Source: Alphaproteobacteria bacterium (GTDB lineage Bacteria > Pseudomonadota > Alphaproteobacteria > Rs-D84). From it: 64,000 nt of DNA. Location: the NCBI GenBank assembly GCA_031549365.1, contig JAVBPX010000001.1, forward strand, positions 1 to 64,000, given 5' to 3'. Shown here piece by piece: positions 1 through 64,000 of the stretch. A program made the position numbers and the translations under genes. Within the stretch, counting starts at the first letter, position 1. Every line of letters begins with the position of its first letter. The notes below the pieces were generated by a model. It saw only the letters and a list, made by a program, of their open reading frames with translations, searched no databases and was not told the origin of the DNA.

Positions 1-824
1 TCGTCATGCTCAAGGTTTGTGATTTCCCCACTGCGGCATCCTGTTAATGCGATTGCTTTGACTGCCAAAATCGTCTGGGGCGAATAATTGCCGATATCCA
101 GCGCATCGTCCAACGCCGCAAACAGTCTTTTGTATCCATCCAGGTCTAAAACCTGATATTTAAACTTTTGGGATTTGGCTTTTTGAACCAGTCGACATGG
201 ATTAGTGTTTATCTGTCGGTGGTTGTACTTTTCACACCAGTTTAGAAAGGTGGACATCAGTCGCATTACATGATCGGCGGCGGCGATGGTTTTATTGTTT
301 TTAATTTTATCGTATGCGTCTTGGATTGTGCCCAGGTCTATATCTTCGATAAACTTATCACCCAGGATTGGAGTTATATGAATTCGCATCAGGCTTGCAT
401 TTGTACGATATGTACCCTCGCGGTTGTTCTCGCGGCAGTGCTTGTCCATAAATACAGGAAACAGCTCTTTAAGCCTTTTACGTCGCGCCTCTCGTGCGGC
501 GGTTTCTCGAATGCGGTCACGTTGTGCAACCTGTGGGTCTGTACCTGCGAATATATCTTTTTTCATATCTACTGCCTTGGCACGAATATCGTTAAGCGAA
601 AATTCAACCAAAGTTCCAAGTCGCATATGCCGTTGACGTTTTGTACCACGAACCCGATATTGCAGGTAAAACACTTTGCGACCAGTTCTCGCCGAATACC
701 GAAATTGCAGACCTGGTAACGCGGCATCAGATATCTGTAAATTCCGATCAGATGTCAGATTTTTCAGGTATCCCGTTGTCAAAATTTTCTTAAAACACTC
801 TGTTTTTTGCATATCCCATACCAT
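1..824 (-). CDS. int: Tyrosine recombinase/integrase, P4-like with N-terminal arm-binding domain (3' end runs off window)
   Basis: Manual translation (not in ORF track): MQKTECFKKILTTGYLKNL..ISDAALPGLQFRYSARTGRKVFYLQYRVRGTKRQRHMRLG..GTDP (DUF4102-like), NPC motif, box I ALTGCRSGEI; open to base 1; start 824 or 812. Confidence 0.93.
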   Translation of the reverse strand, partial: MVWDMQKTECFKKILTTGYLKNLTSDRNLQISDAALPGLQFRYSARTGRKVFYLQYRVRGTKRQRHMRLGTLVEFSLNDIRAKAVDMKKDIFAGTDPQVAQRDRIRETAAREARRKRLKELFPVFMDKHCRENNREGTYRTNASLMRIHITPILGDKFIEDIDLGTIQDAYDKIKNNKTIAAADHVMRLMSTFLNWCEKYNHRQINTNPCRLVQKAKSQKFKYQVLDLDGYKRLFAALDDALDIGNYSPQTILAVKAIALTGCRSGEITNLEHD

Positions 825-863
825 TATGTTACACACATTACCGACACACGAACACAAGTCCAG

Positions 864-1064
864 TTAATAAGGCATTTGATTATTCTTTGCTTGATTATTC
901 AGCCAATTATCCACATCTGTCCGCCGATATCGCACCAAACGGTTCAGGACTTTTACATAATCCGGGCCAACCCCCGTCATGCGATACATGGCCAGGGTCG
1001 ACACCGCTATGCCCAGGTATTTTGCAACCTCTGCGGTGGTTATGAATTTTTCGTCGTTTTGCAT
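864..1064 (-). CDS. AlpA/excisionase-like HTH protein
   Basis: FITTAEVAKYLGIAVSTLAMYRMTGVGPDYVKV..RLVRYRRTDVDNWL; directly upstream of integrase. Confidence 0.88.
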   Translation of the reverse strand: MQNDEKFITTAEVAKYLGIAVSTLAMYRMTGVGPDYVKVLNRLVRYRRTDVDNWLNNQAKNNQMPY

Positions 1065-1552
1065 TTGTACTCCTTTAACGCTCTGTCAATCATCGACATG
1101 ATTGCGGATTCGCAATCGTGTATATCTTCTTCTAAAATCATTCGGGCCGAGTGTTCATCTGCCCCTTTGCGTACAAGCCTTGGGGCCATTCTGCTTGGTA
1201 AAATGCCAAGCCTGTTTCGTACAACCTGCTTAATTTCGAACAAGTCATGTTCTACTTTTTCGCGCAACACCAATTCTTTACACCTTTGCTCATATTTAAT
1301 TTTCAACAAAGCCACACGATATACCCAGTCCATCGTGCGCTCATCCCAATATCTTTTCTCGGCTCGGCACGACATAACTGCCGGCGGTTCCGCATAGTAT
1401 GCAGGGTTTGTATTCTGCGTCCATTGAGCATTGGCAATTTTTGGATCAATTTTATCGTTCATGGTTGAAATGCGACCATCGGCAATTGCCTTGCGAACAG
1501 CGCCTTCAGATACACCGCGCATTTTTGCATAAGCTCTTCTTGATACTAACAT
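1040..1552 (-). CDS. Terminase small subunit, lambda Nu1-like
   Basis: N-terminal winged HTH MLVSRRAYAKMRGVSEGAVRKAIADGRI; C-terminal LLKIKYEQRCKELVLREKVE..VRNRLGILPSRMAP typical of Nu1-like TerS; start trimmed to ATG 1552. Confidence 0.72.
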   Translation of the reverse strand: MLVSRRAYAKMRGVSEGAVRKAIADGRISTMNDKIDPKIANAQWTQNTNPAYYAEPPAVMSCRAEKRYWDERTMDWVYRVALLKIKYEQRCKELVLREKVEHDLFEIKQVVRNRLGILPSRMAPRLVRKGADEHSARMILEEDIHDCESAIMSMIDRALKEYKCKTTKNS

Positions 1553-1572
1553 TTCATTTTCTCTTTCGTTCG

Positions 1573-1817
1573 GCGCGGACCGTTTGGTACGCAGTCCGCA
1601 CCCACCGCGCAATTATAAAAAACAAAGTTTTCCAACGATTTTGAACAAAGTATGCGCGGACCGGTGTACGGTGTTTGTTAACTGTTTTTTACAAAAAACA
1701 CAATCCCTTCAATGTCTTGACCGTGCAGTGCGGACTGCGTACCGTTTTTATAAAGCAGTCGCTAGGCAACTGTCGGGGTCGCCTTTACCCGCGGCACGAA
1801 AAGCCGTCACAGAACCT
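1573..1817 (-). other. Putative cos packaging site (cosQ-cosN-cosB-like)
   Basis: Minus strand AGGTTCT-N27-GGCGACC, same spacing as lambda GGGTCCT..GGCGACC; perfect 16-bp inverted repeat at 1586-1601/1728-1743; GCGCGGACCG direct repeat at 1573 and 1654; directly upstream of terS. Confidence 0.65.
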
Positions 1818-2401
1818 ATATTTTTTTACGATAGTATTCATTTTGCTTGTTTATCCAGACCATTATTGCCGGCATAGAAAGGCTGTTTCCTGTACATTTT
1901 CTGATTAAAACCTCTTGTGTTTTCAGTAAAACTTCTTGTGGATATACGGACAAGACTTGACCAAGTTCTGGGTTGCGACGCATCAATTCAGCGAATGAAA
2001 AATCGTGTAAAATTGTGTATTTTGATTCTGAATTCGCGCTTAATTTCTTTGAAAAATCATTTATCAGAACATTAACATTGTTCTTGTTATTGATAATGTT
2101 ATTGGGGTTGTTATTTGTTATTGCGACAGATGCTGCGGAGCCAAGGTCATCAGATTCCATTTTCAATCTGTTCAGATTGTTTTGCCCATCTATTCTTGCG
2201 CGAAACAGATAGTCCTTTACATCTGTTCTGATACGCCGTCTGGTCACGGTCAATTTGCTTTTTCATATACAACCACAGCTGATGATCATATTTCCGATCT
2301 GGATATTCGAAAAGACACATCAGGATTTCGGCTTTTTCTTCCGCCGATAAGGCCGCAACCAAACCCGCCATTTCTGTTTCAACAAGAACACGCATGTCCA
2401 A
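1816..2401 (-). pseudogene. DUF6291-like phage replication protein, split into two overlapping frames (2150-2401 and 1816-~2160)
   Basis: First frame LSAEEKAEILMCLFEY..KKQIDRDQTAYQNRC..NRW; second frame supplies the Asn-rich linker and C-terminal domain; frames meet at GAAAATGGAATCTGA. Confidence 0.55.
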
Positions 2402-2404
2402 CTC

Positions 2405-2614
2405 CTATGCCCGTTTTCCAGTTCCCTGGAATGTCATTGTCTGCTCAAATTCTGTGATATCTGTTTTACGATAAACAATACGACCAACTCGTTTTATGAA
2501 CTTCGGTCCCACACCCATCGATCGCCACTTTTGCAAAGTATTGCGTTTCACATTCCATAACTCCGCCAGCGCTTTTTCAGTCAGATAATCATCCCGTCTT
2601 ATTGTGTCCGCCAT
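2405..2614 (-). CDS. AlpA/HTH_17 DNA-binding protein
   Basis: YLTEKALAELWNVKRNTLQKWRSMGVGPKFIKRVGRIVYRKTDI; RBS AAGGA before ATG 2614. Confidence 0.88.
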   Translation of the reverse strand: MADTIRRDDYLTEKALAELWNVKRNTLQKWRSMGVGPKFIKRVGRIVYRKTDITEFEQTMTFQGTGKRA

Positions 2615-2716
2615 TTTCCAATCCTTTATGTTTTTGGTTATGTATATGACGAACAAAGCACGAAAAATCACGTTTATCAATCGGCTAAAATGATACAAGA
2701 ATGACAGAAGGTTGCT

Positions 2717-3502
2717 TTATGTATATTTGCGCACAAAAAGTCGCGCTAATTGTATGAATGCGTTGGGAATATATACGAGCTTAAAGTTAGCATCAATCAA
2801 AGCTTGTAAGTTTATAATTGCTTGCGTCCTCCAAGAATTCGCAATATCTCTCAGTGTTTGGTTTGTCGTATCAAAGTTGTCACTTTGTTCTGATAAAGCC
2901 ACGAGATGGTTTTCAAGGTACGCATCAGACAAAACATATTCAATTTTATCCATAACGCCTGTTTTAGGATCTGCATCCTCGGAGCTTTGAAGTGCATGTT
3001 TTATAGTTGCAATGCCTGCATAGAATTTGACTTCGCCAAGCCATAGTTCTGGTTGGCTTGGACTATCAATTATATGAAATGAATCAAAGCCTGCGGTTTC
3101 GGTTTTCCCAAGCACATTATAAAAATATCCACGTGATACAATCGCATCTGTTCCGTATTTGGCTTTCAACACACAATCTAGCAATACCTCACCAAAGAAT
3201 CCTCGTTTTAATTTTGCCGCTTCACTGGAGTTTTCGTCATATCTGAGCTTGCTATGAAGAGCCCTTGCAAGCATTGGGGTATAGTCCGCATTGGTTAAGT
3301 CTTGCGCACTAAATGCATATTCAATAATTGAGTTATATATAATTTCAACCAACGCATTGTGGTTATTGCGTTCATAGCAGTCATCTTGACGATCTACATG
3401 TGTGTGCTTGATTTTATCAATACCAATGCCAGTATTGGGCAGGCTGTATTTTATAGATATAGTTCGATTTATTAAATTGCGTAAAGATTCTCTCATCATC
3501 AA
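2717..3502 (-). CDS. Hachiman HamA-like (DUF1837) PD-(D/E)XK nuclease, possibly C-terminally truncated
   Basis: GFFGEVLL..GFDSFHI..LWLGEVKFY motifs; start overlaps hsdR stop (ATGA). Confidence 0.75.
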   Translation of the reverse strand: MMMRESLRNLINRTISIKYSLPNTGIGIDKIKHTHVDRQDDCYERNNHNALVEIIYNSIIEYAFSAQDLTNADYTPMLARALHSKLRYDENSSEAAKLKRGFFGEVLLDCVLKAKYGTDAIVSRGYFYNVLGKTETAGFDSFHIIDSPSQPELWLGEVKFYAGIATIKHALQSSEDADPKTGVMDKIEYVLSDAYLENHLVALSEQSDNFDTTNQTLRDIANSWRTQAIINLQALIDANFKLVYIPNAFIQLARLFVRKYT

Positions 3503-6500
3503 CCATTATTTCTCTTAAAATTCTCTGCCTGTTCAAAGATTTCTTTGTAAACTTCGTCTCTATCAACAGGGGGATAATCGTGTTTAGCCAACAAGAGAAT
3601 CAAATCAACTTTCAATTCAGCTTTGATATCTTCACGCTTAAATGCATCGGTATATCTAACCTTGTCATTAACAACGTCGGCAACAGCTTGAGCCAGTGGT
3701 ATTAGTTTGTTGTCGGGATATTCAAATTGGTATTTATGCGCCAGTTCTTTCAGAATATCATAAAAAGCCTTTTCTTCAAAATTGATGCCCATATCCTTGA
3801 AAGACTCTTTTTCACGTTGCAGATCTCGATACAAACCAATAATTTCATCTGTGAATTCTTCCAAGACTTCGCTGCGCAGCACATCAGACTCTTTGCGTTC
3901 ATTGTATTTTTCAACCAGCGCAGAAAATTTATTAGAAAAATCAACGGCTTTGAACTTATTGACCTTTTTGAACTCGCAAATCGCACGTTCTAGCAATTTT
4001 TCTAACAATTTAATTTTTGTGTTTGGCAACTTGATTTTTTCAACTTTGGCCAGATAGTCTTCGCCAAATAAATCTATTTCAGCGTTATCCTCGCCCAGTT
4101 TGAATATCTCTTCAACCCCATCACTAACCAGTGCATCTTGGATCATTTCACGAACCCGTGCATTCATCTGGGATATATCAGGGGCATCGCCGCGTGTCAA
4201 TTTGAATACAATTGAACGAACTGCAATATAAAAGTGTACCAAATCGCATTCTTGTTGTGTTAGTAAACCACTGCCAACACATATATCGTATGCGGATTTT
4301 AGACGTTTGACCAAGTCCATGAACCTACGTTCAATCGCATCTGTAATTTGTACGAATTCTGCTGCATTGTTCAGACAATTCAACTGCGCTACGGGCGAAC
4401 CAGTAAAGTAAGGTGATTTATCAAATTTATGGAATATTTTGTTTAATAAATCCAAATGGTCTTTAACAACGATAACGGAAGTATTGATTTCTTCGATATT
4501 CTGTTCTTCGCCCTTGGAAAACATCGCCAGCGCAAGTCCCATTTGCTTTTTGATGCCAATATAGTCGACCACAAGCCCTTTGTCTTTACCTTCGAATTTA
4601 CGATTTACGCGAGAAATAGTTTGAATCAAAGAATGACGCTGTATCGGCTTATCAATATAGATTGTATCCAGTTCCGGCACATCGAATCCCGTCAACCACA
4701 TATCAACAACTATGGCAATTTTGAAATTTGATTTCGCGTTTTTAAATTGACGATCCAGCTCTTTACGATAATCAGATGTCCCCAACATATCGTACAGCGA
4801 CTTTTCATCATCTTTATTCCGTGTCATAACCAGTTTAATTTTCGAAATTGCTGGTGCGTCTTTATCGTCTGTACGTTCAATTGCCCAATCTGGTCGCAAT
4901 GATATTACTGCCTTGTAAAACTCATATGCGTTTGAACGATCGCTGGCCACAAACAACGCCTTGCCCATAACAGAGGCACCCTCACGCACTCGCGTTTCAT
5001 AATGTTCAACAAAGTCCCGCGCCAGCGCATTTATACGGTCTGGGTCGCCCAAAATAACATTCATATTGGCGCTGCATTTTTTGCTTTCTTCGATTTGATG
5101 TTCATTTGCACCATCAATCGCACATTGATCATAGTATTTTTCGATATCGGAAAGTTTGCTGTTATCCAGAACAACTTTTGCCGCACGTCCTTCATAAACT
5201 ATTCGGACAGTGATTTCGTCTGTTACGGATTCCGTCATTGTATAAGAATCTGAAATCGGACCGAATACATCCAACGTCGAATCAATCGGTGTGCCAGTAA
5301 ATCCAACATAGACGGCATTCGGCAATGAATCATGCAAATGTTTCGCAAAACCGTAAGTCTTTTTGATACCTTTATCGGTGACTTTGATTTTTTGATCCAA
5401 ATTGATTTGGCTGCGATGCGCTTCGTCCGATATGCAAATCACATTGCTGCGGTCGGTCAACATCTTGGTATCTTCTGTAAATTTATGAATAGTGGTTAAA
5501 AATACTCCGCCACCTTCGTGACCGCGCAATAATTCACGTAACTGTGCACGACTTTCGACACTGATAACATTTTCATCGCCGATGTACTTTTTGGCGCGAA
5601 CGAATTGTTTGGATAATTGGTCATCCAGGTCTGTGCGATCGGTAATTAAAACAATGGTTGGGTTTGCAAATTCGGGACTGCGCATCAATAGCCGTGTTAA
5701 AAACATCATTGTATAGCTTTTGCCACAACCTGTCGCCCCGAAATATGTTCCGCCGCGTCCATCGCCATTTGGGCGGCGCGCCGCCAAGATCGTATTGTAT
5801 AGTTTACGTGCAGCATAATATTGCGGATAACGACACACGATTTTTTCGTCCTTGGTACTGTTATCGGGAACATAGATAAAGTTCTGGATAATATCGCGCA
5901 GGCGGACACGGTTAAATGCGCCATTGATCATTGTATGTAATGACGATATGCCATCAACCGCAACCAATTCGTTACCATCAACCTTGCGCCAAGCATAAAA
6001 GAAATCATATGGTGCGAACAATCCGCCAATTTTGCTGTTTACGCCATCGGAAATCACGCACAGTGCATTGTATTTCATCAATTCTGGAATATCGCGGCGA
6101 TACCGCACAGTTAGTTGTTTATACGCGTCGTGAATTGTTGCATCTTCGCGTATTGCGGATTTGAATTCAAATACCACCAATGGCAGTCCGTTTATATATA
6201 GTATTCCATCGGGGATACGGCGTTCGGTGCCAACGATTTCCAGTTGGTTGACAATTCGATATTTGTTTTGATCCGCATCAGAATAATCAATCAGCGATAC
6301 GCGAAAGTCCTTTGCCTTTGAATCTTCGCGCTTTAAATCAAATCCATCGGTCAGTAATCGCATAAATTCTGAATTGCTGGAATACAGGTCATTGTGTGGC
6401 AAAGTTTCCAACCGACGAATAATCCCGCCGATTTCAGATTCAGTAATTTTATTTACAGCATACGCATTGCGCAAATATTCACGCAAGTCATCCAGAATCA

Positions 6501-6618
6501 GAACATCGGATTCAGATGTGCGCTTAATATCCATACCATTGGTATGTGGGATACCAACCCCACCCAATAATTCTATAATCGCCGCTTCTAATTGCGCTTC
6601 TGTGAATTTCATGATCAT
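3499..6618 (-). CDS. hsdR: Type I restriction enzyme R subunit
   Basis: PDGILYINGLPLVVFEFK nuclease motif, GATGCGKS Walker A, DEAH, FTGTP, LTGFD, QTISRVNR. Confidence 0.97.
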   Translation of the reverse strand: MIMKFTEAQLEAAIIELLGGVGIPHTNGMDIKRTSESDVLILDDLREYLRNAYAVNKITESEIGGIIRRLETLPHNDLYSSNSEFMRLLTDGFDLKREDSKAKDFRVSLIDYSDADQNKYRIVNQLEIVGTERRIPDGILYINGLPLVVFEFKSAIREDATIHDAYKQLTVRYRRDIPELMKYNALCVISDGVNSKIGGLFAPYDFFYAWRKVDGNELVAVDGISSLHTMINGAFNRVRLRDIIQNFIYVPDNSTKDEKIVCRYPQYYAARKLYNTILAARRPNGDGRGGTYFGATGCGKSYTMMFLTRLLMRSPEFANPTIVLITDRTDLDDQLSKQFVRAKKYIGDENVISVESRAQLRELLRGHEGGGVFLTTIHKFTEDTKMLTDRSNVICISDEAHRSQINLDQKIKVTDKGIKKTYGFAKHLHDSLPNAVYVGFTGTPIDSTLDVFGPISDSYTMTESVTDEITVRIVYEGRAAKVVLDNSKLSDIEKYYDQCAIDGANEHQIEESKKCSANMNVILGDPDRINALARDFVEHYETRVREGASVMGKALFVASDRSNAYEFYKAVISLRPDWAIERTDDKDAPAISKIKLVMTRNKDDEKSLYDMLGTSDYRKELDRQFKNAKSNFKIAIVVDMWLTGFDVPELDTIYIDKPIQRHSLIQTISRVNRKFEGKDKGLVVDYIGIKKQMGLALAMFSKGEEQNIEEINTSVIVVKDHLDLLNKIFHKFDKSPYFTGSPVAQLNCLNNAAEFVQITDAIERRFMDLVKRLKSAYDICVGSGLLTQQECDLVHFYIAVRSIVFKLTRGDAPDISQMNARVREMIQDALVSDGVEEIFKLGEDNAEIDLFGEDYLAKVEKIKLPNTKIKLLEKLLERAICEFKKVNKFKAVDFSNKFSALVEKYNERKESDVLRSEVLEEFTDEIIGLYRDLQREKESFKDMGINFEEKAFYDILKELAHKYQFEYPDNKLIPLAQAVADVVNDKVRYTDAFKREDIKAELKVDLILLLAKHDYPPVDRDEVYKEIFEQAENFKRNNG

Positions 6619-7307
6619 GCCCCTTGGTCTTCTTTATAGTTATTTAACATATTAACGGCCGCTTGTTTCTTAGCATTCCAAATGTTTAACTTTTGCCTTG
6701 GCGCAAAATCAAGATATGCTTTATCCACAATGCCGGCAAAATCTTTGGTGAAAGCTATAATTTTGTCTAGGTTGCTAGTTACATCTTGCGCCGTGATTTT
6801 ATCGCGACCATCCAACCTTAGATTGATCCAAGATATATGAAGTTCATTTTTTATAATTTTAAAGCTATTTAATGCCGATCTTAAATATTGTTGATATTCA
6901 ACGAATTTAATATTATTTGAATTTCTGTATAAAAATTCATCGTCAATCGCATCAATTCTTTCACATAAATTATTAAGTTTGTCGGCAAACTCAACACACC
7001 AGGATTCTGGAATAACCCTATTATTCTCTTCGGCTTTTCTTGAATTTATCTCTAACTGTTTGGCAAAATAATATAAAGATTCATTGCTTTTTAATAGTAT
7101 TTTTAACCCTTTGGTGTGAACATCTATCATATTTACAGAATCTACCGCGGCGGCAACAAAAAACGCCGTAGAAATGCAGACAATCAGATTACTAAAAAAT
7201 TGAGCATCCATATTTCCAATATATGAAGATTGCAGCCAATATGCTGCGCCACTTAAAATCAGAAAAAATATCACTCCGCCAAATACAATAATTTTTTTAG
7301 TTTTCAT
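6615..7307 (-). CDS. Hypothetical protein with two N-terminal TM helices, between hsdS and hsdR
   Basis: 230 aa; hydrophobic segments at about aa 6-25 and 37-56, helical soluble remainder; abuts hsdS and overlaps hsdR start. Confidence 0.75.
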   Translation of the reverse strand: MKTKKIIVFGGVIFFLILSGAAYWLQSSYIGNMDAQFFSNLIVCISTAFFVAAAVDSVNMIDVHTKGLKILLKSNESLYYFAKQLEINSRKAEENNRVIPESWCVEFADKLNNLCERIDAIDDEFLYRNSNNIKFVEYQQYLRSALNSFKIIKNELHISWINLRLDGRDKITAQDVTSNLDKIIAFTKDFAGIVDKAYLDFAPRQKLNIWNAKKQAAVNMLNNYKEDQGA

Positions 7308-8441
7308 TTATTCCTCGCTTACGGTTGCCGTTTTTGAAAGAAGTAAGTTTTTAATTTTTTTCAGTTGTTCGACTTCCTGACATTTGGTCTTTATTATTTT
7401 ATCCATAGGGTGTATAATTTTTTCGAAATCATCCAAGTTTTTTACAGATGGAACGACTATCGACAATTCTTTTAATTCATCTCTGTTTATCGAACCAAAC
7501 ACGGTTCCATCAGAATTAAATTTATCTAAATCAAATTTTAAATATTCACACAAATAAAACACAAAAGAATAGTGTTTGGTTTTAGATCTGATGGCCGCTA
7601 AACCTCGTCCAATACAACAAGATTCTGTAGCTACATTTATATCTCCAACTGGGGCTCGAACGCTCATTAAAATATCATTTTTTTGAGCCATTTTCTTCTT
7701 TTGTACTGTAAATAATCTGCGTGTAGGGTATCGCCAGCCAAACTCTGCGCGCCCCTGATAAAACACAACTCCAACCCCATTTTCATTGTAACTTTCACCA
7801 TCTGGGGATTGTCCCTGAACAATATCTGCAACATCTTCAAGCTGTCCAATACCCCAATCATTTGGCATGGTGCCGCCGAAGGGTTCAAAGTCCACGAACC
7901 AGGATTTAAATATAGCGCTTGCGATATTGGACAGATTTTGGGCAATTTGTTCGTTCAGTTTAATTCGGTCTGTGATGGTTTTATATTCTGCCACAATCGC
8001 GCGCTGTTTTTCGATACTTGGTACTGGTAATTCAATGTTGCACATTTCTTCCCATTCAAATATTTCCCTGGCACTGCCATGAGATTTAAACCGGGCATAC
8101 CTATCGAATTCTGGACGCATGAACCACATCATTAAGTATTCTGGTATCAATTCATTAGGATTTGTAATTTCAAACACTGTATATGCCTGCGACACTATTC
8201 CTGTTTCGTGTTGAGTTAATAGCGCTACTGATATTTTATCGCCATTCCGCGATGTAACTGGTCCATATGCAAATTGTCCACGATTTATTATTTTATAAGT
8301 CGACATATCTGTACCAACCGTATTGGCTATTGATGCCATCAGTATCTTTTGTATACTTACGCCTAGTAATGGCAGGTCAGAACAATCGGAATTGCGATTA
8401 TTAACAATACGTATAAAATATCCAAGTCGTTTATATGCCAT
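7308..8441 (-). CDS. hsdS: Type I R-M specificity subunit
   Basis: Two TRDs with conserved PVPSIEKQRAIV..IFKSWFVDF..PNDW spacer and LLLSK C-terminus. Confidence 0.95.
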   Translation of the reverse strand: MAYKRLGYFIRIVNNRNSDCSDLPLLGVSIQKILMASIANTVGTDMSTYKIINRGQFAYGPVTSRNGDKISVALLTQHETGIVSQAYTVFEITNPNELIPEYLMMWFMRPEFDRYARFKSHGSAREIFEWEEMCNIELPVPSIEKQRAIVAEYKTITDRIKLNEQIAQNLSNIASAIFKSWFVDFEPFGGTMPNDWGIGQLEDVADIVQGQSPDGESYNENGVGVVFYQGRAEFGWRYPTRRLFTVQKKKMAQKNDILMSVRAPVGDINVATESCCIGRGLAAIRSKTKHYSFVFYLCEYLKFDLDKFNSDGTVFGSINRDELKELSIVVPSVKNLDDFEKIIHPMDKIIKTKCQEVEQLKKIKNLLLSKTATVSEE

Positions 8442-9978
8442 AGCCCAGATCCTTTAAGACTTTGACTAATTCAGATTGGGATTGCGCAGAAGATTTTAAC
8501 AGGTCGCCCAATTGCGCCGAAAGCTCTCGCATTTTAGTATCAAAATCCACATTTTCGTCACGATTCACAAATTCAATATATTTGGATGGGACCAGTGAAG
8601 CATCCTTTTCCAAAATTGCATCCTTGGTCATGCTTTTGCAATATTCCGGAGTATCGGTATATTTATCTTTGTCCACCTGCCACGTATGGTATGTATTTGC
8701 GATATCTCGAATGTCTGTTTCGGATAATTGGGTAAATTTTTTCTCAAACGGTTCGCCAATTTGGCGCAGGTCCATAAATAACAATTCGTCTGTACGGTCG
8801 CGATATTTGCGCCCGTTTGCACCAACATGTTCCTTTTTATTCTTGTTCAAAATCCAAAGCGTAACGCTGATATCCGTTGTATAAAACATTGCTCGTGGTA
8901 ACATCACAATCGCTTCTATCAAATCGTTTTCAATCAGTTTCCTGCGGATTGCCTTTTCGACGCCATCGCCGGACAATGCGCCATTTGCCAAAATAAAGCC
9001 CGCGATGCCGTTTTCAGACAATTTGCTGACCATGTGCAAAATCCATGCATAGTTTGCATTGCTGGCCGGTGGTACGTCATACCCCGCCCAACGGGCATCA
9101 TCAATCAATTCATCATTTGCCCGCCAATCCTTTAAATTAAATGGCGGATTTGCCATGATGTAATCAGCTTTCAGGTCTGGGTGTTGATCACGCCCGAATG
9201 TGTCCGCGGGAATATCACCCAAATTTGCAGATATTCCGCGTATCGCCAGATTCATCTTGGCCAGTTTATATGTTGTTGCAATCTGTTCTTGGCCATATAT
9301 TGATATGTCTTTGGTATTGCCCTGATGGCTTTCGACAAATTTCATGGATTGCACAAACATGCCGCCCGATCCGCATGCAGGGTCATAGATTTTTCCCTTG
9401 AACGGTTCAATCATTTCCGCGATCAAATTTACAATTGATTTCGGGGTATAGAATTCGCCTTTGCCTTTGCCTTCGGCCAATGCAAATTTAGACAGAAAGT
9501 ATTCATAGATGCGACCAACCAAATCCTGTTCTTTGTCTTTCAGTGTGTCAATGTTGCTGATAGTATCGACCAGCGCCGCCAATTTTGATGGATCCAGTTG
9601 CAGTCGCGAGAAATAGTTATCAGGCAATGCGCCAGCAAGCTGTTTATTCGTCTTTTCAATCTTTGATAATGCCGTGTCTATTTTAATTGCCAAATCAGGC
9701 TGCTTGGCACTCGCGCGAATGAACTCCCAGCGGGATTCTAGCTCCAGATAGAATATATTATCTTTTACATAAAATGCAGGTTCTTCGACAAACTTTTCAT
9801 GTCCATCGGCAATAATCTGCGCACGACGATCTTCAAACTTATCGCTTATAAATTTAAGGAATATCAATGACAAAGCTACATGCTTATATTCTGACGGTTC
9901 GACTGTTCCGCGCAACTTATTTGCCGCATCCCATAACGATACTTCTATTTTCTTTTCAAGCTTCTCTTTCTTTGCCAT
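8431..9978 (-). CDS. hsdM: Type I R-M N6-adenine methyltransferase
   Basis: LWDAANKLRG, GEFYTP, YDPACGSGG, NPPF. Confidence 0.97.
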   Translation of the reverse strand: MAKKEKLEKKIEVSLWDAANKLRGTVEPSEYKHVALSLIFLKFISDKFEDRRAQIIADGHEKFVEEPAFYVKDNIFYLELESRWEFIRASAKQPDLAIKIDTALSKIEKTNKQLAGALPDNYFSRLQLDPSKLAALVDTISNIDTLKDKEQDLVGRIYEYFLSKFALAEGKGKGEFYTPKSIVNLIAEMIEPFKGKIYDPACGSGGMFVQSMKFVESHQGNTKDISIYGQEQIATTYKLAKMNLAIRGISANLGDIPADTFGRDQHPDLKADYIMANPPFNLKDWRANDELIDDARWAGYDVPPASNANYAWILHMVSKLSENGIAGFILANGALSGDGVEKAIRRKLIENDLIEAIVMLPRAMFYTTDISVTLWILNKNKKEHVGANGRKYRDRTDELLFMDLRQIGEPFEKKFTQLSETDIRDIANTYHTWQVDKDKYTDTPEYCKSMTKDAILEKDASLVPSKYIEFVNRDENVDFDTKMRELSAQLGDLLKSSAQSQSELVKVLKDLGYGI

Positions 9979-9993
9979 TTTTATTCCTTGCTT

Positions 9994-11133
9994 TTAATCC
10001 TGGTTTAGTGCGTCGACGTAGTGTTTGTACACGTATGTCTGACCCCATTTTTGTTCTGATAATGGTGCCAAAATTTCCAATTCAATCAGACGGTTAACCG
10101 AACTGATTGCAGTTGGACGCGACAATCCCGTTTTTTCGACCAATTCGCCGATTTTTAACATTGGTTTTTTGCGGAACTGTTCCAATACTTTTAATGTTGC
10201 TGGCGCGGAACGCCCAATGCCCGTGACCGTATTTTCGTCACGTTGGAATATGTGGCGAATTTTCATCAGGGTATTTTTCGCATCCGTTGCGGTTTCGGCA
10301 ACACCTTCCAAAAAGAAGTTTAACCATTGTTCCCAATCGCCATCAACGCGGACGCCATTCAGATAATCGTAATAAAGTTGTCGGTGCTTTTTGAAAAACA
10401 ACGACAAATACATATACGGCGAATTCAAAAATCCGCGCGCGGTCAGATAGAATGTAATCAACAAGCGACCAACACGACCATTGCCATCAAGAAACGGGTG
10501 AATTGTTTCAAATTGATGATGAATAAATGCCGCACGGACCAGTTCTGGGATATCATCATGCTTGTTCATAAATTTTTCAAAATCGCCCAATGCGGCGGCC
10601 AATTTTTCGGGGCTAGTTGGAACGAATTTTGCATTCCCAGGGCGCGTGCCACCAATCCAATTCTGAGTTGTCCGGAATTCGCCAGGCGTTTTATTTTTTC
10701 CGCGATTATTGGTCATCAGCACTTTGTGAATTTCACGTATCAGGCGCAGTGACATCGGAAGTTTTTCAAGCCGTTTCAGACCGTAATCCATGGCGGAAAC
10801 ATAGCTTGAAACCTCTGCCACGTCGTCAACTGGTATACCAATGTTATCCGCAGCCTCGTACTTCAAAAGATCGTCCAAAGTTGATTGCGTGCCTTCAATC
10901 TGCGAGGACAGAACCGCCTCTTTGCGAACGTAAATATAATTGATAATGTCAGAGTCCGGAATCAAACCGACGACGCCATTCAGTTCGCCTATGGCACGGT
11001 TTGCCAATTCCAGCGATCGTTTAATCTCTGAATAGTCGATTTCTGGTGGCAACGGGTTCGGTGCATAGGTATTATAAGCCTCTGGACCGACTCCGCTGGA
11101 TTTAGTGTAAATGCCTTGATTCTTGCGTTTCAT
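9994..11133 (-). CDS. Fic family protein (N-terminal inhibitory helix, C-terminal HTH)
   Basis: HPFLDGNGRVGR Fic motif; SSQIEG inhibitory motif; start trimmed to ATG 11133 with AGAGG RBS. Confidence 0.95.
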   Translation of the reverse strand: MKRKNQGIYTKSSGVGPEAYNTYAPNPLPPEIDYSEIKRSLELANRAIGELNGVVGLIPDSDIINYIYVRKEAVLSSQIEGTQSTLDDLLKYEAADNIGIPVDDVAEVSSYVSAMDYGLKRLEKLPMSLRLIREIHKVLMTNNRGKNKTPGEFRTTQNWIGGTRPGNAKFVPTSPEKLAAALGDFEKFMNKHDDIPELVRAAFIHHQFETIHPFLDGNGRVGRLLITFYLTARGFLNSPYMYLSLFFKKHRQLYYDYLNGVRVDGDWEQWLNFFLEGVAETATDAKNTLMKIRHIFQRDENTVTGIGRSAPATLKVLEQFRKKPMLKIGELVEKTGLSRPTAISSVNRLIELEILAPLSEQKWGQTYVYKHYVDALNQD

Positions 11134-11155
11134 AGTGCTGTACCTCTGTATAAAC

Positions 11156-11184
11156 AGCATATCAAACAGCCTTTACAAAGTCAA
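11156..11184 (-). promoter_or_regulatory. Sigma70 promoter for the fic-hsd operon
   Basis: TTGACT-N17-TATGCT on the minus strand. Confidence 0.6.
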
Positions 11185-11351
11185 GACACAAATTAAAGAT
11201 AATCAACGAACTTTAATTTTCTCTAAAAGTTTGTAAAAGTTCATTTTAGGCAAAAATGCTACACATTTGCTACATAGAATATTATACTGTGAGAAACAAA
11301 ACGGTGCAATGGCACGGGAAACGGGCGAACGACTGTAACTAGCACAGGGGA

Positions 11352-11396
11352 TTTCTAAGCTGTGGGTCAGAGGTTCGAATCCTCTCGGGCACGCCA
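11352..11396 (+). repeat. attR-like 3' half of tRNA-Arg(UCU)
   Basis: TTTCTAA-GCTGT-GGGTC-AGAGGTTCGAATCCTCT-CGGGCACGCCA; no matching 5' acceptor strand or D-arm upstream. Confidence 0.88.
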
Positions 11397-11441
11397 ATAA
11401 ATACAATATACCCCTTGCGGGTATTTTTATTTATTTTGCAA

Positions 11442-11558
11442 GCCCAAGATTCGAACCGTCAGGTTCGCTTAAACATTTTTGTGACGCAGTCGCAAAAATC
11501 GTTTGGAAAGGGGCCCACGAGTTTACGAAGTGGGAATTACAATCTCTCGGGCACGCCA
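11442..11558 (+). repeat. Structured mini-element ending in a second copy of the tRNA-Arg 3' end
   Basis: Antisense T-arm GATTCGAACC, three hairpins, then AATCTCTCGGGCACGCCA (11541-11558). Confidence 0.6.
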
Positions 11559-11590
11559 CTACAACAAATTACATTATTTTCAAAAACCTG

Positions 11591-11619
11591 TTGCATTTAA
11601 AAAAATATCTGGTTATAAT
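11591..11619 (+). promoter_or_regulatory. Sigma70 promoter of tRNA-Pro
   Basis: TTGCAT-N17-TATAAT. Confidence 0.75.
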
Positions 11620-11629
11620 GCCAGGCGTT

Positions 11630-11706
11630 CGGGGCGTAGCTCAGTCTGGTAGAGTGTCTGGTTTGGGACCAGAAGGTCGCAGGTTCGGATCCTGTCGCCC
11701 CGACCA
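11630..11706 (+). tRNA. tRNA-Pro(UGG)
   Basis: CGGGGCG acceptor, CTGGT-TTGGGA-CCAGA anticodon region, GGTTCGGATCC T arm, encoded CCA. Confidence 0.96.
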
Positions 11707-11714
11707 GAATACTT

Positions 11715-11742
11715 AAAAGTCGCATTTATATGCGGCTTTTTT
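11715..11742. terminator. Intrinsic terminator, likely bidirectional
   Basis: AAAAGTCGCAT-TTAT-ATGCGGCTTTTTT. Confidence 0.75.
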
Positions 11743-11915
11743 CGTGTGTGGCGCACGTTCTGCGGGCCTTACGCCACACTCGTGTGACTTGGTATATAAC
11801 CCAACTTGCCCGCCGAAGCGTTCCGCGAAGGCCGGGTCTATACAATGCCCATTTTCGTGAAGTCAAGGGTAGTAAAAACATTGATTTTATATTAAATATA
11901 TGGCAAAATTCATGC

Positions 11916-12260
11916 ATGAAAAAGACAGAGCAAGAACACAATTTTTGGTTTTACCTAAGATGGATGTTATTACCATTGCTTAATTTGCTTATTGTAAGCG
12001 GAGTTGTAACAATATTTTTATATTTCTATGCATTTTTTGCACCACTTGTCACGTGGATTCCTGTTTGTACTGATGATGCACAATGCGCTGTTGCTTATGT
12101 AGGTTATTTAATATTTTTAGCAATATTAATTTCATTTATCCCTATGTTCTTTATAGCTAGATGGGTGGCGCCAAAATACAAAAAACAGATGGGCATACTT
12201 TCAATACTTGGGATTATTGGAATTATATTTCTGTTGTTTATAATAGTCTCATTGTTATGA
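11916..12260 (+). CDS. Small membrane protein (3 TM), hypothetical
   Basis: Start trimmed to MKKTEQEH; three hydrophobic helices and a CTDDAQC loop. Confidence 0.65.
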   Translation: MKKTEQEHNFWFYLRWMLLPLLNLLIVSGVVTIFLYFYAFFAPLVTWIPVCTDDAQCAVAYVGYLIFLAILISFIPMFFIARWVAPKYKKQMGILSILGIIGIIFLLFIIVSLL

Positions 12261-12446
12261 GGTACGGGAAAGTTAGCAACAAATTACCCGCCGACAAGAA
12301 TAAACAAGATCGTCCAAATGCGATTTTTTTGTATATCTGTCTTGACTTTCGTCATGTTCGAAACCACATGTTCCAAAAGTGTTAAATTTCAGCCTGTTTC
12401 GAACTTTTAAATGGTATATTCTATAAAAACATGATAAAATAAACGC

Positions 12447-13130
12447 ATGAATGATTCAGAAAAACTATTGAAAATCCGAATTGTTCTGCAACAAGTTGCA
12501 GATATTTTTGATAATGCGATTACACCAGGTATAACACGTCAGGAATGGATAAAAAATCATGATATAAAAACAGGATTGAATTACAATTTCTCATTAACCG
12601 CAGATGATATTATAAAAAATAAAATCCCACGGCGTGTCGTTGGCTGCACAGGTATTGCCAAGGTTTTTGGCAAGTTGGCAAAAGAGGCAGGTTTGGAGTG
12701 TTTTGTTGTATCAACCGCTAATTACGAAGACTGGAAAAAAGCAAAAGAAGCCGATAAGAATAAACAAAAACGAAATATTATAAATGGACATCAAATAATC
12801 GCAGTACAGTTTTCAGATGGATTGAAGGCTTTTGAGCCAGCAAATCCAAAATTAGAATTTATCAATGGTGAAGTTAAGTTAGGCAAACTTATAAAGGCAA
12901 CAGGCAATACTGGTCCAGATTTCCTTATTTCTGCGATATCGACACCAGATATGTTCGCAAATGTAAAAGAATACCAAAATATCGTTAATCTTTACACCAG
13001 TGGAGATATGAATAACGATAAATTTATAATCAAGCCCGAGATGGAGCGATTTAAGTCAGGCATAAAGAATATAAAAAACAAAACAGCAAATATGTTTCGT
13101 CATTATTTTTTTCACAAATCGCATGAATAA
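12447..13130 (+). CDS. Transglutaminase-like/papain-fold hypothetical protein
   Basis: GCTGIAKVFGKLAKEAGL..GHQIIAV..AFEP resembles the Cys-His-acid triad arrangement. Confidence 0.6.
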   Translation: MNDSEKLLKIRIVLQQVADIFDNAITPGITRQEWIKNHDIKTGLNYNFSLTADDIIKNKIPRRVVGCTGIAKVFGKLAKEAGLECFVVSTANYEDWKKAKEADKNKQKRNIINGHQIIAVQFSDGLKAFEPANPKLEFINGEVKLGKLIKATGNTGPDFLISAISTPDMFANVKEYQNIVNLYTSGDMNNDKFIIKPEMERFKSGIKNIKNKTANMFRHYFFHKSHE

Positions 13131-13203
13131 TTTTCTTTGGATTTCTTAATTTTTCGCACTCATCTAATAAACCAAATGTCGTTACTCCTGGATATGATTT
13201 AAA

Positions 13204-13229
13204 AATACCGTCCAGATGGACGGTATTTT
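13204..13229. terminator. Bidirectional intrinsic terminator
   Basis: AAAATACCGTCC-AGAT-GGACGGTATTTT between convergent genes. Confidence 0.8.
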
Positions 13230-13232
13230 GGA

Positions 13233-14666
13233 TTATTTTACTTCTTCGAAATCTCCGGGCTTCCATTTGCCATTAAACGCATCATCCGTTGGGCCATAGA
13301 CACGAAAGTACGTAAACCAGCCTTTGCCTGGGATTGTTTTTATCCATTGGCCTTCTTTACCCTTTGGCGCGTTTGGACCAAAGTACAAATCGACATATTT
13401 ACCCTTTGCATCTTTTAATTCAAACAACGAACGCAATGCCGCTTTGTTTTGGTCAGTTGCTATTTCACTGCGGTTATCAATATCGTAAACCGTAACAGAC
13501 CAGAACAATTTTGCAGGCACCATCAATGGCACACGCAATTTATATGTTTTGGCTCCATCCAAATATGCGCCCTCTTTTGTACGCGTTCCCAACCAATATA
13601 TAGATCCCTGACCAGATGCACGGCGGAACATCGCAGGGGATTCAACCATGGCCTGATAAAACCACTTTGCACGAGCGTCCAGGTCGCGATAGTTTTTGGT
13701 ATCAAATGTTCCATTTTCTGGGCGCAATGTTGCCCATTCCCATTTGCGATCCTTCCACACTATGCGATCCGAACGACGATCCGCAAACGATTGTACACGC
13801 ATTTGATCATTTGCTTTTACCGCGGCAGCTTCTAAAATTTTCTTCATCCTGGAATCTGGGTTAAACTTTTCACCCTTGATAATCCCAAGGCCCGCCAATT
13901 CGCCATAATAATTACGATAAGCTTCGTTTGCAGGTTCGTTATTTATAATTTTATGTAATTGTTCCCAATACCCCATACCTTTTTCTATTTTATTTGGTGT
14001 AAAGTCGACGGATTTGTCAGAAATATCTATCCAGTTATTCACAGACCACTTATTCCCAAGATCATGTATTTTTACGGACTTCATTAATTCAACGGCCTTT
14101 TCATTGTTACCGCCGATTGGTAATGCGCGTAGCAATAAAACAACTTTGTTGGTTGTTGCACGTCCAGTAAAGTATCCCTCTGGAATTTTGCCTTTGTATT
14201 CCGGAGGCAAGATCATGTGTTTACCACCTTTACCAGCATCCGGACCAGGCAGGCCATAATCCAAAACCCAACCTTCGTTCATATCATTTATTGCCCCCAT
14301 AATCGGACCAGCAGGCATATCAATTACAACCGGACCATTTGTCAAATCGACCGGGATAAACGCATACGGAGTGTCTGAATTCGGAGTAAATACAATTTGT
14401 TTTGGCATCCCCATGGTCAATACCGCACCATCGTTTGGCTTTACATTAAGTGTTTTAAATGCCTCGAATCCACTTGAAAAAGCAACCGTAGGGTAAAAGA
14501 ATTTATATACTTGTATTGCCCGATTCATGTCGGAATCATAATATGCTTGTTGCACTGTTTCTGATGTCGGATACCCGTTTATAAATTTATAATCTGCCGC
14601 AATCGCCGAAACGCTTAAAAGGCTTGTTAAAGCAAAACCATACGCTAGTGATTTGTAAAAACTCAT
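13233..14666 (-). CDS. Exported DUF1254/DUF1214 domain protein
   Basis: Signal peptide; TPNSDTPY, GPDAGKGGK, FWSVTVYD, RVYGP motifs. Confidence 0.88.
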   Translation of the reverse strand: MSFYKSLAYGFALTSLLSVSAIAADYKFINGYPTSETVQQAYYDSDMNRAIQVYKFFYPTVAFSSGFEAFKTLNVKPNDGAVLTMGMPKQIVFTPNSDTPYAFIPVDLTNGPVVIDMPAGPIMGAINDMNEGWVLDYGLPGPDAGKGGKHMILPPEYKGKIPEGYFTGRATTNKVVLLLRALPIGGNNEKAVELMKSVKIHDLGNKWSVNNWIDISDKSVDFTPNKIEKGMGYWEQLHKIINNEPANEAYRNYYGELAGLGIIKGEKFNPDSRMKKILEAAAVKANDQMRVQSFADRRSDRIVWKDRKWEWATLRPENGTFDTKNYRDLDARAKWFYQAMVESPAMFRRASGQGSIYWLGTRTKEGAYLDGAKTYKLRVPLMVPAKLFWSVTVYDIDNRSEIATDQNKAALRSLFELKDAKGKYVDLYFGPNAPKGKEGQWIKTIPGKGWFTYFRVYGPTDDAFNGKWKPGDFEEVK

Positions 14667-14855
14667 TATCTTCCTCCTTTTCTCCGACGTTATTTTACAA
14701 TAAAAATTGTTACAATTCAATAGGGTTGTTATCCTATACGTTTAGAGGTTTTATACAACCGCACAATGTATGTATTTTCACGCTCGATCTGAGAAATAAT
14801 TACTGTTACTGAACCGCAAATATTAAAATAAACAGAAAGTCCGTACGAATATTTT

Positions 14856-16478
14856 TTATTTTAATCCGGCCTGAATAAATGAACAGAATAACGGATGCGA
14901 CGTAAATGGAGATGATTGAAATTCTGGATGAAATTGTCCCGCAATAAAAAACGGATGATTCTTTAATTCAATTATTTCTGGCAACTTTCCGTCTGGCGAT
15001 TTCCCAGATACAATCAATCCCCTTTTTTCAAAACCGTCACATAAATTTAAATCCAGTTCATAGCGATGGCGATGGCGCTCTGAAATTTTTGTTTTGCCAT
15101 AAATTTTATGCGCCAAAGTTTTTGGTTCAATAACACATGGATATCCCCCCAAACGCAGTGTTCCACCCAAATCTGAATCGGCGCTACGTTTTGTTTTTTT
15201 ACCGTTTTGATCCCATTCAGACATCAATGAAATAATTGGTGTACATTTATTTGTAAACTCTGTTGAATGGGCGTTTTTAATACCCATAACATTCCGCGCA
15301 AATTCAATAACTGCCAATTGCATACCCAAACAAATTCCCAAAAATGGAATTTTATTTTCGCGGGCATGTTTAATTGCAATCATTTTTCCGTCAACACCGC
15401 GATTCCCGAATCCGCCAGGAATCAGAATACCGTTAACGCCCGCAAATTCTTTTCTGATTTGGGATGCATTCATTTTTTCTAAATCTTCGGCATTAACTTT
15501 TTTAATATTAACGACAACATTGTTCGCTATGCCTGCATGAAATATTGCTTCGGCCAATGATTTATACGCATCCGGGACATCGAAATATTTTCCAACCATT
15601 GCAATTGTTGTTTCGCGTTTTTTTGCGTTTAAATATTTTTCAATCTTGGTCCACTTTGAAAAATCAGGTGCCCTACGCGGACGAATTCCAAAATGCTGCA
15701 ATATTAATTTATCAACACATTGTCCACGGTATGCGGATGGGATTTTATAAATACTGTCCATATCCAATGCTGTAATAACATTATCCGGCGACAAATTACA
15801 GAACAAGGCGACTTTTTTACGATCCGAATCAGACAACATTTTTGCCGAACGACATAATAACATGTCAACCTGAATCCCAGCTTCCAACATTTGGCGAACC
15901 GAATGTTGCGTCGGTTTTGTTTTTAATTCATTCGCAGTCGATATATATGGAATTAAAGTCAAATGCACAAACATTACATTTTTACGCCCAACATCATTTG
16001 AAAATTGACGAATTGCTTCTAAAAACACTTGGCCTTCGATGTCTCCGACGGTGCCCCCTATTTCATAAATTACAAAATCTTCGTTTCCTTTGCTTGACTT
16101 TATGTAATGTTTAATTTGGTCTGTTACATGCGGGATTGTTTGAACTGTGGATCCTAAATAATCACCACGACGTTCACGAGTTAAAACATCCCAATAAATT
16201 CTGCCACCGGAAATACTGTCGCAACGATTTAATTCAATGCCTAAAAATCTTTCGTAATATCCCAAATCCAAATCGGTTTCATAACCATCATTTGTAACAT
16301 AAACTTCGCCATGCTGTAACGGAGACATGGTACCCGGATCAATATTTAAATAAGGGTCAAATTTACATATTTTCACACGATATCCATATGCCTGTAATAA
16401 CGATCCGATTGACGCCGCGGCAACACCCTTGCCCAATGATGAAACCACCCCTCCTGTAACAAAAATATACCGTTTCAT
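14856..16478 (-). CDS. pyrG: CTP synthase
   Basis: YIFVTGGVVSSLGKG, DPYLNIDPGTMSP, GICLGMQ, QFHPEF. Confidence 0.98.
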   Translation of the reverse strand: MKRYIFVTGGVVSSLGKGVAAASIGSLLQAYGYRVKICKFDPYLNIDPGTMSPLQHGEVYVTNDGYETDLDLGYYERFLGIELNRCDSISGGRIYWDVLTRERRGDYLGSTVQTIPHVTDQIKHYIKSSKGNEDFVIYEIGGTVGDIEGQVFLEAIRQFSNDVGRKNVMFVHLTLIPYISTANELKTKPTQHSVRQMLEAGIQVDMLLCRSAKMLSDSDRKKVALFCNLSPDNVITALDMDSIYKIPSAYRGQCVDKLILQHFGIRPRRAPDFSKWTKIEKYLNAKKRETTIAMVGKYFDVPDAYKSLAEAIFHAGIANNVVVNIKKVNAEDLEKMNASQIRKEFAGVNGILIPGGFGNRGVDGKMIAIKHARENKIPFLGICLGMQLAVIEFARNVMGIKNAHSTEFTNKCTPIISLMSEWDQNGKKTKRSADSDLGGTLRLGGYPCVIEPKTLAHKIYGKTKISERHRHRYELDLNLCDGFEKRGLIVSGKSPDGKLPEIIELKNHPFFIAGQFHPEFQSSPFTSHPLFCSFIQAGLK

Positions 16479-16630
16479 ATTTTCCCCTTTTTGCCATATC
16501 AAAGCTTAATTATATACAAAAAATGATAAAAAAAATCCAGGGTTTGACTCAAAATAAAGATCTTGATTTAAAACCAAAAACACGATATTATTTGTAACGT
16601 ATCACCCATTGAAAACAAGGAGATTTTTAA

Positions 16631-16990
16631 ATGGCAAAAAAAGTTATCAAAAAAACAGCTGCGAAACCAGTAATGGCAAAACCAGCACCAAAAACAGAAA
16701 CAAAAACATGCAAATGTTCCGGTAAAAAAATCGTTGTATCGATTGTTGTATTGGCCGCTGCTGTTGCTGTTGGATTTGCCGCAGGCAAAACATGCAACAA
16801 ACATCACATGAAACGTGCCATGATGGATCGCATGAATGAAATGTTTGTAAACGGCTGTTTGGATGCAACAAAAGTTACATGCCCAAAATTGGCTGAAAAA
16901 ATTGCAATGATGGATGCCGATCAAAACGGTTGCGTTACTGTTGAAGAATTCAAAAGCTTTAAACAGGAACACCGCGGATGTCGTAAATAA
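16631..16990 (+). CDS. Small single-TM protein with EF-hand motif
   Basis: RBS AGGAG; Lys/Ala-rich N-terminus, TM helix, DADQNGCVTVEEF EF-hand loop. Confidence 0.7.
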   Translation: MAKKVIKKTAAKPVMAKPAPKTETKTCKCSGKKIVVSIVVLAAAVAVGFAAGKTCNKHHMKRAMMDRMNEMFVNGCLDATKVTCPKLAEKIAMMDADQNGCVTVEEFKSFKQEHRGCRK

Positions 16991-17116
16991 TTAATTTACG
17001 TAAATTTTTCTGGGGGCCCGCCGCTCAAAATAAATTTTATTTATTTTTGGACCTGGTGATTGCCCCCTTTTTTTATTGGGTTGATTTTGTGGAACCAGGA
17101 ATATAAACTGAGATCC

Positions 17117-19276
17117 ATGTTTGACCGAATATCCAAATTTTTAGAATCTGAATATTTTAATTTTGTTTTGTGGGCCCCGTTTGTTTTGGCCACAGGTATG
17201 TTATTTTATTTCGGATTACGCAACGAACCAAACATTCCGCACCCATCAATATTCGCCGCATTATTTGCAGCTATTTTTGCCGGAGTTATCAAATTTCGAC
17301 GCAAATTTAACATTATTATTTATACAATATTAACATCCATATTATTAATTGGCTTTGGATTTATGTATGCAAATGCGTATACACGCGCATTGAATACAAC
17401 AATGTTAATGCGTCCTGCCCGATCAATCGTTGTAACCGGCACCGTATCCGAATTGGAATACATGTCAGATCGGACCAAAGTTTGGATTAAAAATGCCAAA
17501 ACCGAAAAATATCCTGAAATGACAATGCGCATAACTTTGGCAGACCAAGATGTTGCGCCAAAAATTGGTGATGTAATTTCTGTTAATTCAACGCTGTTTG
17601 CGCCTTCTGCCCCGGATGCACCGGGCGCATTTGATTTTGCACGATGGGCATATTTTAACAATATGGGCGCCGTCGGATTTGCCAATGAAAATATTGAAAT
17701 CGTTTCACGGGATATTCATGGATTTAATTATTATTTGCAATCTGCCCGCAATTATGCGCATAAACGAATTGCGCCACTGGGATTAACAATTACTGGATTG
17801 GTTGATGCATTAATATTGGGTCATAACAAGGCACTATCATTAAACGATTCCGAAATTATCAAAGCCGCAGGATTATCCCACATATTATCAATATCTGGAT
17901 TACACATGACTTTGATTGGCGGCTGGTTGTTTGCATTCTTTTTTATGTTATTTAAAATGGTGCCTATATGGACGCGCCGACACCCTGCCCGAACCCCTGC
18001 TATGATTTTGGCATGGATTGGATTGCTGATTTATTTGTTAATATCTGGATCACGTGTTGCAACCATGCGGGCATTTTTTATGACATCATTGGGATTTTTG
18101 GCCCTGATGTCATACAGATCTGTTTTTTCACTGCGAATTTTATGTTTGATATTTGGATTATTATTGCTGATCAATCCACACTTTATTCTCGAAGCAGGTT
18201 TTCAAATGTCCCTGTCTGCTGTTATTGGATTGATATACTTCTTTCGCAATATGAAATTTCGACCAACATCTGAATCCCGAATAATTCGAATATTTCAAAA
18301 CATTTGGATATTTCTTAAATCCGCATTTTTAACATCCGTAATCGCAGGCGGATTTACAATGCCTTTCGTCGCATATCACTTTCATACTATTCCATTATAC
18401 GGATTATTGGGCAACATGATTTGTTTGCCATTTTTTACATTTGCAATTATGCCGCTGGCATTGATCGGCACAATTTTGATTCTAATAACGGGATGGTCAT
18501 ACCCATTAATTTTAATGGGACACTGTTATGACATAATGGTCCAAATCGCGACTTGGATTTCAAATTTACCGTACGCCACATTGCATATCCCAACAATCCC
18601 AGGTTGGACATTAATGCTGTTTGTGTTTTCAGTGTTAATTTTAATGTTGGTAAAATCTAAAATAAAACACATTGGCTGGGGCATGATTGCGATTTCAGTT
18701 ATTGGATTTTTGAATCACCCAAAACCAATTTTATATTCAACGCCAAATTCAGAAACACTGGCTGTTATGACAGATTCAGGGCATTTACGATTTAATAAAC
18801 CACGATCCGTTGACAATCCTTTTGTATTTGAATCTTGGGCCTCATTAAATGCCCAGCCATACCCAGAACGAGAAATGCGTCGTGCGTTTGGCAGCGGATT
18901 TGATGGCCATAAATATTCAATGAATTGCTTGGACGGAGTTTGTATTTATAACACGCCAAAATGGTCAACTGGAATTGTATTTAAATTTGTCCCGTTATTT
19001 CGATCAATTGATGAATTGTGTTATCATCCAGATTTAACGTTCACAATTTCATCATTCGGAGTAACATCTCCAAAATGTTGGGTACGCTTGATAACGCCAA
19101 ATCAGATTGGATTAAATCCATTTGTAATATATGAAAACGGAGATGTTGAAATTATTTATTCGAATCGAATATGGCATCCGAATAATCGACGGATTCAAAA
19201 TACAAACCAGATGCCGGCGCAGTCGGACCAGCAACACGTCGATCGCACGCAGACAAAATCCCAGGGATCGCATTAA
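17117..19276 (+). CDS. comEC: ComEC/Rec2 competence protein
   Basis: PGAFDFARW, GLSHILSISGLH, RAFFM, GFQMS motifs; many TM helices. Confidence 0.93.
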   Translation: MFDRISKFLESEYFNFVLWAPFVLATGMLFYFGLRNEPNIPHPSIFAALFAAIFAGVIKFRRKFNIIIYTILTSILLIGFGFMYANAYTRALNTTMLMRPARSIVVTGTVSELEYMSDRTKVWIKNAKTEKYPEMTMRITLADQDVAPKIGDVISVNSTLFAPSAPDAPGAFDFARWAYFNNMGAVGFANENIEIVSRDIHGFNYYLQSARNYAHKRIAPLGLTITGLVDALILGHNKALSLNDSEIIKAAGLSHILSISGLHMTLIGGWLFAFFFMLFKMVPIWTRRHPARTPAMILAWIGLLIYLLISGSRVATMRAFFMTSLGFLALMSYRSVFSLRILCLIFGLLLLINPHFILEAGFQMSLSAVIGLIYFFRNMKFRPTSESRIIRIFQNIWIFLKSAFLTSVIAGGFTMPFVAYHFHTIPLYGLLGNMICLPFFTFAIMPLALIGTILILITGWSYPLILMGHCYDIMVQIATWISNLPYATLHIPTIPGWTLMLFVFSVLILMLVKSKIKHIGWGMIAISVIGFLNHPKPILYSTPNSETLAVMTDSGHLRFNKPRSVDNPFVFESWASLNAQPYPEREMRRAFGSGFDGHKYSMNCLDGVCIYNTPKWSTGIVFKFVPLFRSIDELCYHPDLTFTISSFGVTSPKCWVRLITPNQIGLNPFVIYENGDVEIIYSNRIWHPNNRRIQNTNQMPAQSDQQHVDRTQTKSQGSH

Positions 19277-19916
19277 CATCCATTTTACCCAAACCAATTT
19301 CGACCAATGTTCCGACCATATTTCGAACCTGATGATGCAAAAATGATATCGCACCAAAATTAATAATTATTTTATCACCAACTGAATCAACCTCTATTTT
19401 ATCCATTGTTTTAATCGGTGATTTTGCCTGACATTCAGATGATCTGAATGAAGTAAAATCATGATTACCCAATAAATCACACGCTGCAATTCGCATATTA
19501 TCAACATTTATTTCGCGCGGAATCCACCAAACACGATCGCGCTCCAAAACTGCTGGGGACCTTCTATTTAAAATATGATAACTGTATCGGCGATATTTGG
19601 CAGCAAACCTGGCATGAAATTCATCGGGAACGCACACCACATCCAATAAAATAACAGGCTGTTTGTTTAAATAAAAATTCACCGCAGATTTAATTGTTTC
19701 AGCATCTGTTGGCTTTTCAATATCCACATGGGCCACCATTGCACGCGCATGAACACCAGCATCTGTACGACCGGCAGCATAAACAACCGTGCGTTCGAAA
19801 CAAAACTTTTCAATTGCATCTTGAATTAATCCTTGGACAGATGGGGCATTTTTTTGTTCCTGCCACCCTGCTAAACTTGTTCCGTCATATTCGATTTTTA
19901 ATGCGTAACGTGTCAT
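19152..19916 (-). CDS. truA: tRNA pseudouridine(38-40) synthase
   Basis: IEYDGT..GWQ, AGRTDAGVHA, FLHHQVRNMVG. Confidence 0.97.
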   Translation of the reverse strand: MTRYALKIEYDGTSLAGWQEQKNAPSVQGLIQDAIEKFCFERTVVYAAGRTDAGVHARAMVAHVDIEKPTDAETIKSAVNFYLNKQPVILLDVVCVPDEFHARFAAKYRRYSYHILNRRSPAVLERDRVWWIPREINVDNMRIAACDLLGNHDFTSFRSSECQAKSPIKTMDKIEVDSVGDKIIINFGAISFLHHQVRNMVGTLVEIGLGKMDVNAIPGILSACDRRVAGPTAPASGLYFESVDYSDAIFDSNK

Positions 19917-20848
19917 AAATCAAACCCTGGGTTTTCGGTGCGAACGCCACGCAAAAAATCCTCCATCGCCATACCGGATTTTCCGGCAGGTTGAATCCAA
20001 ACGATACGAACTTGGCCAATACCACACTGAACAATTGCGCCACGGTCGGACACTTTGATAATTTGTCCAGGTTTTTTTTCTTGGTTCACTTTTAATTCTT
20101 CGTATAAATCAGCCTGTAATATTTTACAATCACGTCCTTGAAACTTTGCCCTAGCCCGCGGATACGGAAACAATCCACGAACTTTATTTGCAATTTCGGC
20201 GGCGGATTTTGTCCAATCAATAATTTCATCTTCTGCTGTTAATTTTTTTGCGTAACTGGGCTCTCCCTCCATCATTGATTGTTTTTTTGGTTTTGCAATT
20301 GTGCTGTTTTTTAAATACAAATGAACCAAATTCGCACCCAACACAGACAATTTATCATGAACATCACCTGTGGTATCCGCCCTATTAATTACAATCTTTT
20401 CACACATTAAAACATCGCCCGTATCCAATCCTTCGTCCATTTGCATTAAACAAACGCCTGTTTCTGTATCGCCATTCATAACCGCGCGATGGATCGGTGC
20501 TGCACCACGGTATTTCGGCAATAACGAAGCATGAATATTAATACAGCCCAACCGTGTTGCATGTAAAACTTCGTGCGGCAATAAAATTCCATACGCCGCA
20601 ACAATTGCAACATCTGCGCCAAATGATTTAAAACGTTCAATATCCGCATAATCTTTGAAATTATCGGGAAAATATACAGGAAATCCCATTTCATCCGCCC
20701 AAATGTGGACGGCGGATTTTTTAATGCTGTGTCCGCGGCCAGCAGGCTTTGGCGCCTGGGTGTATACCGCCACAATATCATGATCTGCCGCAACAGTTTT
20801 GAACGTAGTCAAACCAAATTCAGGCGTTCCCATCAAAATTATTTTCAT
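19913..20848 (-). CDS. fmt: Methionyl-tRNA formyltransferase
   Basis: MGTPEF, NIHASLLPKYRGAAPI, DEGLDTG. Confidence 0.97.
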   Translation of the reverse strand: MKIILMGTPEFGLTTFKTVAADHDIVAVYTQAPKPAGRGHSIKKSAVHIWADEMGFPVYFPDNFKDYADIERFKSFGADVAIVAAYGILLPHEVLHATRLGCINIHASLLPKYRGAAPIHRAVMNGDTETGVCLMQMDEGLDTGDVLMCEKIVINRADTTGDVHDKLSVLGANLVHLYLKNSTIAKPKKQSMMEGEPSYAKKLTAEDEIIDWTKSAAEIANKVRGLFPYPRARAKFQGRDCKILQADLYEELKVNQEKKPGQIIKVSDRGAIVQCGIGQVRIVWIQPAGKSGMAMEDFLRGVRTENPGFDL

Positions 20849-21381
20849 GCCATAACTCCCTTTTTCTTTGCCATAACCTCTCTCTTTTTGACTTTGTTCG
20901 TAATCATGGTGCGTTTTGCAGAAGACAAATAATCAATAAACAATATACCATCCAAATGATCCATTTCGTGTTGAACGATACGGGCTGGCATTCCAACGAA
21001 TTTTTTAGAATGCGATTTTCCAAATTCATCCATCCATGAAACTGTGATTTCTTCGGGACGCGTAACATCCGCATATACTGGGCCTTCGGTGCCCTGGACT
21101 GATAAACAACCCTCTTCCATTTCAATGCATTCGGATGATACTAATACTTTTTTTGGATTAATCATTTTAATAATTTTGGCATTTTTGTCATCGGTTTGAT
21201 CCAACATAACCAACATGCGATAATTCAATCCAACCTGGGGGGCGGCCAAACCAACACCATGTTCATGATCCATTAAATCAACCATTTGGTCCAAATATGA
21301 TTTAATTTCAGGGGTAATATCGGTAACCGGCACCGCGTGTTCACGCAATACATTGTCGCCCAAAAAACGTAGTTTTAACAT
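20845..21381 (-). CDS. def: Peptide deformylase
   Basis: GVGLAAPQ, EGCLS, QHEMDH; start trimmed to MLKLRF. Confidence 0.97.
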   Translation of the reverse strand: MLKLRFLGDNVLREHAVPVTDITPEIKSYLDQMVDLMDHEHGVGLAAPQVGLNYRMLVMLDQTDDKNAKIIKMINPKKVLVSSECIEMEEGCLSVQGTEGPVYADVTRPEEITVSWMDEFGKSHSKKFVGMPARIVQHEMDHLDGILFIDYLSSAKRTMITNKVKKREVMAKKKGVMA

Positions 21382-21448
21382 TGTCTTGCCCTTTTTTAAA
21401 TTCTGGCTTATTATGGGTATATGTAAAATGTAACACAGGAAAAACCAA

Positions 21449-22381
21449 ATGACAATGCTTTTTATACTTTTGTTGGTGGCGATTTTAATTATGTTAATCG
21501 TTGCTGTGCATAAATTGTACACTATGCCAACCGGATCGAATGATTTGGTCGGACGAATTAATTCCATGGCGGATTACCAAACGCGCTTTTCCGAACGCCT
21601 GGCTGAACGTTTGGCCATACTGAATCAAACATCCGTGGATTTAAAACATATATCGTCGGACATTGCCAATTTCAAGGATGTTTTGATGGGTTCGAAACAG
21701 GCGCGCGGTGCATTCGGCGAACGCCAATTGACTGATTTGGTGACGGATATTTTACCGCCCGAATCATATCAATTTCAAACCGTGATTAATTGCAATGGAA
21801 CAACTGTACGTCCCGATTGTTTGATTAAATTACCGTATCCCCCGGGCGATATGGTAATCGATTCCAAATTCCCAATGGAGAGTTATGCGAAATATGTATC
21901 CGCGGCAAACGATGCCGAACGCGCGGCCGCACAAAAACAATTTGAAATTGATGTCCGCGCACACATTGACGCAATATCATCCAAATATATAATTCCAGGC
22001 GTAACTGCGGATTCAGCAATTATGTTTATCCCATCCGAATCAATATTTGCGTATTTGCACACCAATTGTCCGGGCACCGTTGAATATGGACATAAACACC
22101 ATGTTTTCATAGTATCACCATCAACATTATGGGCAACATTGAATACATTGCGTTCTGTTATGTCCGACATAAAAATCAAAAAGGTCGCAAACCAAATCAA
22201 AACCGAATTGGGATTGTTGTTGTCCGACATGGAACGTTTGAACGCACGTTCTGGTGCATTAACAAACCATTTTCGTATGGCCACGGATGATTTGAATCAA
22301 TTGCAAACATCTGCTACAAAAATCACAGCCCGCGCTGAAAAAATCACAGCCCTGGATTTCGACTATGCTGAATCTGAATAA
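21449..22381 (+). CDS. rmuC: DNA recombination protein RmuC
   Basis: RGAFGERQL, RPDCLIKLP, IDSKFP, MFIPSE. Confidence 0.93.
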   Translation: MTMLFILLLVAILIMLIVAVHKLYTMPTGSNDLVGRINSMADYQTRFSERLAERLAILNQTSVDLKHISSDIANFKDVLMGSKQARGAFGERQLTDLVTDILPPESYQFQTVINCNGTTVRPDCLIKLPYPPGDMVIDSKFPMESYAKYVSAANDAERAAAQKQFEIDVRAHIDAISSKYIIPGVTADSAIMFIPSESIFAYLHTNCPGTVEYGHKHHVFIVSPSTLWATLNTLRSVMSDIKIKKVANQIKTELGLLLSDMERLNARSGALTNHFRMATDDLNQLQTSATKITARAEKITALDFDYAESE

Positions 22382-22640
22382 ATGTTTGGAGTTGTTTGCC
22401 CGTCGGTAACGACCGGGAATTCATAAATTTTTATCATTACCATTCAAAAATTAATTCATTCCGGGGTCGGTTTGAAGATTAAGAATGTTTTAAATCTATG
22501 CTGACTATATTTTTGATTAAAAAATTAATCAAAACGTAGTAGTTGGTTGTGTTATTTCATTTTCGAGGGGCTGAGCATATATAGACATATGTGATGTCCC
22601 TGATGAAAATGAAAAACGCAGCCAAATGCTGCGTCTTTCA

Positions 22641-23960
22641 TTAATTTTTTGATCCGACTCGGAATTCGTCGCCGTACCCGGCCACCACCTTGCCGTCCAC
22701 GGAACATTCAATAACGTCAAAACCCTTGTCCAATTGGCTGTTTTTAATCAATTTGTTTGTAACAAATCCACCCAACGCACCCAATGTAACACCGGCGATT
22801 GCGTCGGACGCCAATCGGGCCTTGTTAAATTCCCCCTCTTCGTTACGCCAAACGTTGCCCTTTTGACCTTCGTACTTTTTGTCCAATGCTGCGATTTGTT
22901 CGTTTGCAGCCTTGTTTTCGGCTTCCAACTTTTCAATTTCATTTTTGTTTTTGGTACTGCGTGCGGCCAAAATCGTATCAACATATTTTTGCAATTCGGC
23001 ATAATACGCATCATTTTTCATTTTATCCAACGATGTTTTGTTGTCTGCAATTAATTTATCAAATGCGGCTTGGTCATCGGCATGTTTGATACGCGCACGA
23101 ATTTCACCAATTTTTGCTTCGTCCCGTTTATAATCATTGGCGTTTGGCTGTTCCTTTGGCTTGTTTTTGATCTCTGATCCCGCTTTCGTAATCTTTTGTG
23201 ATTGTACACTAGTTTTCGCACCCGCATTTTTCAAAATTGCTATTATTTCTGTGTTGTTGTTTTCAATTGCAATATCCAAAACTGTTTTGCCATTTTCGTG
23301 CATATCAACCCATGCACGGTCCGAAATTGCGGATTTAACAGCATCCACATTATTGGATTTAACGGCGGATAATAATTTTTCGTTTAATTCTTTTGCCTTG
23401 GCCGACGATTCAATATTTTTTGTTAATGGTCCATCCATTATTTTTTTCTCGGCCTCGGTCAACGGTTTGTTTTGTCCCAAATATGCATCTGGGATATATG
23501 TATTTGCACTTGTTTCTTTTGCCCCTGCCTGCTTTAAAATTTTAACAATCTCTTTTTCTCCTCGACTCTCTGCTTGATCCAATGCAGTCCCATGGGAATC
23601 TGTTTTTACATTAACATCAGCACCTTTGGATAACAATAATTTTACCATATCTTTATTCCCAACAAAACTCACAATCGCAAGTGGCGTAATACCCACTGAA
23701 CCACTCGCATTAATATCCGCGCCTTTGGATAACAAAAGATTAACGATATCTTCCCGACTTTTGCCTGATGCATACGTTAGCGCAGTCCAACCATCTCTAT
23801 TAATTGCATTAACGTCTGCTCCCGATGATATAGCAGATTTTGCTGTGGATAAATTACCCCCATAAATGGCATCGAATAAATCCTCGTTCGGTCCTGCGAA
23901 CGCTCCGTTTGCAAACATGCAAATCATTCCAAATAAAAATATTGATAATATTTTCTTCAT
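22641..23960 (-). CDS. Secreted ankyrin-repeat protein with coiled coil and C-terminal glycine-zipper/Cys module
   Basis: Signal peptide; GWTALTYA, GITPLAIV, LLSKGADVN ankyrin repeats; AGVTLGALGG..IECSVDG at C-terminus. Confidence 0.88.
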   Translation of the reverse strand: MKKILSIFLFGMICMFANGAFAGPNEDLFDAIYGGNLSTAKSAISSGADVNAINRDGWTALTYASGKSREDIVNLLLSKGADINASGSVGITPLAIVSFVGNKDMVKLLLSKGADVNVKTDSHGTALDQAESRGEKEIVKILKQAGAKETSANTYIPDAYLGQNKPLTEAEKKIMDGPLTKNIESSAKAKELNEKLLSAVKSNNVDAVKSAISDRAWVDMHENGKTVLDIAIENNNTEIIAILKNAGAKTSVQSQKITKAGSEIKNKPKEQPNANDYKRDEAKIGEIRARIKHADDQAAFDKLIADNKTSLDKMKNDAYYAELQKYVDTILAARSTKNKNEIEKLEAENKAANEQIAALDKKYEGQKGNVWRNEEGEFNKARLASDAIAGVTLGALGGFVTNKLIKNSQLDKGFDVIECSVDGKVVAGYGDEFRVGSKN

Positions 23961-23961
23961 T

Positions 23962-24657
23962 TTATTCCCCCGATAATTCTTTGATTTTGGCGTTGTTGGC
24001 TTCGACCTGTGCCTTTAATTCCGCATATGTTTTGCGATCCGTTTGGTCCATTGGGTTTGTGTCGCCCATAACCTTGCCACCAATTGCACGGTTTCCAAAT
24101 AATTCCATCGCACCAACACCAACGCCGGCGCCACCAACAGCACCCGCAACGGTTCCCCATGTACGACCCGATTTTTTTGCATCCAAAATTGCCCGTTCAA
24201 TATCCGATTTATAAACCCATGATCCACAATTAATCATGGTGTTAACGGGATAATACATTGATTTAAATTGTTTCATATCCACACGCGATGTGTTCGACGA
24301 AGTCAAATCAACACGCACAAAACAAGTATTGTTTGTTACATCATCGGTATCTTCGACCATTGATGAATAATCCGAATATCCACCAACAAATTTATTATTG
24401 GCCCAAACAAAAACACCACCAACACCAATGTTGTTATCGTGGCACGCTTTTTTTGCGGACTCCATTTCATCCAACGTTGTTTGCGAAACAGTTGTCGCGG
24501 TCGTATCCGTTGTTGCACGCGCCGTTGTTAATCCCGTTCGAACCGGTGTTTGAATTCCAACACCAATGCGTTGGGTATTGCCCCCGCGTGGCGCGGCATT
24601 CGCGGCGATCGCCGCCAAACCAATCAAGACCACAGATAAAATTGCAATTTTGTTCAT
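23962..24657 (-). CDS. Secreted hypothetical protein with Cys module and glycine zipper
   Basis: Signal peptide ending AANA; three Cys; GTVAGAVGGAGVGVG. Confidence 0.82.
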   Translation of the reverse strand: MNKIAILSVVLIGLAAIAANAAPRGGNTQRIGVGIQTPVRTGLTTARATTDTTATTVSQTTLDEMESAKKACHDNNIGVGGVFVWANNKFVGGYSDYSSMVEDTDDVTNNTCFVRVDLTSSNTSRVDMKQFKSMYYPVNTMINCGSWVYKSDIERAILDAKKSGRTWGTVAGAVGGAGVGVGAMELFGNRAIGGKVMGDTNPMDQTDRKTYAELKAQVEANNAKIKELSGE

Positions 24658-24830
24658 GATATTCCCCTTTCAATCCCGTTCATTATATCATAAAAATACG
24701 TATAAAAAAATATCAAAATTAAAAAAATCCCAAACGTTCGCCAAAAAAATTAATATCCTTAATTTAATGGAATTCCGTTAAACAGGCACAAATCCACCAT
24801 ACCGAATAAACACACATACTCGACTTTCGC

Positions 24831-24858
24831 TTGACAAATGCGATTTTTGCGCTATTAT
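24831..24858 (+). promoter_or_regulatory. Sigma70 promoter
   Basis: TTGACA-N16-TATTAT upstream of the small ORF. Confidence 0.6.
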
Positions 24859-24885
24859 ATAAGCATAGATCAACGGAGAGAAAAA

Positions 24886-25026
24886 ATGTTCAAATGGTTA
24901 AAAAACGTTATTAATTCAGATAAATTTTGGGAATACGTCGTGTTTTGCGCATTAATGATTGCCATATCAAACGCATCCGGCGCATCTGTAATTCAATCCG
25001 CCACAATTCCAACCGCCGGCCGATAA
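24886..25026 (+). CDS. Small 46-aa hydrophobic protein
   Basis: GGAGA RBS, own promoter, one TM-like helix, ends TAGR. Confidence 0.55.
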   Translation: MFKWLKNVINSDKFWEYVVFCALMIAISNASGASVIQSATIPTAGR

Positions 25027-25157
25027 AATATTGTCATTACTCGGGACGGATTCAGAAAACAATTAATAATTGTTTCCCCAGTCCTCGGCAGCAACAGCAA
25101 TCTTTGATTGCGTGGTTGCGTTGTGGAGTCATAACTCCGTGGCGATAATTGCAATTC

Positions 25158-25183
25158 AAAACCCCCACATTGCGCGGGGGTTT
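25158..25183. terminator. Intrinsic terminator between convergent units
   Basis: AAAACCCCC..GGGGGTTT. Confidence 0.7.
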
Positions 25184-25198
25184 ATACTTGATTAAATC

Positions 25199-27025
25199 CT
25201 ATTGATTAATCCAACCATTATTAATTATATATTCACGGAATGTTGGAATTGAATATGTTTTTTTCAATTTGATGTCTGCCATACCTGCGACATTACAATG
25301 AACGCTGGCGCCCTCTAATGCCCAATATGTAACACCGGCGGCAGCACCAACACCGGCACCAATTGCGGCGCCCTTGGTTCCCTTGCGGCCAAAGAACGAT
25401 TTTTTAATAGCAACTTTTTGCTCTTCGGATCCAGCAATTTCTTCGCCGTCTTCGTCATATTGAACTTCGCCGGACGTTGTTATAAAATTACCCTCTTCAT
25501 CCGTTTGGTAATTCAATGAATCAAATGCGTCGGACAACATTTTTTCCATAATTTCGGATAATGTTTGGGATGTCCCCGACGCAGATTCGGATAAACTGCT
25601 TAACTGTTGATCAAACGAAGTCGACCCAGATTGCGTTGTATTATCGGAACCCTTTACATAAATACCTTCGTTTTCCAATGTTTTTAAAACCCTTTCCAAC
25701 ATGTTAATTTGTTCTTGGATTTTTTGCGCTTCGGACAAATTGATTGTCACAGTATCCATTGTGGATTTACAATTCAATTGATTGTATGCTGCACGAACCT
25801 GTGCAAACGTAGTCGAGTTACCGTTTTTTGGCCCAACATTAATGCTGATCCCACCATCTGTATTATACGCCAAATCAAAATTATCAATCAAAGTTCCAGA
25901 TTTACGCGCATTAACATATAACACACGATCAACATCCTTTTGCACGGATTTTGTTAAATTTTTAATATCGTCGGTGCAACATTCAACACATTGAACCTTG
26001 CGTTCATATATGTTATCATTTGTTATTTTTGGATCACCACAATTTTTATTTGCAGTGTTTACCAAAGCCAAAAATGTTGCATAAACATCACATCGTTTAT
26101 CACGCGGCGTCCCCCGGTTAATTGTTTTTGCACTGGTATCAATTGCGCTTAATTTGCGATTCAAATCAACCAAATCACGGTTCAATGCGTCACGTAATTT
26201 TTGTGGATCAATATTTCCGCCAGCAATAATTGTTTGAACCGTATTTAATTCGGATGAACTGGACGTTGATGAATTTGATTGCAAAAATTGACGCATATCA
26301 GATGAAGACATAAATGCAGCCTGACCCGCTTCGGATGTCATGGCGGCGGTCAAATTCGCACGTAATTTATCATCGCGTTCCTGTTGTTTTTTTTCGGCCG
26401 CATTATCAACCGCATACCCAATACCATAACCAGCGCCCGCACCACCAACAACCATCAATGGGACAACCCATTGGGATGAACGGCGCAATGCGTTAACACC
26501 AGAAAATGCATCGGCATTACATGTAAAGGTGGATCCCATTGGAACATATGCAACAACTTCGTCGCCACCCTTGGAAATTGTACCGCCCCAATTCATTGCA
26601 ACGGCTGGAACCATACAGTCATATGTTAATTCGTTAAATTCAGCACGATATTCGCCTGCCGAAATTGATTGACACGCGCGACGTGCAACACCAACTGTTG
26701 TTGATAAAGACGGAATTTCAGCCGCATCTTCGTCAATGAATAAAACCAATTGCCCCGCATCGTTCATAACAAATTGATCACGAGTTACGGGATCTGTATA
26801 CAAAACCGTTGTGCCATCTGGCAATAATCCCTCGGTCAATGTGTTCCCGGTTGCCGGATTCACAACACGTGGGGACGCAGTATTTGATGTCGCAACTGCG
26901 CGCTGCGAAGTAACAGCACGATTATTTGCCATTCCAACACGGCCCACTGAACCCGCGCGTGGCGCGGCATCCGCCATGGTAATTCCGCAAACAACCGCCA
27001 ACATTCCACCAATAATGCGTTTCAT
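25199..27025 (-). CDS. Large secreted hypothetical protein with two glycine zippers and Cys-rich core
   Basis: Start trimmed to MKRIIGG (GGGAG RBS); signal peptide; VGGAGAGYGIG and GAAIGAGVGAAAG. Confidence 0.85.
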   Translation of the reverse strand: MKRIIGGMLAVVCGITMADAAPRAGSVGRVGMANNRAVTSQRAVATSNTASPRVVNPATGNTLTEGLLPDGTTVLYTDPVTRDQFVMNDAGQLVLFIDEDAAEIPSLSTTVGVARRACQSISAGEYRAEFNELTYDCMVPAVAMNWGGTISKGGDEVVAYVPMGSTFTCNADAFSGVNALRRSSQWVVPLMVVGGAGAGYGIGYAVDNAAEKKQQERDDKLRANLTAAMTSEAGQAAFMSSSDMRQFLQSNSSTSSSSELNTVQTIIAGGNIDPQKLRDALNRDLVDLNRKLSAIDTSAKTINRGTPRDKRCDVYATFLALVNTANKNCGDPKITNDNIYERKVQCVECCTDDIKNLTKSVQKDVDRVLYVNARKSGTLIDNFDLAYNTDGGISINVGPKNGNSTTFAQVRAAYNQLNCKSTMDTVTINLSEAQKIQEQINMLERVLKTLENEGIYVKGSDNTTQSGSTSFDQQLSSLSESASGTSQTLSEIMEKMLSDAFDSLNYQTDEEGNFITTSGEVQYDEDGEEIAGSEEQKVAIKKSFFGRKGTKGAAIGAGVGAAAGVTYWALEGASVHCNVAGMADIKLKKTYSIPTFREYIINNGWINQ

Positions 27026-27141
27026 AATATACTCCCTTTCCCGATATATACTGTTGCAGTTTATCATAAATTGCAGCGGCGCGCAAACGAAAAACCACGT
27101 GAACCATAATTTACAGAGAATAAGCACACAAAATTATTTAC

Positions 27142-27169
27142 TTGACAAATTATATTTTTATGCTATATT
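27142..27169 (+). promoter_or_regulatory. Sigma70 promoter
   Basis: TTGACA-N16-TATATT with extended TG. Confidence 0.6.
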
Positions 27170-27199
27170 TGGGTGTAAAGAGCCAAAAAGGAGGCAAAC

Positions 27200-28342
27200 A
27201 TGTCGAATATTATATCCAAAGAGCAAACCTGGACCCACAAGAAATCTGGTGATCTTACTCCTTACGGAGCAAAAATTGATTTTGTAAACAACTTTTTTGA
27301 AACTGCAAAAAATGATTGGGATTCCATCCTGTTTTATTTTAATGATCGCATATTTGTATTAAACGCGCGTACTACTTGGATCGCATTGGACATTAACGAT
27401 ATGGAAAATAAAAACTATTCCTATGAAGCACTGGTCTATATCATTAAATATATGTCGGAACTTATAGAAATAGCCAGGGAATTACAATCAGAAGCAAAGC
27501 ATACAAAATCAACTTTGGAAAAATTCCAGGAAAAAGAAACGTTTTCCCCGGAAAAAATTGATAAAATGTACGGCGATCTTGTGAAAATTCTTGATGATAT
27601 AAGTGTTTTTTCGACCACAATCGAAGAGATGCAGAACAAAATAAGTACCATAAATCAGCCCGCTATTGACGAGCCATCAAAAATTAATGCCCCAGAACCA
27701 CAAAAACCGAACAACAAAGAATTATTGGATTTGGAACCATCAAACGAAAAAAAGGATTTTGAACCTGTTAATGAAACGCCAGAGAAAGAAACAAAAAAAG
27801 AAAACAAAAAGACCAAATCTATTGTAAAACAAAAAAGAAACAAGTCCAATAATGCTTTCAAAAAAGCAAAAGAAAAATTATCGACAATCAAAATGCCGAA
27901 AATTAAAAAGCCTTCGGAAAAACAGATTAAAACAGTTGGCGCTGTTGCTGGCGGAATTTTGATATTAGCCGTCGCCATGTTATCATTGCGTCAATGCGCT
28001 AAAAAATCGGATAAAGCACAAATTAAAACCGAACAACGCGTACCGGTTACGCCAGAGGCCAATGCGCCAACATCGTCCATCGTTCCAACACCAAAAATAA
28101 CACCTAGCGATTGGTTAAAAATTTGGGATGCATTTACAGAAATCCGACCAAATGCAAATGGCAAAAATAATATTACTGTCGATTTATTAAATGGCGACAA
28201 TACTTTCCAGGACGATGTTATTTTGTTTGAAAATATCGACAAAGCAGCATTTGATGACAAAACATTCACAGTATTGTCCGATAATACATTATATGTATTT
28301 GACCGCATGAACGGAAATTTGATAAATCAAAAATCGCGATAA
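27200..28342 (+). CDS. Hypothetical bitopic membrane protein (coiled coil, Lys-rich linker, TM)
   Basis: AGGAGG RBS, 380-aa ORF, TM VGAVAGGILILAVAML, hairpin terminator after stop. Confidence 0.8.
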   Translation: MSNIISKEQTWTHKKSGDLTPYGAKIDFVNNFFETAKNDWDSILFYFNDRIFVLNARTTWIALDINDMENKNYSYEALVYIIKYMSELIEIARELQSEAKHTKSTLEKFQEKETFSPEKIDKMYGDLVKILDDISVFSTTIEEMQNKISTINQPAIDEPSKINAPEPQKPNNKELLDLEPSNEKKDFEPVNETPEKETKKENKKTKSIVKQKRNKSNNAFKKAKEKLSTIKMPKIKKPSEKQIKTVGAVAGGILILAVAMLSLRQCAKKSDKAQIKTEQRVPVTPEANAPTSSIVPTPKITPSDWLKIWDAFTEIRPNANGKNNITVDLLNGDNTFQDDVILFENIDKAAFDDKTFTVLSDNTLYVFDRMNGNLINQKSR

Positions 28343-28417
28343 TCAATGGCCCCAATCCGGGGCCTTTTTTTTAATTGTCATTCCTGGGGATATGGTTCTA
28401 CGACAATCATTGCAATA

Positions 28418-29347
28418 TTAATCATCCTTGGCCTTGCGCCCTGCGCGCGGATGGGCACGATTATAAATCCCGGTCAAACTGGCCATATCAACACGCGTAT
28501 ACAATTGGGTAGTAGACAGAGATGAATGCCCCAATAATTCCTGTAACGAACGCAAATCAACCCCGTCCGACAATAATCCCGTTGCGAATGCATGACGCAA
28601 TGCGTGCGGGGTTACATAATCTGGCAATTGTAATAAAAATCTGGCACGCTCCATTGTGCGTTGTGCTGCGCGGGCGGACAGAGGCAATCCGCGAACGGAT
28701 CGAAATATCGGCCTAGTAAAATCACGCGAAAAAGGCATGGTGGATGCATATTTATCAATTGATTGGTATACAATTGGCAATACTGGAACCAATCGTTCTT
28801 TGTTGCCTTTGCCCCGAATCCGCAATACTGATGGACGCCCATCAACATCACGCCATGTTAACCCCAACGCTTCGGATATACGTAATCCGCAACCATACAA
28901 CAAAATCATTAATGCGCGATCTCGATCAATTTGCCATGGCTCGCGATGAATTTCAGACACAATATCCAATAACGCCAGAGCATCCTTTGGATCAACAGCT
29001 TTGGACAATTTTCTTGGGACCTTGGGCGAACTGATTAATGTAATTGCGCTATTTTTAATTTCGTGCCGACTGTCCAAAAAACGAAAAAATGTGCGCAATG
29101 ACGATAATGCCCGCGCAGTCGAAGATCGCGACAATTCACGTTTTTGCCGATTGGCCAACCACGAACGCAAAACCAATGTATCAACATGCGCCCAATCCGA
29201 CACGTCAAATTCACGACCACGAAATTCGGAATAAAATTCAATAAAATTCCAAACATCCGACGAATAAGCATCCGCAGTGTGCGTCGAATATCCACGCGCA
29301 CTTTTGATATATTCGGAAAAATCCTGTATTAATTCTGTAATTGTCAT
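28418..29347 (-). CDS. xerC: Tyrosine recombinase XerC
   Basis: LYGCGLRISE, GKGNKERLVP, TPHALRHAFAT, LLGHSSLSTTQLYT, AHPRA. Confidence 0.9.
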   Translation of the reverse strand: MTITELIQDFSEYIKSARGYSTHTADAYSSDVWNFIEFYSEFRGREFDVSDWAHVDTLVLRSWLANRQKRELSRSSTARALSSLRTFFRFLDSRHEIKNSAITLISSPKVPRKLSKAVDPKDALALLDIVSEIHREPWQIDRDRALMILLYGCGLRISEALGLTWRDVDGRPSVLRIRGKGNKERLVPVLPIVYQSIDKYASTMPFSRDFTRPIFRSVRGLPLSARAAQRTMERARFLLQLPDYVTPHALRHAFATGLLSDGVDLRSLQELLGHSSLSTTQLYTRVDMASLTGIYNRAHPRAGRKAKDD

Positions 29348-29382
29348 GCGCCAATTATATCATATTTTTGGCACAAAAACCA

Positions 29383-29411
29383 TTGACATTTGAAATGATA
29401 ATACCCATAAT
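29383..29411 (+). promoter_or_regulatory. Sigma70 promoter of tRNA-Ser
   Basis: TTGACA-N17-CATAAT. Confidence 0.75.
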
Positions 29412-29426
29412 ATGCGGGCATTATTC

Positions 29427-29516
29427 GGAAGAGTGGCAGAGCGGTTGAATGCGGCGGTCTTGAAAACCGTTAAAGGCGCAAGTCTTTCGGGGGTTCGAAT
29501 CCCTCCTCTTCCGCCA
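29427..29516 (+). tRNA. tRNA-Ser(UGA)
   Basis: GGAAGAG acceptor, GCGGT-CTTGAAA-ACCGT anticodon arm, long variable arm, CCA. Confidence 0.96.
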
Positions 29517-29521
29517 TCTTA

Positions 29522-29553
29522 AACAAAAAGACCCTTCATGGGTCTTTTTGTTT
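29522..29553 (+). terminator. Intrinsic terminator
   Basis: AACAAAAAGACCC-TTCAT-GGGTCTTTTTGTT. Confidence 0.75.
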
Positions 29554-29844
29554 ATGATGAAGTCATCGTCGGGCAACGAATTCACCAAATTAAAATTTGG
29601 GAACTCTATTTCATAAAAATAAATATTATTAACATTTATTTTTATTCCACCTCCTTCCGCCAGCAAGAAAGAAATCGATCCTTATGGCGGTTTTATTTTT
29701 TAGACAAAACTAGCTTGGCTTCATAGCTTTGAACCGCAACAGAAACACAAAATCAAAGGATTATTCCACATATCCACTTTTGATCTAGTCACAAATAGCT
29801 TGACGCTTGCAATATAAAAATACCCGGTTTTCACCGGGTATTTT

Positions 29845-32211
29845 TTATTTTTTCAATTTAACTTCAACCTTTTTCAGATCTCCATTAATGATAAACGGCG
29901 CTTTGTACGATTCTGCGACACTTGTACCATAATCACATCCAACGTCCATCGCTTCGGACAAACCAAATCTGTATGGCACTGTTTTTTCAACCCTGCCTTC
30001 GGCAACTTTTTTGCCATCAACATAAATTGTTACATCACCGCCAGCCCCAGGCTTTTTGGTTTTTTTGAAATCAGATTTGAATTCCAACTTTACATTATGC
30101 TTTCCGCCTGAAATAGCAGAATCAGATTTAATAACATAGTAATCCTTGTATCTTGGATTTCTATATCCAAAAGTGATAACGCCTTTTTCAAACCACAATC
30201 CAAATCCACCGAAACGTCCACCCATTGTTAAAATCATACCGTCTGGTTTAACGTCTTTTCCAAATTCAATTTCGGACTCGATATTAAACGAAGCATTTTT
30301 AAAATTCGGCGCCATTCCCTCGGAAATATGATCCACAATACCACGATACGTAAATGTTGTTCTTCCCTCGTTCAAATTTGGCCTATTCTTAGAATCAACA
30401 ACAATGAATGTTTTGCTGTTTTCCCACAGAGGATAAACATTGTGTTTGCCTGCTTCTACTTCAAATAATTCCGCCATTTCGCTGACCATTTCTGGATATT
30501 TATCCGCCAAATTATAGCTTTGAGAAAAGTCTTCTTTGATATTATACAGCTCCCAACCACTTGACGTAGGTCCATTTTCCTTGCCCTGGTTCCAAGGCGC
30601 AGATTGTGGGGTCGCAGACAACATCCAACCATCACGATACAATCCTTTGTAACCCATAATTTCAAAGTATTGAATTTTATGATTTGATTCTGCATTTTTA
30701 TCCTTGAAAGAATATTTCATAGAAACTCCTTCAATTGGCTTTTGCTCAATTCCATTAACTTTGTTTGGCTGCTCGATTCCAACAACATCCAAAATCGTTG
30801 GCGTAATGTCAATAACATGATGGAATTGTGTACGCAATTCACCCTTGGCTTTGATTCCCTTTGGCCAAGAAATAACCACACCATTTCTTGTTCCGCCAAA
30901 ATGAGAAGCCACCTGTTTCATCCATTGGAACGGAGTATCCATAGTCAAAGCCCACCCAGCAGAATAATGATTATAGGCTTCCGGAGTACCCAGTTTTTCC
31001 AAATCAATATCTTCAAACTTTTCAACTTCTGCATTAAATACATAATTTTCATTTTCGGATCCTGTTAACGCCCCTTCACCACTGGCTCCGTTATCACCTT
31101 GGATATAAATAACAATGGTGTTATCCATTTCACCCATATCTTCAATTGATTTCAACATGCGGCCAATCTCGTAATCCGTTTGCTCTAAATATCCTGCATA
31201 TACTTCCATCTGTCTGGCATATAATTTTTTCTGGGCATCAGACAATGAATCCCACGCAGGTATGCTCTCTGGTCTTTCTGTTAATTTTGTATCTTTTGGA
31301 ACAATGCCCAGTTTTTTCTGTCTGGCCAAAGTTTCTTGACGCACGGCATCCCAACCTTTGTCAAATTTGCCTTTGTATTTATTTGACCACTTCACAGGAA
31401 CCTGATGCGGCGCATGCGTACCACCTGGCACATAATAAACAAAGAAAGGCTTATCCGGAGCCAAAGACTTTTGTTGATTTATCCAATTAATTGCTTGTTT
31501 TGATAAATCTTCATTTAAATTATAATTTGGATTATTTATATAAGGGGAAATGTTTTGCGTTCCGTCATACAGTTGATAAGGAGAATATTGATCTGATTCT
31601 CCACCAATAAACCCATAGAATTTTTCAAAACCCAATCCTGTTGGCCAACGATCATGAGGACCAACAATAGAGCTAGTTTCAAAATCCGGAACATTGTGAT
31701 CTTTTCCAAACCACGCTGTGTTATATCCGCTCAACCTCAACATTTCTGCCAGTGTTGCTGTATCTTTATCCATCAAAGTATCCCAGCCTGGGTATCCCAA
31801 AGATGCCTCCATAATACCCGCAGTATGAACCGTATGATGATTTCTGCCTGTCAATAACGCGGCACGCGTTGGCGACGAAACAGCTGTTGTATGAAATTGA
31901 TTATATTTTAATCCACGACTTGCCAATCGATCTTGTGTTGGGGTATTAATTGGTCCACCCCATGTTGACCCGGCACTGAATCCAACATCGTCTGTCATAA
32001 TAATAACAACGTTTGGCGCACCCTTTGGCGCAGTTGGACGATCCGGCCAATCTGGTTTTGAATTTAAAATACTGGTATTAATTTCGCCTTTAAACCCATC
32101 ACTTGGTTTTGGCAATTGGGAATCTGCAAATACATTAAATGGAACGGCCGCCATCATTCCGGCGACCAAAGCAACAGTTTTACAAAAGCCGGATTTTTTG
32201 TTTTTTTTCAT
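29845..32211 (-). CDS. Exported arylsulfatase, Ser-type
   Basis: Signal peptide; IMTDDVG, SSPTRAALLTGR (S-x-P-x-R), GKDH, HAPH, GDNG. Confidence 0.93.
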   Translation of the reverse strand: MKKNKKSGFCKTVALVAGMMAAVPFNVFADSQLPKPSDGFKGEINTSILNSKPDWPDRPTAPKGAPNVVIIMTDDVGFSAGSTWGGPINTPTQDRLASRGLKYNQFHTTAVSSPTRAALLTGRNHHTVHTAGIMEASLGYPGWDTLMDKDTATLAEMLRLSGYNTAWFGKDHNVPDFETSSIVGPHDRWPTGLGFEKFYGFIGGESDQYSPYQLYDGTQNISPYINNPNYNLNEDLSKQAINWINQQKSLAPDKPFFVYYVPGGTHAPHQVPVKWSNKYKGKFDKGWDAVRQETLARQKKLGIVPKDTKLTERPESIPAWDSLSDAQKKLYARQMEVYAGYLEQTDYEIGRMLKSIEDMGEMDNTIVIYIQGDNGASGEGALTGSENENYVFNAEVEKFEDIDLEKLGTPEAYNHYSAGWALTMDTPFQWMKQVASHFGGTRNGVVISWPKGIKAKGELRTQFHHVIDITPTILDVVGIEQPNKVNGIEQKPIEGVSMKYSFKDKNAESNHKIQYFEIMGYKGLYRDGWMLSATPQSAPWNQGKENGPTSSGWELYNIKEDFSQSYNLADKYPEMVSEMAELFEVEAGKHNVYPLWENSKTFIVVDSKNRPNLNEGRTTFTYRGIVDHISEGMAPNFKNASFNIESEIEFGKDVKPDGMILTMGGRFGGFGLWFEKGVITFGYRNPRYKDYYVIKSDSAISGGKHNVKLEFKSDFKKTKKPGAGGDVTIYVDGKKVAEGRVEKTVPYRFGLSEAMDVGCDYGTSVAESYKAPFIINGDLKKVEVKLKK

Positions 32212-32237
32212 TTATCCCTCCTAAAATGAATTTCAAC

Positions 32238-33392
32238 TTATAATAGATTACCATATTTTTTACACAACTTCAACATCCTATTTTCAACTTCTTGAAAAAA
32301 CATTGTATATCCTTCACATAAATAGTTCAGTCCGGCAGTTTCTTTGGGCAGAGGAACAAAACGTTTTTTTGGACATTCGCCACGGCATTTATCCAGCCAC
32401 TTGCATTCAATACACTTGTTCGGCAAATTACTTTTTAATTTTGCAAATTCTTTTCTCTTATCAGAATCTGCTATCTCGGACAATTTTTGATTATTAACAT
32501 TTCCATACTTGTATTCTGGATAAACAAAATGATCGCAAGCATAAACTGAACCATCCCTATCAATTGCCATTGCATGGGAACATTCTTTCTCGAAAAAACA
32601 CATCTGAGGGCCACGTCCCAACCATTGCGATAAAAAGTTTTCGAATAAAAATACAAAAACTTTACCTTGATCATTTTCATACCAATGATTAAAAACTTGG
32701 ATTAAAAATTTTCCCCAATCCTCGGGGGATACGGAAAATTCTTCCAGAATAATATCTTTGTCCCAAAATCCCGGAGCTGTACAACCATGATTTTTGACCT
32801 CAACCGCTGGAATAAATTGCATATACTGCGATCCTAGTTTATTTTTCAGATATTCATATGTTTCAATTGGTCTCTTTGAATTTTTATTATTTATCACAGT
32901 CAATGTATTATATGGAATATTATATTTCCTCAATAATCCAGAAACCTCGACAACTCTGTCTAAAACGGGTTTCCCGGAACCATCGACGCGATACGAATTT
33001 CCAATATCATCCCCATCGACCGACAACCCAACCAAAAAATGATTCGCTTGTAAAAATTCACACCACTCTTCATTTATTAATAAACCATTTGTCTGCAAAT
33101 CATTTTCAATTTGTTTTCCAACTGGACAATACTTTTTTTGCAATTCAATAACTCTTTTAAAAAAATCCAATCCTAATAATGTCGGCTCTCCACCATGCCA
33201 GGTAAAAAATATAGCATCTGAATTTTGCGCTTCTATGTACGAACTAATAAATTTATCCAGCGTTTCGTCATCCATTTCAGCATAACTGTTTAATGTCTTT
33301 GCCTTGCTTAAAAAATAGCAATATTTGCAATTCATATTGCACGCTGCGCCAATTGGTTTAATTGTCATATGAAAGTTTTTTGAAAAAGCCAT
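32238..33392 (-). CDS. Anaerobic sulfatase maturase (radical SAM/SPASM, anSME/AtsB)
   Basis: KPIGAACNMNCKYCY, WHGGEP, CDHFVYP, CxxCx5CxGxCPK. Confidence 0.95.
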   Translation of the reverse strand: MAFSKNFHMTIKPIGAACNMNCKYCYFLSKAKTLNSYAEMDDETLDKFISSYIEAQNSDAIFFTWHGGEPTLLGLDFFKRVIELQKKYCPVGKQIENDLQTNGLLINEEWCEFLQANHFLVGLSVDGDDIGNSYRVDGSGKPVLDRVVEVSGLLRKYNIPYNTLTVINNKNSKRPIETYEYLKNKLGSQYMQFIPAVEVKNHGCTAPGFWDKDIILEEFSVSPEDWGKFLIQVFNHWYENDQGKVFVFLFENFLSQWLGRGPQMCFFEKECSHAMAIDRDGSVYACDHFVYPEYKYGNVNNQKLSEIADSDKRKEFAKLKSNLPNKCIECKWLDKCRGECPKKRFVPLPKETAGLNYLCEGYTMFFQEVENRMLKLCKKYGNLL

Positions 33393-33591
33393 GTTAAAAA
33401 TCTCCTGTCAGAAACAGTATCTATAATTAACAAAAATATTTCAACTACATTCTTTAAAGATTTGATAAATTTGCCTTAATGCGATTTAAATCCCAGTGGC
33501 TCTATGCCTTGGGACACGATAAAATTATATTTATATAAACGCTAATTAAAATTGGCCCCGAACTGGGGCCAATTTTGGTATAACATTTGTT

Positions 33592-34194
33592 TTACCAAGT
33601 TGGGGCTTTGGAACCCTCTTTGATAATTGGTTGTTCATGTTCCCAAACAGACAAACCCGTTTTGACTTCGGTCAAAGTTAATTGAAAATAATATTCAACA
33701 CGTTCACGGCGCGATAATTTAATGTTGCGCTGAATCATTTTACCCGTCAATGATAATTCAGGGGCAACCAATGTGCCTTTGCCCGCAATTGTATCTTGTT
33801 TATATTCGTCGTTGGCGCGTTGATCACGAACTGTGTTTGTCATAGTGTCTTCGCCTGTAATCGCAGTTTGAATTGCAACCTTGCCAGATGCCGTTAACTG
33901 TGAACGAATTTTTTTGATTAATAAATCCGTATCAATCCTTTGCATAGTATCATTTGTAATGCGGCCAATAACAATCGCATATTTTCCACCATTCGGTTTA
34001 TTCAAAGCATTCGATGCTAACAAATTGTCGGTGGCCTTGGTTGCAGCCTTTTCCCAATCACGATATTCCAATACCATCACGTGTTCCATGTCCGCAACTT
34101 CGTCTGGATTATCGGTATCCACAACATGAACGGGACTACATGCAGACATGGCGCCAACTGACAACAATGCTGCTATTAATGTTAATTTTTTCAT
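33592..34194 (-). CDS. lpoB: Penicillin-binding protein activator LpoB family lipoprotein
   Basis: Lipobox MSAC; ITNDTMQRIDTD; YYFQLTLTEVKTGLSVW. Confidence 0.8.
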   Translation of the reverse strand: MKKLTLIAALLSVGAMSACSPVHVVDTDNPDEVADMEHVMVLEYRDWEKAATKATDNLLASNALNKPNGGKYAIVIGRITNDTMQRIDTDLLIKKIRSQLTASGKVAIQTAITGEDTMTNTVRDQRANDEYKQDTIAGKGTLVAPELSLTGKMIQRNIKLSRRERVEYYFQLTLTEVKTGLSVWEHEQPIIKEGSKAPTW

Positions 34195-34207
34195 TTTCTA
34201 CTCCTTT

Positions 34208-35608
34208 CTATAGTTCAATGATCTTTGGTTTAATTTTATGCCCGCGAATTGGTTGTCGAACATAAATCAAAGTATTTCCGTTGGCGTTTGTTTCCGCTGT
34301 GCCGATAATGGTACCATCTTGGATTATATTTATCAACCCGGAATTATTTTTTTCAATCCTAATTAAACGAACTCGATTCGGCAAACTGCTCCATGAACGC
34401 ACATCCGCACTGGTTGCACCAACACTGTATAATGCAGCAAATAATTGCCCGAAATCGCTACCATGTTCGGACGCCATATATTGAATTGATGCTTTGGTTA
34501 CCATGCTGGTTACTGCGCGCAATATACGATTGATATTGTATTCTTTAAATTCTGTCACAAACATTGTATCAACATCCGCCAATAATTGAGCCGCTTCGGT
34601 CTTATTCCCAGACTTAGCAATTATATTTAACCCAGCATCTGGATTAAATTTCGGAACAGGAATTGCGATTGATAAAAATTGAACCTTGTCCGACACCAAA
34701 AACGACGGCAAATCCAACCGACGCTCTTCCAAATTCGGGGCAAAACCAGATTCTATGATAACCCAAGCCGTTTTTGTCGGCCGAAATCCACGACCATTTG
34801 CCATTGCGGTCGCAACGGATAAATCACGCTGAATATGCGTATTTCCAATCGCCATACCAGACGCACGTTTTAAATATGTTACGGCATCCTCGTGGTCATT
34901 TCCGCCCGCGCCATAAATCATGAAATACAGCCCAGATAAATAAGTCAGTTCCGGAGATGTGATATCTGAAAACACGGCCCATTTATTTACTTGGTCATAT
35001 TCCGCATTAATTTCATGCATATATGATGATACTGCGCCACGTTCTGTTGGTGATAATTTTTCATCACTATCATACGCTTTATCTTTGCGCGATGAAATCA
35101 ATTTCCGAAATGTATCGGCGGCAACCTGTTGTTTTTCATAACCACGATTTACCATAATACGCGCCAAATCGGGATTTCCCATGGCCAAGGCATTCATAAT
35201 TTCATATTGCGATACAAATAACGCATCCATTCCATACGCAACATATTCATTAACATTATTGTTTATAATTGCGGCGGCGGATTCCTTCCATATGGCGCCA
35301 ATAATAGATCGCTCTTTTTTCATATCACGATCGGCCAATGAAAACACTTGGTCGGCCCCAGAATACAATCCATATTGAAACAATACATCGCCAGCATATA
35401 ATTTTTCCAATAAATTTAAATCTTTTAATTGTTTATAATCGTAATCACATACTTTTTTATCATCAACAAATTTATCCAACGCTGCACAATATTCACCATC
35501 ACCATACGTATCACGGAACGCGGACATACGCGAATAAACTGATGCCGAACATGCAGCCAGCAACATGATTAATAAAATACCACAGAACTGTTTCAACATA
35601 CGCGGCAT
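34208..35608 (-). CDS. COG3014-like lipoprotein
   Basis: Lipobox LAAC; ESGFAP, ADVRSWSSLP motifs; upstream of lpoB. Confidence 0.75.
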   Translation of the reverse strand: MPRMLKQFCGILLIMLLAACSASVYSRMSAFRDTYGDGEYCAALDKFVDDKKVCDYDYKQLKDLNLLEKLYAGDVLFQYGLYSGADQVFSLADRDMKKERSIIGAIWKESAAAIINNNVNEYVAYGMDALFVSQYEIMNALAMGNPDLARIMVNRGYEKQQVAADTFRKLISSRKDKAYDSDEKLSPTERGAVSSYMHEINAEYDQVNKWAVFSDITSPELTYLSGLYFMIYGAGGNDHEDAVTYLKRASGMAIGNTHIQRDLSVATAMANGRGFRPTKTAWVIIESGFAPNLEERRLDLPSFLVSDKVQFLSIAIPVPKFNPDAGLNIIAKSGNKTEAAQLLADVDTMFVTEFKEYNINRILRAVTSMVTKASIQYMASEHGSDFGQLFAALYSVGATSADVRSWSSLPNRVRLIRIEKNNSGLINIIQDGTIIGTAETNANGNTLIYVRQPIRGHKIKPKIIEL

Positions 35609-35710
35609 TTTAATTTATAAACACACAAAAAGCAAATTTATAAAAAAGTTGAAAGAATGATATTGATTCTGCTATGCTGTATCAGCACACAATAGCAAGA
35701 GGTATTTATC

Positions 35711-36487
35711 ATGCGAATAAAAAAACCAAACATAAACACAAATCATCCATTATTTTGGCCCGCATTATTTCTGGCAATCGGAATACTGATTGCTGGCGCA
35801 TCTGTTGGATACGGCGTATATCGCAGTCGCGCCATGCGCACCGTTACTGTCAAGGGGCTTGCCGAAACCGAGGTAGTCGCAGATTTTGCAATCTGGAATA
35901 TTTCTATGAACAAGGTTGGCGGGGATTTAACTGTCGTTCAAAAGCAAGTTGATATGGATTTGGAAAAAATGCGTACGTTTTTACAAAACCGAGGATTTAA
36001 TGAATCCGAAATTAAAACTCAAAGAATCAAAGTTCGCGATAAATTTACAGGATATTCCGAAATGCAAATTCGCGAAATGCAAAAAGCATCCATGAACAAA
36101 GAAAATTCTGATCGTTATGTGATTGAAACAGGATTAACTGTGCGATCATTGAACGTTGATTTAATTGATCGCGTATCTCGTGAATTGGGCGAATTGGTAA
36201 AACAAGGAATTACAATTGCCGAAGATTATTTTGGACCAATATTCATATTCAACGGATTAAATGACATCAAGGTTTCAATGATTGAATCCGCAACCAAAAA
36301 TGCACGCGCATCCGCAGAACAATTTGCACGCGATGCTGATGCAAAATTGGGCGACATTCAAACCGCGAATCAGGGTGTATTTACAATCGAAGCACGTGAT
36401 TCCTCTGACCCATGGGGCAACAACGAAAAACAATCAATTAATAAAAAAGTTCGCGTTGTATCCACGATCACATATTATTTAAAATAA
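35711..36487 (+). CDS. SIMPL (DUF541) domain protein
   Basis: RTVTVKGLAE..AD, ANQGVFTI, KKVRVVSTITYYL. Confidence 0.9.
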   Translation: MRIKKPNINTNHPLFWPALFLAIGILIAGASVGYGVYRSRAMRTVTVKGLAETEVVADFAIWNISMNKVGGDLTVVQKQVDMDLEKMRTFLQNRGFNESEIKTQRIKVRDKFTGYSEMQIREMQKASMNKENSDRYVIETGLTVRSLNVDLIDRVSRELGELVKQGITIAEDYFGPIFIFNGLNDIKVSMIESATKNARASAEQFARDADAKLGDIQTANQGVFTIEARDSSDPWGNNEKQSINKKVRVVSTITYYLK

Positions 36488-36499
36488 CGGAGGTGTATT

Positions 36500-37294
36500 A
36501 TGAAAAAAATATTATTACCGATTGCCGCAATATCATTGTTTGCAATATCAGGTCCCGCCATGGCGGTATCTTTAACCGGTTTGGAAATTGGCGCTGGGGT
36601 ATCCCCAACATCCGGCGTTGGCGGATTTGTCGGGTACCATAATCCCGAATTAAAAAATTGGTTTTGGAAACGCATCGGTGTTCGCGCAGATTTTGCAACT
36701 ACATCCCCAATAAAATCATTATATGAAATAAACGATTATGAAATCGATGATGAAAATTATGATTTTGTTGCCGAATCACGACACATGGGCGCAATGTTGG
36801 ATATATATCCATTTGGCAATACATATTTTTTGGGCGGCATCCGTGTATCCGGCGGATATGTTGATGGCAAAATGAATGCAACTGCCGAAACAAATCCAAT
36901 GATTAACGAAAGTCCCATTTTTGAAATCGGTGATGAATATTATTTATATAACGGATCCGGTGTAATATCTGCGAATGGTGATTGGAAATTTTCTGGGCCA
37001 TACCTCGGGATGGGATTTAACGTTGGTTTATTTGCTGGTTTAAAAATTTATATGGATGCCGGCGTTGTATTTACCGACAAACCAGATATTGGATACAATG
37101 TTCCGCTGGATGGTTTGAATCAATGTACGGATTCAACATGTTCGGTTACGACCCCTGTTACTGGCGATCCAGCCGCAATCGCATTATTGAACACAGAAAT
37201 CAATAATCAAATCGAACAAATCAAAGACGATATTAATTTCGATAAAATGAAATATTATCCAATGCTAAAACTTGGTCTGATGTACCGGTTTTAA
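36500..37294 (+). CDS. Outer-membrane beta-barrel protein
   Basis: Signal peptide; PYLGMG; C-terminal LGLMYRF. Confidence 0.78.
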   Translation: MKKILLPIAAISLFAISGPAMAVSLTGLEIGAGVSPTSGVGGFVGYHNPELKNWFWKRIGVRADFATTSPIKSLYEINDYEIDDENYDFVAESRHMGAMLDIYPFGNTYFLGGIRVSGGYVDGKMNATAETNPMINESPIFEIGDEYYLYNGSGVISANGDWKFSGPYLGMGFNVGLFAGLKIYMDAGVVFTDKPDIGYNVPLDGLNQCTDSTCSVTTPVTGDPAAIALLNTEINNQIEQIKDDINFDKMKYYPMLKLGLMYRF

Positions 37295-37310
37295 AAAAAT
37301 TAATACCGTT

Positions 37311-37338
37311 AAAAAACCGCCATTTAATGGCGGTTTTT
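37311..37338. terminator. Bidirectional intrinsic terminator
   Basis: AAAAAACCGCCATT-T-AATGGCGGTTTTT. Confidence 0.8.
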
Positions 37339-37340
37339 CT

Positions 37341-38063
37341 TTAAAACATTAAACGCATGCCGGCGCGAACTTGATGGAACATTGGACGAAAATCTTTGAT
37401 TGTAACTGTGCCGACACCAATTGGATCTGTGGTGTCGATTGTAATATCAACTTTGTCCATCATAACCAAACGATATCCCAAATCCAACATCATGTATTTA
37501 TTTAACGATACTCCGAATCCAGCCATTGCATTAAATGCAAATGATTGATCATCCGATAATCCGCTGTTAACTGTAACTCCACCAACGCCATCCAATTTAT
37601 TCCAAGCATACCCTGCCCCAATTCCAATATATGGAACAAGTATTTGGTCTTCGAAACTTTGGTAATATTCACGAAATAATCCGTCCAAATAAATGTTTGC
37701 AAACAATATATCCGATTCGAATTTACCAACATATGTTTCATTCGACAATGGTTCATAAATTGATAAATTTTTACCACCCGAACTGACGTACGACAATTCC
37801 AAGCGCAAATTATTGATCACCGAAACACCCATGGATACATCGAAATTACTGGTGCCTTGGTTTGAAATGCGAACACCGGAATTTCCAGCAAATTCAGATT
37901 CAGTATACAAACTGTCGCCTGACAACATTGAATAAACATAACTGGCCCCAACGTAAAATGTATAATCATAACGATCACGCGCGGTTTGGGCCTGAACCCG
38001 AGGCACAGCAATGGCTGGGGTCGCAACGATGGATAAAATAACTGGTAATAATATTTTTTTCAT
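37341..38063 (-). CDS. Outer-membrane 8-stranded beta-barrel (opacity/OmpA-like)
   Basis: RLELSY, PYIGIGAG, LDLGYR, C-terminal Phe. Confidence 0.85.
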   Translation of the reverse strand: MKKILLPVILSIVATPAIAVPRVQAQTARDRYDYTFYVGASYVYSMLSGDSLYTESEFAGNSGVRISNQGTSNFDVSMGVSVINNLRLELSYVSSGGKNLSIYEPLSNETYVGKFESDILFANIYLDGLFREYYQSFEDQILVPYIGIGAGYAWNKLDGVGGVTVNSGLSDDQSFAFNAMAGFGVSLNKYMMLDLGYRLVMMDKVDITIDTTDPIGVGTVTIKDFRPMFHQVRAGMRLMF

Positions 38064-38075
38064 AATTGCCCCCAA

Positions 38076-38951
38076 TTAAAAATTTGAACGAATCGAAATC
38101 ATAAAATCATTCGATTGTAATGATTTACTGGAATCACCATCATACATAATGTCGGTTCCATTGTCCGTTAATACTTGCTGACGCCCAAAATTCACATAAT
38201 GATACGCCAAATCCAACATCAAAGTATCTGTGATATTAAATGAAATTCCAGCACCCAATTTAAATGATACATAACTTTCATCACCATCCATAACCCAATC
38301 ACCATTTGGCATTTCAATTGATGGGTAATCCATCAAACCAATTCCCGCACCAATTGTTAAATAAGGCACAATTGCCGTACGTTCAACAACATCACCCATA
38401 TAATGATAACGACGAACCAAATCAAAATTTGCATTAATCATTGCGCCGGTTGCGGATCGATTTAAATCTTTGGAATTAAATTTAATGGTTGAATTATCGG
38501 TTGTATCCATATTGAATTGATGATGCTCTAATCCCAAATCAAACCGCAACCAAGAAGTTGCATTCCAACCAACAGCCAATTGTCCAACCAAACCAAAACC
38601 CTGTTCAACATGCACAGATTCAGATGGCAAAGTACCATCATCCAACAAATCAATATTTCCCATCCCATGATCCGCACCAACACCAAATGTTAAATAAAAC
38701 GGAGTTTCAATGTACATCTTATAAACTTGATTATCTTTTACATCACCACGATATGCGGAACTACCAACCTCGCCCACGCGCTCTTCGACTACAATAACTT
38801 TTTCTTCGCGAATTGTTTCTTGCTTTGGGGCCAAGCCTGTTGCAATTTCATCCTTTAATTCACCCCAACGCTGACGCGGAACATCTGCGAACGCATTCAC
38901 AGTAATACTGGATAAAATCACAGTGGAAATAATGCCAACAAATTTATTCAT
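38076..38951 (-). CDS. Outer-membrane 8-stranded beta-barrel (opacity/OmpA-like)
   Basis: RFDLG, PYLTIGAG, LDLAYHY, C-terminal Phe; start trimmed to MNKFVG. Confidence 0.85.
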   Translation of the reverse strand: MNKFVGIISTVILSSITVNAFADVPRQRWGELKDEIATGLAPKQETIREEKVIVVEERVGEVGSSAYRGDVKDNQVYKMYIETPFYLTFGVGADHGMGNIDLLDDGTLPSESVHVEQGFGLVGQLAVGWNATSWLRFDLGLEHHQFNMDTTDNSTIKFNSKDLNRSATGAMINANFDLVRRYHYMGDVVERTAIVPYLTIGAGIGLMDYPSIEMPNGDWVMDGDESYVSFKLGAGISFNITDTLMLDLAYHYVNFGRQQVLTDNGTDIMYDGDSSKSLQSNDFMISIRSNF

Positions 38952-39010
38952 ATTACACCTTAGTTTTTTATTCGCCTCTATTTTATCAAATATCCCGATT
39001 CCGGGCAAGC

Positions 39011-39036
39011 AAAAACCCCGCATAACGCGGGGTTTT
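39011..39036 (-). terminator. Terminator of the alpha operon
   Basis: AAAAACCCCGC-ATAAC-GCGGGGTTTT after rplQ. Confidence 0.8.
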
Positions 39037-39053
39037 ATATTGTTGGTCAAATA

Positions 39054-39608
39054 TTAACCACCTGACACTGTGCGACGACGTGGTGCTGCCGCTTTGGTGC
39101 CTGATGCTTTGGCTGCCTTTGGTGCTGGTTTGTTTTCTTTTTCAACTTTTACTTTTTTTGTTTCTGCTTTTGGCATGGCTGCTTTGGCGGCTTCTTTCTT
39201 TTCGGCCATTTCAGCATGAACTTTTTTTGTTTTTGCGCCCTTGGCTGCAACATCACGATCAACCAATTCAATAATTGCCATTGGGGCCATGTCGCCATAA
39301 CGGAAACCAGCTTTTAAAACGCGAGTATATCCGCCCGGACGTTTTGCATAACGTGGTGCCAAAACAGTGAACAATTTTTTCACAGCTTCTTCGTCATTCA
39401 ATTGGGCCATCGCCAAACGACGATTCGCAACATTATCAACGCGAGCCATAGTAATTAATTTTTCAGCCACAGAACGCAAATCTTTTGCTTTGGGCAATGT
39501 GGTTTTGATTTGTTCGTGTTCAAACAAAGCAATTGTTAAATTTGAAAACAAAGCCTTTCTGTGGTTTGTTGTTCGGTTAAATTTTCTTCCGGACATTCCG
39601 TGTCTCAT
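39054..39608 (-). CDS. rplQ: 50S ribosomal protein L17
   Basis: [23 protein letters not shown]. Confidence 0.98.
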
Positions 39609-39700
39609 TTTACACTCCTGTGGTTATTCCCCATAATGGGATTGATTGAACAACGGGCCCAGAGATTTTTCTCTCCAGCACCCGTCGTGGTTTTAATGGC

Positions 39701-40729
39701 TTATTTATACGGATCTTCGTATTTTTTAGCCAATTCTTGAATGTTTTCTGGTGGCCACCCTGGTACAGTCATACCCAATGACAATCCCATGTTTTCCAAT
39801 TGCTCTTTGATTTCGTTCAAAGATTTGCGTCCAAAGTTTGGTGTTTTCAACATGTCCGCTTCGGTCTTTTGAACCAATTCACCCAAATAATTGATCTTGT
39901 CGTTTTTCAAACAGTTGTTTGCACGAACAGATAATTCCAATTCATCAACATGTTTCAACAATTTTGGATCAAATGGCAATACATCAACTTTTTTGTTTTC
40001 GCCATTGCCCAAACTTAATGTTGGATCTTCGAAATTAATGAACACGTTTAATTGATCTGTCAAAATGCGGGCAGCCAATGCAATTGCATCTTCCGGAGAT
40101 ACGCTACCGTTTGTTTTGATTGTCATATCCAATTTATCATAGTCTGTTTTTTGGCCAACACGTGCATTCGACACATCTACCGACACATTTAAAATCGGTG
40201 AATAAATCGAATCAACAGGAACAACACCCAGAGGCATGTTTTGTGCACGATTTTGATCTGCTGGGATATATCCTTTGCCTGTGTTCAAGAAAATTTCCAT
40301 ATCCAATGTTGCTCCTTCGCCCAAATGGCAAATAACAACGTCTTTGTTCATAACGGAAACGTTTGCAGGTGTTTCAATCATTGCTGATGTAACAACAGCA
40401 GGTCCCTTAACTTTCAATGTTGCTTTTCTGGAACCTTCGTCTTCTGCTTTGAAATAAACAGTTTTCAAATTCAATACGATATCAGTAACGTCTTCGCGAA
40501 CACCTGGAATTGTTGTAAATTCATGTTGAACACCATCAATTTTAATTGATGTCATTGCACAACCTTGTAATGACGACAATAAAACACGGCGCAATGCTGT
40601 GCCCAATGTCATTCCAAAGCCCTTTTCCAAAGGTTCCGCAGTCAAAGTTGCAATATTAGCGTTATCTTCGTTGACTTTCACAACGATTTTTTTTGGTTTA
40701 GACAGAGTCATCCAATTTTTTTCAATCAT
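39701..40729 (-). CDS. rpoA: RNA polymerase alpha subunit
   Basis: [36 protein letters not shown]. Confidence 0.98.
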
Positions 40730-40769
40730 TTTAATTCCCTTGGGCTTTGGTATTTATACAAATATTTAA

Positions 40770-41156
40770 TTATACGCGGCGACGTTTTTTTGCACGGCAA
40801 CCATTGTGTGGAACGCGCGTTGTGTCTGTGATCGAATTAACAACCAAACCAGCAACTTGCAATCCACGCACGGCGGCTTCGCGTCCGCCCCCTGGGCCTC
40901 GCATTAAAACATCAACTGTTTTCATACCATTTTCAGCTGCTTTTTTTGCAACGTTTTCCGCAACAACTGATGCAGCATAAGGCGTGGATTTTTTTGCACC
41001 CTTAAAGCTGTTTGCTCCGGCTGTTGCCCAACACAATACGGCACCTGTTGGATCGGTAATTGTAATTCTGGTGTTATTAAATGTTGCCAAAACGTGTGCC
41101 ACACCGTGACTAACTTTTTTAACAACTTTCTTTTTGTTTGCAGTTTTTAATGCCAT
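40770..41156 (-). CDS. rpsK: 30S ribosomal protein S11
   Basis: ATFNNT, KSTPYAA, PHNGCR. Confidence 0.98.
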
Positions 41157-41170
41157 TATTACAACTCCTA

Positions 41171-41548
41171 TTATTTACCCTTGGACGACGCACCGGCGAT
41201 TGCGATACGTTTACCTTTGCGTGTTCTGGCGTTTGTCTGAGTTCTCTGACCGCGAACTGGCAAACGGTTACGATGACGAATACCACGATATGCTTTCAAA
41301 TCTTGCAAACGTTTGATATTCATAGCAACATCACGACGAACATCACCTTCTACTTTGAAGTTTTCTTCGATATAGTTACGAATATTAATTACGTCTTGGT
41401 CTGTTAAATCCTTGGTGCGCATAGAATCTTTGAAACCCAAAGCTTTACAAATTTGTTTTGCGCGAACAGGACCAATCCCATAGATATAGGTCAAGCTGAT
41501 GACCAATCTTTTTTCTGTTGGAATATTTACCCCAGCGATACGAGCCAA
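41171..41548 (-). CDS. rpsM: 30S ribosomal protein S13 (TTG start)
   Basis: [17 protein letters not shown]; AGGAG RBS. Confidence 0.98.
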
Positions 41549-41583
41549 TGTTATCTCCTTTTTTATTAACGTTTCAGGGCGCT

Positions 41584-41611
41584 ATTTTACAGCAGTTTCG
41601 TAAAAAGTCAA
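41584..41611 (-). promoter_or_regulatory. Alpha-operon promoter
   Basis: TTGACT-N16-TAAAAT upstream of rpsM. Confidence 0.55.
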
Positions 41612-41626
41612 CCCGTTTTTGATGCC

Positions 41627-42937
41627 TCAGACGCGAAAGCGACCATGTTTGTTTGCTTTTTTAATCACTCCGGCATACTGTCTGGCAATCAAGTGGGATT
41701 GGATCTGGGTCACGGTGTCCAAAATAACACCTGCAACGATCAAAACACTGGTCCCGCCGACTACGATTGGCATCCCGAATTGTGTATTCAATAAAATTGG
41801 TAATACACAGACGGCCACCAAGTATGTAACCCCGATAACGGTGATGTTTGTCACAACGCCATCCAGGTATTTAACGGTTTGTTCCCCTGGGCGAACCCCT
41901 GGAATGTAACCGCCATGATTCTTTAAATTATTTGCAGTTTCTTCGGAATTGAAAACAATTGCCGTTTGAAAAAATGCAAAGAATATAATTAAAACTGTGA
42001 ACAACAACATATATGACCAAGTACCGTATGTAAATACAGCCATAACGTGCTGAAACCATAATGCGTCGGATTGAATAAAACGGCCGACGAATGCAGGCAA
42101 CATCAAAATTGACGATGCAAACACAGGACCCATAACACCCGACATGTTCATTTTTAATGGCAAATATGATGAATTATTGTTTGCGCCTGGCGTTGTTTGT
42201 CGTGGGTATAAAATTTGAATACGACGTTGGGCTTGCTCCATGAATGCAATTAATGCAACGATTCCAACAACAAATCCAATGATTAATAAAATCATCATTG
42301 GCGATATTTGACCAACTGATCCCAATTGAATCATATTTGATAAACCACTGGGCAATCCTGCGATAATTCCTGCGAAAATCAATAATGATGCGCCCTGACC
42401 AATTCCGCGGGCTGTGATTTGTTCCGCCAACCACATAATAAATGTTGTTCCACCAACCAAGCAAACAATTGTTGAAAAGCGAAAGAACCAACCTGGATTA
42501 ATAACTGCAAATTGTCCGTTCACAGGCGCCATCGATTCCAAACCAACAGCAACAGCGTATGCCTGGACTGCGCACAATATCACCGCTAAATAACGAGTAT
42601 ACTGATTGATTTTGATGCGGCCTGCTTCGCCTTCTTTGCGTAATTCGCCCAATCCTTTTGATGTGGCGGACAACAATTGAATAACGATTGATGCGGAAAT
42701 GTATGGAAAAATGTTCAATGCCAATACAGACATACGTGATAACGCACCACCTGTAAATAAATCAAACATACCCATCATACCATTATCACCTTGGAATAAA
42801 TGCAACACCGCGGATGCATTTACGCCAGGTAACGGAATGAAAGAACCAATACGGTATACAATCAATGCAATCAAAGTGAACATTATCCGCTTTTTTAAAT
42901 CGGACATTCCAGAAAACATATCTTTGACTGACGCCAT
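41627..42937 (-). CDS. secY: Preprotein translocase SecY
   Basis: PYISASIVIQLL, IPGVRPG, GGTSVLI. Confidence 0.98.
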   Translation of the reverse strand: MASVKDMFSGMSDLKKRIMFTLIALIVYRIGSFIPLPGVNASAVLHLFQGDNGMMGMFDLFTGGALSRMSVLALNIFPYISASIVIQLLSATSKGLGELRKEGEAGRIKINQYTRYLAVILCAVQAYAVAVGLESMAPVNGQFAVINPGWFFRFSTIVCLVGGTTFIMWLAEQITARGIGQGASLLIFAGIIAGLPSGLSNMIQLGSVGQISPMMILLIIGFVVGIVALIAFMEQAQRRIQILYPRQTTPGANNNSSYLPLKMNMSGVMGPVFASSILMLPAFVGRFIQSDALWFQHVMAVFTYGTWSYMLLFTVLIIFFAFFQTAIVFNSEETANNLKNHGGYIPGVRPGEQTVKYLDGVVTNITVIGVTYLVAVCVLPILLNTQFGMPIVVGGTSVLIVAGVILDTVTQIQSHLIARQYAGVIKKANKHGRFRV

Positions 42938-42967
42938 GGATTAACCCCCCGGTTCGTTAATTCAATC

Positions 42968-43576
42968 TTATTTTTTTGCGGCTGCTTTTTTGGCGGCTGG
43001 TTTTGCCACGGCTTTTTTAGCCGGAGCTTTAACAGCTTTTTCAGCCTTTGGTGCTTTTTCAGCCTTTTCTGTTTTTACAGTTTTTTCAGCTTTATCAGCT
43101 TTGGCAACAACTTGTTTTGTAACCAATTTAACTGAACCACCTGCTTTTTCAATTGCAGCTTTGGCTGTTTCAGAAATTTTTACAACTTCTACATTAATTG
43201 CTGTAACAACTGTTCCAACACCCAAAATTTTAACACCATCTTTTACACGACGGATTAAACCGGCGGATTTCAAAGATTCTGCATCAATAACTTTTTTTGC
43301 ATCCAATTTATTATTTTTGATTGCTTTTTCGATTTCCAAAACATTTACTGTTGCGTATTCTTTTGAAAATGGATTTTTAAATCCAACCATTGGCAAACGT
43401 TTGAAAATTGGTGTTTGACCACCTTCGAATGTAGCTGAACCAGATGCGCCCGCACGTGCTTTTTGACCCTTGTGTCCACGACCAGATGTTTTACCCAATC
43501 CTGATCCAATTCCGCGTCCAACGCGTTTTTTGCTTGGTCTTGCGCCAGCGTTATCCATCAAAGCATTTAATTTCAT
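42968..43576 (-). CDS. rplO: 50S ribosomal protein L15
   Basis: [28 protein letters not shown]. Confidence 0.98.
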
Positions 43577-43591
43577 AACCTACTCCCTGTA

Positions 43592-43774
43592 TTAATCTTG
43601 GATCGAAACCAAGTGTTTAACTTTTTCGATCATGCCACGTGTTTCAGGGCAATCTTTCAAAGTTTTTGTTTTTCCAATGCGCCCCAATCCCATACCTTTT
43701 AAAACTTTTACTTGTTTTTCAGATCTTGCAATGGTGCTTTTTGTTTGTTTAACTGTTACGGTTTTTTGTGCCAT
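43592..43774 (-). CDS. rpmD: 50S ribosomal protein L30
   Basis: [16 protein letters not shown]; position in spc operon. Confidence 0.96.
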
Positions 43775-43789
43775 ATCTATCCCCTTTAA

Positions 43790-44341
43790 TTATTCCGCCG
43801 CAGCGTCTTTTTTATCTTTGCCATCACGGGCAGCGATAATATCAGTAACTGATTTTCCACGACGCGCCGCAATAGATTTCGGAGAATTCATATTTTTCAA
43901 TGCTTCGAAAGTTGCACGAACCATGTTGTGTGGGTTGTTTGAACCTTGGGATTTTGCGACAACGTCTGCAACGCCCAAACATTCAAATACTGCACGCAAT
44001 GGTCCACCTGCGATCACACCTGTACCGGCGGATGCGGAACGTAAAACTACTTTGCCAGCACCGTATTTTGCAGTCATATCGTGATGCAATGTACGGCCTT
44101 CTTTTAATGGAACGCGAATCATATTGCGTTTCGCAGCTTTGTTTGCTTTTTGAACAGCAGATTGAATTTCCAATGCTTTGCCTGTTCCAAATCCAACGCG
44201 CCCTGCTTTGTCGCCAACAACAACGATTGCCGAGAACGAAAAGTTTTTTCCGCCCTTAACCGTTTTAGCAACACGATTAATATGCACCAAACGATCGACC
44301 AAGTTGTCTGTTTGTAAATTGCTTTGATTTACTTTAGCCAT
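43790..44341 (-). CDS. rpsE: 30S ribosomal protein S5
   Basis: [19 protein letters not shown]. Confidence 0.98.
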
Positions 44342-44358
44342 TTTACCTATCCTCTCTA

Positions 44359-44709
44359 TTAAAATTTCATGCCAGCGGCACGGGCGCCATCAGCCAATGC
44401 TTTCACACGGCCATGGAATTTATATCCACCGCGATCAAAATAAACATCTTTCAATTTCATTTTGACAGCGCGTTCACCCAATGCTTTACCAACCAATGTG
44501 GCACCTTCTACTGACCAGCCTTTGCCTTTGAAATCTTTTTCCATAGACGAAGCGGAAGCCAATGTTTTTCCAGCAACATCATCAATGATTTGTGCTGAAA
44601 TATGGCGGCCTGAACGGTTTACGGATAAACGTAATTTACCATAGTTATTTTTTTTCAACGCATAACGATTGCGTGTAATTCTGCGTTGTTCTGTATCCAA
44701 GTGTACCAT
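44359..44709 (-). CDS. rplR: 50S ribosomal protein L18
   Basis: [19 protein letters not shown]. Confidence 0.98.
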
Positions 44710-44720
44710 CGTTTTATCCT

Positions 44721-45269
44721 TTATTTCTTCTTGCCTTCTTTGCGGCGGATCTTTTCTGATTTATAGAATATACCCTTGCCTTTATATGGTTCCGGCGGAC
44801 GAATCGCGCGAACTTCTGCTGCAAATTGTCCAACGGCCTGTTTGTCGATTCCGCTGATTTTGAATTCAGTTGGCGCTGTTGATTCAACAGTTATGCCATT
44901 TGGAATGTCCAATTTAACGTCGTGTGAAAATCCGGCAATCAATACCAATTTGTTTCCAGAAACTGACGCTTTGAATCCAACACCCTTCATTCCCATTTCT
45001 TTGGAAAATCCAGCTGTAACGCCCATAACAGCCGATTTAATCAATCGTGTCATGGCGCCCCACATTGCGCGTGATTCTTTGTCATCTGCGTTTGTTGGTG
45101 TAACAAAGATTTCATTTTCTTTGATTTCAATGTTAACCAAATTTGCGTTTTTATGTTCCAAACTTACTTTCAGCTCGCCTTTTGGTCCGCGTACGATTAA
45201 CGCTTTGTCCGCTTTTGTTACGGATACGCCATCTTTCAGTTGAACAGGATATTTCCCAGCTCTTGACAT
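44721..45269 (-). CDS. rplF: 50S ribosomal protein L6
   Basis: [16 protein letters not shown]. Confidence 0.98.
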
Positions 45270-45287
45270 ATTATTTGCTCCTTTACC

Positions 45288-45686
45288 TTAAACAACGCGA
45301 CACAAAATTTCGCCGCCCAAATTTTCAAGTCTGGCTTGGTAATCGGCCATAACACCTTTTGGTGTTGACACGATAGCAATACCCAACCCGTTCAAAACGC
45401 GTGGCATTTTTGCACTCTTTGAATATACTCGACGTCCAGGTTTGGACACACATTGGATTTCTTGGATTGCTCCGCGACCTTCAACATATTTCAAGTCAAT
45501 TTCAAAATTTTCTTTGTTATCTTCTGTTTTTGTACGGCGAAAGTCTTTAATAAAACCTTCTGCTTTTAAAACGTTCAAAACGTTTCCGCGCAAATTGGAT
45601 GTTGGACAAACAACTTTATCTTTGCCCGCAGCCTGAGCATTGCGAATTCGTGTGATCATATCTCCGATTGGATGTGTAAATGTCAT
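45288..45686 (-). CDS. rpsH: 30S ribosomal protein S8
   Basis: DMITRIRNA, SKPGRRVY, GGEILC. Confidence 0.98.
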   Translation of the reverse strand: MTFTHPIGDMITRIRNAQAAGKDKVVCPTSNLRGNVLNVLKAEGFIKDFRRTKTEDNKENFEIDLKYVEGRGAIQEIQCVSKPGRRVYSKSAKMPRVLNGLGIAIVSTPKGVMADYQARLENLGGEILCRVV

Positions 45687-45715
45687 TCTTGATCCTCTTC
45701 GTTATATCTTTACAA

Positions 45716-46018
45716 TTACCAGCTGGACTTACGCAAGCCTGGCAATTTGCCTTCGTGCGCTTGTTTGCGGACTTGTTGTCTGCACAAACCGAACTGACCC
45801 ATATACCCACGGGCACGTCCTGTAATTGCACAGCGTTTATGAACGCGAGTGGCCGATGAATTGCGTGGCAATTTTGCCAATTTTTTCATCGCTTCGAAAC
45901 GTTCTTCTGGGGTCGCCTCTGGCGTCATTTTTTCTTTCAGCAATTCGCGTTTTTTGGCATATTTTTTAACCAATTTTTCGCGATGTGCGTTTTTTTCCAT
46001 TAATGCTAATTTTGCCAT
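45716..46018 (-). CDS. rpsN: 30S ribosomal protein S14 (long, Zn-independent type)
   Basis: LPRNSS..RCAITGR..LPGLRKSSW. Confidence 0.97.
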   Translation of the reverse strand: MAKLALMEKNAHREKLVKKYAKKRELLKEKMTPEATPEERFEAMKKLAKLPRNSSATRVHKRCAITGRARGYMGQFGLCRQQVRKQAHEGKLPGLRKSSW

Positions 46019-46033
46019 CTGTTATCCCCTTTA

Positions 46034-46579
46034 TTATTTCAAAACCAAAGGCAGGTTCATCTTGGTCAACAAAGCGCGTGCTTCGTCATCCGATTTTGCA
46101 GTGGTGCCGATAACAATATCCATTCCTTTGATCGAATCAATTTTATCGAAATCGATTTCTGGGAATATCAAATGTTCTTTGATTCCGAATGCATAGTTTC
46201 CATTACCATCAAATTTTGATTTTGACAATCCGCGGAAGTCTTTGATTCGTGGCAAAGCAATTGTAACCAAACGGTCCAAGAAATCATACATACGTTTTCC
46301 ACGCAATGTAACTTTCACACCGATTGGTTGACCTTGGCGTAAACGATATGTTGCGATCGATTTACGTGCTTTGGTCATCACTGGTTTTTGAGCTGCGATT
46401 GCCATCATATCAGCAAAAGCCGCATCTACTTTCTTTTTATCGCTGACGCCTGCGCCAACGCCCATGTTCAAGACGATTTTAGTCAGTCTTGGAACAGCTA
46501 TGTCATTTGAATACCCGAATTCTTTTTTTAATTCTGGGACAACGACTTTCTCGTAATGAGTTCTTAAACGGCTTTGCAT
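46034..46579 (-). CDS. rplE: 50S ribosomal protein L5
   Basis: [22 protein letters not shown]. Confidence 0.98.
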
Positions 46580-46591
46580 TTAACTTGCTCC

Positions 46592-46909
46592 TTATTTCTT
46601 GTCCGACAACACAGTGCCACTTTTTTTGGCAACGCGTACTTTTGCGCCTTTATCCGATTTCGAATAGCCGACACGTGTTGGTTTTTTTGTCTTTGGATCC
46701 AACAATGCAACGTTTGAAACGTGGATTGGAGTTTCCGTTTCTTGGATGTGTCCTGGTTTTTCTTGGGTCGGTTTAATGTGTTTTTTTACACGATTAACAC
46801 CTTCTACCAATACTTTGCATTTTTCTGGGTATGCAGCCAAGACTTTACCCTTAACCCCTTTGTATTTACCAGAAATCACAATGACTTCGTCGTTTTTCTT
46901 GATTTTCAT
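46592..46909 (-). CDS. rplX: 50S ribosomal protein L24
   Basis: KOW motif [15 protein letters not shown]. Confidence 0.98.
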
Positions 46910-46923
46910 TTTTGACTCCTTGA

Positions 46924-47298
46924 TTACAATACTTCTGGTGCCAAAGATACGATTTTTTGGAAATCGTATTTTCTACGTACTTCACGGGCCACAGGTCCGA
47001 AAATACGTGTGCCCAGGGGCTCGCGGTTATTTTTATTAATCAATACTGCTGCATTTTCGTCAAAGCGAATAACGGAACCGTCTGCGCGTTTAACATCGTA
47101 TTTTGTACGAACGATAACAGCGCGTTGAACTGTACCTTTTTGCACTTTGCCGCGTGGCAGAGCATCTTTCACGGCAACAACGATAATGTCACCAATTGAA
47201 GCATAACGAGCATGCGATCCGCCCAATACTTTAATGCATTGAACTTTTTTCGCACCACTGTTATCAGCAACATTCAAAACTGTTTCGACTTGGATCAT
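46924..47298 (-). CDS. rplN: 50S ribosomal protein L14
   Basis: [23 protein letters not shown]. Confidence 0.98.
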
Positions 47299-47310
47299 CG
47301 TATTGCCTCT

Positions 47311-47592
47311 TTATTTTGTTGGTTCATCGGATGTTTCAACAGTTGTATCTTTGGCTTTACCAACCAACCCTGTAACAACCCATGCTTTGGTTTTGGAAAT
47401 TGGACGATGTTCTTCGATCGCAACAATATCCCCTACTTTGAATTCGTTATTTTCGTCATGTGCTTTGTACTTTTTGTTTTGTTTAACAAACTTTTTGTAC
47501 AATGGGTGACGGAAACGGCGTTCGACGTTAACCACAACGGTTTTATCGTTTTTGGTACTAATCACTTCACCTTGTAATACGCGTTTTGGCAT
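47311..47592 (-). CDS. rpsQ: 30S ribosomal protein S17
   Basis: DKTVVV, HPLYKK, RPISKTK. Confidence 0.98.
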
Positions 47593-47595
47593 GAC

Positions 47596-47811
47596 TTACG
47601 CCCCTTTTTTTGTTTTCGCTTCGTTATTCAAGGCTGAAATTTGTGTTTTAACCCTTGCAACTTCACGACGTGTTTTACGGACAACATGTGTTTTTGGCAA
47701 TTGACCTGTTGTCAATTGGAAACGCATGTTCATTTGTTCTTTTTTCAAACCTGCCAGTTTGGTCATCAATTCGTCCATACCAGCTTTTTGATCAACTACT
47801 TTTTTTGCCAT
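47596..47811 (-). CDS. rpmC: 50S ribosomal protein L29
   Basis: [19 protein letters not shown]. Confidence 0.96.
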
Positions 47812-47825
47812 TTCACTTTCCTCGC

Positions 47826-48239
47826 TTAATTTGGACGACGTTGAACGATTTTCGTTTTAACGGGCAATTTGTGTGCAGCCAATGTCAATGCTTCGGTTGC
47901 AACGTCTTCTTTGACTCCGTCGATTTCGAACATGATACGGCCTGGTTTTACTCGGCATGCCCAGTAATCCACAGCACCTTTACCTTTACCCATACGAACT
48001 TCGGCTGGTTTTGATGTAACAGGTAAATCTGGGAAAATACGGATCCATACACGGCCCACACGTTTCATGTGACGTGTAACTGCACGACGCGCGGCTTCGA
48101 TTTGACGGGCTGTAACACGTTCTGGGCTCATCGCTTTCAATCCGAAAGTTCCGAATGATAATTCAGCACCACCCTTGGCGTTACCGTGAATACGGCCTTT
48201 GTGCTGTTTACGATATTTCGTACGTTTAGGCATTAACAT
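47826..48239 (-). CDS. rplP: 50S ribosomal protein L16
   Basis: [15 protein letters not shown]. Confidence 0.98.
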
Positions 48240-48242
48240 GTC

Positions 48243-48956
48243 TTAGTCCTCTTTTTTTGCAACGCGTTTTTCAGAAGATGCTGCGATTTCACGAGGTGCG
48301 GACAATTCGCGCGCCATCTTTTCTTCGTTAACAACATCGCCTGTGTAAATCCAAACTTTAACTCCGATTACACCATAAGTTGTTCTTGCTTGAATTGATG
48401 CATAATCAATATCAGCACGCAATGTGTGTAGTGGGATACGACCTTCTCTCATGGCTTCGGACCTGGCAATTTCGGCACCGTTTAAACGTCCGCCGCATTG
48501 AACTTTGATTCCTTTGGCCCCTGCGCGCATTGCATTTTGAACTGCTTTTTTCATGGCGCGTTTAAAAGAAACACGGCCTTCGATTTGCTGAGCAATTGAT
48601 TTTGCAACCAAAACAGCAGACAAATCCGCGCGACGAACTTCAACGATGTTAACAACAACGTTGTCGTTTTTGGTCAATTTTTTAATATCATTGCGCAATG
48701 CCTCGATATCAGCACCGGCTTTGCCAATGATAACTCCTGGACGTGAAGTATGAACAGTTACAACCAATTTTTTGGCCAAACGTTCGATAACAACTTTCGA
48801 TAATCCGGCTTTTTTCAGCTTTTTTTCCAAGAATTCACGAATTTTATGATCTTCGATCAACAAAGTCGAATAATCTTTTTTGCTGGCCATCCAACGGGAA
48901 TCAGGTGTCCTGTTGATCATAATTCTCTGAATAATTGGTGATATTTTGTGACCCAT
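48243..48956 (-). CDS. rpsC: 30S ribosomal protein S3
   Basis: RPGVIIGK, GRLNGAEIAR, PLHTLRADIDY. Confidence 0.98.
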   Translation of the reverse strand: MGHKISPIIQRIMINRTPDSRWMASKKDYSTLLIEDHKIREFLEKKLKKAGLSKVVIERLAKKLVVTVHTSRPGVIIGKAGADIEALRNDIKKLTKNDNVVVNIVEVRRADLSAVLVAKSIAQQIEGRVSFKRAMKKAVQNAMRAGAKGIKVQCGGRLNGAEIARSEAMREGRIPLHTLRADIDYASIQARTTYGVIGVKVWIYTGDVVNEEKMARELSAPREIAASSEKRVAKKED

Positions 48957-49420
48957 TATTTATCCCCTTTGTTGGCTTTTTTAGCAGCAGGTTTCGCAAC
49001 AGCTTTTTTTTCAACTGTTTCTTTTTTTGCTGCTGACTTTGCTGGTTTTTCAGCTTTTGCTGTTGGAACAACCGATTCCAGAATGATAGTCAAGCTTGAA
49101 AATGGTTTCAAGATTGGACCCGCACGACCTTTGGAACGTGGGTTCATTCTTTTCATTGTGATTGATTTGCCAACGAATGATTCTTTAACAATCAAGCTGT
49201 CTGCTTTCATGCCTTTGTTGTTTTCTGCGTTTGCAATAGCAGATAACAAAGTTTTTTTCGCATCATTTGCAGAGCGTTTTTTCGAGAAAGTCAGAGCGTC
49301 AACCGCCTTGTTCACAGGCAATCCACGAATTGATTCAGCCACCAAGTTTAATTTTTGCGAGCTTGCACGAATTAATCGATTGAAAGCACGTACTTGATTA
49401 TCTTTTAATTTATTTGTCAT
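48956..49420 (-). CDS. rplV: 50S ribosomal protein L22
   Basis: SAIANAENN, PRSKGRA. Confidence 0.97.
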   Translation of the reverse strand: MTNKLKDNQVRAFNRLIRASSQKLNLVAESIRGLPVNKAVDALTFSKKRSANDAKKTLLSAIANAENNKGMKADSLIVKESFVGKSITMKRMNPRSKGRAGPILKPFSSLTIILESVVPTAKAEKPAKSAAKKETVEKKAVAKPAAKKANKGDK

Positions 49421-49431
49421 TCTGCTTTCCC

Positions 49432-49743
49432 TTATTTCTTAGCCGCTGGTTTCGGTGCTGGTTTTTTGGCAGCAGCCGCTTTTTTATTGGCAGCGTGTCC
49501 ACGGAATGTTCTGGTCGGTGCAAATTCACCCAATTTGTGTCCAATCATATCTTCTACGATTGAAACTGGGATAAATTTTTGACCGTTGTGAACATTAAAT
49601 GTTAACCCAACCATCGGAGGAATAATAGTCGATGCGCGAGACCAAGTTTGAACTGGTTTGCGATCGTTTGTTTCGTTTGCCTTTTGAACTTTTTTCAAAA
49701 TTGAAGGGTGGACAAAAGGACCTTTCCATACTGAACGAGCCAT
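49432..49743 (-). CDS. rpsS: 30S ribosomal protein S19
   Basis: [19 protein letters not shown]. Confidence 0.98.
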
Positions 49744-49755
49744 AACAATCTCCTA

Positions 49756-50589
49756 TTATTTCTTTTTGGCCACATGGCGTGAACGGATAATATATTTATC
49801 TGTTCTTTTGTTAACACGGGTTCTGTAACCTTTGGCAATGATACCAGATGGGGACATAGCTGGATGTCCTTTGGATTTACCATTACCACCACCATTTGGA
49901 TGGTCCACAGGGTTCATCGCAATACCGCGAACAGATGGACGGATACCCAACCAACGTTTACGGCCTGCTTTACCATAATTAATATTACGTTGATCTGGAT
50001 TTGAAACAACACCAACTGTTGCAACACATTCAGAAAAAATCTTGCGCAACTCGCCTGATCCCATTTTAATTTGGGCATATGGGCCGTCTTTACCCATCAA
50101 TTGGGCATAGCAACCAGCAGATCTCGCCAACTGGCCACCGGCACCTGGTTTCATTTCAACGTTGTGAACGATTGTACCGATTGGCATGTTTTTCAATGGC
50201 AATGCGTTACCCGGTTTAATATCAACATTGTTACCTGCGATAACAGTGTCGCCAACCGCTAATTTTTGTGGTGCCAAAATGTATGCTTTTTCTTTGTCTG
50301 CATATTCAATCAATGCAATAAAAGCTGTACGATTTGGATCGTATTCCAAACGCAAAACTGTTGCTGGCACGTCTTTTCTCATACGTTTGAAATCAATCAT
50401 ACGATATTTACGTTTATGCCCACCACCTTGGTGACGTACAGTAATACGTCCCATGTTGTTGCGTCCACCTTTGGATGTTAATCCGCGGGTCAAAGTTTTT
50501 TCTGGATCCCCTTTGTATAAATCGGAACGGTCAACCATAACCAGGCCGCGCATTCCAGGGGTAATCGGTTTATATTTTTTAAGTGCCAT
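49756..50589 (-). CDS. rplB: 50S ribosomal protein L2
   Basis: [15 protein letters not shown]. Confidence 0.98.
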
Positions 50590-50616
50590 GTCTATTATCC
50601 TTTTACCGTTTGCACC

Positions 50617-50925
50617 TTACATCCCAGCCATAACGTCAATTTTTTGATTATCGGCCAGGGTCACGTACGCTTTTTTTACCAAGCGTTGTTGTCCAGAACG
50701 TCCTTTGAAAATTTTTACTTTTCCTTTGGTGTTCACGACATTAATTTTTTTCACTTTTACGCCATAGATTGCTTCAACAGCACGTTGAATATCACCTTTG
50801 GTCGCATCAGTTGCAACTTCGAAAACGACAGCGTTTTTTTCCGCAGCATTCGCAGCTTTTTCTGTGATGATTGGGCGAACCAAAACATCATACATAACTG
50901 GTGTTATTACTTTTTTATCAGCCAT
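50617..50925 (-). CDS. rplW: 50S ribosomal protein L23
   Basis: PIITEKA, KKAYVTL. Confidence 0.97.
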   Translation of the reverse strand: MADKKVITPVMYDVLVRPIITEKAANAAEKNAVVFEVATDATKGDIQRAVEAIYGVKVKKINVVNTKGKVKIFKGRSGQQRLVKKAYVTLADNQKIDVMAGM

Positions 50926-50927
50926 CG

Positions 50928-51551
50928 TTATGCTCCTAATCTTTCTTCGATTTTTTGAATCGCATCTTGGGTCAACACCAAGTTGTCATGTTTCAAAATA
51001 TCATATACATTCAATCCGATTGTTGGCAAAACATCAACGTGTGGAATGTTTGCAACAGATTTTTTGAAATTTGTATCAACGGCTTCGCCACCAACAAACA
51101 AAACATTTTTAACATTCATTTTTTCCAAAACTTTTGTCATTTCAGATGTTTTTGGCGCTTTCATTGCTTCGGAATCCAAGATAACGATTTTACCTTCTTT
51201 AATTTTCGAAGACAATGCCATTTTCAAGCCCAATGCACGGATTTTCTTTGGCAAATCGATTTCGTGTGAACGAACGACTGGTCCGAAAATAACCGCACCA
51301 CCGCGCATGTGTGGGGAACGAGTAGATCCCTGACGGGCGTGTCCTGTGCCTTTTTGTTTAAATGGCTTTTTTGTTGATCCGGAAATATCGCTGATTGATT
51401 TTGCTTTATGTGTTCCGGCACGACGATTGGCCAATTGGTATTGAACAACACGGTGCAAAATATCAGAACGTGGTTCAATTCCGAAAATCGCATCATTTAA
51501 TGTTGCTTTGCCGACGGATTTTCCATCAAAATTGATAACATTTAATTGCAT
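50928..51551 (-). CDS. rplD: 50S ribosomal protein L4
   Basis: KQKGTGHAR, GGAVIFGP; start trimmed to MQLNV. Confidence 0.98.
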   Translation of the reverse strand: MQLNVINFDGKSVGKATLNDAIFGIEPRSDILHRVVQYQLANRRAGTHKAKSISDISGSTKKPFKQKGTGHARQGSTRSPHMRGGAVIFGPVVRSHEIDLPKKIRALGLKMALSSKIKEGKIVILDSEAMKAPKTSEMTKVLEKMNVKNVLFVGGEAVDTNFKKSVANIPHVDVLPTIGLNVYDILKHDNLVLTQDAIQKIEERLGA

Positions 51552-51552
51552 A

Positions 51553-52269
51553 TTATTCCTCCGTCGAAACTGTTTGTTCGGCAACTACTTCTTCTTTTTT
51601 GCCGGCTGTTGGAACTGGCAATTCAGATGGCAATGTTTTTTTTGTAGCATCGCGAACTGTTACAAATGATCCTTTACCACCTGGTACAGCACCAATTACG
51701 AATAACAATCCGTTTTCTGAATCTGTTCCGAAAACTTCAATATTTTGAACCGTTACGGTTTCATTACCCATTTGTCCTGGCATTTTACGGCCTTTGAAAA
51801 CACGACCTGGCAATTCACGGTTACCTGTGGATCCCAAAGAACGGTGGGCTTTTAAAACACCGTGCGATGCTTCCAGTCCGGCAAAGTTATGACGTTTAAT
51901 GCCGCCTTGGAAACCTTTACCTTTGGATGTCGATGTCACATCAACAAATTGTCCACGAATAAAGTGTTCAACAGTCAATGCTTGACCAACTGGCATCATA
52001 CAATCATCCGATACACGGAATTCCACAACTTTGCGGAATGGCTTGACGCCTTCTTTTTTGTAATGTCCCAATTGTGGTTTAGCCACGTGTTTTTCTTTAG
52101 CTTCGTTCAATCCAACTTGGACCGCAACGTAACCATGTTTATCCATTGTGCGTTGACCTACAACTGTACAGTCTTTGGCTTGCAAAACAGTTACTGGAAC
52201 GCTGTTGCCGTTTTCATCAAACAAGCGTGTCATTCCAACTTTCGTAGTGATAATTCCCGAACGTTTCAT
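51553..52269 (-). CDS. rplC: 50S ribosomal protein L3
   Basis: KVGMT, SKGKGFQG, KMPGQMG. Confidence 0.98.
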   Translation of the reverse strand: MKRSGIITTKVGMTRLFDENGNSVPVTVLQAKDCTVVGQRTMDKHGYVAVQVGLNEAKEKHVAKPQLGHYKKEGVKPFRKVVEFRVSDDCMMPVGQALTVEHFIRGQFVDVTSTSKGKGFQGGIKRHNFAGLEASHGVLKAHRSLGSTGNRELPGRVFKGRKMPGQMGNETVTVQNIEVFGTDSENGLLFVIGAVPGGKGSFVTVRDATKKTLPSELPVPTAGKKEEVVAEQTVSTEE

Positions 52270-52286
52270 ATTTGATACTCTTCCTT

Positions 52287-52598
52287 TTACAATTGAATCT
52301 TCACGTCAACACCGGCCGCCAAATCCAACTTCATCAGAGCATCTACGGTTTGAGGGGTTGGATTAACAATATCGATCACGCGTTTGTGGTTGCGGATTTC
52401 GAACTGCTCACGGGCTTTTTTATCCACATGAGGCGAGCTGTTGACAGTAAACTTTTGAACCAGAGTTGGAAGAGAAACAGGCCCCTTGACCTCTGCCCCT
52501 GTTCTCTTGGCTGTTTTTACAATTTCATCAACCGAATTAATCAAAACGCGGTGATCAAATGCAGCCAATTTAATACGAATTTTTTGAGTAGCAATCAT
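52287..52598 (-). CDS. rpsJ: 30S ribosomal protein S10
   Basis: [22 protein letters not shown]. Confidence 0.98.
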
Positions 52599-52628
52599 AG
52601 TCTATTCCTCTTTCCAACTTGATTTATA

Positions 52629-53819
52629 TTATTGAATGATCTTTGAAACCACTCCGGCGCCAACAGTGCGTCCGCCTTCACGAATAGCGAAGCGCAAACC
52701 TTCTTCCATAGCGATTGGAGAGATCAAAGTTACAGTCATTTTTACGTTATCGCCTGGCAGAACCATTTCTTTGTCCGCTGGCAATTCGATTGTTCCGGTA
52801 ACGTCAGTTGTACGGAAATAGAATTGTGGGCGATAGTTCGAGAAGAACGCTGTATGACGTCCACCTTCTTCTTTTGTCAGAATATAGCATTCTGTTTCGA
52901 ATTTGGTGTGTGGTGTGATTGATCCTGGTTTAGCCAAAACTTGACCACGTTCAACATCTTCTTTCTTGGTTCCACGTAACAATAAACCTACGTTGTCCCC
53001 TGCTTGACCTTGGTCTAACAATTTGCGGAACATTTCAACGCCAGTGATTGTTGTTTTTTGTGTTGGACGAATTCCGATGATTTCAACTTCTTCACCAACT
53101 TTGATAATACCTTGTTCAACACGACCTGTTACAACAGTACCACGGCCTGTGATTGAAAATACGTCTTCAACTGGCATCAAGAATGTTTTATCCAATGGAC
53201 GTTCTGGTGTTGGGATAAATGTATCAACAGCATTCATCAAGTTCATAATAGCTTCTTCGCCCAATTCTGGTTCACGACCTTCCAAGGCACACAAAGCAGA
53301 TCCACGAATAATTGGTGTTGTATCACCTGGGAAGTTGTACGAAGACAACAATTCACGAATTTCCATTTCAACCAATTCCAACAATTCAGCGTCTTTAACC
53401 ATATCAGCTTTGTTCATGAAAACAACGATTGAAGGAACGCCAACCTGACGAGCCAACAAGATGTGTTCACGAGTTTGTGGCATTGGACCGTCTGACGCTG
53501 CAACAACCAAGATTGCTCCGTCCATTTGGGCAGCACCAGTGATCATGTTTTTAACATAATCGGCGTGTCCTGGACAGTCAACGTGTGCATAGTGACGGTT
53601 TGCAGTTGAATATTCAACGTGTGATGTATTAATAGTAATTCCACGTGCTTTTTCTTCTGGGGCGTTATCGATCGCAGCATATCCTTTTGCTTCGGCTCCG
53701 CCTTTTTTTGCCAAAACAGTTGTAATCGCGGCTGTCAAAGTTGTTTTACCGTGATCAACGTGTCCGATTGTACCAATATTAACGTGAGGCAGGCCTCTGT
53801 TAAATTTTTCTTTTGCCAT
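52629..53819 (-). CDS. tuf: Elongation factor Tu
   Basis: [27 protein letters not shown]. Confidence 0.99.
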
Positions 53820-53840
53820 AGTCGTCTCCTTTTGATTTAA

Positions 53841-55922
53841 CTATTGGTTGTGTTTTTTAATAACTTCGTCCGCCACATTCTGTGGAACATCCGCATAATG
53901 TGACAATTCCATAGAGAACGTTGCGCGGCCCTGGGACAGGGAACGCAATGTTTTCACATAGCCGAACATAGACGCCAATGGAACATATGCATCAACGACT
54001 TGGGCACCGAAACGTGCTTCCATTCCGTTAATTTGTCCACGACGAGAATTCAGATCTCCGATGATATCCCCCATGTATTCCTCAGGAGTAACAACCTCGG
54101 CTCTCATAATTGGCTCGAGCATTTTTGGTGAAGCTTCTTTAACGGCTTCACGAAAGGCTGCACGCGCCGCAATTTCAAAGCACAATACGTTCGAGTCAAC
54201 TTCATGGTATTTTCCGTCAACCAGAGTCGCTTTGAAATCAATAGTTGGATAGCCTGCCAATACACCTGATTGTTGGGCCATCTTTAAACCTTTTTCTACA
54301 CCTGGGATATATTCTTTTGGAACAGATCCACCGACAATCTTGTTTTCGAACTGGTAACCAGAACCTGGTTCCAATGGCTCGAATATAATTTTAACTTGGG
54401 CATATTGACCCGATCCACCAGATTGCTTTTTATGAGTATAATCTTTTGTAACAGTTTTTCTGAATGTTTCACGGTATGCAATACGTGGTTCGCCAATATT
54501 TGCTTCTACTTTGAATTCACGGAACAAACGGTCAACCAAAATATCCAAATGCAATTCGCCAACACCAGCCAAAATTGTTTGACCTGATTCTTGGTCCACA
54601 GAAACATGGAACGAAGGATCTTCTTTGGCCAAAGCTTGTAATCCCAAAGACATTTTTTCAATATCCGCTTTGGTTTTTGGCTCAATTGCGATTTCAATAA
54701 CTGGATCTGGAATGTGAATTTTTGCCAAAATGATTGGTTTTGCATCATCACACAATGTATCCCCTGTAAATGTATCTTTCAATCCGACCAAAACAACGAT
54801 GTCGCCAGCATTTGCTTCTTTGATTTCTTCGCGATTGTTCGAATGCATCAATAACATACGTCCAATACGTTCGCGTTTATCACGGCTGGAATTCAACACG
54901 TATGATCCAGATGTCAATTTACCAGAATAAACACGCACATACATCAAAGAACCAACATATGGATCGTTTGCAACTTTGAACGCCAATGCTGAAAATGGTT
55001 CGGATGCGTCCGGATGACGTTCGTCTTTGGTTTCGCCGTCCATTTTTACGCCTTCGATGGCTGGAATATCAACTGGGGATGGCAAATAGTCAACAACAGC
55101 ATCCAACAATGGTTGCACACCTTTGTTTTTAAATGCAGTACCACACAAAATTGGGTTGAATGATTGGTTAATTGTTCCTTTGCGGATCAATTTTTTCAAT
55201 GTTTCAACATCCGGAGTCTTGCCCTCCAAGTATGCTTCCATGATGGCGTCGTCTTGTTCTACGGCCATTTCAACCAATTTCGAATGCAATTCTTCTGCTT
55301 TGGCTTTTAAATCAGCTGGAATTTCAGTTTCAACTGGGTTTGATCCCATTTCGTCTTCCCAAATAATTCCTTTCATTGCAACAACGTCAACAACACCCTT
55401 GAAATCAGATTCAGCACCAATTGGGAAATTGATAACCAATGGATTTGCGCCCAAACGTTGACGGATCATTTCTACACAACGGAAAAAGTCCCCACCAATA
55501 CGATCCATTTTATTAATAAAGCAAATTCTTGGGACGTTGTATTTGTCTGCTTGGCGCCATACAGTTTCAGTTTGTGGCTGAACACCAGACACAGATTCAA
55601 ACACAGCAACAGCACCGTCCAATACGCGCAAAGAGCGCTCAACTTCCATTGTAAAGTCTACGTGCCCTGGGGTATCGATCAAATTAATACGGTGATCTTT
55701 CCAGAAACAAGTTGTAGCCGCAGATGTAATTGTAATACCGCGTTCTTGTTCTTGAACCATCCAATCCATAGTGGCGGCGCCTTCGTGAACTTCGCCAATT
55801 TTGTATGACTTACCAGTGTAATACAAAATACGTTCCGAAGTCGTAGTTTTACCAGCGTCAATATGGGCCATAATCCCGATATTGCGATACATATGTAATG
55901 GTGCAGTTTTTCCAGCGGCCAT
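53841..55922 (-). CDS. fusA: Elongation factor G
   Basis: [25 protein letters not shown]. Confidence 0.99.
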
Positions 55923-55939
55923 TGTGGTTCCCCTCTATA

Positions 55940-56796
<857 letters not shown>

Positions 56797-56943
56797 GAAT
56801 AACCCTTTGTTTTTTGTACATAATTTCTGCGTAAAACAATCGTTTTGGATTTATTTTCCGTGATATCACGAAATTTATAAATCCAGCTAACCCATTGTTT
56901 TATCGATGTTTTTTCTTTGGCATATTTCATCCAAATCAGACCC

Positions 56944-56972
56944 ATATTAAAGTCAAACCACCCAATTGTCAA
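56944..56972 (-). promoter_or_regulatory. str operon promoter
   Basis: TTGACA-N17-TAATAT on the minus strand. Confidence 0.65.
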
Positions 56973-57173
56973 GCAAAAATACCAAAAATTTCAATGTTTT
57001 TCGCGACCACGCCATACCCGCCCGACCAAATAAATTTCTATGTTTGACACTCGAATCTTTTTTGATAAACCCTTGGTTGAAAAATCATCAAACATAATAT
57101 TGTTGAACAAATCTTTAATTCAGGGGTTGATTTTTATTTTTTAATGAATATATTGTTGTCAAAGGAAAAAATT

Positions 57174-58322
57174 ATGCAAAATCATAAAAACAAACGTCTT
57201 AAAAAATTATATAAATGGCTGTTGGGATCCATCGCATTTGGCTTGTTTTATTCGGGTCATAACGGCCCAGAATTTGACAAAGTCCCCATGTACGCGATAT
57301 ACAATCCCAAAAATATAAAATCGGATTTATTTTTTGCTCATTTATCACGCACCAACGACACTGCAGACTGGGTATATATTCACGATAGGGATACTATAAA
57401 TTTGACACAAAACATAAACTCTCGAATTGAATATTCGAAACAAAAACCTATTAAACTCGATACGCTAACATCAGTTATTGATACTTGCTACATCAATGCC
57501 TGGCCCCCACTATGCTTGGGATATTACGATAATCGCCTAAGGACAACGCATGCCATACACTTTTTAGCAGACACAAATATGCCCGATTACAAACAAACAC
57601 AATTTCAACGCCGATTGGATTTGGTAAACAACCGCCACTTTATAAACACAGCGCATGAACGACATCATGACCACAACCAATATGAATACCCTTATAAAAA
57701 AGGCATAAAAAAATTGGACGTCTCAGACAAAGTATTGGCCGAATATCACAATGAAATCAGCGCAACAATCCGCAGTTATTTTGCCGTACGTAAAAAATTT
57801 ACAAGCGGAATAAACATCGATTATTCCGATGCCGATAAATATCAAAGATATATTTCATTTTTGAAATCAAATTATAAATCCGTTTCAAAAATTCCCGATT
57901 CGAACGAAATTATTTTTATATTTAAAAATATCTTAACTGCCGATTGGATCGATGCATACACAAACAAAAATTCCGCGGGAAAACGCTGTCGTAACAACAT
58001 CTTGACCATGAGTCCAGACATGAAGAACACACGAAAAATTTTAAATAATATGATTAAACACTATTATACATACGATTGTTTTACTGATGGCGAATTATGC
58101 TTGCTGGATATAATCGGGCCAGATTATATAAACGATAACATAAATTCAATCTTGCTTAATAATGCTGAAATTTCAAAATTAATTGTTGATATCCAAGAGA
58201 TTCGAAAAAACGGAGAAACTGCCGAAAACAAATTATTCAAAATCCAGCGCGATTATGGATACAACAAAATGAACCAATTAATTCAAATTTGGACTCGTGC
58301 GGCCAAACAAAAACCCAGATAA
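57174..58322 (+). CDS. Orphan protein with HExxH zincin-like motif
   Basis: AAGGA RBS before MQNHK; N-terminal hydrophobic anchor; AHERHH and downstream NEISA. Confidence 0.65.
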   Translation: MQNHKNKRLKKLYKWLLGSIAFGLFYSGHNGPEFDKVPMYAIYNPKNIKSDLFFAHLSRTNDTADWVYIHDRDTINLTQNINSRIEYSKQKPIKLDTLTSVIDTCYINAWPPLCLGYYDNRLRTTHAIHFLADTNMPDYKQTQFQRRLDLVNNRHFINTAHERHHDHNQYEYPYKKGIKKLDVSDKVLAEYHNEISATIRSYFAVRKKFTSGINIDYSDADKYQRYISFLKSNYKSVSKIPDSNEIIFIFKNILTADWIDAYTNKNSAGKRCRNNILTMSPDMKNTRKILNNMIKHYYTYDCFTDGELCLLDIIGPDYINDNINSILLNNAEISKLIVDIQEIRKNGETAENKLFKIQRDYGYNKMNQLIQIWTRAAKQKPR

Positions 58323-59423
58323 TTATTTTGAATCGCCGTTTTTCTGCCATACCGTTTTTGCACGGATTTCACGCCATTTGGCATGATTACTGTTGTGCTC
58401 TTCCAATGTTTTTGAAAACACATGTCCGCCAGAACCATCGGCCACAAAATATAAATAATCTGTGTTTGCCGGCTGTAATACAGCCTGGATTGCTGCGGCG
58501 CCCGGATTTGCAATTGGCCCTGGGGGCAATCCCTTGTTACGATATGTGTTATACGGGCTGTTAACTTCCATCAAATGTTTTTGATATAATTTTTTGCCCT
58601 CCATATGACCCAGCTTGTTCGTCAAAATATAAACAACCGTTGGATCAGCCTGTAATTTCATACCAATTTTTAAACGATTATAATAAACGGACGCAACACG
58701 CGGCATTTCGTCCGAAATCATAGTTTCGCGCTGAACAATTGACGCCAGGGTTAAAACTTCGTTCCAATTTTTTAATGGAATGTTCCATGAACCACGTTCG
58801 TAACTATTTTTCCAACCATCCATTTCGCGGGTCATAATTTTAATTACATTGTCCCTGCTCTCGCCCTTTGGCACGACATAGGTTGATGGAAATAAATCGC
58901 CTTCGGCCACATCGACTGTAATGCTGCCACGCAAATCTGGATTATTTTCAATAACGCGACGCGCCTGAATTATGGTGAATCCTTCGGGAATTGTAATGCT
59001 CGTCTGCGCAACGCGCCCTGTGGACATTTGCGAAGCTATGCGATACACACTCTCTCCTGCTGAAATATCGTAAACTCCGGCCTTGATCATACCACCAGAC
59101 ATACGAACCAATGCTTTGAAAACAATCGGATGAATTATCATATTTTTTTCATTTAATTTCTTCGCAACCGAATTAACCGCATCACCACGAACAACTTCAA
59201 TCGAAGAATCTTCGCGAATCGGAGAATACAAAAACACCGTCGCGAACCCAATCAATCCGACCACCATTAAAATGAAAAACAAAATATAATGCAGGCTGAA
59301 AAATTTTTGACGACGTGGTTTTGTTGCGTGCTTGGCAACATGTTTTACAGCAACCACTGACGGTGATTTTTTATGTGTCGCAACACGCGCATTATGTTTC
59401 TTGGACTTGTTCTTTTTTACCAT
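58323..59423 (-). CDS. mltG: Endolytic transglycosylase MltG
   Basis: TIPEG, EGDLFPSTY, LASIVQRE, LQADPTV, SPYNTY, GLPPGPI. Confidence 0.96.
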   Translation of the reverse strand: MVKKNKSKKHNARVATHKKSPSVVAVKHVAKHATKPRRQKFFSLHYILFFILMVVGLIGFATVFLYSPIREDSSIEVVRGDAVNSVAKKLNEKNMIIHPIVFKALVRMSGGMIKAGVYDISAGESVYRIASQMSTGRVAQTSITIPEGFTIIQARRVIENNPDLRGSITVDVAEGDLFPSTYVVPKGESRDNVIKIMTREMDGWKNSYERGSWNIPLKNWNEVLTLASIVQRETMISDEMPRVASVYYNRLKIGMKLQADPTVVYILTNKLGHMEGKKLYQKHLMEVNSPYNTYRNKGLPPGPIANPGAAAIQAVLQPANTDYLYFVADGSGGHVFSKTLEEHNSNHAKWREIRAKTVWQKNGDSK

Positions 59424-59508
59424 TTTAAATCTTTTTGTTTCACGCACTATTTATAGCAAAAGCCCCAGCATGACACAAGGGCTTTCTGCTGTGATTACAA
59501 TCCCAACA

Positions 59509-60777
59509 CTATTGACATTTTTTCAATAAAATGGATGCGTTGGTTCCGCCAAATCCAAAAGAATTGGATAATGCGTAATTAACAGTTTTCTCCTTCGCAA
59601 CATTTGGCACCAAATCGAATCCAACTGTAACTTCTTCTGGATCTTCCAAATTAATTGTTGGCGGACAAATATTGTCGCGAATCGCCAATGCTGAAAAAAT
59701 TGTTTCAACAGCACCCGCAGCACCCAACAAATGACCTGTCATCGACTTGGTCGAAGACATTGAAACATTTGTGCCTGTGAACATTTTTTTAACCGCGGAA
59801 AATTCTGCCAAATCGCCCAACGGGGTCGATGTTCCGTGTGCATTAATATAATCAATATCTGACGCAGAAATACCGGCATCTTTGATTGCGGCCTCCATTG
59901 CACGGTATCCACCGTTACCATCTTCGGCTGGCGCAGTAATATGATTCGAATCACCAGACATTCCGTACCCAACAACTTCGGCATAAATTTTTGCACCACG
60001 CGCAACCGCATGCTCGTATTCTTCCAATACAAGAACACCTGCACCCTCGCCAATGACAAAACCATCGCGCCCCTTGTCCCATGGACGCGACGCACGTGTC
60101 GGCTCATCATTTCTGGTTGATAATGCGCGCATTGCACAAAAGCCACCCATACCAATTGGACAAATCGCTGCTTCGGCACCGCCGGCAACCATAACGTCTG
60201 CCGCACCATACGCAATTAAACGCGACGCATCGCCAATTGCATGTGTCCCTGTTGCACAAGCGGTCACAACAGAACTGTTTGGCCCGCGGAAACCATAATT
60301 AATTGATACGTGTCCAGACAACATATTAATAATTGATTTTGTGATAAAGAACGGGGAAATTCGACGCGGCCCCTTTTCATGCAATTCAACACATGTTTCA
60401 TAAATCGATTGCATACCGCCAATACCGGATCCGATTAAAACACCGGTTCTGTCTTTGTCTTGCTCTTCTGTTGGCGTCCAACCAGAATCTTTGATTGCTT
60501 CGTCTGCAGCAACCAGACCGTATACCATAAATTTATCCATACGGCGTTGTTCACGTGGATCAACGATTGCATCGGGATTATATTGACCCGGTTCTGTCCC
60601 ATTTATTGGGTATCCACCAATTTTTGATGAATATTCTGTTACATCCATTAATCCTGGATCAATTGCGCGTACTCCAGATTTGCCCGCTTTGATTGCGGCC
60701 CATGCGTGGTCCACACCACACCCAACTGGGGAAACAATTCCCATTCCTGTAATAACGACACGTCGTTTACTTTGCAT
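59509..60777 (-). CDS. fabF: 3-oxoacyl-ACP synthase II
   Basis: TACATG, NAHGTST, GHLLGAAG, NSFGFGGTN. Confidence 0.97.
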   Translation of the reverse strand: MQSKRRVVITGMGIVSPVGCGVDHAWAAIKAGKSGVRAIDPGLMDVTEYSSKIGGYPINGTEPGQYNPDAIVDPREQRRMDKFMVYGLVAADEAIKDSGWTPTEEQDKDRTGVLIGSGIGGMQSIYETCVELHEKGPRRISPFFITKSIINMLSGHVSINYGFRGPNSSVVTACATGTHAIGDASRLIAYGAADVMVAGGAEAAICPIGMGGFCAMRALSTRNDEPTRASRPWDKGRDGFVIGEGAGVLVLEEYEHAVARGAKIYAEVVGYGMSGDSNHITAPAEDGNGGYRAMEAAIKDAGISASDIDYINAHGTSTPLGDLAEFSAVKKMFTGTNVSMSSTKSMTGHLLGAAGAVETIFSALAIRDNICPPTINLEDPEEVTVGFDLVPNVAKEKTVNYALSNSFGFGGTNASILLKKCQ

Positions 60778-60912
60778 AATATATCCTTTGTTAAAATAAA
60801 CTGTTTGGCTTTTGCCTGGTGCCTATTTTACTACATAAATACCCCATATTGTCAAATAAAAAACCCCATTTGGAATAATCCGCATGGGGTTTTAATTTTG
60901 AAACCAAATGGC

Positions 60913-61161
60913 TTATTTTTTTTCAGCCAATTTTGCTTCTACAAATTTGGCAGCATCGCCAACTGTTTGTAATTTTTGAGCCATATCGTCTGGAATAGTG
61001 ATTTCATATTTTGATTCCAATTCCATAACTAATTCAACGATATCCAAGCTGTCTGCTCCCAAGTCATTCGCAAAAGAAGCTTCCATTTTAACATCTTCTG
61101 GTTTAACTCCTAATTTATCAACGATAACTTGTTTCATTTCGTTAAAATCAAATTTTGCCAT
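60913..61161 (-). CDS. acpP: Acyl carrier protein
   Basis: DLGADSLD. Confidence 0.97.
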
Positions 61162-61478
61162 TTTTTTTCCTTTGTTTTAATTAACTGTAAAACCTGTTCT
61201 TCATTGTTTCAGGTCTGTTGGTGAACAGTAAACAGTAATTTTACAATAATGTCAAGCACAACGTTAAAAATTATCAAAAAATCTAACCAACTATAACGGG
61301 ATAAATGCTGAAAAATCAATACATTATTCCATCGGACCCTAACATGATTAAAAACCCAACAAAAATACAAATCATCGGTCAAATTTCAAACATTTTACGA
61401 ATCAAACAAAAGCGCACCACTCATTAAGTATAAATGGATTTTTGCATATCGCTCCAACACGGCACGCCAGTAAATTGT

Positions 61479-61511
61479 TTGTCATTGCGAGCAGAACGCG
61501 GCAATCTTTGC
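61479..61511. repeat. Short palindromic intergenic repeat, TTGTCATTGC..GGCAATCTTTGC family
   Basis: Shares both ends with the copy at 62355-62394. Confidence 0.6.
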
Positions 61512-61547
61512 GATATAAAAATCATCAAAATACATTTATAATCCAAA

Positions 61548-61578
61548 CAAAAAATCCCGAACGCACGGTTCGGGATTT
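61548..61578 (-). terminator. Terminator after fabG
   Basis: AAAAAATCCCGAAC-GCACG-GTTCGGGATTT. Confidence 0.78.
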
Positions 61579-61591
61579 AAATTGGCTGGTT

Positions 61592-62329
61592 TTAAAACCT
61601 GGCCATGCCGCCATTTACATGAATCGTTTGACCCGTAATATATGACGCATCATCAGATGCCAAAAATAATACAGCATTCGCAATGTCGTCCGGGTTACCG
61701 AATCGATCCATTGGAATTTGATTCAACATCATGGTTTTGATTTCTTCGGGCAACACATCGGTCATTGGTGTCTGAATAAAGCCCGGCGCAACACAATTTG
61801 CTGTGATGCCACGTTTTGCAACCTCGGCCGATAATGTTTTTGTCATTGATGTCAATGCGCCTTTGGATGCTGTATAATTTGCCTGACCCGCATTACCTAA
61901 ATGCCCGACAATCGATGTAATATTAATAATGCGCCCATAACGATTTTTAATCATTGGCATAATTGAAGCACGGCACAATTTGAACACAGCGGTTAAATTA
62001 ACGCGAATCACTTCTTCGAAATCTTGGTCCGACATGCGCATCATTAAACCGTCTTTGGTCATACCAGCATTGTTAACCAAAATATCCAAACGTCCGGCCG
62101 ATTCGATTGTTTCACGAACCAAACGTTCACAATCTTCGGTCTTGGATAAATCCGCAGCAATTACAATCACTCGATCCTTTAATTCCGAACGCAGAGCATT
62201 TAATTTTTCAGTATTACGCCCTGTTAATACAACTGTTGCACCTGACGCGTGAATTTTTTTCGCAATCGCGTCACCAATACCACCAGTTGCGCCTGTTACC
62301 AAAGCCACTTTACCATCCATTTTATACAT
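61592..62329 (-). CDS. fabG: 3-oxoacyl-ACP reductase
   Basis: TGATGGIG, NNAG, YTASK; start trimmed to MYKMDG with AAGGA RBS. Confidence 0.96.
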   Translation of the reverse strand: MYKMDGKVALVTGATGGIGDAIAKKIHASGATVVLTGRNTEKLNALRSELKDRVIVIAADLSKTEDCERLVRETIESAGRLDILVNNAGMTKDGLMMRMSDQDFEEVIRVNLTAVFKLCRASIMPMIKNRYGRIINITSIVGHLGNAGQANYTASKGALTSMTKTLSAEVAKRGITANCVAPGFIQTPMTDVLPEEIKTMMLNQIPMDRFGNPDDIANAVLFLASDDASYITGQTIHVNGGMARF

Positions 62330-62354
62330 TTTCTTTCCTTTTTGTTTTTCATAA

Positions 62355-62394
62355 TTGTCATTGCTAGGCGTCATAACGCCGTGGCAATCTTTGC
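62355..62394. repeat. Short palindromic intergenic repeat between fabD and fabG
   Basis: TTGTCATTGCTAGGCGTCATAACGCCGTGGCAATCTTTGC. Confidence 0.62.
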
Positions 62395-62437
62395 AATATA
62401 TTGTCGCCAAAGGCTCATTCACAGCCTTTGACACTAT

Positions 62438-63385
62438 TTATTTCAAACTCTCTACAAATGCACGGACATCATCAACATTGTTGATTGCGATTGCGGTTAT
62501 ACCCTCGGCAATGCGCGGAGTCAATCCAGTTAATACTTTGCCCGGCCCAACTTCGATTGTTTGTTCAATTCCCAATGCCGGCAATGATAAAACAGTTTCA
62601 CGCCAACGAACACCATTTGTAATTTGTTGAACCAACAAATCTTTGATTTCAATCGGATCCGATACCGGCACGGTTGTGCGGTTTGAAATCAATGGAACCA
62701 CCGGCGCTTTCAAATCAACTGATTCGAATGCATCCCTCATTTCATTTTGTGCAGGCACCATTAATCCCGAATGAGGAGGCACGGATAACGGCAATAACAT
62801 CGCACGTTTTGCACCCGTTTCTTTGGCCAATTCCATTGCACGCTCAATTGCTGGTTTTGATCCAGAAATAACAACCTGGCCCGGACCATTATCATTTGCG
62901 ACATCACAACAACCCAGCGCGGACGCAGTTTTGCAAACATCACTCACTTGTTCGATTGTTAAGCCCATAATCACAGCCATTGCACCCAAACCCTCGGGCA
63001 CAGCACGTTGCATCGCATCGCCACGCAAACGTAATAATTTTGCGGTGTCATGTAATGATAATGAACCCGCCGCACATAACGCGGAATATTCACCCAACGA
63101 ATGCCCTGCAACATATGGCGATAATTCGGATAATTTTTTACCAGACAATTCCAAAATCACACGCATTGTTGCGATTGACACAGACATAATTGCCGGCTGA
63201 ACATTTGATGTCAATGTCAAAGTTTCAATTGGTCCGTTAAAAATTAAATCTGATAATTTTTGGTTTAATGCGTCATCCACTTCCATAAATACTTGTTTTG
63301 CGACATCAAAATTGTCATATAAATCGCGTCCCATACCAACGACCTGGGATCCTTGACCTGGAAATACAAACATTGATTTTACCAT
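62438..63385 (-). CDS. fabD: Malonyl-CoA-ACP transacylase
   Basis: FPGQGSQ, GHSLGEY, EVGPGKVL. Confidence 0.97.
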   Translation of the reverse strand: MVKSMFVFPGQGSQVVGMGRDLYDNFDVAKQVFMEVDDALNQKLSDLIFNGPIETLTLTSNVQPAIMSVSIATMRVILELSGKKLSELSPYVAGHSLGEYSALCAAGSLSLHDTAKLLRLRGDAMQRAVPEGLGAMAVIMGLTIEQVSDVCKTASALGCCDVANDNGPGQVVISGSKPAIERAMELAKETGAKRAMLLPLSVPPHSGLMVPAQNEMRDAFESVDLKAPVVPLISNRTTVPVSDPIEIKDLLVQQITNGVRWRETVLSLPALGIEQTIEVGPGKVLTGLTPRIAEGITAIAINNVDDVRAFVESLK

Positions 63386-63449
63386 TTTGCGTCCTCTTGG
63401 CTACGTTGAATAACCATAGCAAACTTTTTTTTAAATGTCTATAAAATCT

Positions 63450-63878
63450 CTATCTTCCTGCAAAACCCAATTCACGCATTAACATTGCCTTTTCTTTCGG
63501 ACCATATAAATTTGATTTATATTTATCGGCAATTTCATGCCTTGGCGACCATTCCATTTTAAAACATTTATTAGGTTCCATGATTTTTAAATTTTCTGTA
63601 TTTTTTACATTTGCAACAAAATAATATCCCAACCAAACCATTCCTTTGGTCACAGAACGATCACACAACAATAAATGTAATTGTTTTTTATCAATCGTTA
63701 AATTGCATTCTTCCAAAACTTCACGAATGGCGGCTTCAATTGGTGTTTGATTTTGTTCAACCCGACCGCCTGGAAAATTACATCGGTCGCGGCCGCAATC
63801 AAAGGGATCTTTTTCATACATCAATAAATACTGATTGGATTGGTTTTTAATTAAAACTCGGACGTAACGATTTTGCAT
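63450..63878 (-). CDS. NUDIX hydrolase
   Basis: Nudix box GGRVEQNQTPIEAAIREVLEEC. Confidence 0.88.
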   Translation of the reverse strand: MQNRYVRVLIKNQSNQYLLMYEKDPFDCGRDRCNFPGGRVEQNQTPIEAAIREVLEECNLTIDKKQLHLLLCDRSVTKGMVWLGYYFVANVKNTENLKIMEPNKCFKMEWSPRHEIADKYKSNLYGPKEKAMLMRELGFAGR

Positions 63879-64000
63879 TGAACAACCCTCTGTTGTTGCC
63901 CTACACCCTCTTAACGAATATGCTATATGGTCGCCGCGAAAAAGTCCAGCTCAATTTTTTCCGCAGAATACCGCCGCTATACAAACGTATATACAACTGT

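What the first reader, a model, noticed from the sequence alone, without database searches (positions are those of the whole stretch)
1..11396. Minimal cos-type phage satellite (PICI-like) in an alphaproteobacterium, mostly devoted to anti-phage cargo
Seen: integrase, xis/AlpA, Nu1-like terS, a cos-like site, a DUF6291-like gene and a second AlpA occupy only about 2.6 kb of the window. About 8.5 kb is Fic-hsdM-hsdS-ORF-hsdR-hamA, ending at a tRNA-Arg 3' duplicate. No terL, portal, capsid, tail, lysis, primase-helicase or conjugation genes are present. Established: PICIs and other satellites integrate site-specifically, redirect helper-phage packaging via their own cos/TerS or Rpp, and carry defence hotspots. 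Inference: this is a roughly 12 kb satellite (if attL lies just past the integrase) that uses a lambda-like helper's TerL and capsid, possibly as a multimer. The unidirectional order with no primase does not match the classic PICI, cf-PICI, P4 or PLE layouts as I know them, so it may be an undescribed family.
Basis: partly seen in the sequence, partly recalled or inferred. Interest (0 to 1): 0.85.

Follow-up and report, generated by a model that had tools for sequence, protein, structure and literature searches.

The report
Small cos-type phage satellite carrying defence genes
This is a roughly 12 kb island, inserted at a tRNA gene of a small-genome gut bacterium, that keeps only a phage's integration genes, small terminase and DNA-packaging (cos) site and fills the rest with anti-phage defence genes, so it most likely spreads by borrowing the particles of a helper phage.

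Summary
Window 1-11396 is an island whose left end (intact tRNA-Arg UCU) lies on another contig and whose right end is a 33-bp copy of that tRNA's 3' end. The core is a cut integrase, AlpA/Xis, a Nu1-position small terminase, a conserved non-coding site, a split DUF6291 gene and a second AlpA. The cargo is HamA, a type I restriction system and SoFic. New here: the non-coding site matches the region that holds the sequenced genome ends of cos-packaging Rhodobacter phages. Short repeats beside it change together with the terminase's DNA-binding domain. The same core, with different defence cargo, sits at tRNA-Arg in 20 species of a related genus. There its terminase gene is under purifying selection (dN/dS 0.16). 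Related complete phages use a different integrase and attachment site. An empty site exists in one relative. Best reading: an undescribed family of helper-dependent cos satellites with their own TerS (confidence about 0.6). Not shown: excision, replication, packaging or a helper for this genome. The integrase end and the contig join are inferred.

The parts
3..857 (-). Tyrosine integrase, N-terminal 285 aa. The catalytic C-terminal part is missing because the contig ends here.
   Evidence: Arm-DNA-bind_3 1.5e-11 and Phage_int_SAM_3. phrog_1 integrase 2.5e-26. 63-67% identical to the 412-aa integrases of the related mini-elements. No matching catalytic domain elsewhere in the assembly: 3 PF00589 hits, all other genes.
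864..1064 (-). AlpA/Xis-like small HTH protein (alpA1), directly upstream of int. Candidate excisionase.
   Evidence: HTH_17 8.1e-9. phrog_66 'excisionase and transcriptional regulator' 3.2e-10.
1040..1552 (-). Small terminase subunit (TerS), Nu1-position type, 170 aa from the ATG at 1552.
   Evidence: phrog_57 terminase small subunit 6.6e-20. Homologues stand directly before a gpA-type TerL and a lambda-family portal. Annotated 'terminase small subunit' in 11 Rhodobacter phage records. The N-terminal domain of the model matches the gpNu1 DNA-binding domain 1j9i (prob 0.97, rmsd 1.9 A over 53 columns), but with E 0.9.
1573..1747 (-). Element-specific short repeats between the cos core and terS, in the cosB position. 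There is a tandem pair GGTACGCA/GTCCGCAC at 1743-1728, an inverted copy at 1601-1586, and GCGGACCG-type copies spaced about 81 nt apart.
   Evidence: Repeat families D1 and D2 and the 16-nt perfect inverted repeat I1. The same position holds different tandem 7-9-mers in each lineage, and these change together with the TerS helix-turn-helix.
1742..1833 (-). Conserved cos site. The core GGGTAAAGGCGACCCCGA is at 1790-1773. The predicted cohesive-end region is at about 1779-1790.
   Evidence: Conserved in 4 of 4 mini-elements first aligned, although the flanking proteins are only 30-45% identical. Profile hits in all 19 mini loci and in phages upstream of terS-terL. The ends of the RcDormio and RcKemmy records fall inside the aligned core. 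Only one copy in the genome. No RNA structure or Rfam family.
1816..2160 (-). orf114: the C-terminal half of the DUF6291 protein, here a separate ORF in another frame.
   Evidence: Aligns to the C-terminal part of the single 184-199-aa proteins of 5 other elements and phages. 44% identical to G006.
2150..2395 (-). DUF6291 domain ORF (N-terminal half). Candidate replication organiser of the DnaD/primosomal type. This is a weak lead.
   Evidence: PF19808 1e-5 (26.0 bits, cut-off 27.2). The fused homologues give weak 'primosomal protein' PHROG hits (2e-4, 7.7e-4). One Atlas cluster carries DUF6291 together with DnaB_2 on 76% of its members.
2405..2614 (-). Second AlpA-like HTH protein (alpA2), first gene of the core module. 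Candidate activator.
   Evidence: HTH_17 1.2e-7. 65-71% identical to the first core gene of the related mini-elements.
2717..3502 (-). HamA (DUF1837) defence nuclease-like protein, with no HamB helicase gene in the island.
   Evidence: Pfam HamA 1.2e-16. PADLOC HamA1 4.5e-72.
3499..9978 (-). Type I restriction-modification system: hsdR 3499-6618, unnamed ORF 6615-7307, hsdS 7308-8441, hsdM 8431-9978.
   Evidence: Pfam HSDR_N, SWI2_SNF2, T1RH-like_C, Methylase_S and N6_Mtase. PADLOC REase_I E 0, Specificity_I 6.8e-61, MTase_I 8.4e-148; no hit for the 230-aa ORF.
9994..11160 (-). Fic-domain protein with a C-terminal winged HTH, of the SoFic defence type.
   Evidence: Fic_N 3.7e-25 and Fic 2.4e-21. 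PADLOC SoFic 2.1e-116.
11353..11396 (+). attR: a copy of the 3' part of tRNA-Arg(UCU).
   Evidence: 33-bp exact match (11364-11396) to C7 101473-101505, plus a 9-bp block from 11353. A Logan contig of the source run ends at 11393, and three contigs diverge after 11401.
11544..11558 (+). Second copy of the 15-nt att core. It sits where the 3' end of tRNA-Arg stands in an unoccupied relative, so it is the scar of an earlier insertion.
   Evidence: 2 exact matches in the window against 0 expected by chance. Alignment with the empty tRNA-Arg/tRNA-Pro site of G115.

Best explanation
The island is a member of an undescribed family of small (about 12-16 kb) integrative elements that behave as cos-type phage satellites.

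It sits at the 3' end of tRNA-Arg(UCU), between that gene and tRNA-Pro. Its core is one co-directional module: alpA2, the DUF6291 protein, cos, terS, alpA1, int. It has no large terminase, capsid, tail or lysis genes.

Proposed mechanism:
1. A lambda-like helper phage with a gpA-type large terminase infects the cell (inferred).
2. The AlpA-type proteins switch the module on, and Int plus AlpA1/Xis excise the element (inferred from the families).
3. The DUF6291 protein may help replication (weak lead).
4. The element's own TerS binds the element-specific repeats beside cos through its N-terminal winged helix-turn-helix. This is inferred from co-variation across lineages.
5. TerS recruits the helper's TerL to the conserved cos core, which the element shares with the phages. 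The sequence sharing is shown; the cleavage is inferred.
6. The DNA is packaged into helper particles. Because the element is a quarter to a third of the related phage genomes (37-59 kb), it probably goes in as a multimer of three or four units (inferred).

The remaining 8.5 kb is a cargo slot. Here it holds HamA, a type I R-M system and SoFic. In relatives it holds other defence systems.
For: Boundaries:
- 33-bp direct repeat of the tRNA-Arg(UCU) 3' end. The intact tRNA is 96 bp from the end of contig C7.
- An unoccupied site, with tRNA-Arg then 62 bp then tRNA-Pro, exists in G115. It aligns with the right flank of the window.

TerS:
- phrog_57 6.6e-20.
- Homologues precede gpA TerL and a lambda-type portal.
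- 58 of 80 IMG/VR loci have terL directly after terS.

cos:
- A roughly 90-nt site is conserved in minis and phages.
- In 2 of 3 RcC-cluster Rhodobacter phage records read, the record ends fall inside its core.
- The paper reports defined ends with 11-base 5' overhangs for that cluster (PMC8601537, passages).

Specificity:
- The tandem repeats after the core differ between lineages and track the TerS helix-turn-helix. There are 6 clear variants, and one further phage (L043) has less clear repeats.
- The first 52 residues of G000 TerS are 72% identical to the G024 phage TerS, and both have GGTACGCA.
- Minis of the sister genus (g14) share the 17-nt core AGGGTAACGGCGAGCGC with phage G276 of the same genus, but have different repeats.

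Family:
- 37 of 328 genomes of the order have a terS match. Of 29 loci read, 19 are mini-type, 9 are phage-type (ParB-MTase, terS, terL) and 1 lacks an integrase.
- 15 of 18 enlarged mini loci show tRNA-Arg(UCU) after int.
- att repeats give sizes of 13.0, 14.3, 14.4 and 15.7 kb.

Selection, among 18 distinct sequences each: terS dN/dS 0.16 (146 pairs, median dS 0.66); int 0.063.

Not a simple prophage stump: the complete prophage region in G276 has a different integrase (35-38% identity), lies next to tRNA-Asn, and has alpA1-int at the head rather than after terS.

Cargo turnover: retron RT, Ppl-like ATPase, HaeIII and type III R-M, a type IIG-like enzyme, Fic, a PanA-type pair and glycosyltransferases.
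Against: - No direct sign of mobility in this genome.
- In the one run that holds the DNA (probably the source, and available only as contigs), the island's depth (33-34) equals the flank's (32). No excision joint or molecule ends were listed.
- No helper was found. None of the terL, portal or other structural ORFs of the G276 prophage region has a match in G000; 6 of 60 ORFs matched, all non-structural. PF05876 gave only a sub-threshold 21-bit hit.
- No primase, helicase or recognised origin.
- The DUF6291 gene is split by a frameshift in G000 but is whole in the 5 homologues aligned.
- The integrase's catalytic half is not assembled, and the C7-C14 join is inferred.
- G006 has the module without an integrase, so it looks like a remnant.
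- 0 of 80 IMG/VR loci are mini-type, so there is no evidence of encapsidation.
- Nearly all minis sit at one site in one genus, so part of their spread may be vertical.
- RcOceanus, the third RcC record, does not start at the site.
Confidence: 0.6

Rival explanations
1. A fixed, no longer mobile remnant of a phage-derived element. A defence island stays at the tRNA-Arg site, and the int/terS/cos module is an inherited fossil, or has been put to a host-level use such as regulating the cargo.
For: - No excised form, and depth equal to the chromosome.
- No helper in G000.
- Split DUF6291 gene in G000.
- Integrase-less copy in G006.
- All minis with a visible tRNA are at the same site (15 of 18), mostly in one genus.
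Against: - terS, int and the DUF6291 gene are intact and under purifying selection across dS of about 0.3-0.7 in 18 elements.
- The cos core and the matched repeats are conserved as non-coding DNA.
- Patchy distribution: 20 of the 257 species searched in the sister genus (g14) have it, and empty sites occur in relatives.
- A second att scar shows repeated insertion.
- The core is mosaic. G000's integrase is closest to the g14 elements, while its DUF6291 and terS are closest to G006.
Confidence: 0.2
2. A defence island that uses TerS plus a cos decoy mainly to sabotage packaging by invading gpA-terminase phages. This would be an abortive or interference function with little or no transfer of the island itself.
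For: - The island is otherwise filled with defence genes.
- It shares the phages' cos core but has its own TerS and repeat specificity, which could draw TerL away from the phage.
- Interference with helper packaging is a known satellite trait (passages of 10.1101/2024.04.22.590561).
Against: - Interference and transfer are not exclusive, and the two go together in the characterised satellites.
- The integrase and Xis module is kept under strong constraint (dN/dS 0.063) and att repeats are intact. A pure decoy would not need either.
Confidence: 0.12
3. An integrative island moved by some other route (conjugative mobilisation, natural transformation, generalised transduction), with the terS/cos module left over from its phage ancestry.
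For: - A serine recombinase and a second tyrosine recombinase occur in several relatives.
- No replication genes were recognised.
Against: - No relaxase, oriT-associated or conjugation family was found in any of the 13 ORFs.
- The parts that are conserved are exactly those needed for cos packaging.
Confidence: 0.08

Closest known systems
Gram-negative PICIs such as EcCICFT073 (Fillol-Salom et al. 2018, PMC6092414; passages read)
   Same: - 10-15 kb island with an integrase at one end, AlpA-type regulators and no structural or lysis genes.
- Carries a cos site resembling the helper's cosN, with a different cosB.
- Carries accessory or defence cargo.
   Different: - No pri-rep replication module.
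- Gene order is alpA2...terS-alpA1-int with int last, next to the tRNA, rather than int-alpA first.
- It encodes its own TerS. EcCICFT073 has none and uses the phage's TerS.
SaPI-type PICIs with their own TerS (described in PMC6092414 and 10.1101/2024.04.22.590561; passages)
   Same: A satellite-encoded small terminase that recognises the satellite's own packaging site and recruits the helper's TerL.
   Different: - Those are pac (headful) systems in Gram-positive cocci, with an Stl repressor, pri-rep and capsid-size genes.
- Here the site is a cos site with a lambda-like cosN-cosB-terS order.
- No Ppi-like or capsid-remodelling gene was recognised.
PICMIs (Barcia-Cruz et al. 2024, PMC10803314; abstract and passages) and marine VEIMEs (Eppley et al. 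2022, PMC9618062; passages)
   Same: - Minimal satellites with few core genes.
- AlpA-type control.
- No capsid remodelling.
- Packaged as concatemers in full-size capsids.
- Some VEIMEs carry terS homologues and occur in Alphaproteobacteria.
   Different: - PICMIs insert next to fis, need a primase, and have no terminase gene ('terminase' occurs 0 times in the main text).
- VEIMEs are defined by being found in virions, which is not shown here.
- This family adds a defined cos site and a large defence cargo.
Lambda-type cos packaging as seen in the RcC-cluster Rhodobacter capsulatus phages (PMC8601537; records MW677510, MW677517, MW677520)
   Same: - Homologous TerS (27-60% identity).
- The same site architecture: AGGTTCT, core, CTAGCG, an A/T run, tandem repeats, then terS on the same strand.
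   Different: - The phages continue with TerL, gpW, portal and the rest of a 37-42 kb genome.
- The island stops after terS and continues with alpA1-int.
P4-like satellites
   Same: About 12 kb, integrated at a tRNA gene by a tyrosine integrase, with an AlpA/Vis-like protein, cos packaging by a helper terminase and defence hotspots.
   Different: No alpha primase-helicase, Sid, Psu or Delta homologue among the 13 ORFs. P4 has no terS of its own (recalled).

Membership tests
PICI (features as listed in PMC6092414, passages read) | Island of about 10-15 kb bounded by att repeats at a specific chromosomal site, with an integrase at one end | tested here: met
   attR at 11364-11396 equals the 3' end of tRNA-Arg(UCU) on C7. 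Integrase at 3-857. The size of about 11.9 kb is estimated across an unassembled gap.
PICI | Replication module: primase (pri), replication initiator (rep) and an ori | tested here: not met
   No primase or helicase family in any of the 13 ORFs. There is only a weak DnaD/primosomal lead for the DUF6291 protein.
PICI | No phage structural or lysis genes; packaging through its own terS or a copy of the helper's cos/pac | tested here: met
   No such families found. terS and a cos site are both present.
PICI | Gram-negative layout: int followed by alpA at the left end, with the other genes downstream | tested here: not met
   The order on the coding strand is alpA2, DUF6291, cos, terS, alpA1, int, and int is last.
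PICI | att site not used by prophages | tested here: inconclusive
   The one complete related prophage region examined (G276) lies next to tRNA-Asn and has a different integrase. Other phages were not placed.
PICI and any phage satellite | Induction, excision, replication and packaging that depend on a helper phage | not testable with these tools
   Only contigs of one, probably source, run were available. They show equal depth and no joints.
P4-like satellites | Alpha primase-helicase plus Sid, Psu and Delta-type genes | tested here: not met
   No matching Pfam or PHROG family among the island's ORFs. The list of features is recalled.
cf-PICI | Own capsid, portal, protease, connector and terL genes | tested here: not met
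   None found in the island.
PICMI (PMC10803314) | Insertion next to fis; core of int, alpA and primase; no terminase gene | tested here: not met
   Insertion is at tRNA-Arg. There is no primase, and terS is present.
Nu1/gpA-type (lambda-like) cos packaging module | TerS whose homologues pair with a gpA-family TerL and a lambda-family portal | tested here: met
   GpA_ATPase and GpA_nuclease, then Phage_portal_2, stand right after terS homologues in L006, L008 and L019.
Nu1/gpA-type cos packaging module | N-terminal winged helix-turn-helix of the gpNu1 type | tested here: inconclusive
   Foldseek match to 1j9i: prob 0.97, rmsd 1.9 A over 53 columns, but E 0.9. Xis and MerR folds score alike. 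No sequence hit to solved structures below E 0.2.
Nu1/gpA-type cos packaging module | A cos site upstream of terS, with the cut site followed by TerS-binding repeats | tested here: met
   Site homology to the RcC phages, whose record ends lie in the core. Defined 5'-overhang ends are reported in PMC8601537. Repeats lie between the core and terS. Binding and cutting were not tested.

The most novel reading that the evidence does not exclude

- They copy the helper's cut site (cosN).
- They carry their own TerS-binding repeats and a matching Nu1-like TerS, so the helper's TerL is redirected to satellite DNA.
- With only about six core genes and no capsid-size gene, they would travel as three- or four-unit concatemers.
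- They would serve as the main exchangeable defence-gene carrier in these 0.7-1.3 Mb genomes.
Probability: 0.4. Interest if true: 0.8.

Novelty: new variant of a known kind. Interest (0 to 1): 0.68.

Why it matters
Satellites are known mostly from a few cultured hosts and from four or five gene layouts. This one extends them to uncultured, genome-reduced gut bacteria, with a layout that current family definitions would probably not recognise (no satellite-finding tool was run).

It also gives an unusually readable packaging logic. The cut site is shared with the phages. The private repeats co-vary with the satellite's own TerS DNA-binding domain. That makes testable predictions about how cos specificity is split between TerL and TerS. 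It also shows how a 12-16 kb element, a quarter to a third of its helper's size, is packaged.

The element is also a defined hotspot where defence systems are swapped between species. The systems seen are type I, II and III R-M, HamA, SoFic, a retron and a Ppl-like ATPase.

Tried and rejected
**Structured RNA or known RNA family at the conserved site.** Rfam at E<=1 found only tRNA-Pro in window 1-12000. RNAalifold gave 4 pairs, -1.2 kcal/mol and no compensatory change. Rejected.

**Late promoter as the meaning of the site.** The sigma-70 scan gave 9 sites against 8.6 expected. The idea was dropped once the phage record ends were found inside the site.

**Sequence match of TerS to solved structures.** Nothing below E 0.2. 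No Foldseek E-value was below 0.4.

**Exact 18-nt pattern scans.**
- Only 5 of these 143 loci (L032, L033, L043, L106, L112) also encode a TerS relative. The rest are chance matches in G+C-rich DNA.

**Profile of the site on 80 IMG/VR terS loci.** 6 hits at E<=0.01. The G+C-rich phages carry a diverged version that the profile missed and that I saw by eye.

**Reads.**
- One holder run, probably the source, kept as contigs.
- The two listed joints (681 to 6739 and 3783 to 7348, one contig each, side 21) are below the tool's own reliability advice and were not used.
- No molecule ends were listed. A part without cover or without joints proves nothing.

**Host divergence as a yardstick for vertical versus horizontal descent.** A 788-aa window protein had no match in 5 relatives. 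The flanks of G000 share nothing with the flanks in the sister genus g14. Abandoned.

**Left att copy in L020 and L021.** Not found, because both contigs start inside or near the element.

**Not done.**
Only the relatedness of its phage-like genes to phages of Alphaproteobacteria was seen.
- SatelliteFinder and geNomad, which are not on hand.
- Complex prediction, because a pass between homologous TerS and TerL would not separate the readings.
- Supplements of the papers were not opened. Figure S5 of PMC6092414 and the supplementary figures of PMC8601537 may bear on cos details.
- 'DUF6291' occurs in 0 papers of the library. No description of this family was seen in their listings.

Full report
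**Anatomy of the island**

The window is the first 64 kb of contig C14 of a 911-kb, 15-contig assembly (97.6% complete, about 39% G+C). From base 3 to 11160, thirteen ORFs lie on the minus strand.

In coding direction the cargo comes first:
- a Fic protein of the SoFic defence type (9994-11160; PADLOC 2.1e-116)
- hsdM (8431-9978), hsdS (7308-8441), an unnamed 230-aa ORF (6615-7307) and hsdR (3499-6618)
- HamA (2717-3502; PADLOC 4.5e-72)

A compact core of about 2.6 kb follows:
- an AlpA-like HTH_17 protein (alpA2, 2405-2614)
- a DUF6291 ORF (2150-2395)
- a 114-aa ORF (1816-2160)
- 263 bp of non-coding DNA
- a 170-aa protein that matches PHROG 57 'terminase small subunit' at 6.6e-20 (1040-1552)
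- a second HTH_17 protein of the excisionase type (alpA1, 864-1064)
- the N-terminal 285 residues of a tyrosine integrase (3-857), which runs off the contig

No terL, portal, capsid, tail, lysis, primase, helicase or conjugation family was found.

**Boundaries**

- ARAGORN finds one tRNA-Arg(UCU) in the genome, at C7 101429-101505. That is 96 bp from the end of a 101,601-bp contig.
- Its last 33 bases recur exactly at window 11364-11396. Counting from 11353, the copy is 44 bp with two mismatches.
- So attL is the tRNA on C7 and attR is in the window.
- The integrase's catalytic half is nowhere in the assembly. The three PF00589 hits are other genes.
- In the only run that holds this DNA (probably its source, kept as contigs), two other contigs share window 1-141 and 1-156. 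Their depths are 62 and 54, one carries 13 differences, and the island stands at 33-34.
- The integrase's 3' part is therefore a repeat within the sample. That explains the contig break.
- The related elements have a 412-aa integrase and about 110 bp between it and the tRNA. On that basis the gap is about 400 bp and the element about 11.9 kb. This join is inferred, not seen.

**The insertion site**

- In the relative G115, tRNA-Arg(UCU) and tRNA-Pro(UGG) are 62 bp apart.
- The G000 sequence from 11544 to tRNA-Pro (11630-11706) aligns with that empty site.
- A second exact copy of the 15-nt att core, at 11544-11558, falls where the tRNA-Arg 3' end stands in G115. There are two matches in the window against none expected.
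- The island is thus an insertion between two ancestrally adjacent tRNA genes. The 147 bp between the two att cores look like the scar of an earlier insertion.

**The small terminase**

- Distant homologues (27-30% identity) in a Bradyrhizobiaceae MAG and in an IMG/VR contig stand directly before a gpA-family large terminase (GpA_ATPase 7e-100, GpA_nuclease 5e-92). A small gpW-position ORF and a lambda-family portal follow.
- A scan of IMG/VR with a TerS alignment kept 80 loci. In 58, terL follows terS directly. In the other 22, terL was not within 1.5 kb. Where the locus reached far enough to show it (9 of the 22), terL followed after ParB-methylase genes. None of the 80 has an integrase after terS.
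- Eleven Rhodobacter capsulatus phage records annotate the homologue as terminase small subunit.
- The AlphaFold model (mean pLDDT 76) has an N-terminal winged-helix domain. Its Foldseek matches include the gpNu1 DNA-binding domain (1j9i; prob 0.97, rmsd 1.9 A over 53 columns). The E-value is only 0.9, and Xis and MerR folds score alike.
- The Nu1-type label therefore rests mainly on synteny and the PHROG match.

**The non-coding site is a cos site**

- Four mini-elements have flanking proteins that are only 30-45% identical. Between the DUF6291 gene and terS they share about 90 nt that are nearly invariant in the core GGGTAAMGGCGACCSCGA and in CTAGCGA.
- A profile of the site finds one copy in G000 (1742-1833). 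It finds the site in all 19 mini-type loci read. It also finds it in phages: L033, L032 and L106; L043; the G024, G267 and G276 phages; and L042. In the phages whose terS was found, it lies up to about 3.5 kb upstream of terS-terL, with methylase or ATPase genes in between.
- G+C-rich relatives carry a diverged version directly before terS.
- The site has no RNA structure and no Rfam match.
- The GenBank records of RcDormio and RcKemmy end with ...TTAGGTTCTTCC...CTATGCG. They begin with GGGGGCGGAAGCGCGTTAAGTCCCTAGCG..., then a T run, then three GTTTCCAC repeats.
- RcOceanus has the same sequence contiguous, because its record starts at gene 1 instead.
- In the alignment, the record boundary falls at the start of the conserved core. 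In the window this is about 1790/1789, and the aligned first 11 bases are 1789-1779.
- The order core, repeats, terS on one strand is the lambda order cosN, cosB, Nu1, as described in PMC6092414 (passages).
- I did not see which bases form the overhang. One of the three records does not start there.

**Private specificity**

About 25-30 nt after CTAG, every element has a tandem pair of 7-9-mers. Some have further direct or inverted copies before terS. The repeats differ by lineage and go with the residues around the TerS recognition helix:

| Lineage | Repeats | TerS helix residues |
|---|---|---|
| Minis of the sister genus (g14) | GGTGAAC/GGTGAACA | AVSAVQKAIETGRI |
| G024, G267 and G276 phages | GGTACGCA/CGGTACGCA | TEGAVRKAIA[ST]GRI |
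| G000 | GGTACGCA/GTCCGCAC | SEGAVRKAIADGRI |
| G006 | GGTTCGCA/GTTCGCAC | SDAAVRKAIETGRI |
| L112 | CAGTGAGC twice | SPSAVAKAVAEGRI |
| L033 | GTCCCCAC/TGCCCAC | SPKAVRRAIATGRI |

- The first 52 residues of G000 TerS are 72% identical to the G024 phage's TerS. That is the highest of all pairs for G000. The rest of the protein is 21% identical.
- Many g14 minis share the 17-nt core AGGGTAACGGCGAGCGC with the g14 phage G276 but have different repeats.
- This fits a shared TerL cut site with TerS-specific binding sites.
- It is a correlation over six lineages that are related to one another. Binding was not tested.
- The DUF6291 protein could in principle be the binder instead. However, G000's DUF6291 is closest to G006's (62% identity) and far from the phage's (36%), whereas its repeats match the phage's.

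**A family, not an accident**

- With the TerS alignment, 37 of 328 genomes of the order have a match. Of these, 34 are among the 257 species searched in one genus, g14.
- Of 29 loci read, 19 have the order DUF6362-like gene, alpA2, DUF6291 protein, cos, terS, small ORF, integrase. Nine have ParB-methylase, terS, gpA terL. One (G006) has the module without an integrase.
- G024 has both a mini (contig C5) and a phage (contig C7).
- In 18 enlarged mini loci, 15 show tRNA-Arg(UCU) just after the integrase.
- Copies of the tRNA's 3' part give element sizes of 13.0 kb (G106), 14.3 kb (G150), 14.4 kb (G246) and 15.7 kb (G209).
- All 18 terS sequences are distinct and open.
- Median dN/dS values:

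| Gene | Median dN/dS | Basis |
|---|---|---|
| terS | 0.16 | 146 pairs, median dS 0.66 |
| int | 0.063 | 18 sequences |
| fused DUF6291 gene | 0.155 | 7 sequences |

- A terminase subunit kept under such constraint in elements without a large terminase argues against plain decay.

**Relation to the complete phages**

- In the one-contig genome G276, the phage-type locus lies in a 52-kb stretch bounded by a 60-bp exact direct repeat beside tRNA-Asn.
- Its order is alpA1-int at the head; then early genes (alpA2, a 141-aa gene, DUF6291, DUF6362, a 186-aa gene); then cos; then a DUF4143 ATPase, ParB-methylase, terS, terL and portal.
- Its integrase is 35-38% identical to those of the minis.
- The minis therefore differ from this phage type in integrase, attachment site, position of int, and repeat/TerS specificity. 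They cannot be made from such a prophage by one deletion in place.
- G000 has no match to that prophage's terL, portal or other structural ORFs. Six of 60 ORFs matched: terS, the DUF6291 gene, alpA2, int, a ParB-methylase on C8 and one other.
- Related phage records are 37.6-42 kb for the RcC cluster. The larger IMG/VR contigs are 52-59 kb. A 12-16 kb element would fill such a head only as three or four units. That packaging is known for PICMIs and VEIMEs, and here it is inference.

**Cargo**

- Between two species whose elements are 98% identical over 3.8 kb, one slot holds a retron-type reverse transcriptase (PADLOC RT_VI 1.8e-71). In the other species it holds an 890-aa Ppl-like ATPase. The latter also has a Panacea-domain pair between int and the tRNA.
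- Other elements carry:
  - a type IIG-like enzyme with an Eco57I-type methylase
  - a HaeIII R-M pair
  - a type III-like methylase and helicase pair
  - Fic-HTH proteins
  - glycosyltransferases
  - in one element, a threonyl-tRNA synthetase with a radical-SAM/SPASM enzyme and a HlyD/MacB exporter
- Here the cargo is HamA, a type I R-M system and SoFic.

**What is not shown**

- There are no excision products and no raised copy number.
- There is no helper for G000 and no virion evidence.
- No replication gene was recognised.
- The DUF6291 protein gives only weak primosomal or DnaD-type leads.
- In G000 it is split into two overlapping ORFs by a frameshift in an A run. It is whole in the five homologues aligned. 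This could be decay, an assembly error or a tolerated split.

**Verdict**

- The element fails the PICI, P4, cf-PICI and PICMI definitions on tested features.
- It works most like a PICI with its own TerS, but on a lambda-type cos system.
- I file it as a new variant within the known kind 'phage satellite', with about 0.6 confidence that it is, or recently was, helper-mobilised.

Noticed in passing
window 11397-11558: A second exact copy of the 15-nt att core lies at 11544-11558, where the 3' end of tRNA-Arg stands in the empty site of G115. The 147 bp before it look like the leftover end of an earlier element, so the site has been used more than once.
   Followed up: yes
window 2717-3502 and 3499-6618: HamA (PADLOC 4.5e-72) has no HamB helicase gene beside it. 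Instead its start overlaps the stop of hsdR by 4 bases, as if it were coupled to the type I restriction subunit.
   Followed up: no
window 2150-2162: The DUF6291 gene is split into two overlapping ORFs in different frames at an A run. It is one ORF in 5 homologues. This may be a frameshift mutation, an assembly error or a tolerated split.
   Followed up: partly
window 1-156: In the source run, two other contigs (2.1 and 2.8 kb, depth 62 and 54, one with 13 differences) share the integrase's 3' part. The sample therefore holds further elements or strains with a near-identical integrase.
   Followed up: no
G000 contig C8 44535-45833 (outside the window): A ParB-domain DNA methylase, 35% identical to the one that precedes terS in the related phages, stands alone elsewhere in the genome.
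   Followed up: no
L018 (G006:C1) 9482-12168: A copy of the core (alpA2, fused DUF6291 gene, cos, terS) lies between tRNA-Met and tRNA-Thr, with no integrase hit in the 20-kb stretch read and no cargo. It is probably a remnant at another site.
   Followed up: partly
L202 (G150:C7) 1636-12400: Inside an att-bounded 14.3-kb element the cargo is a threonyl-tRNA synthetase, a radical-SAM/SPASM enzyme, an M42 peptidase and a HlyD/MacB exporter. This looks like a peptide-antibiotic or self-resistance cluster rather than phage defence.
   Followed up: no
L212 (G245:C4) 1737-1888 versus 16153-16229; L020 6644-6683: In G245 the tRNA-Pro flank is inverted relative to tRNA-Arg, at the far end of the element. 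Several loci of the sister genus carry a second 41-nt copy of the tRNA-Arg 5' half about 280 bp beyond the tRNA. A serine recombinase is common in these elements.
   Followed up: no
G000 contig C14 155784-155856 (outside the window): ARAGORN lists a tRNA-like gene with an undetermined two-base anticodon.
   Followed up: no
window 11730-12260 and 12447-13130: Just right of tRNA-Pro there is a 176-aa ORF with only a sub-threshold match to the C-terminal part of MFS transporters, and a 227-aa ORF in a 34% G+C stretch with a faint papain-fold toxin match. They may be a gene fragment and another small insert.
   Followed up: no
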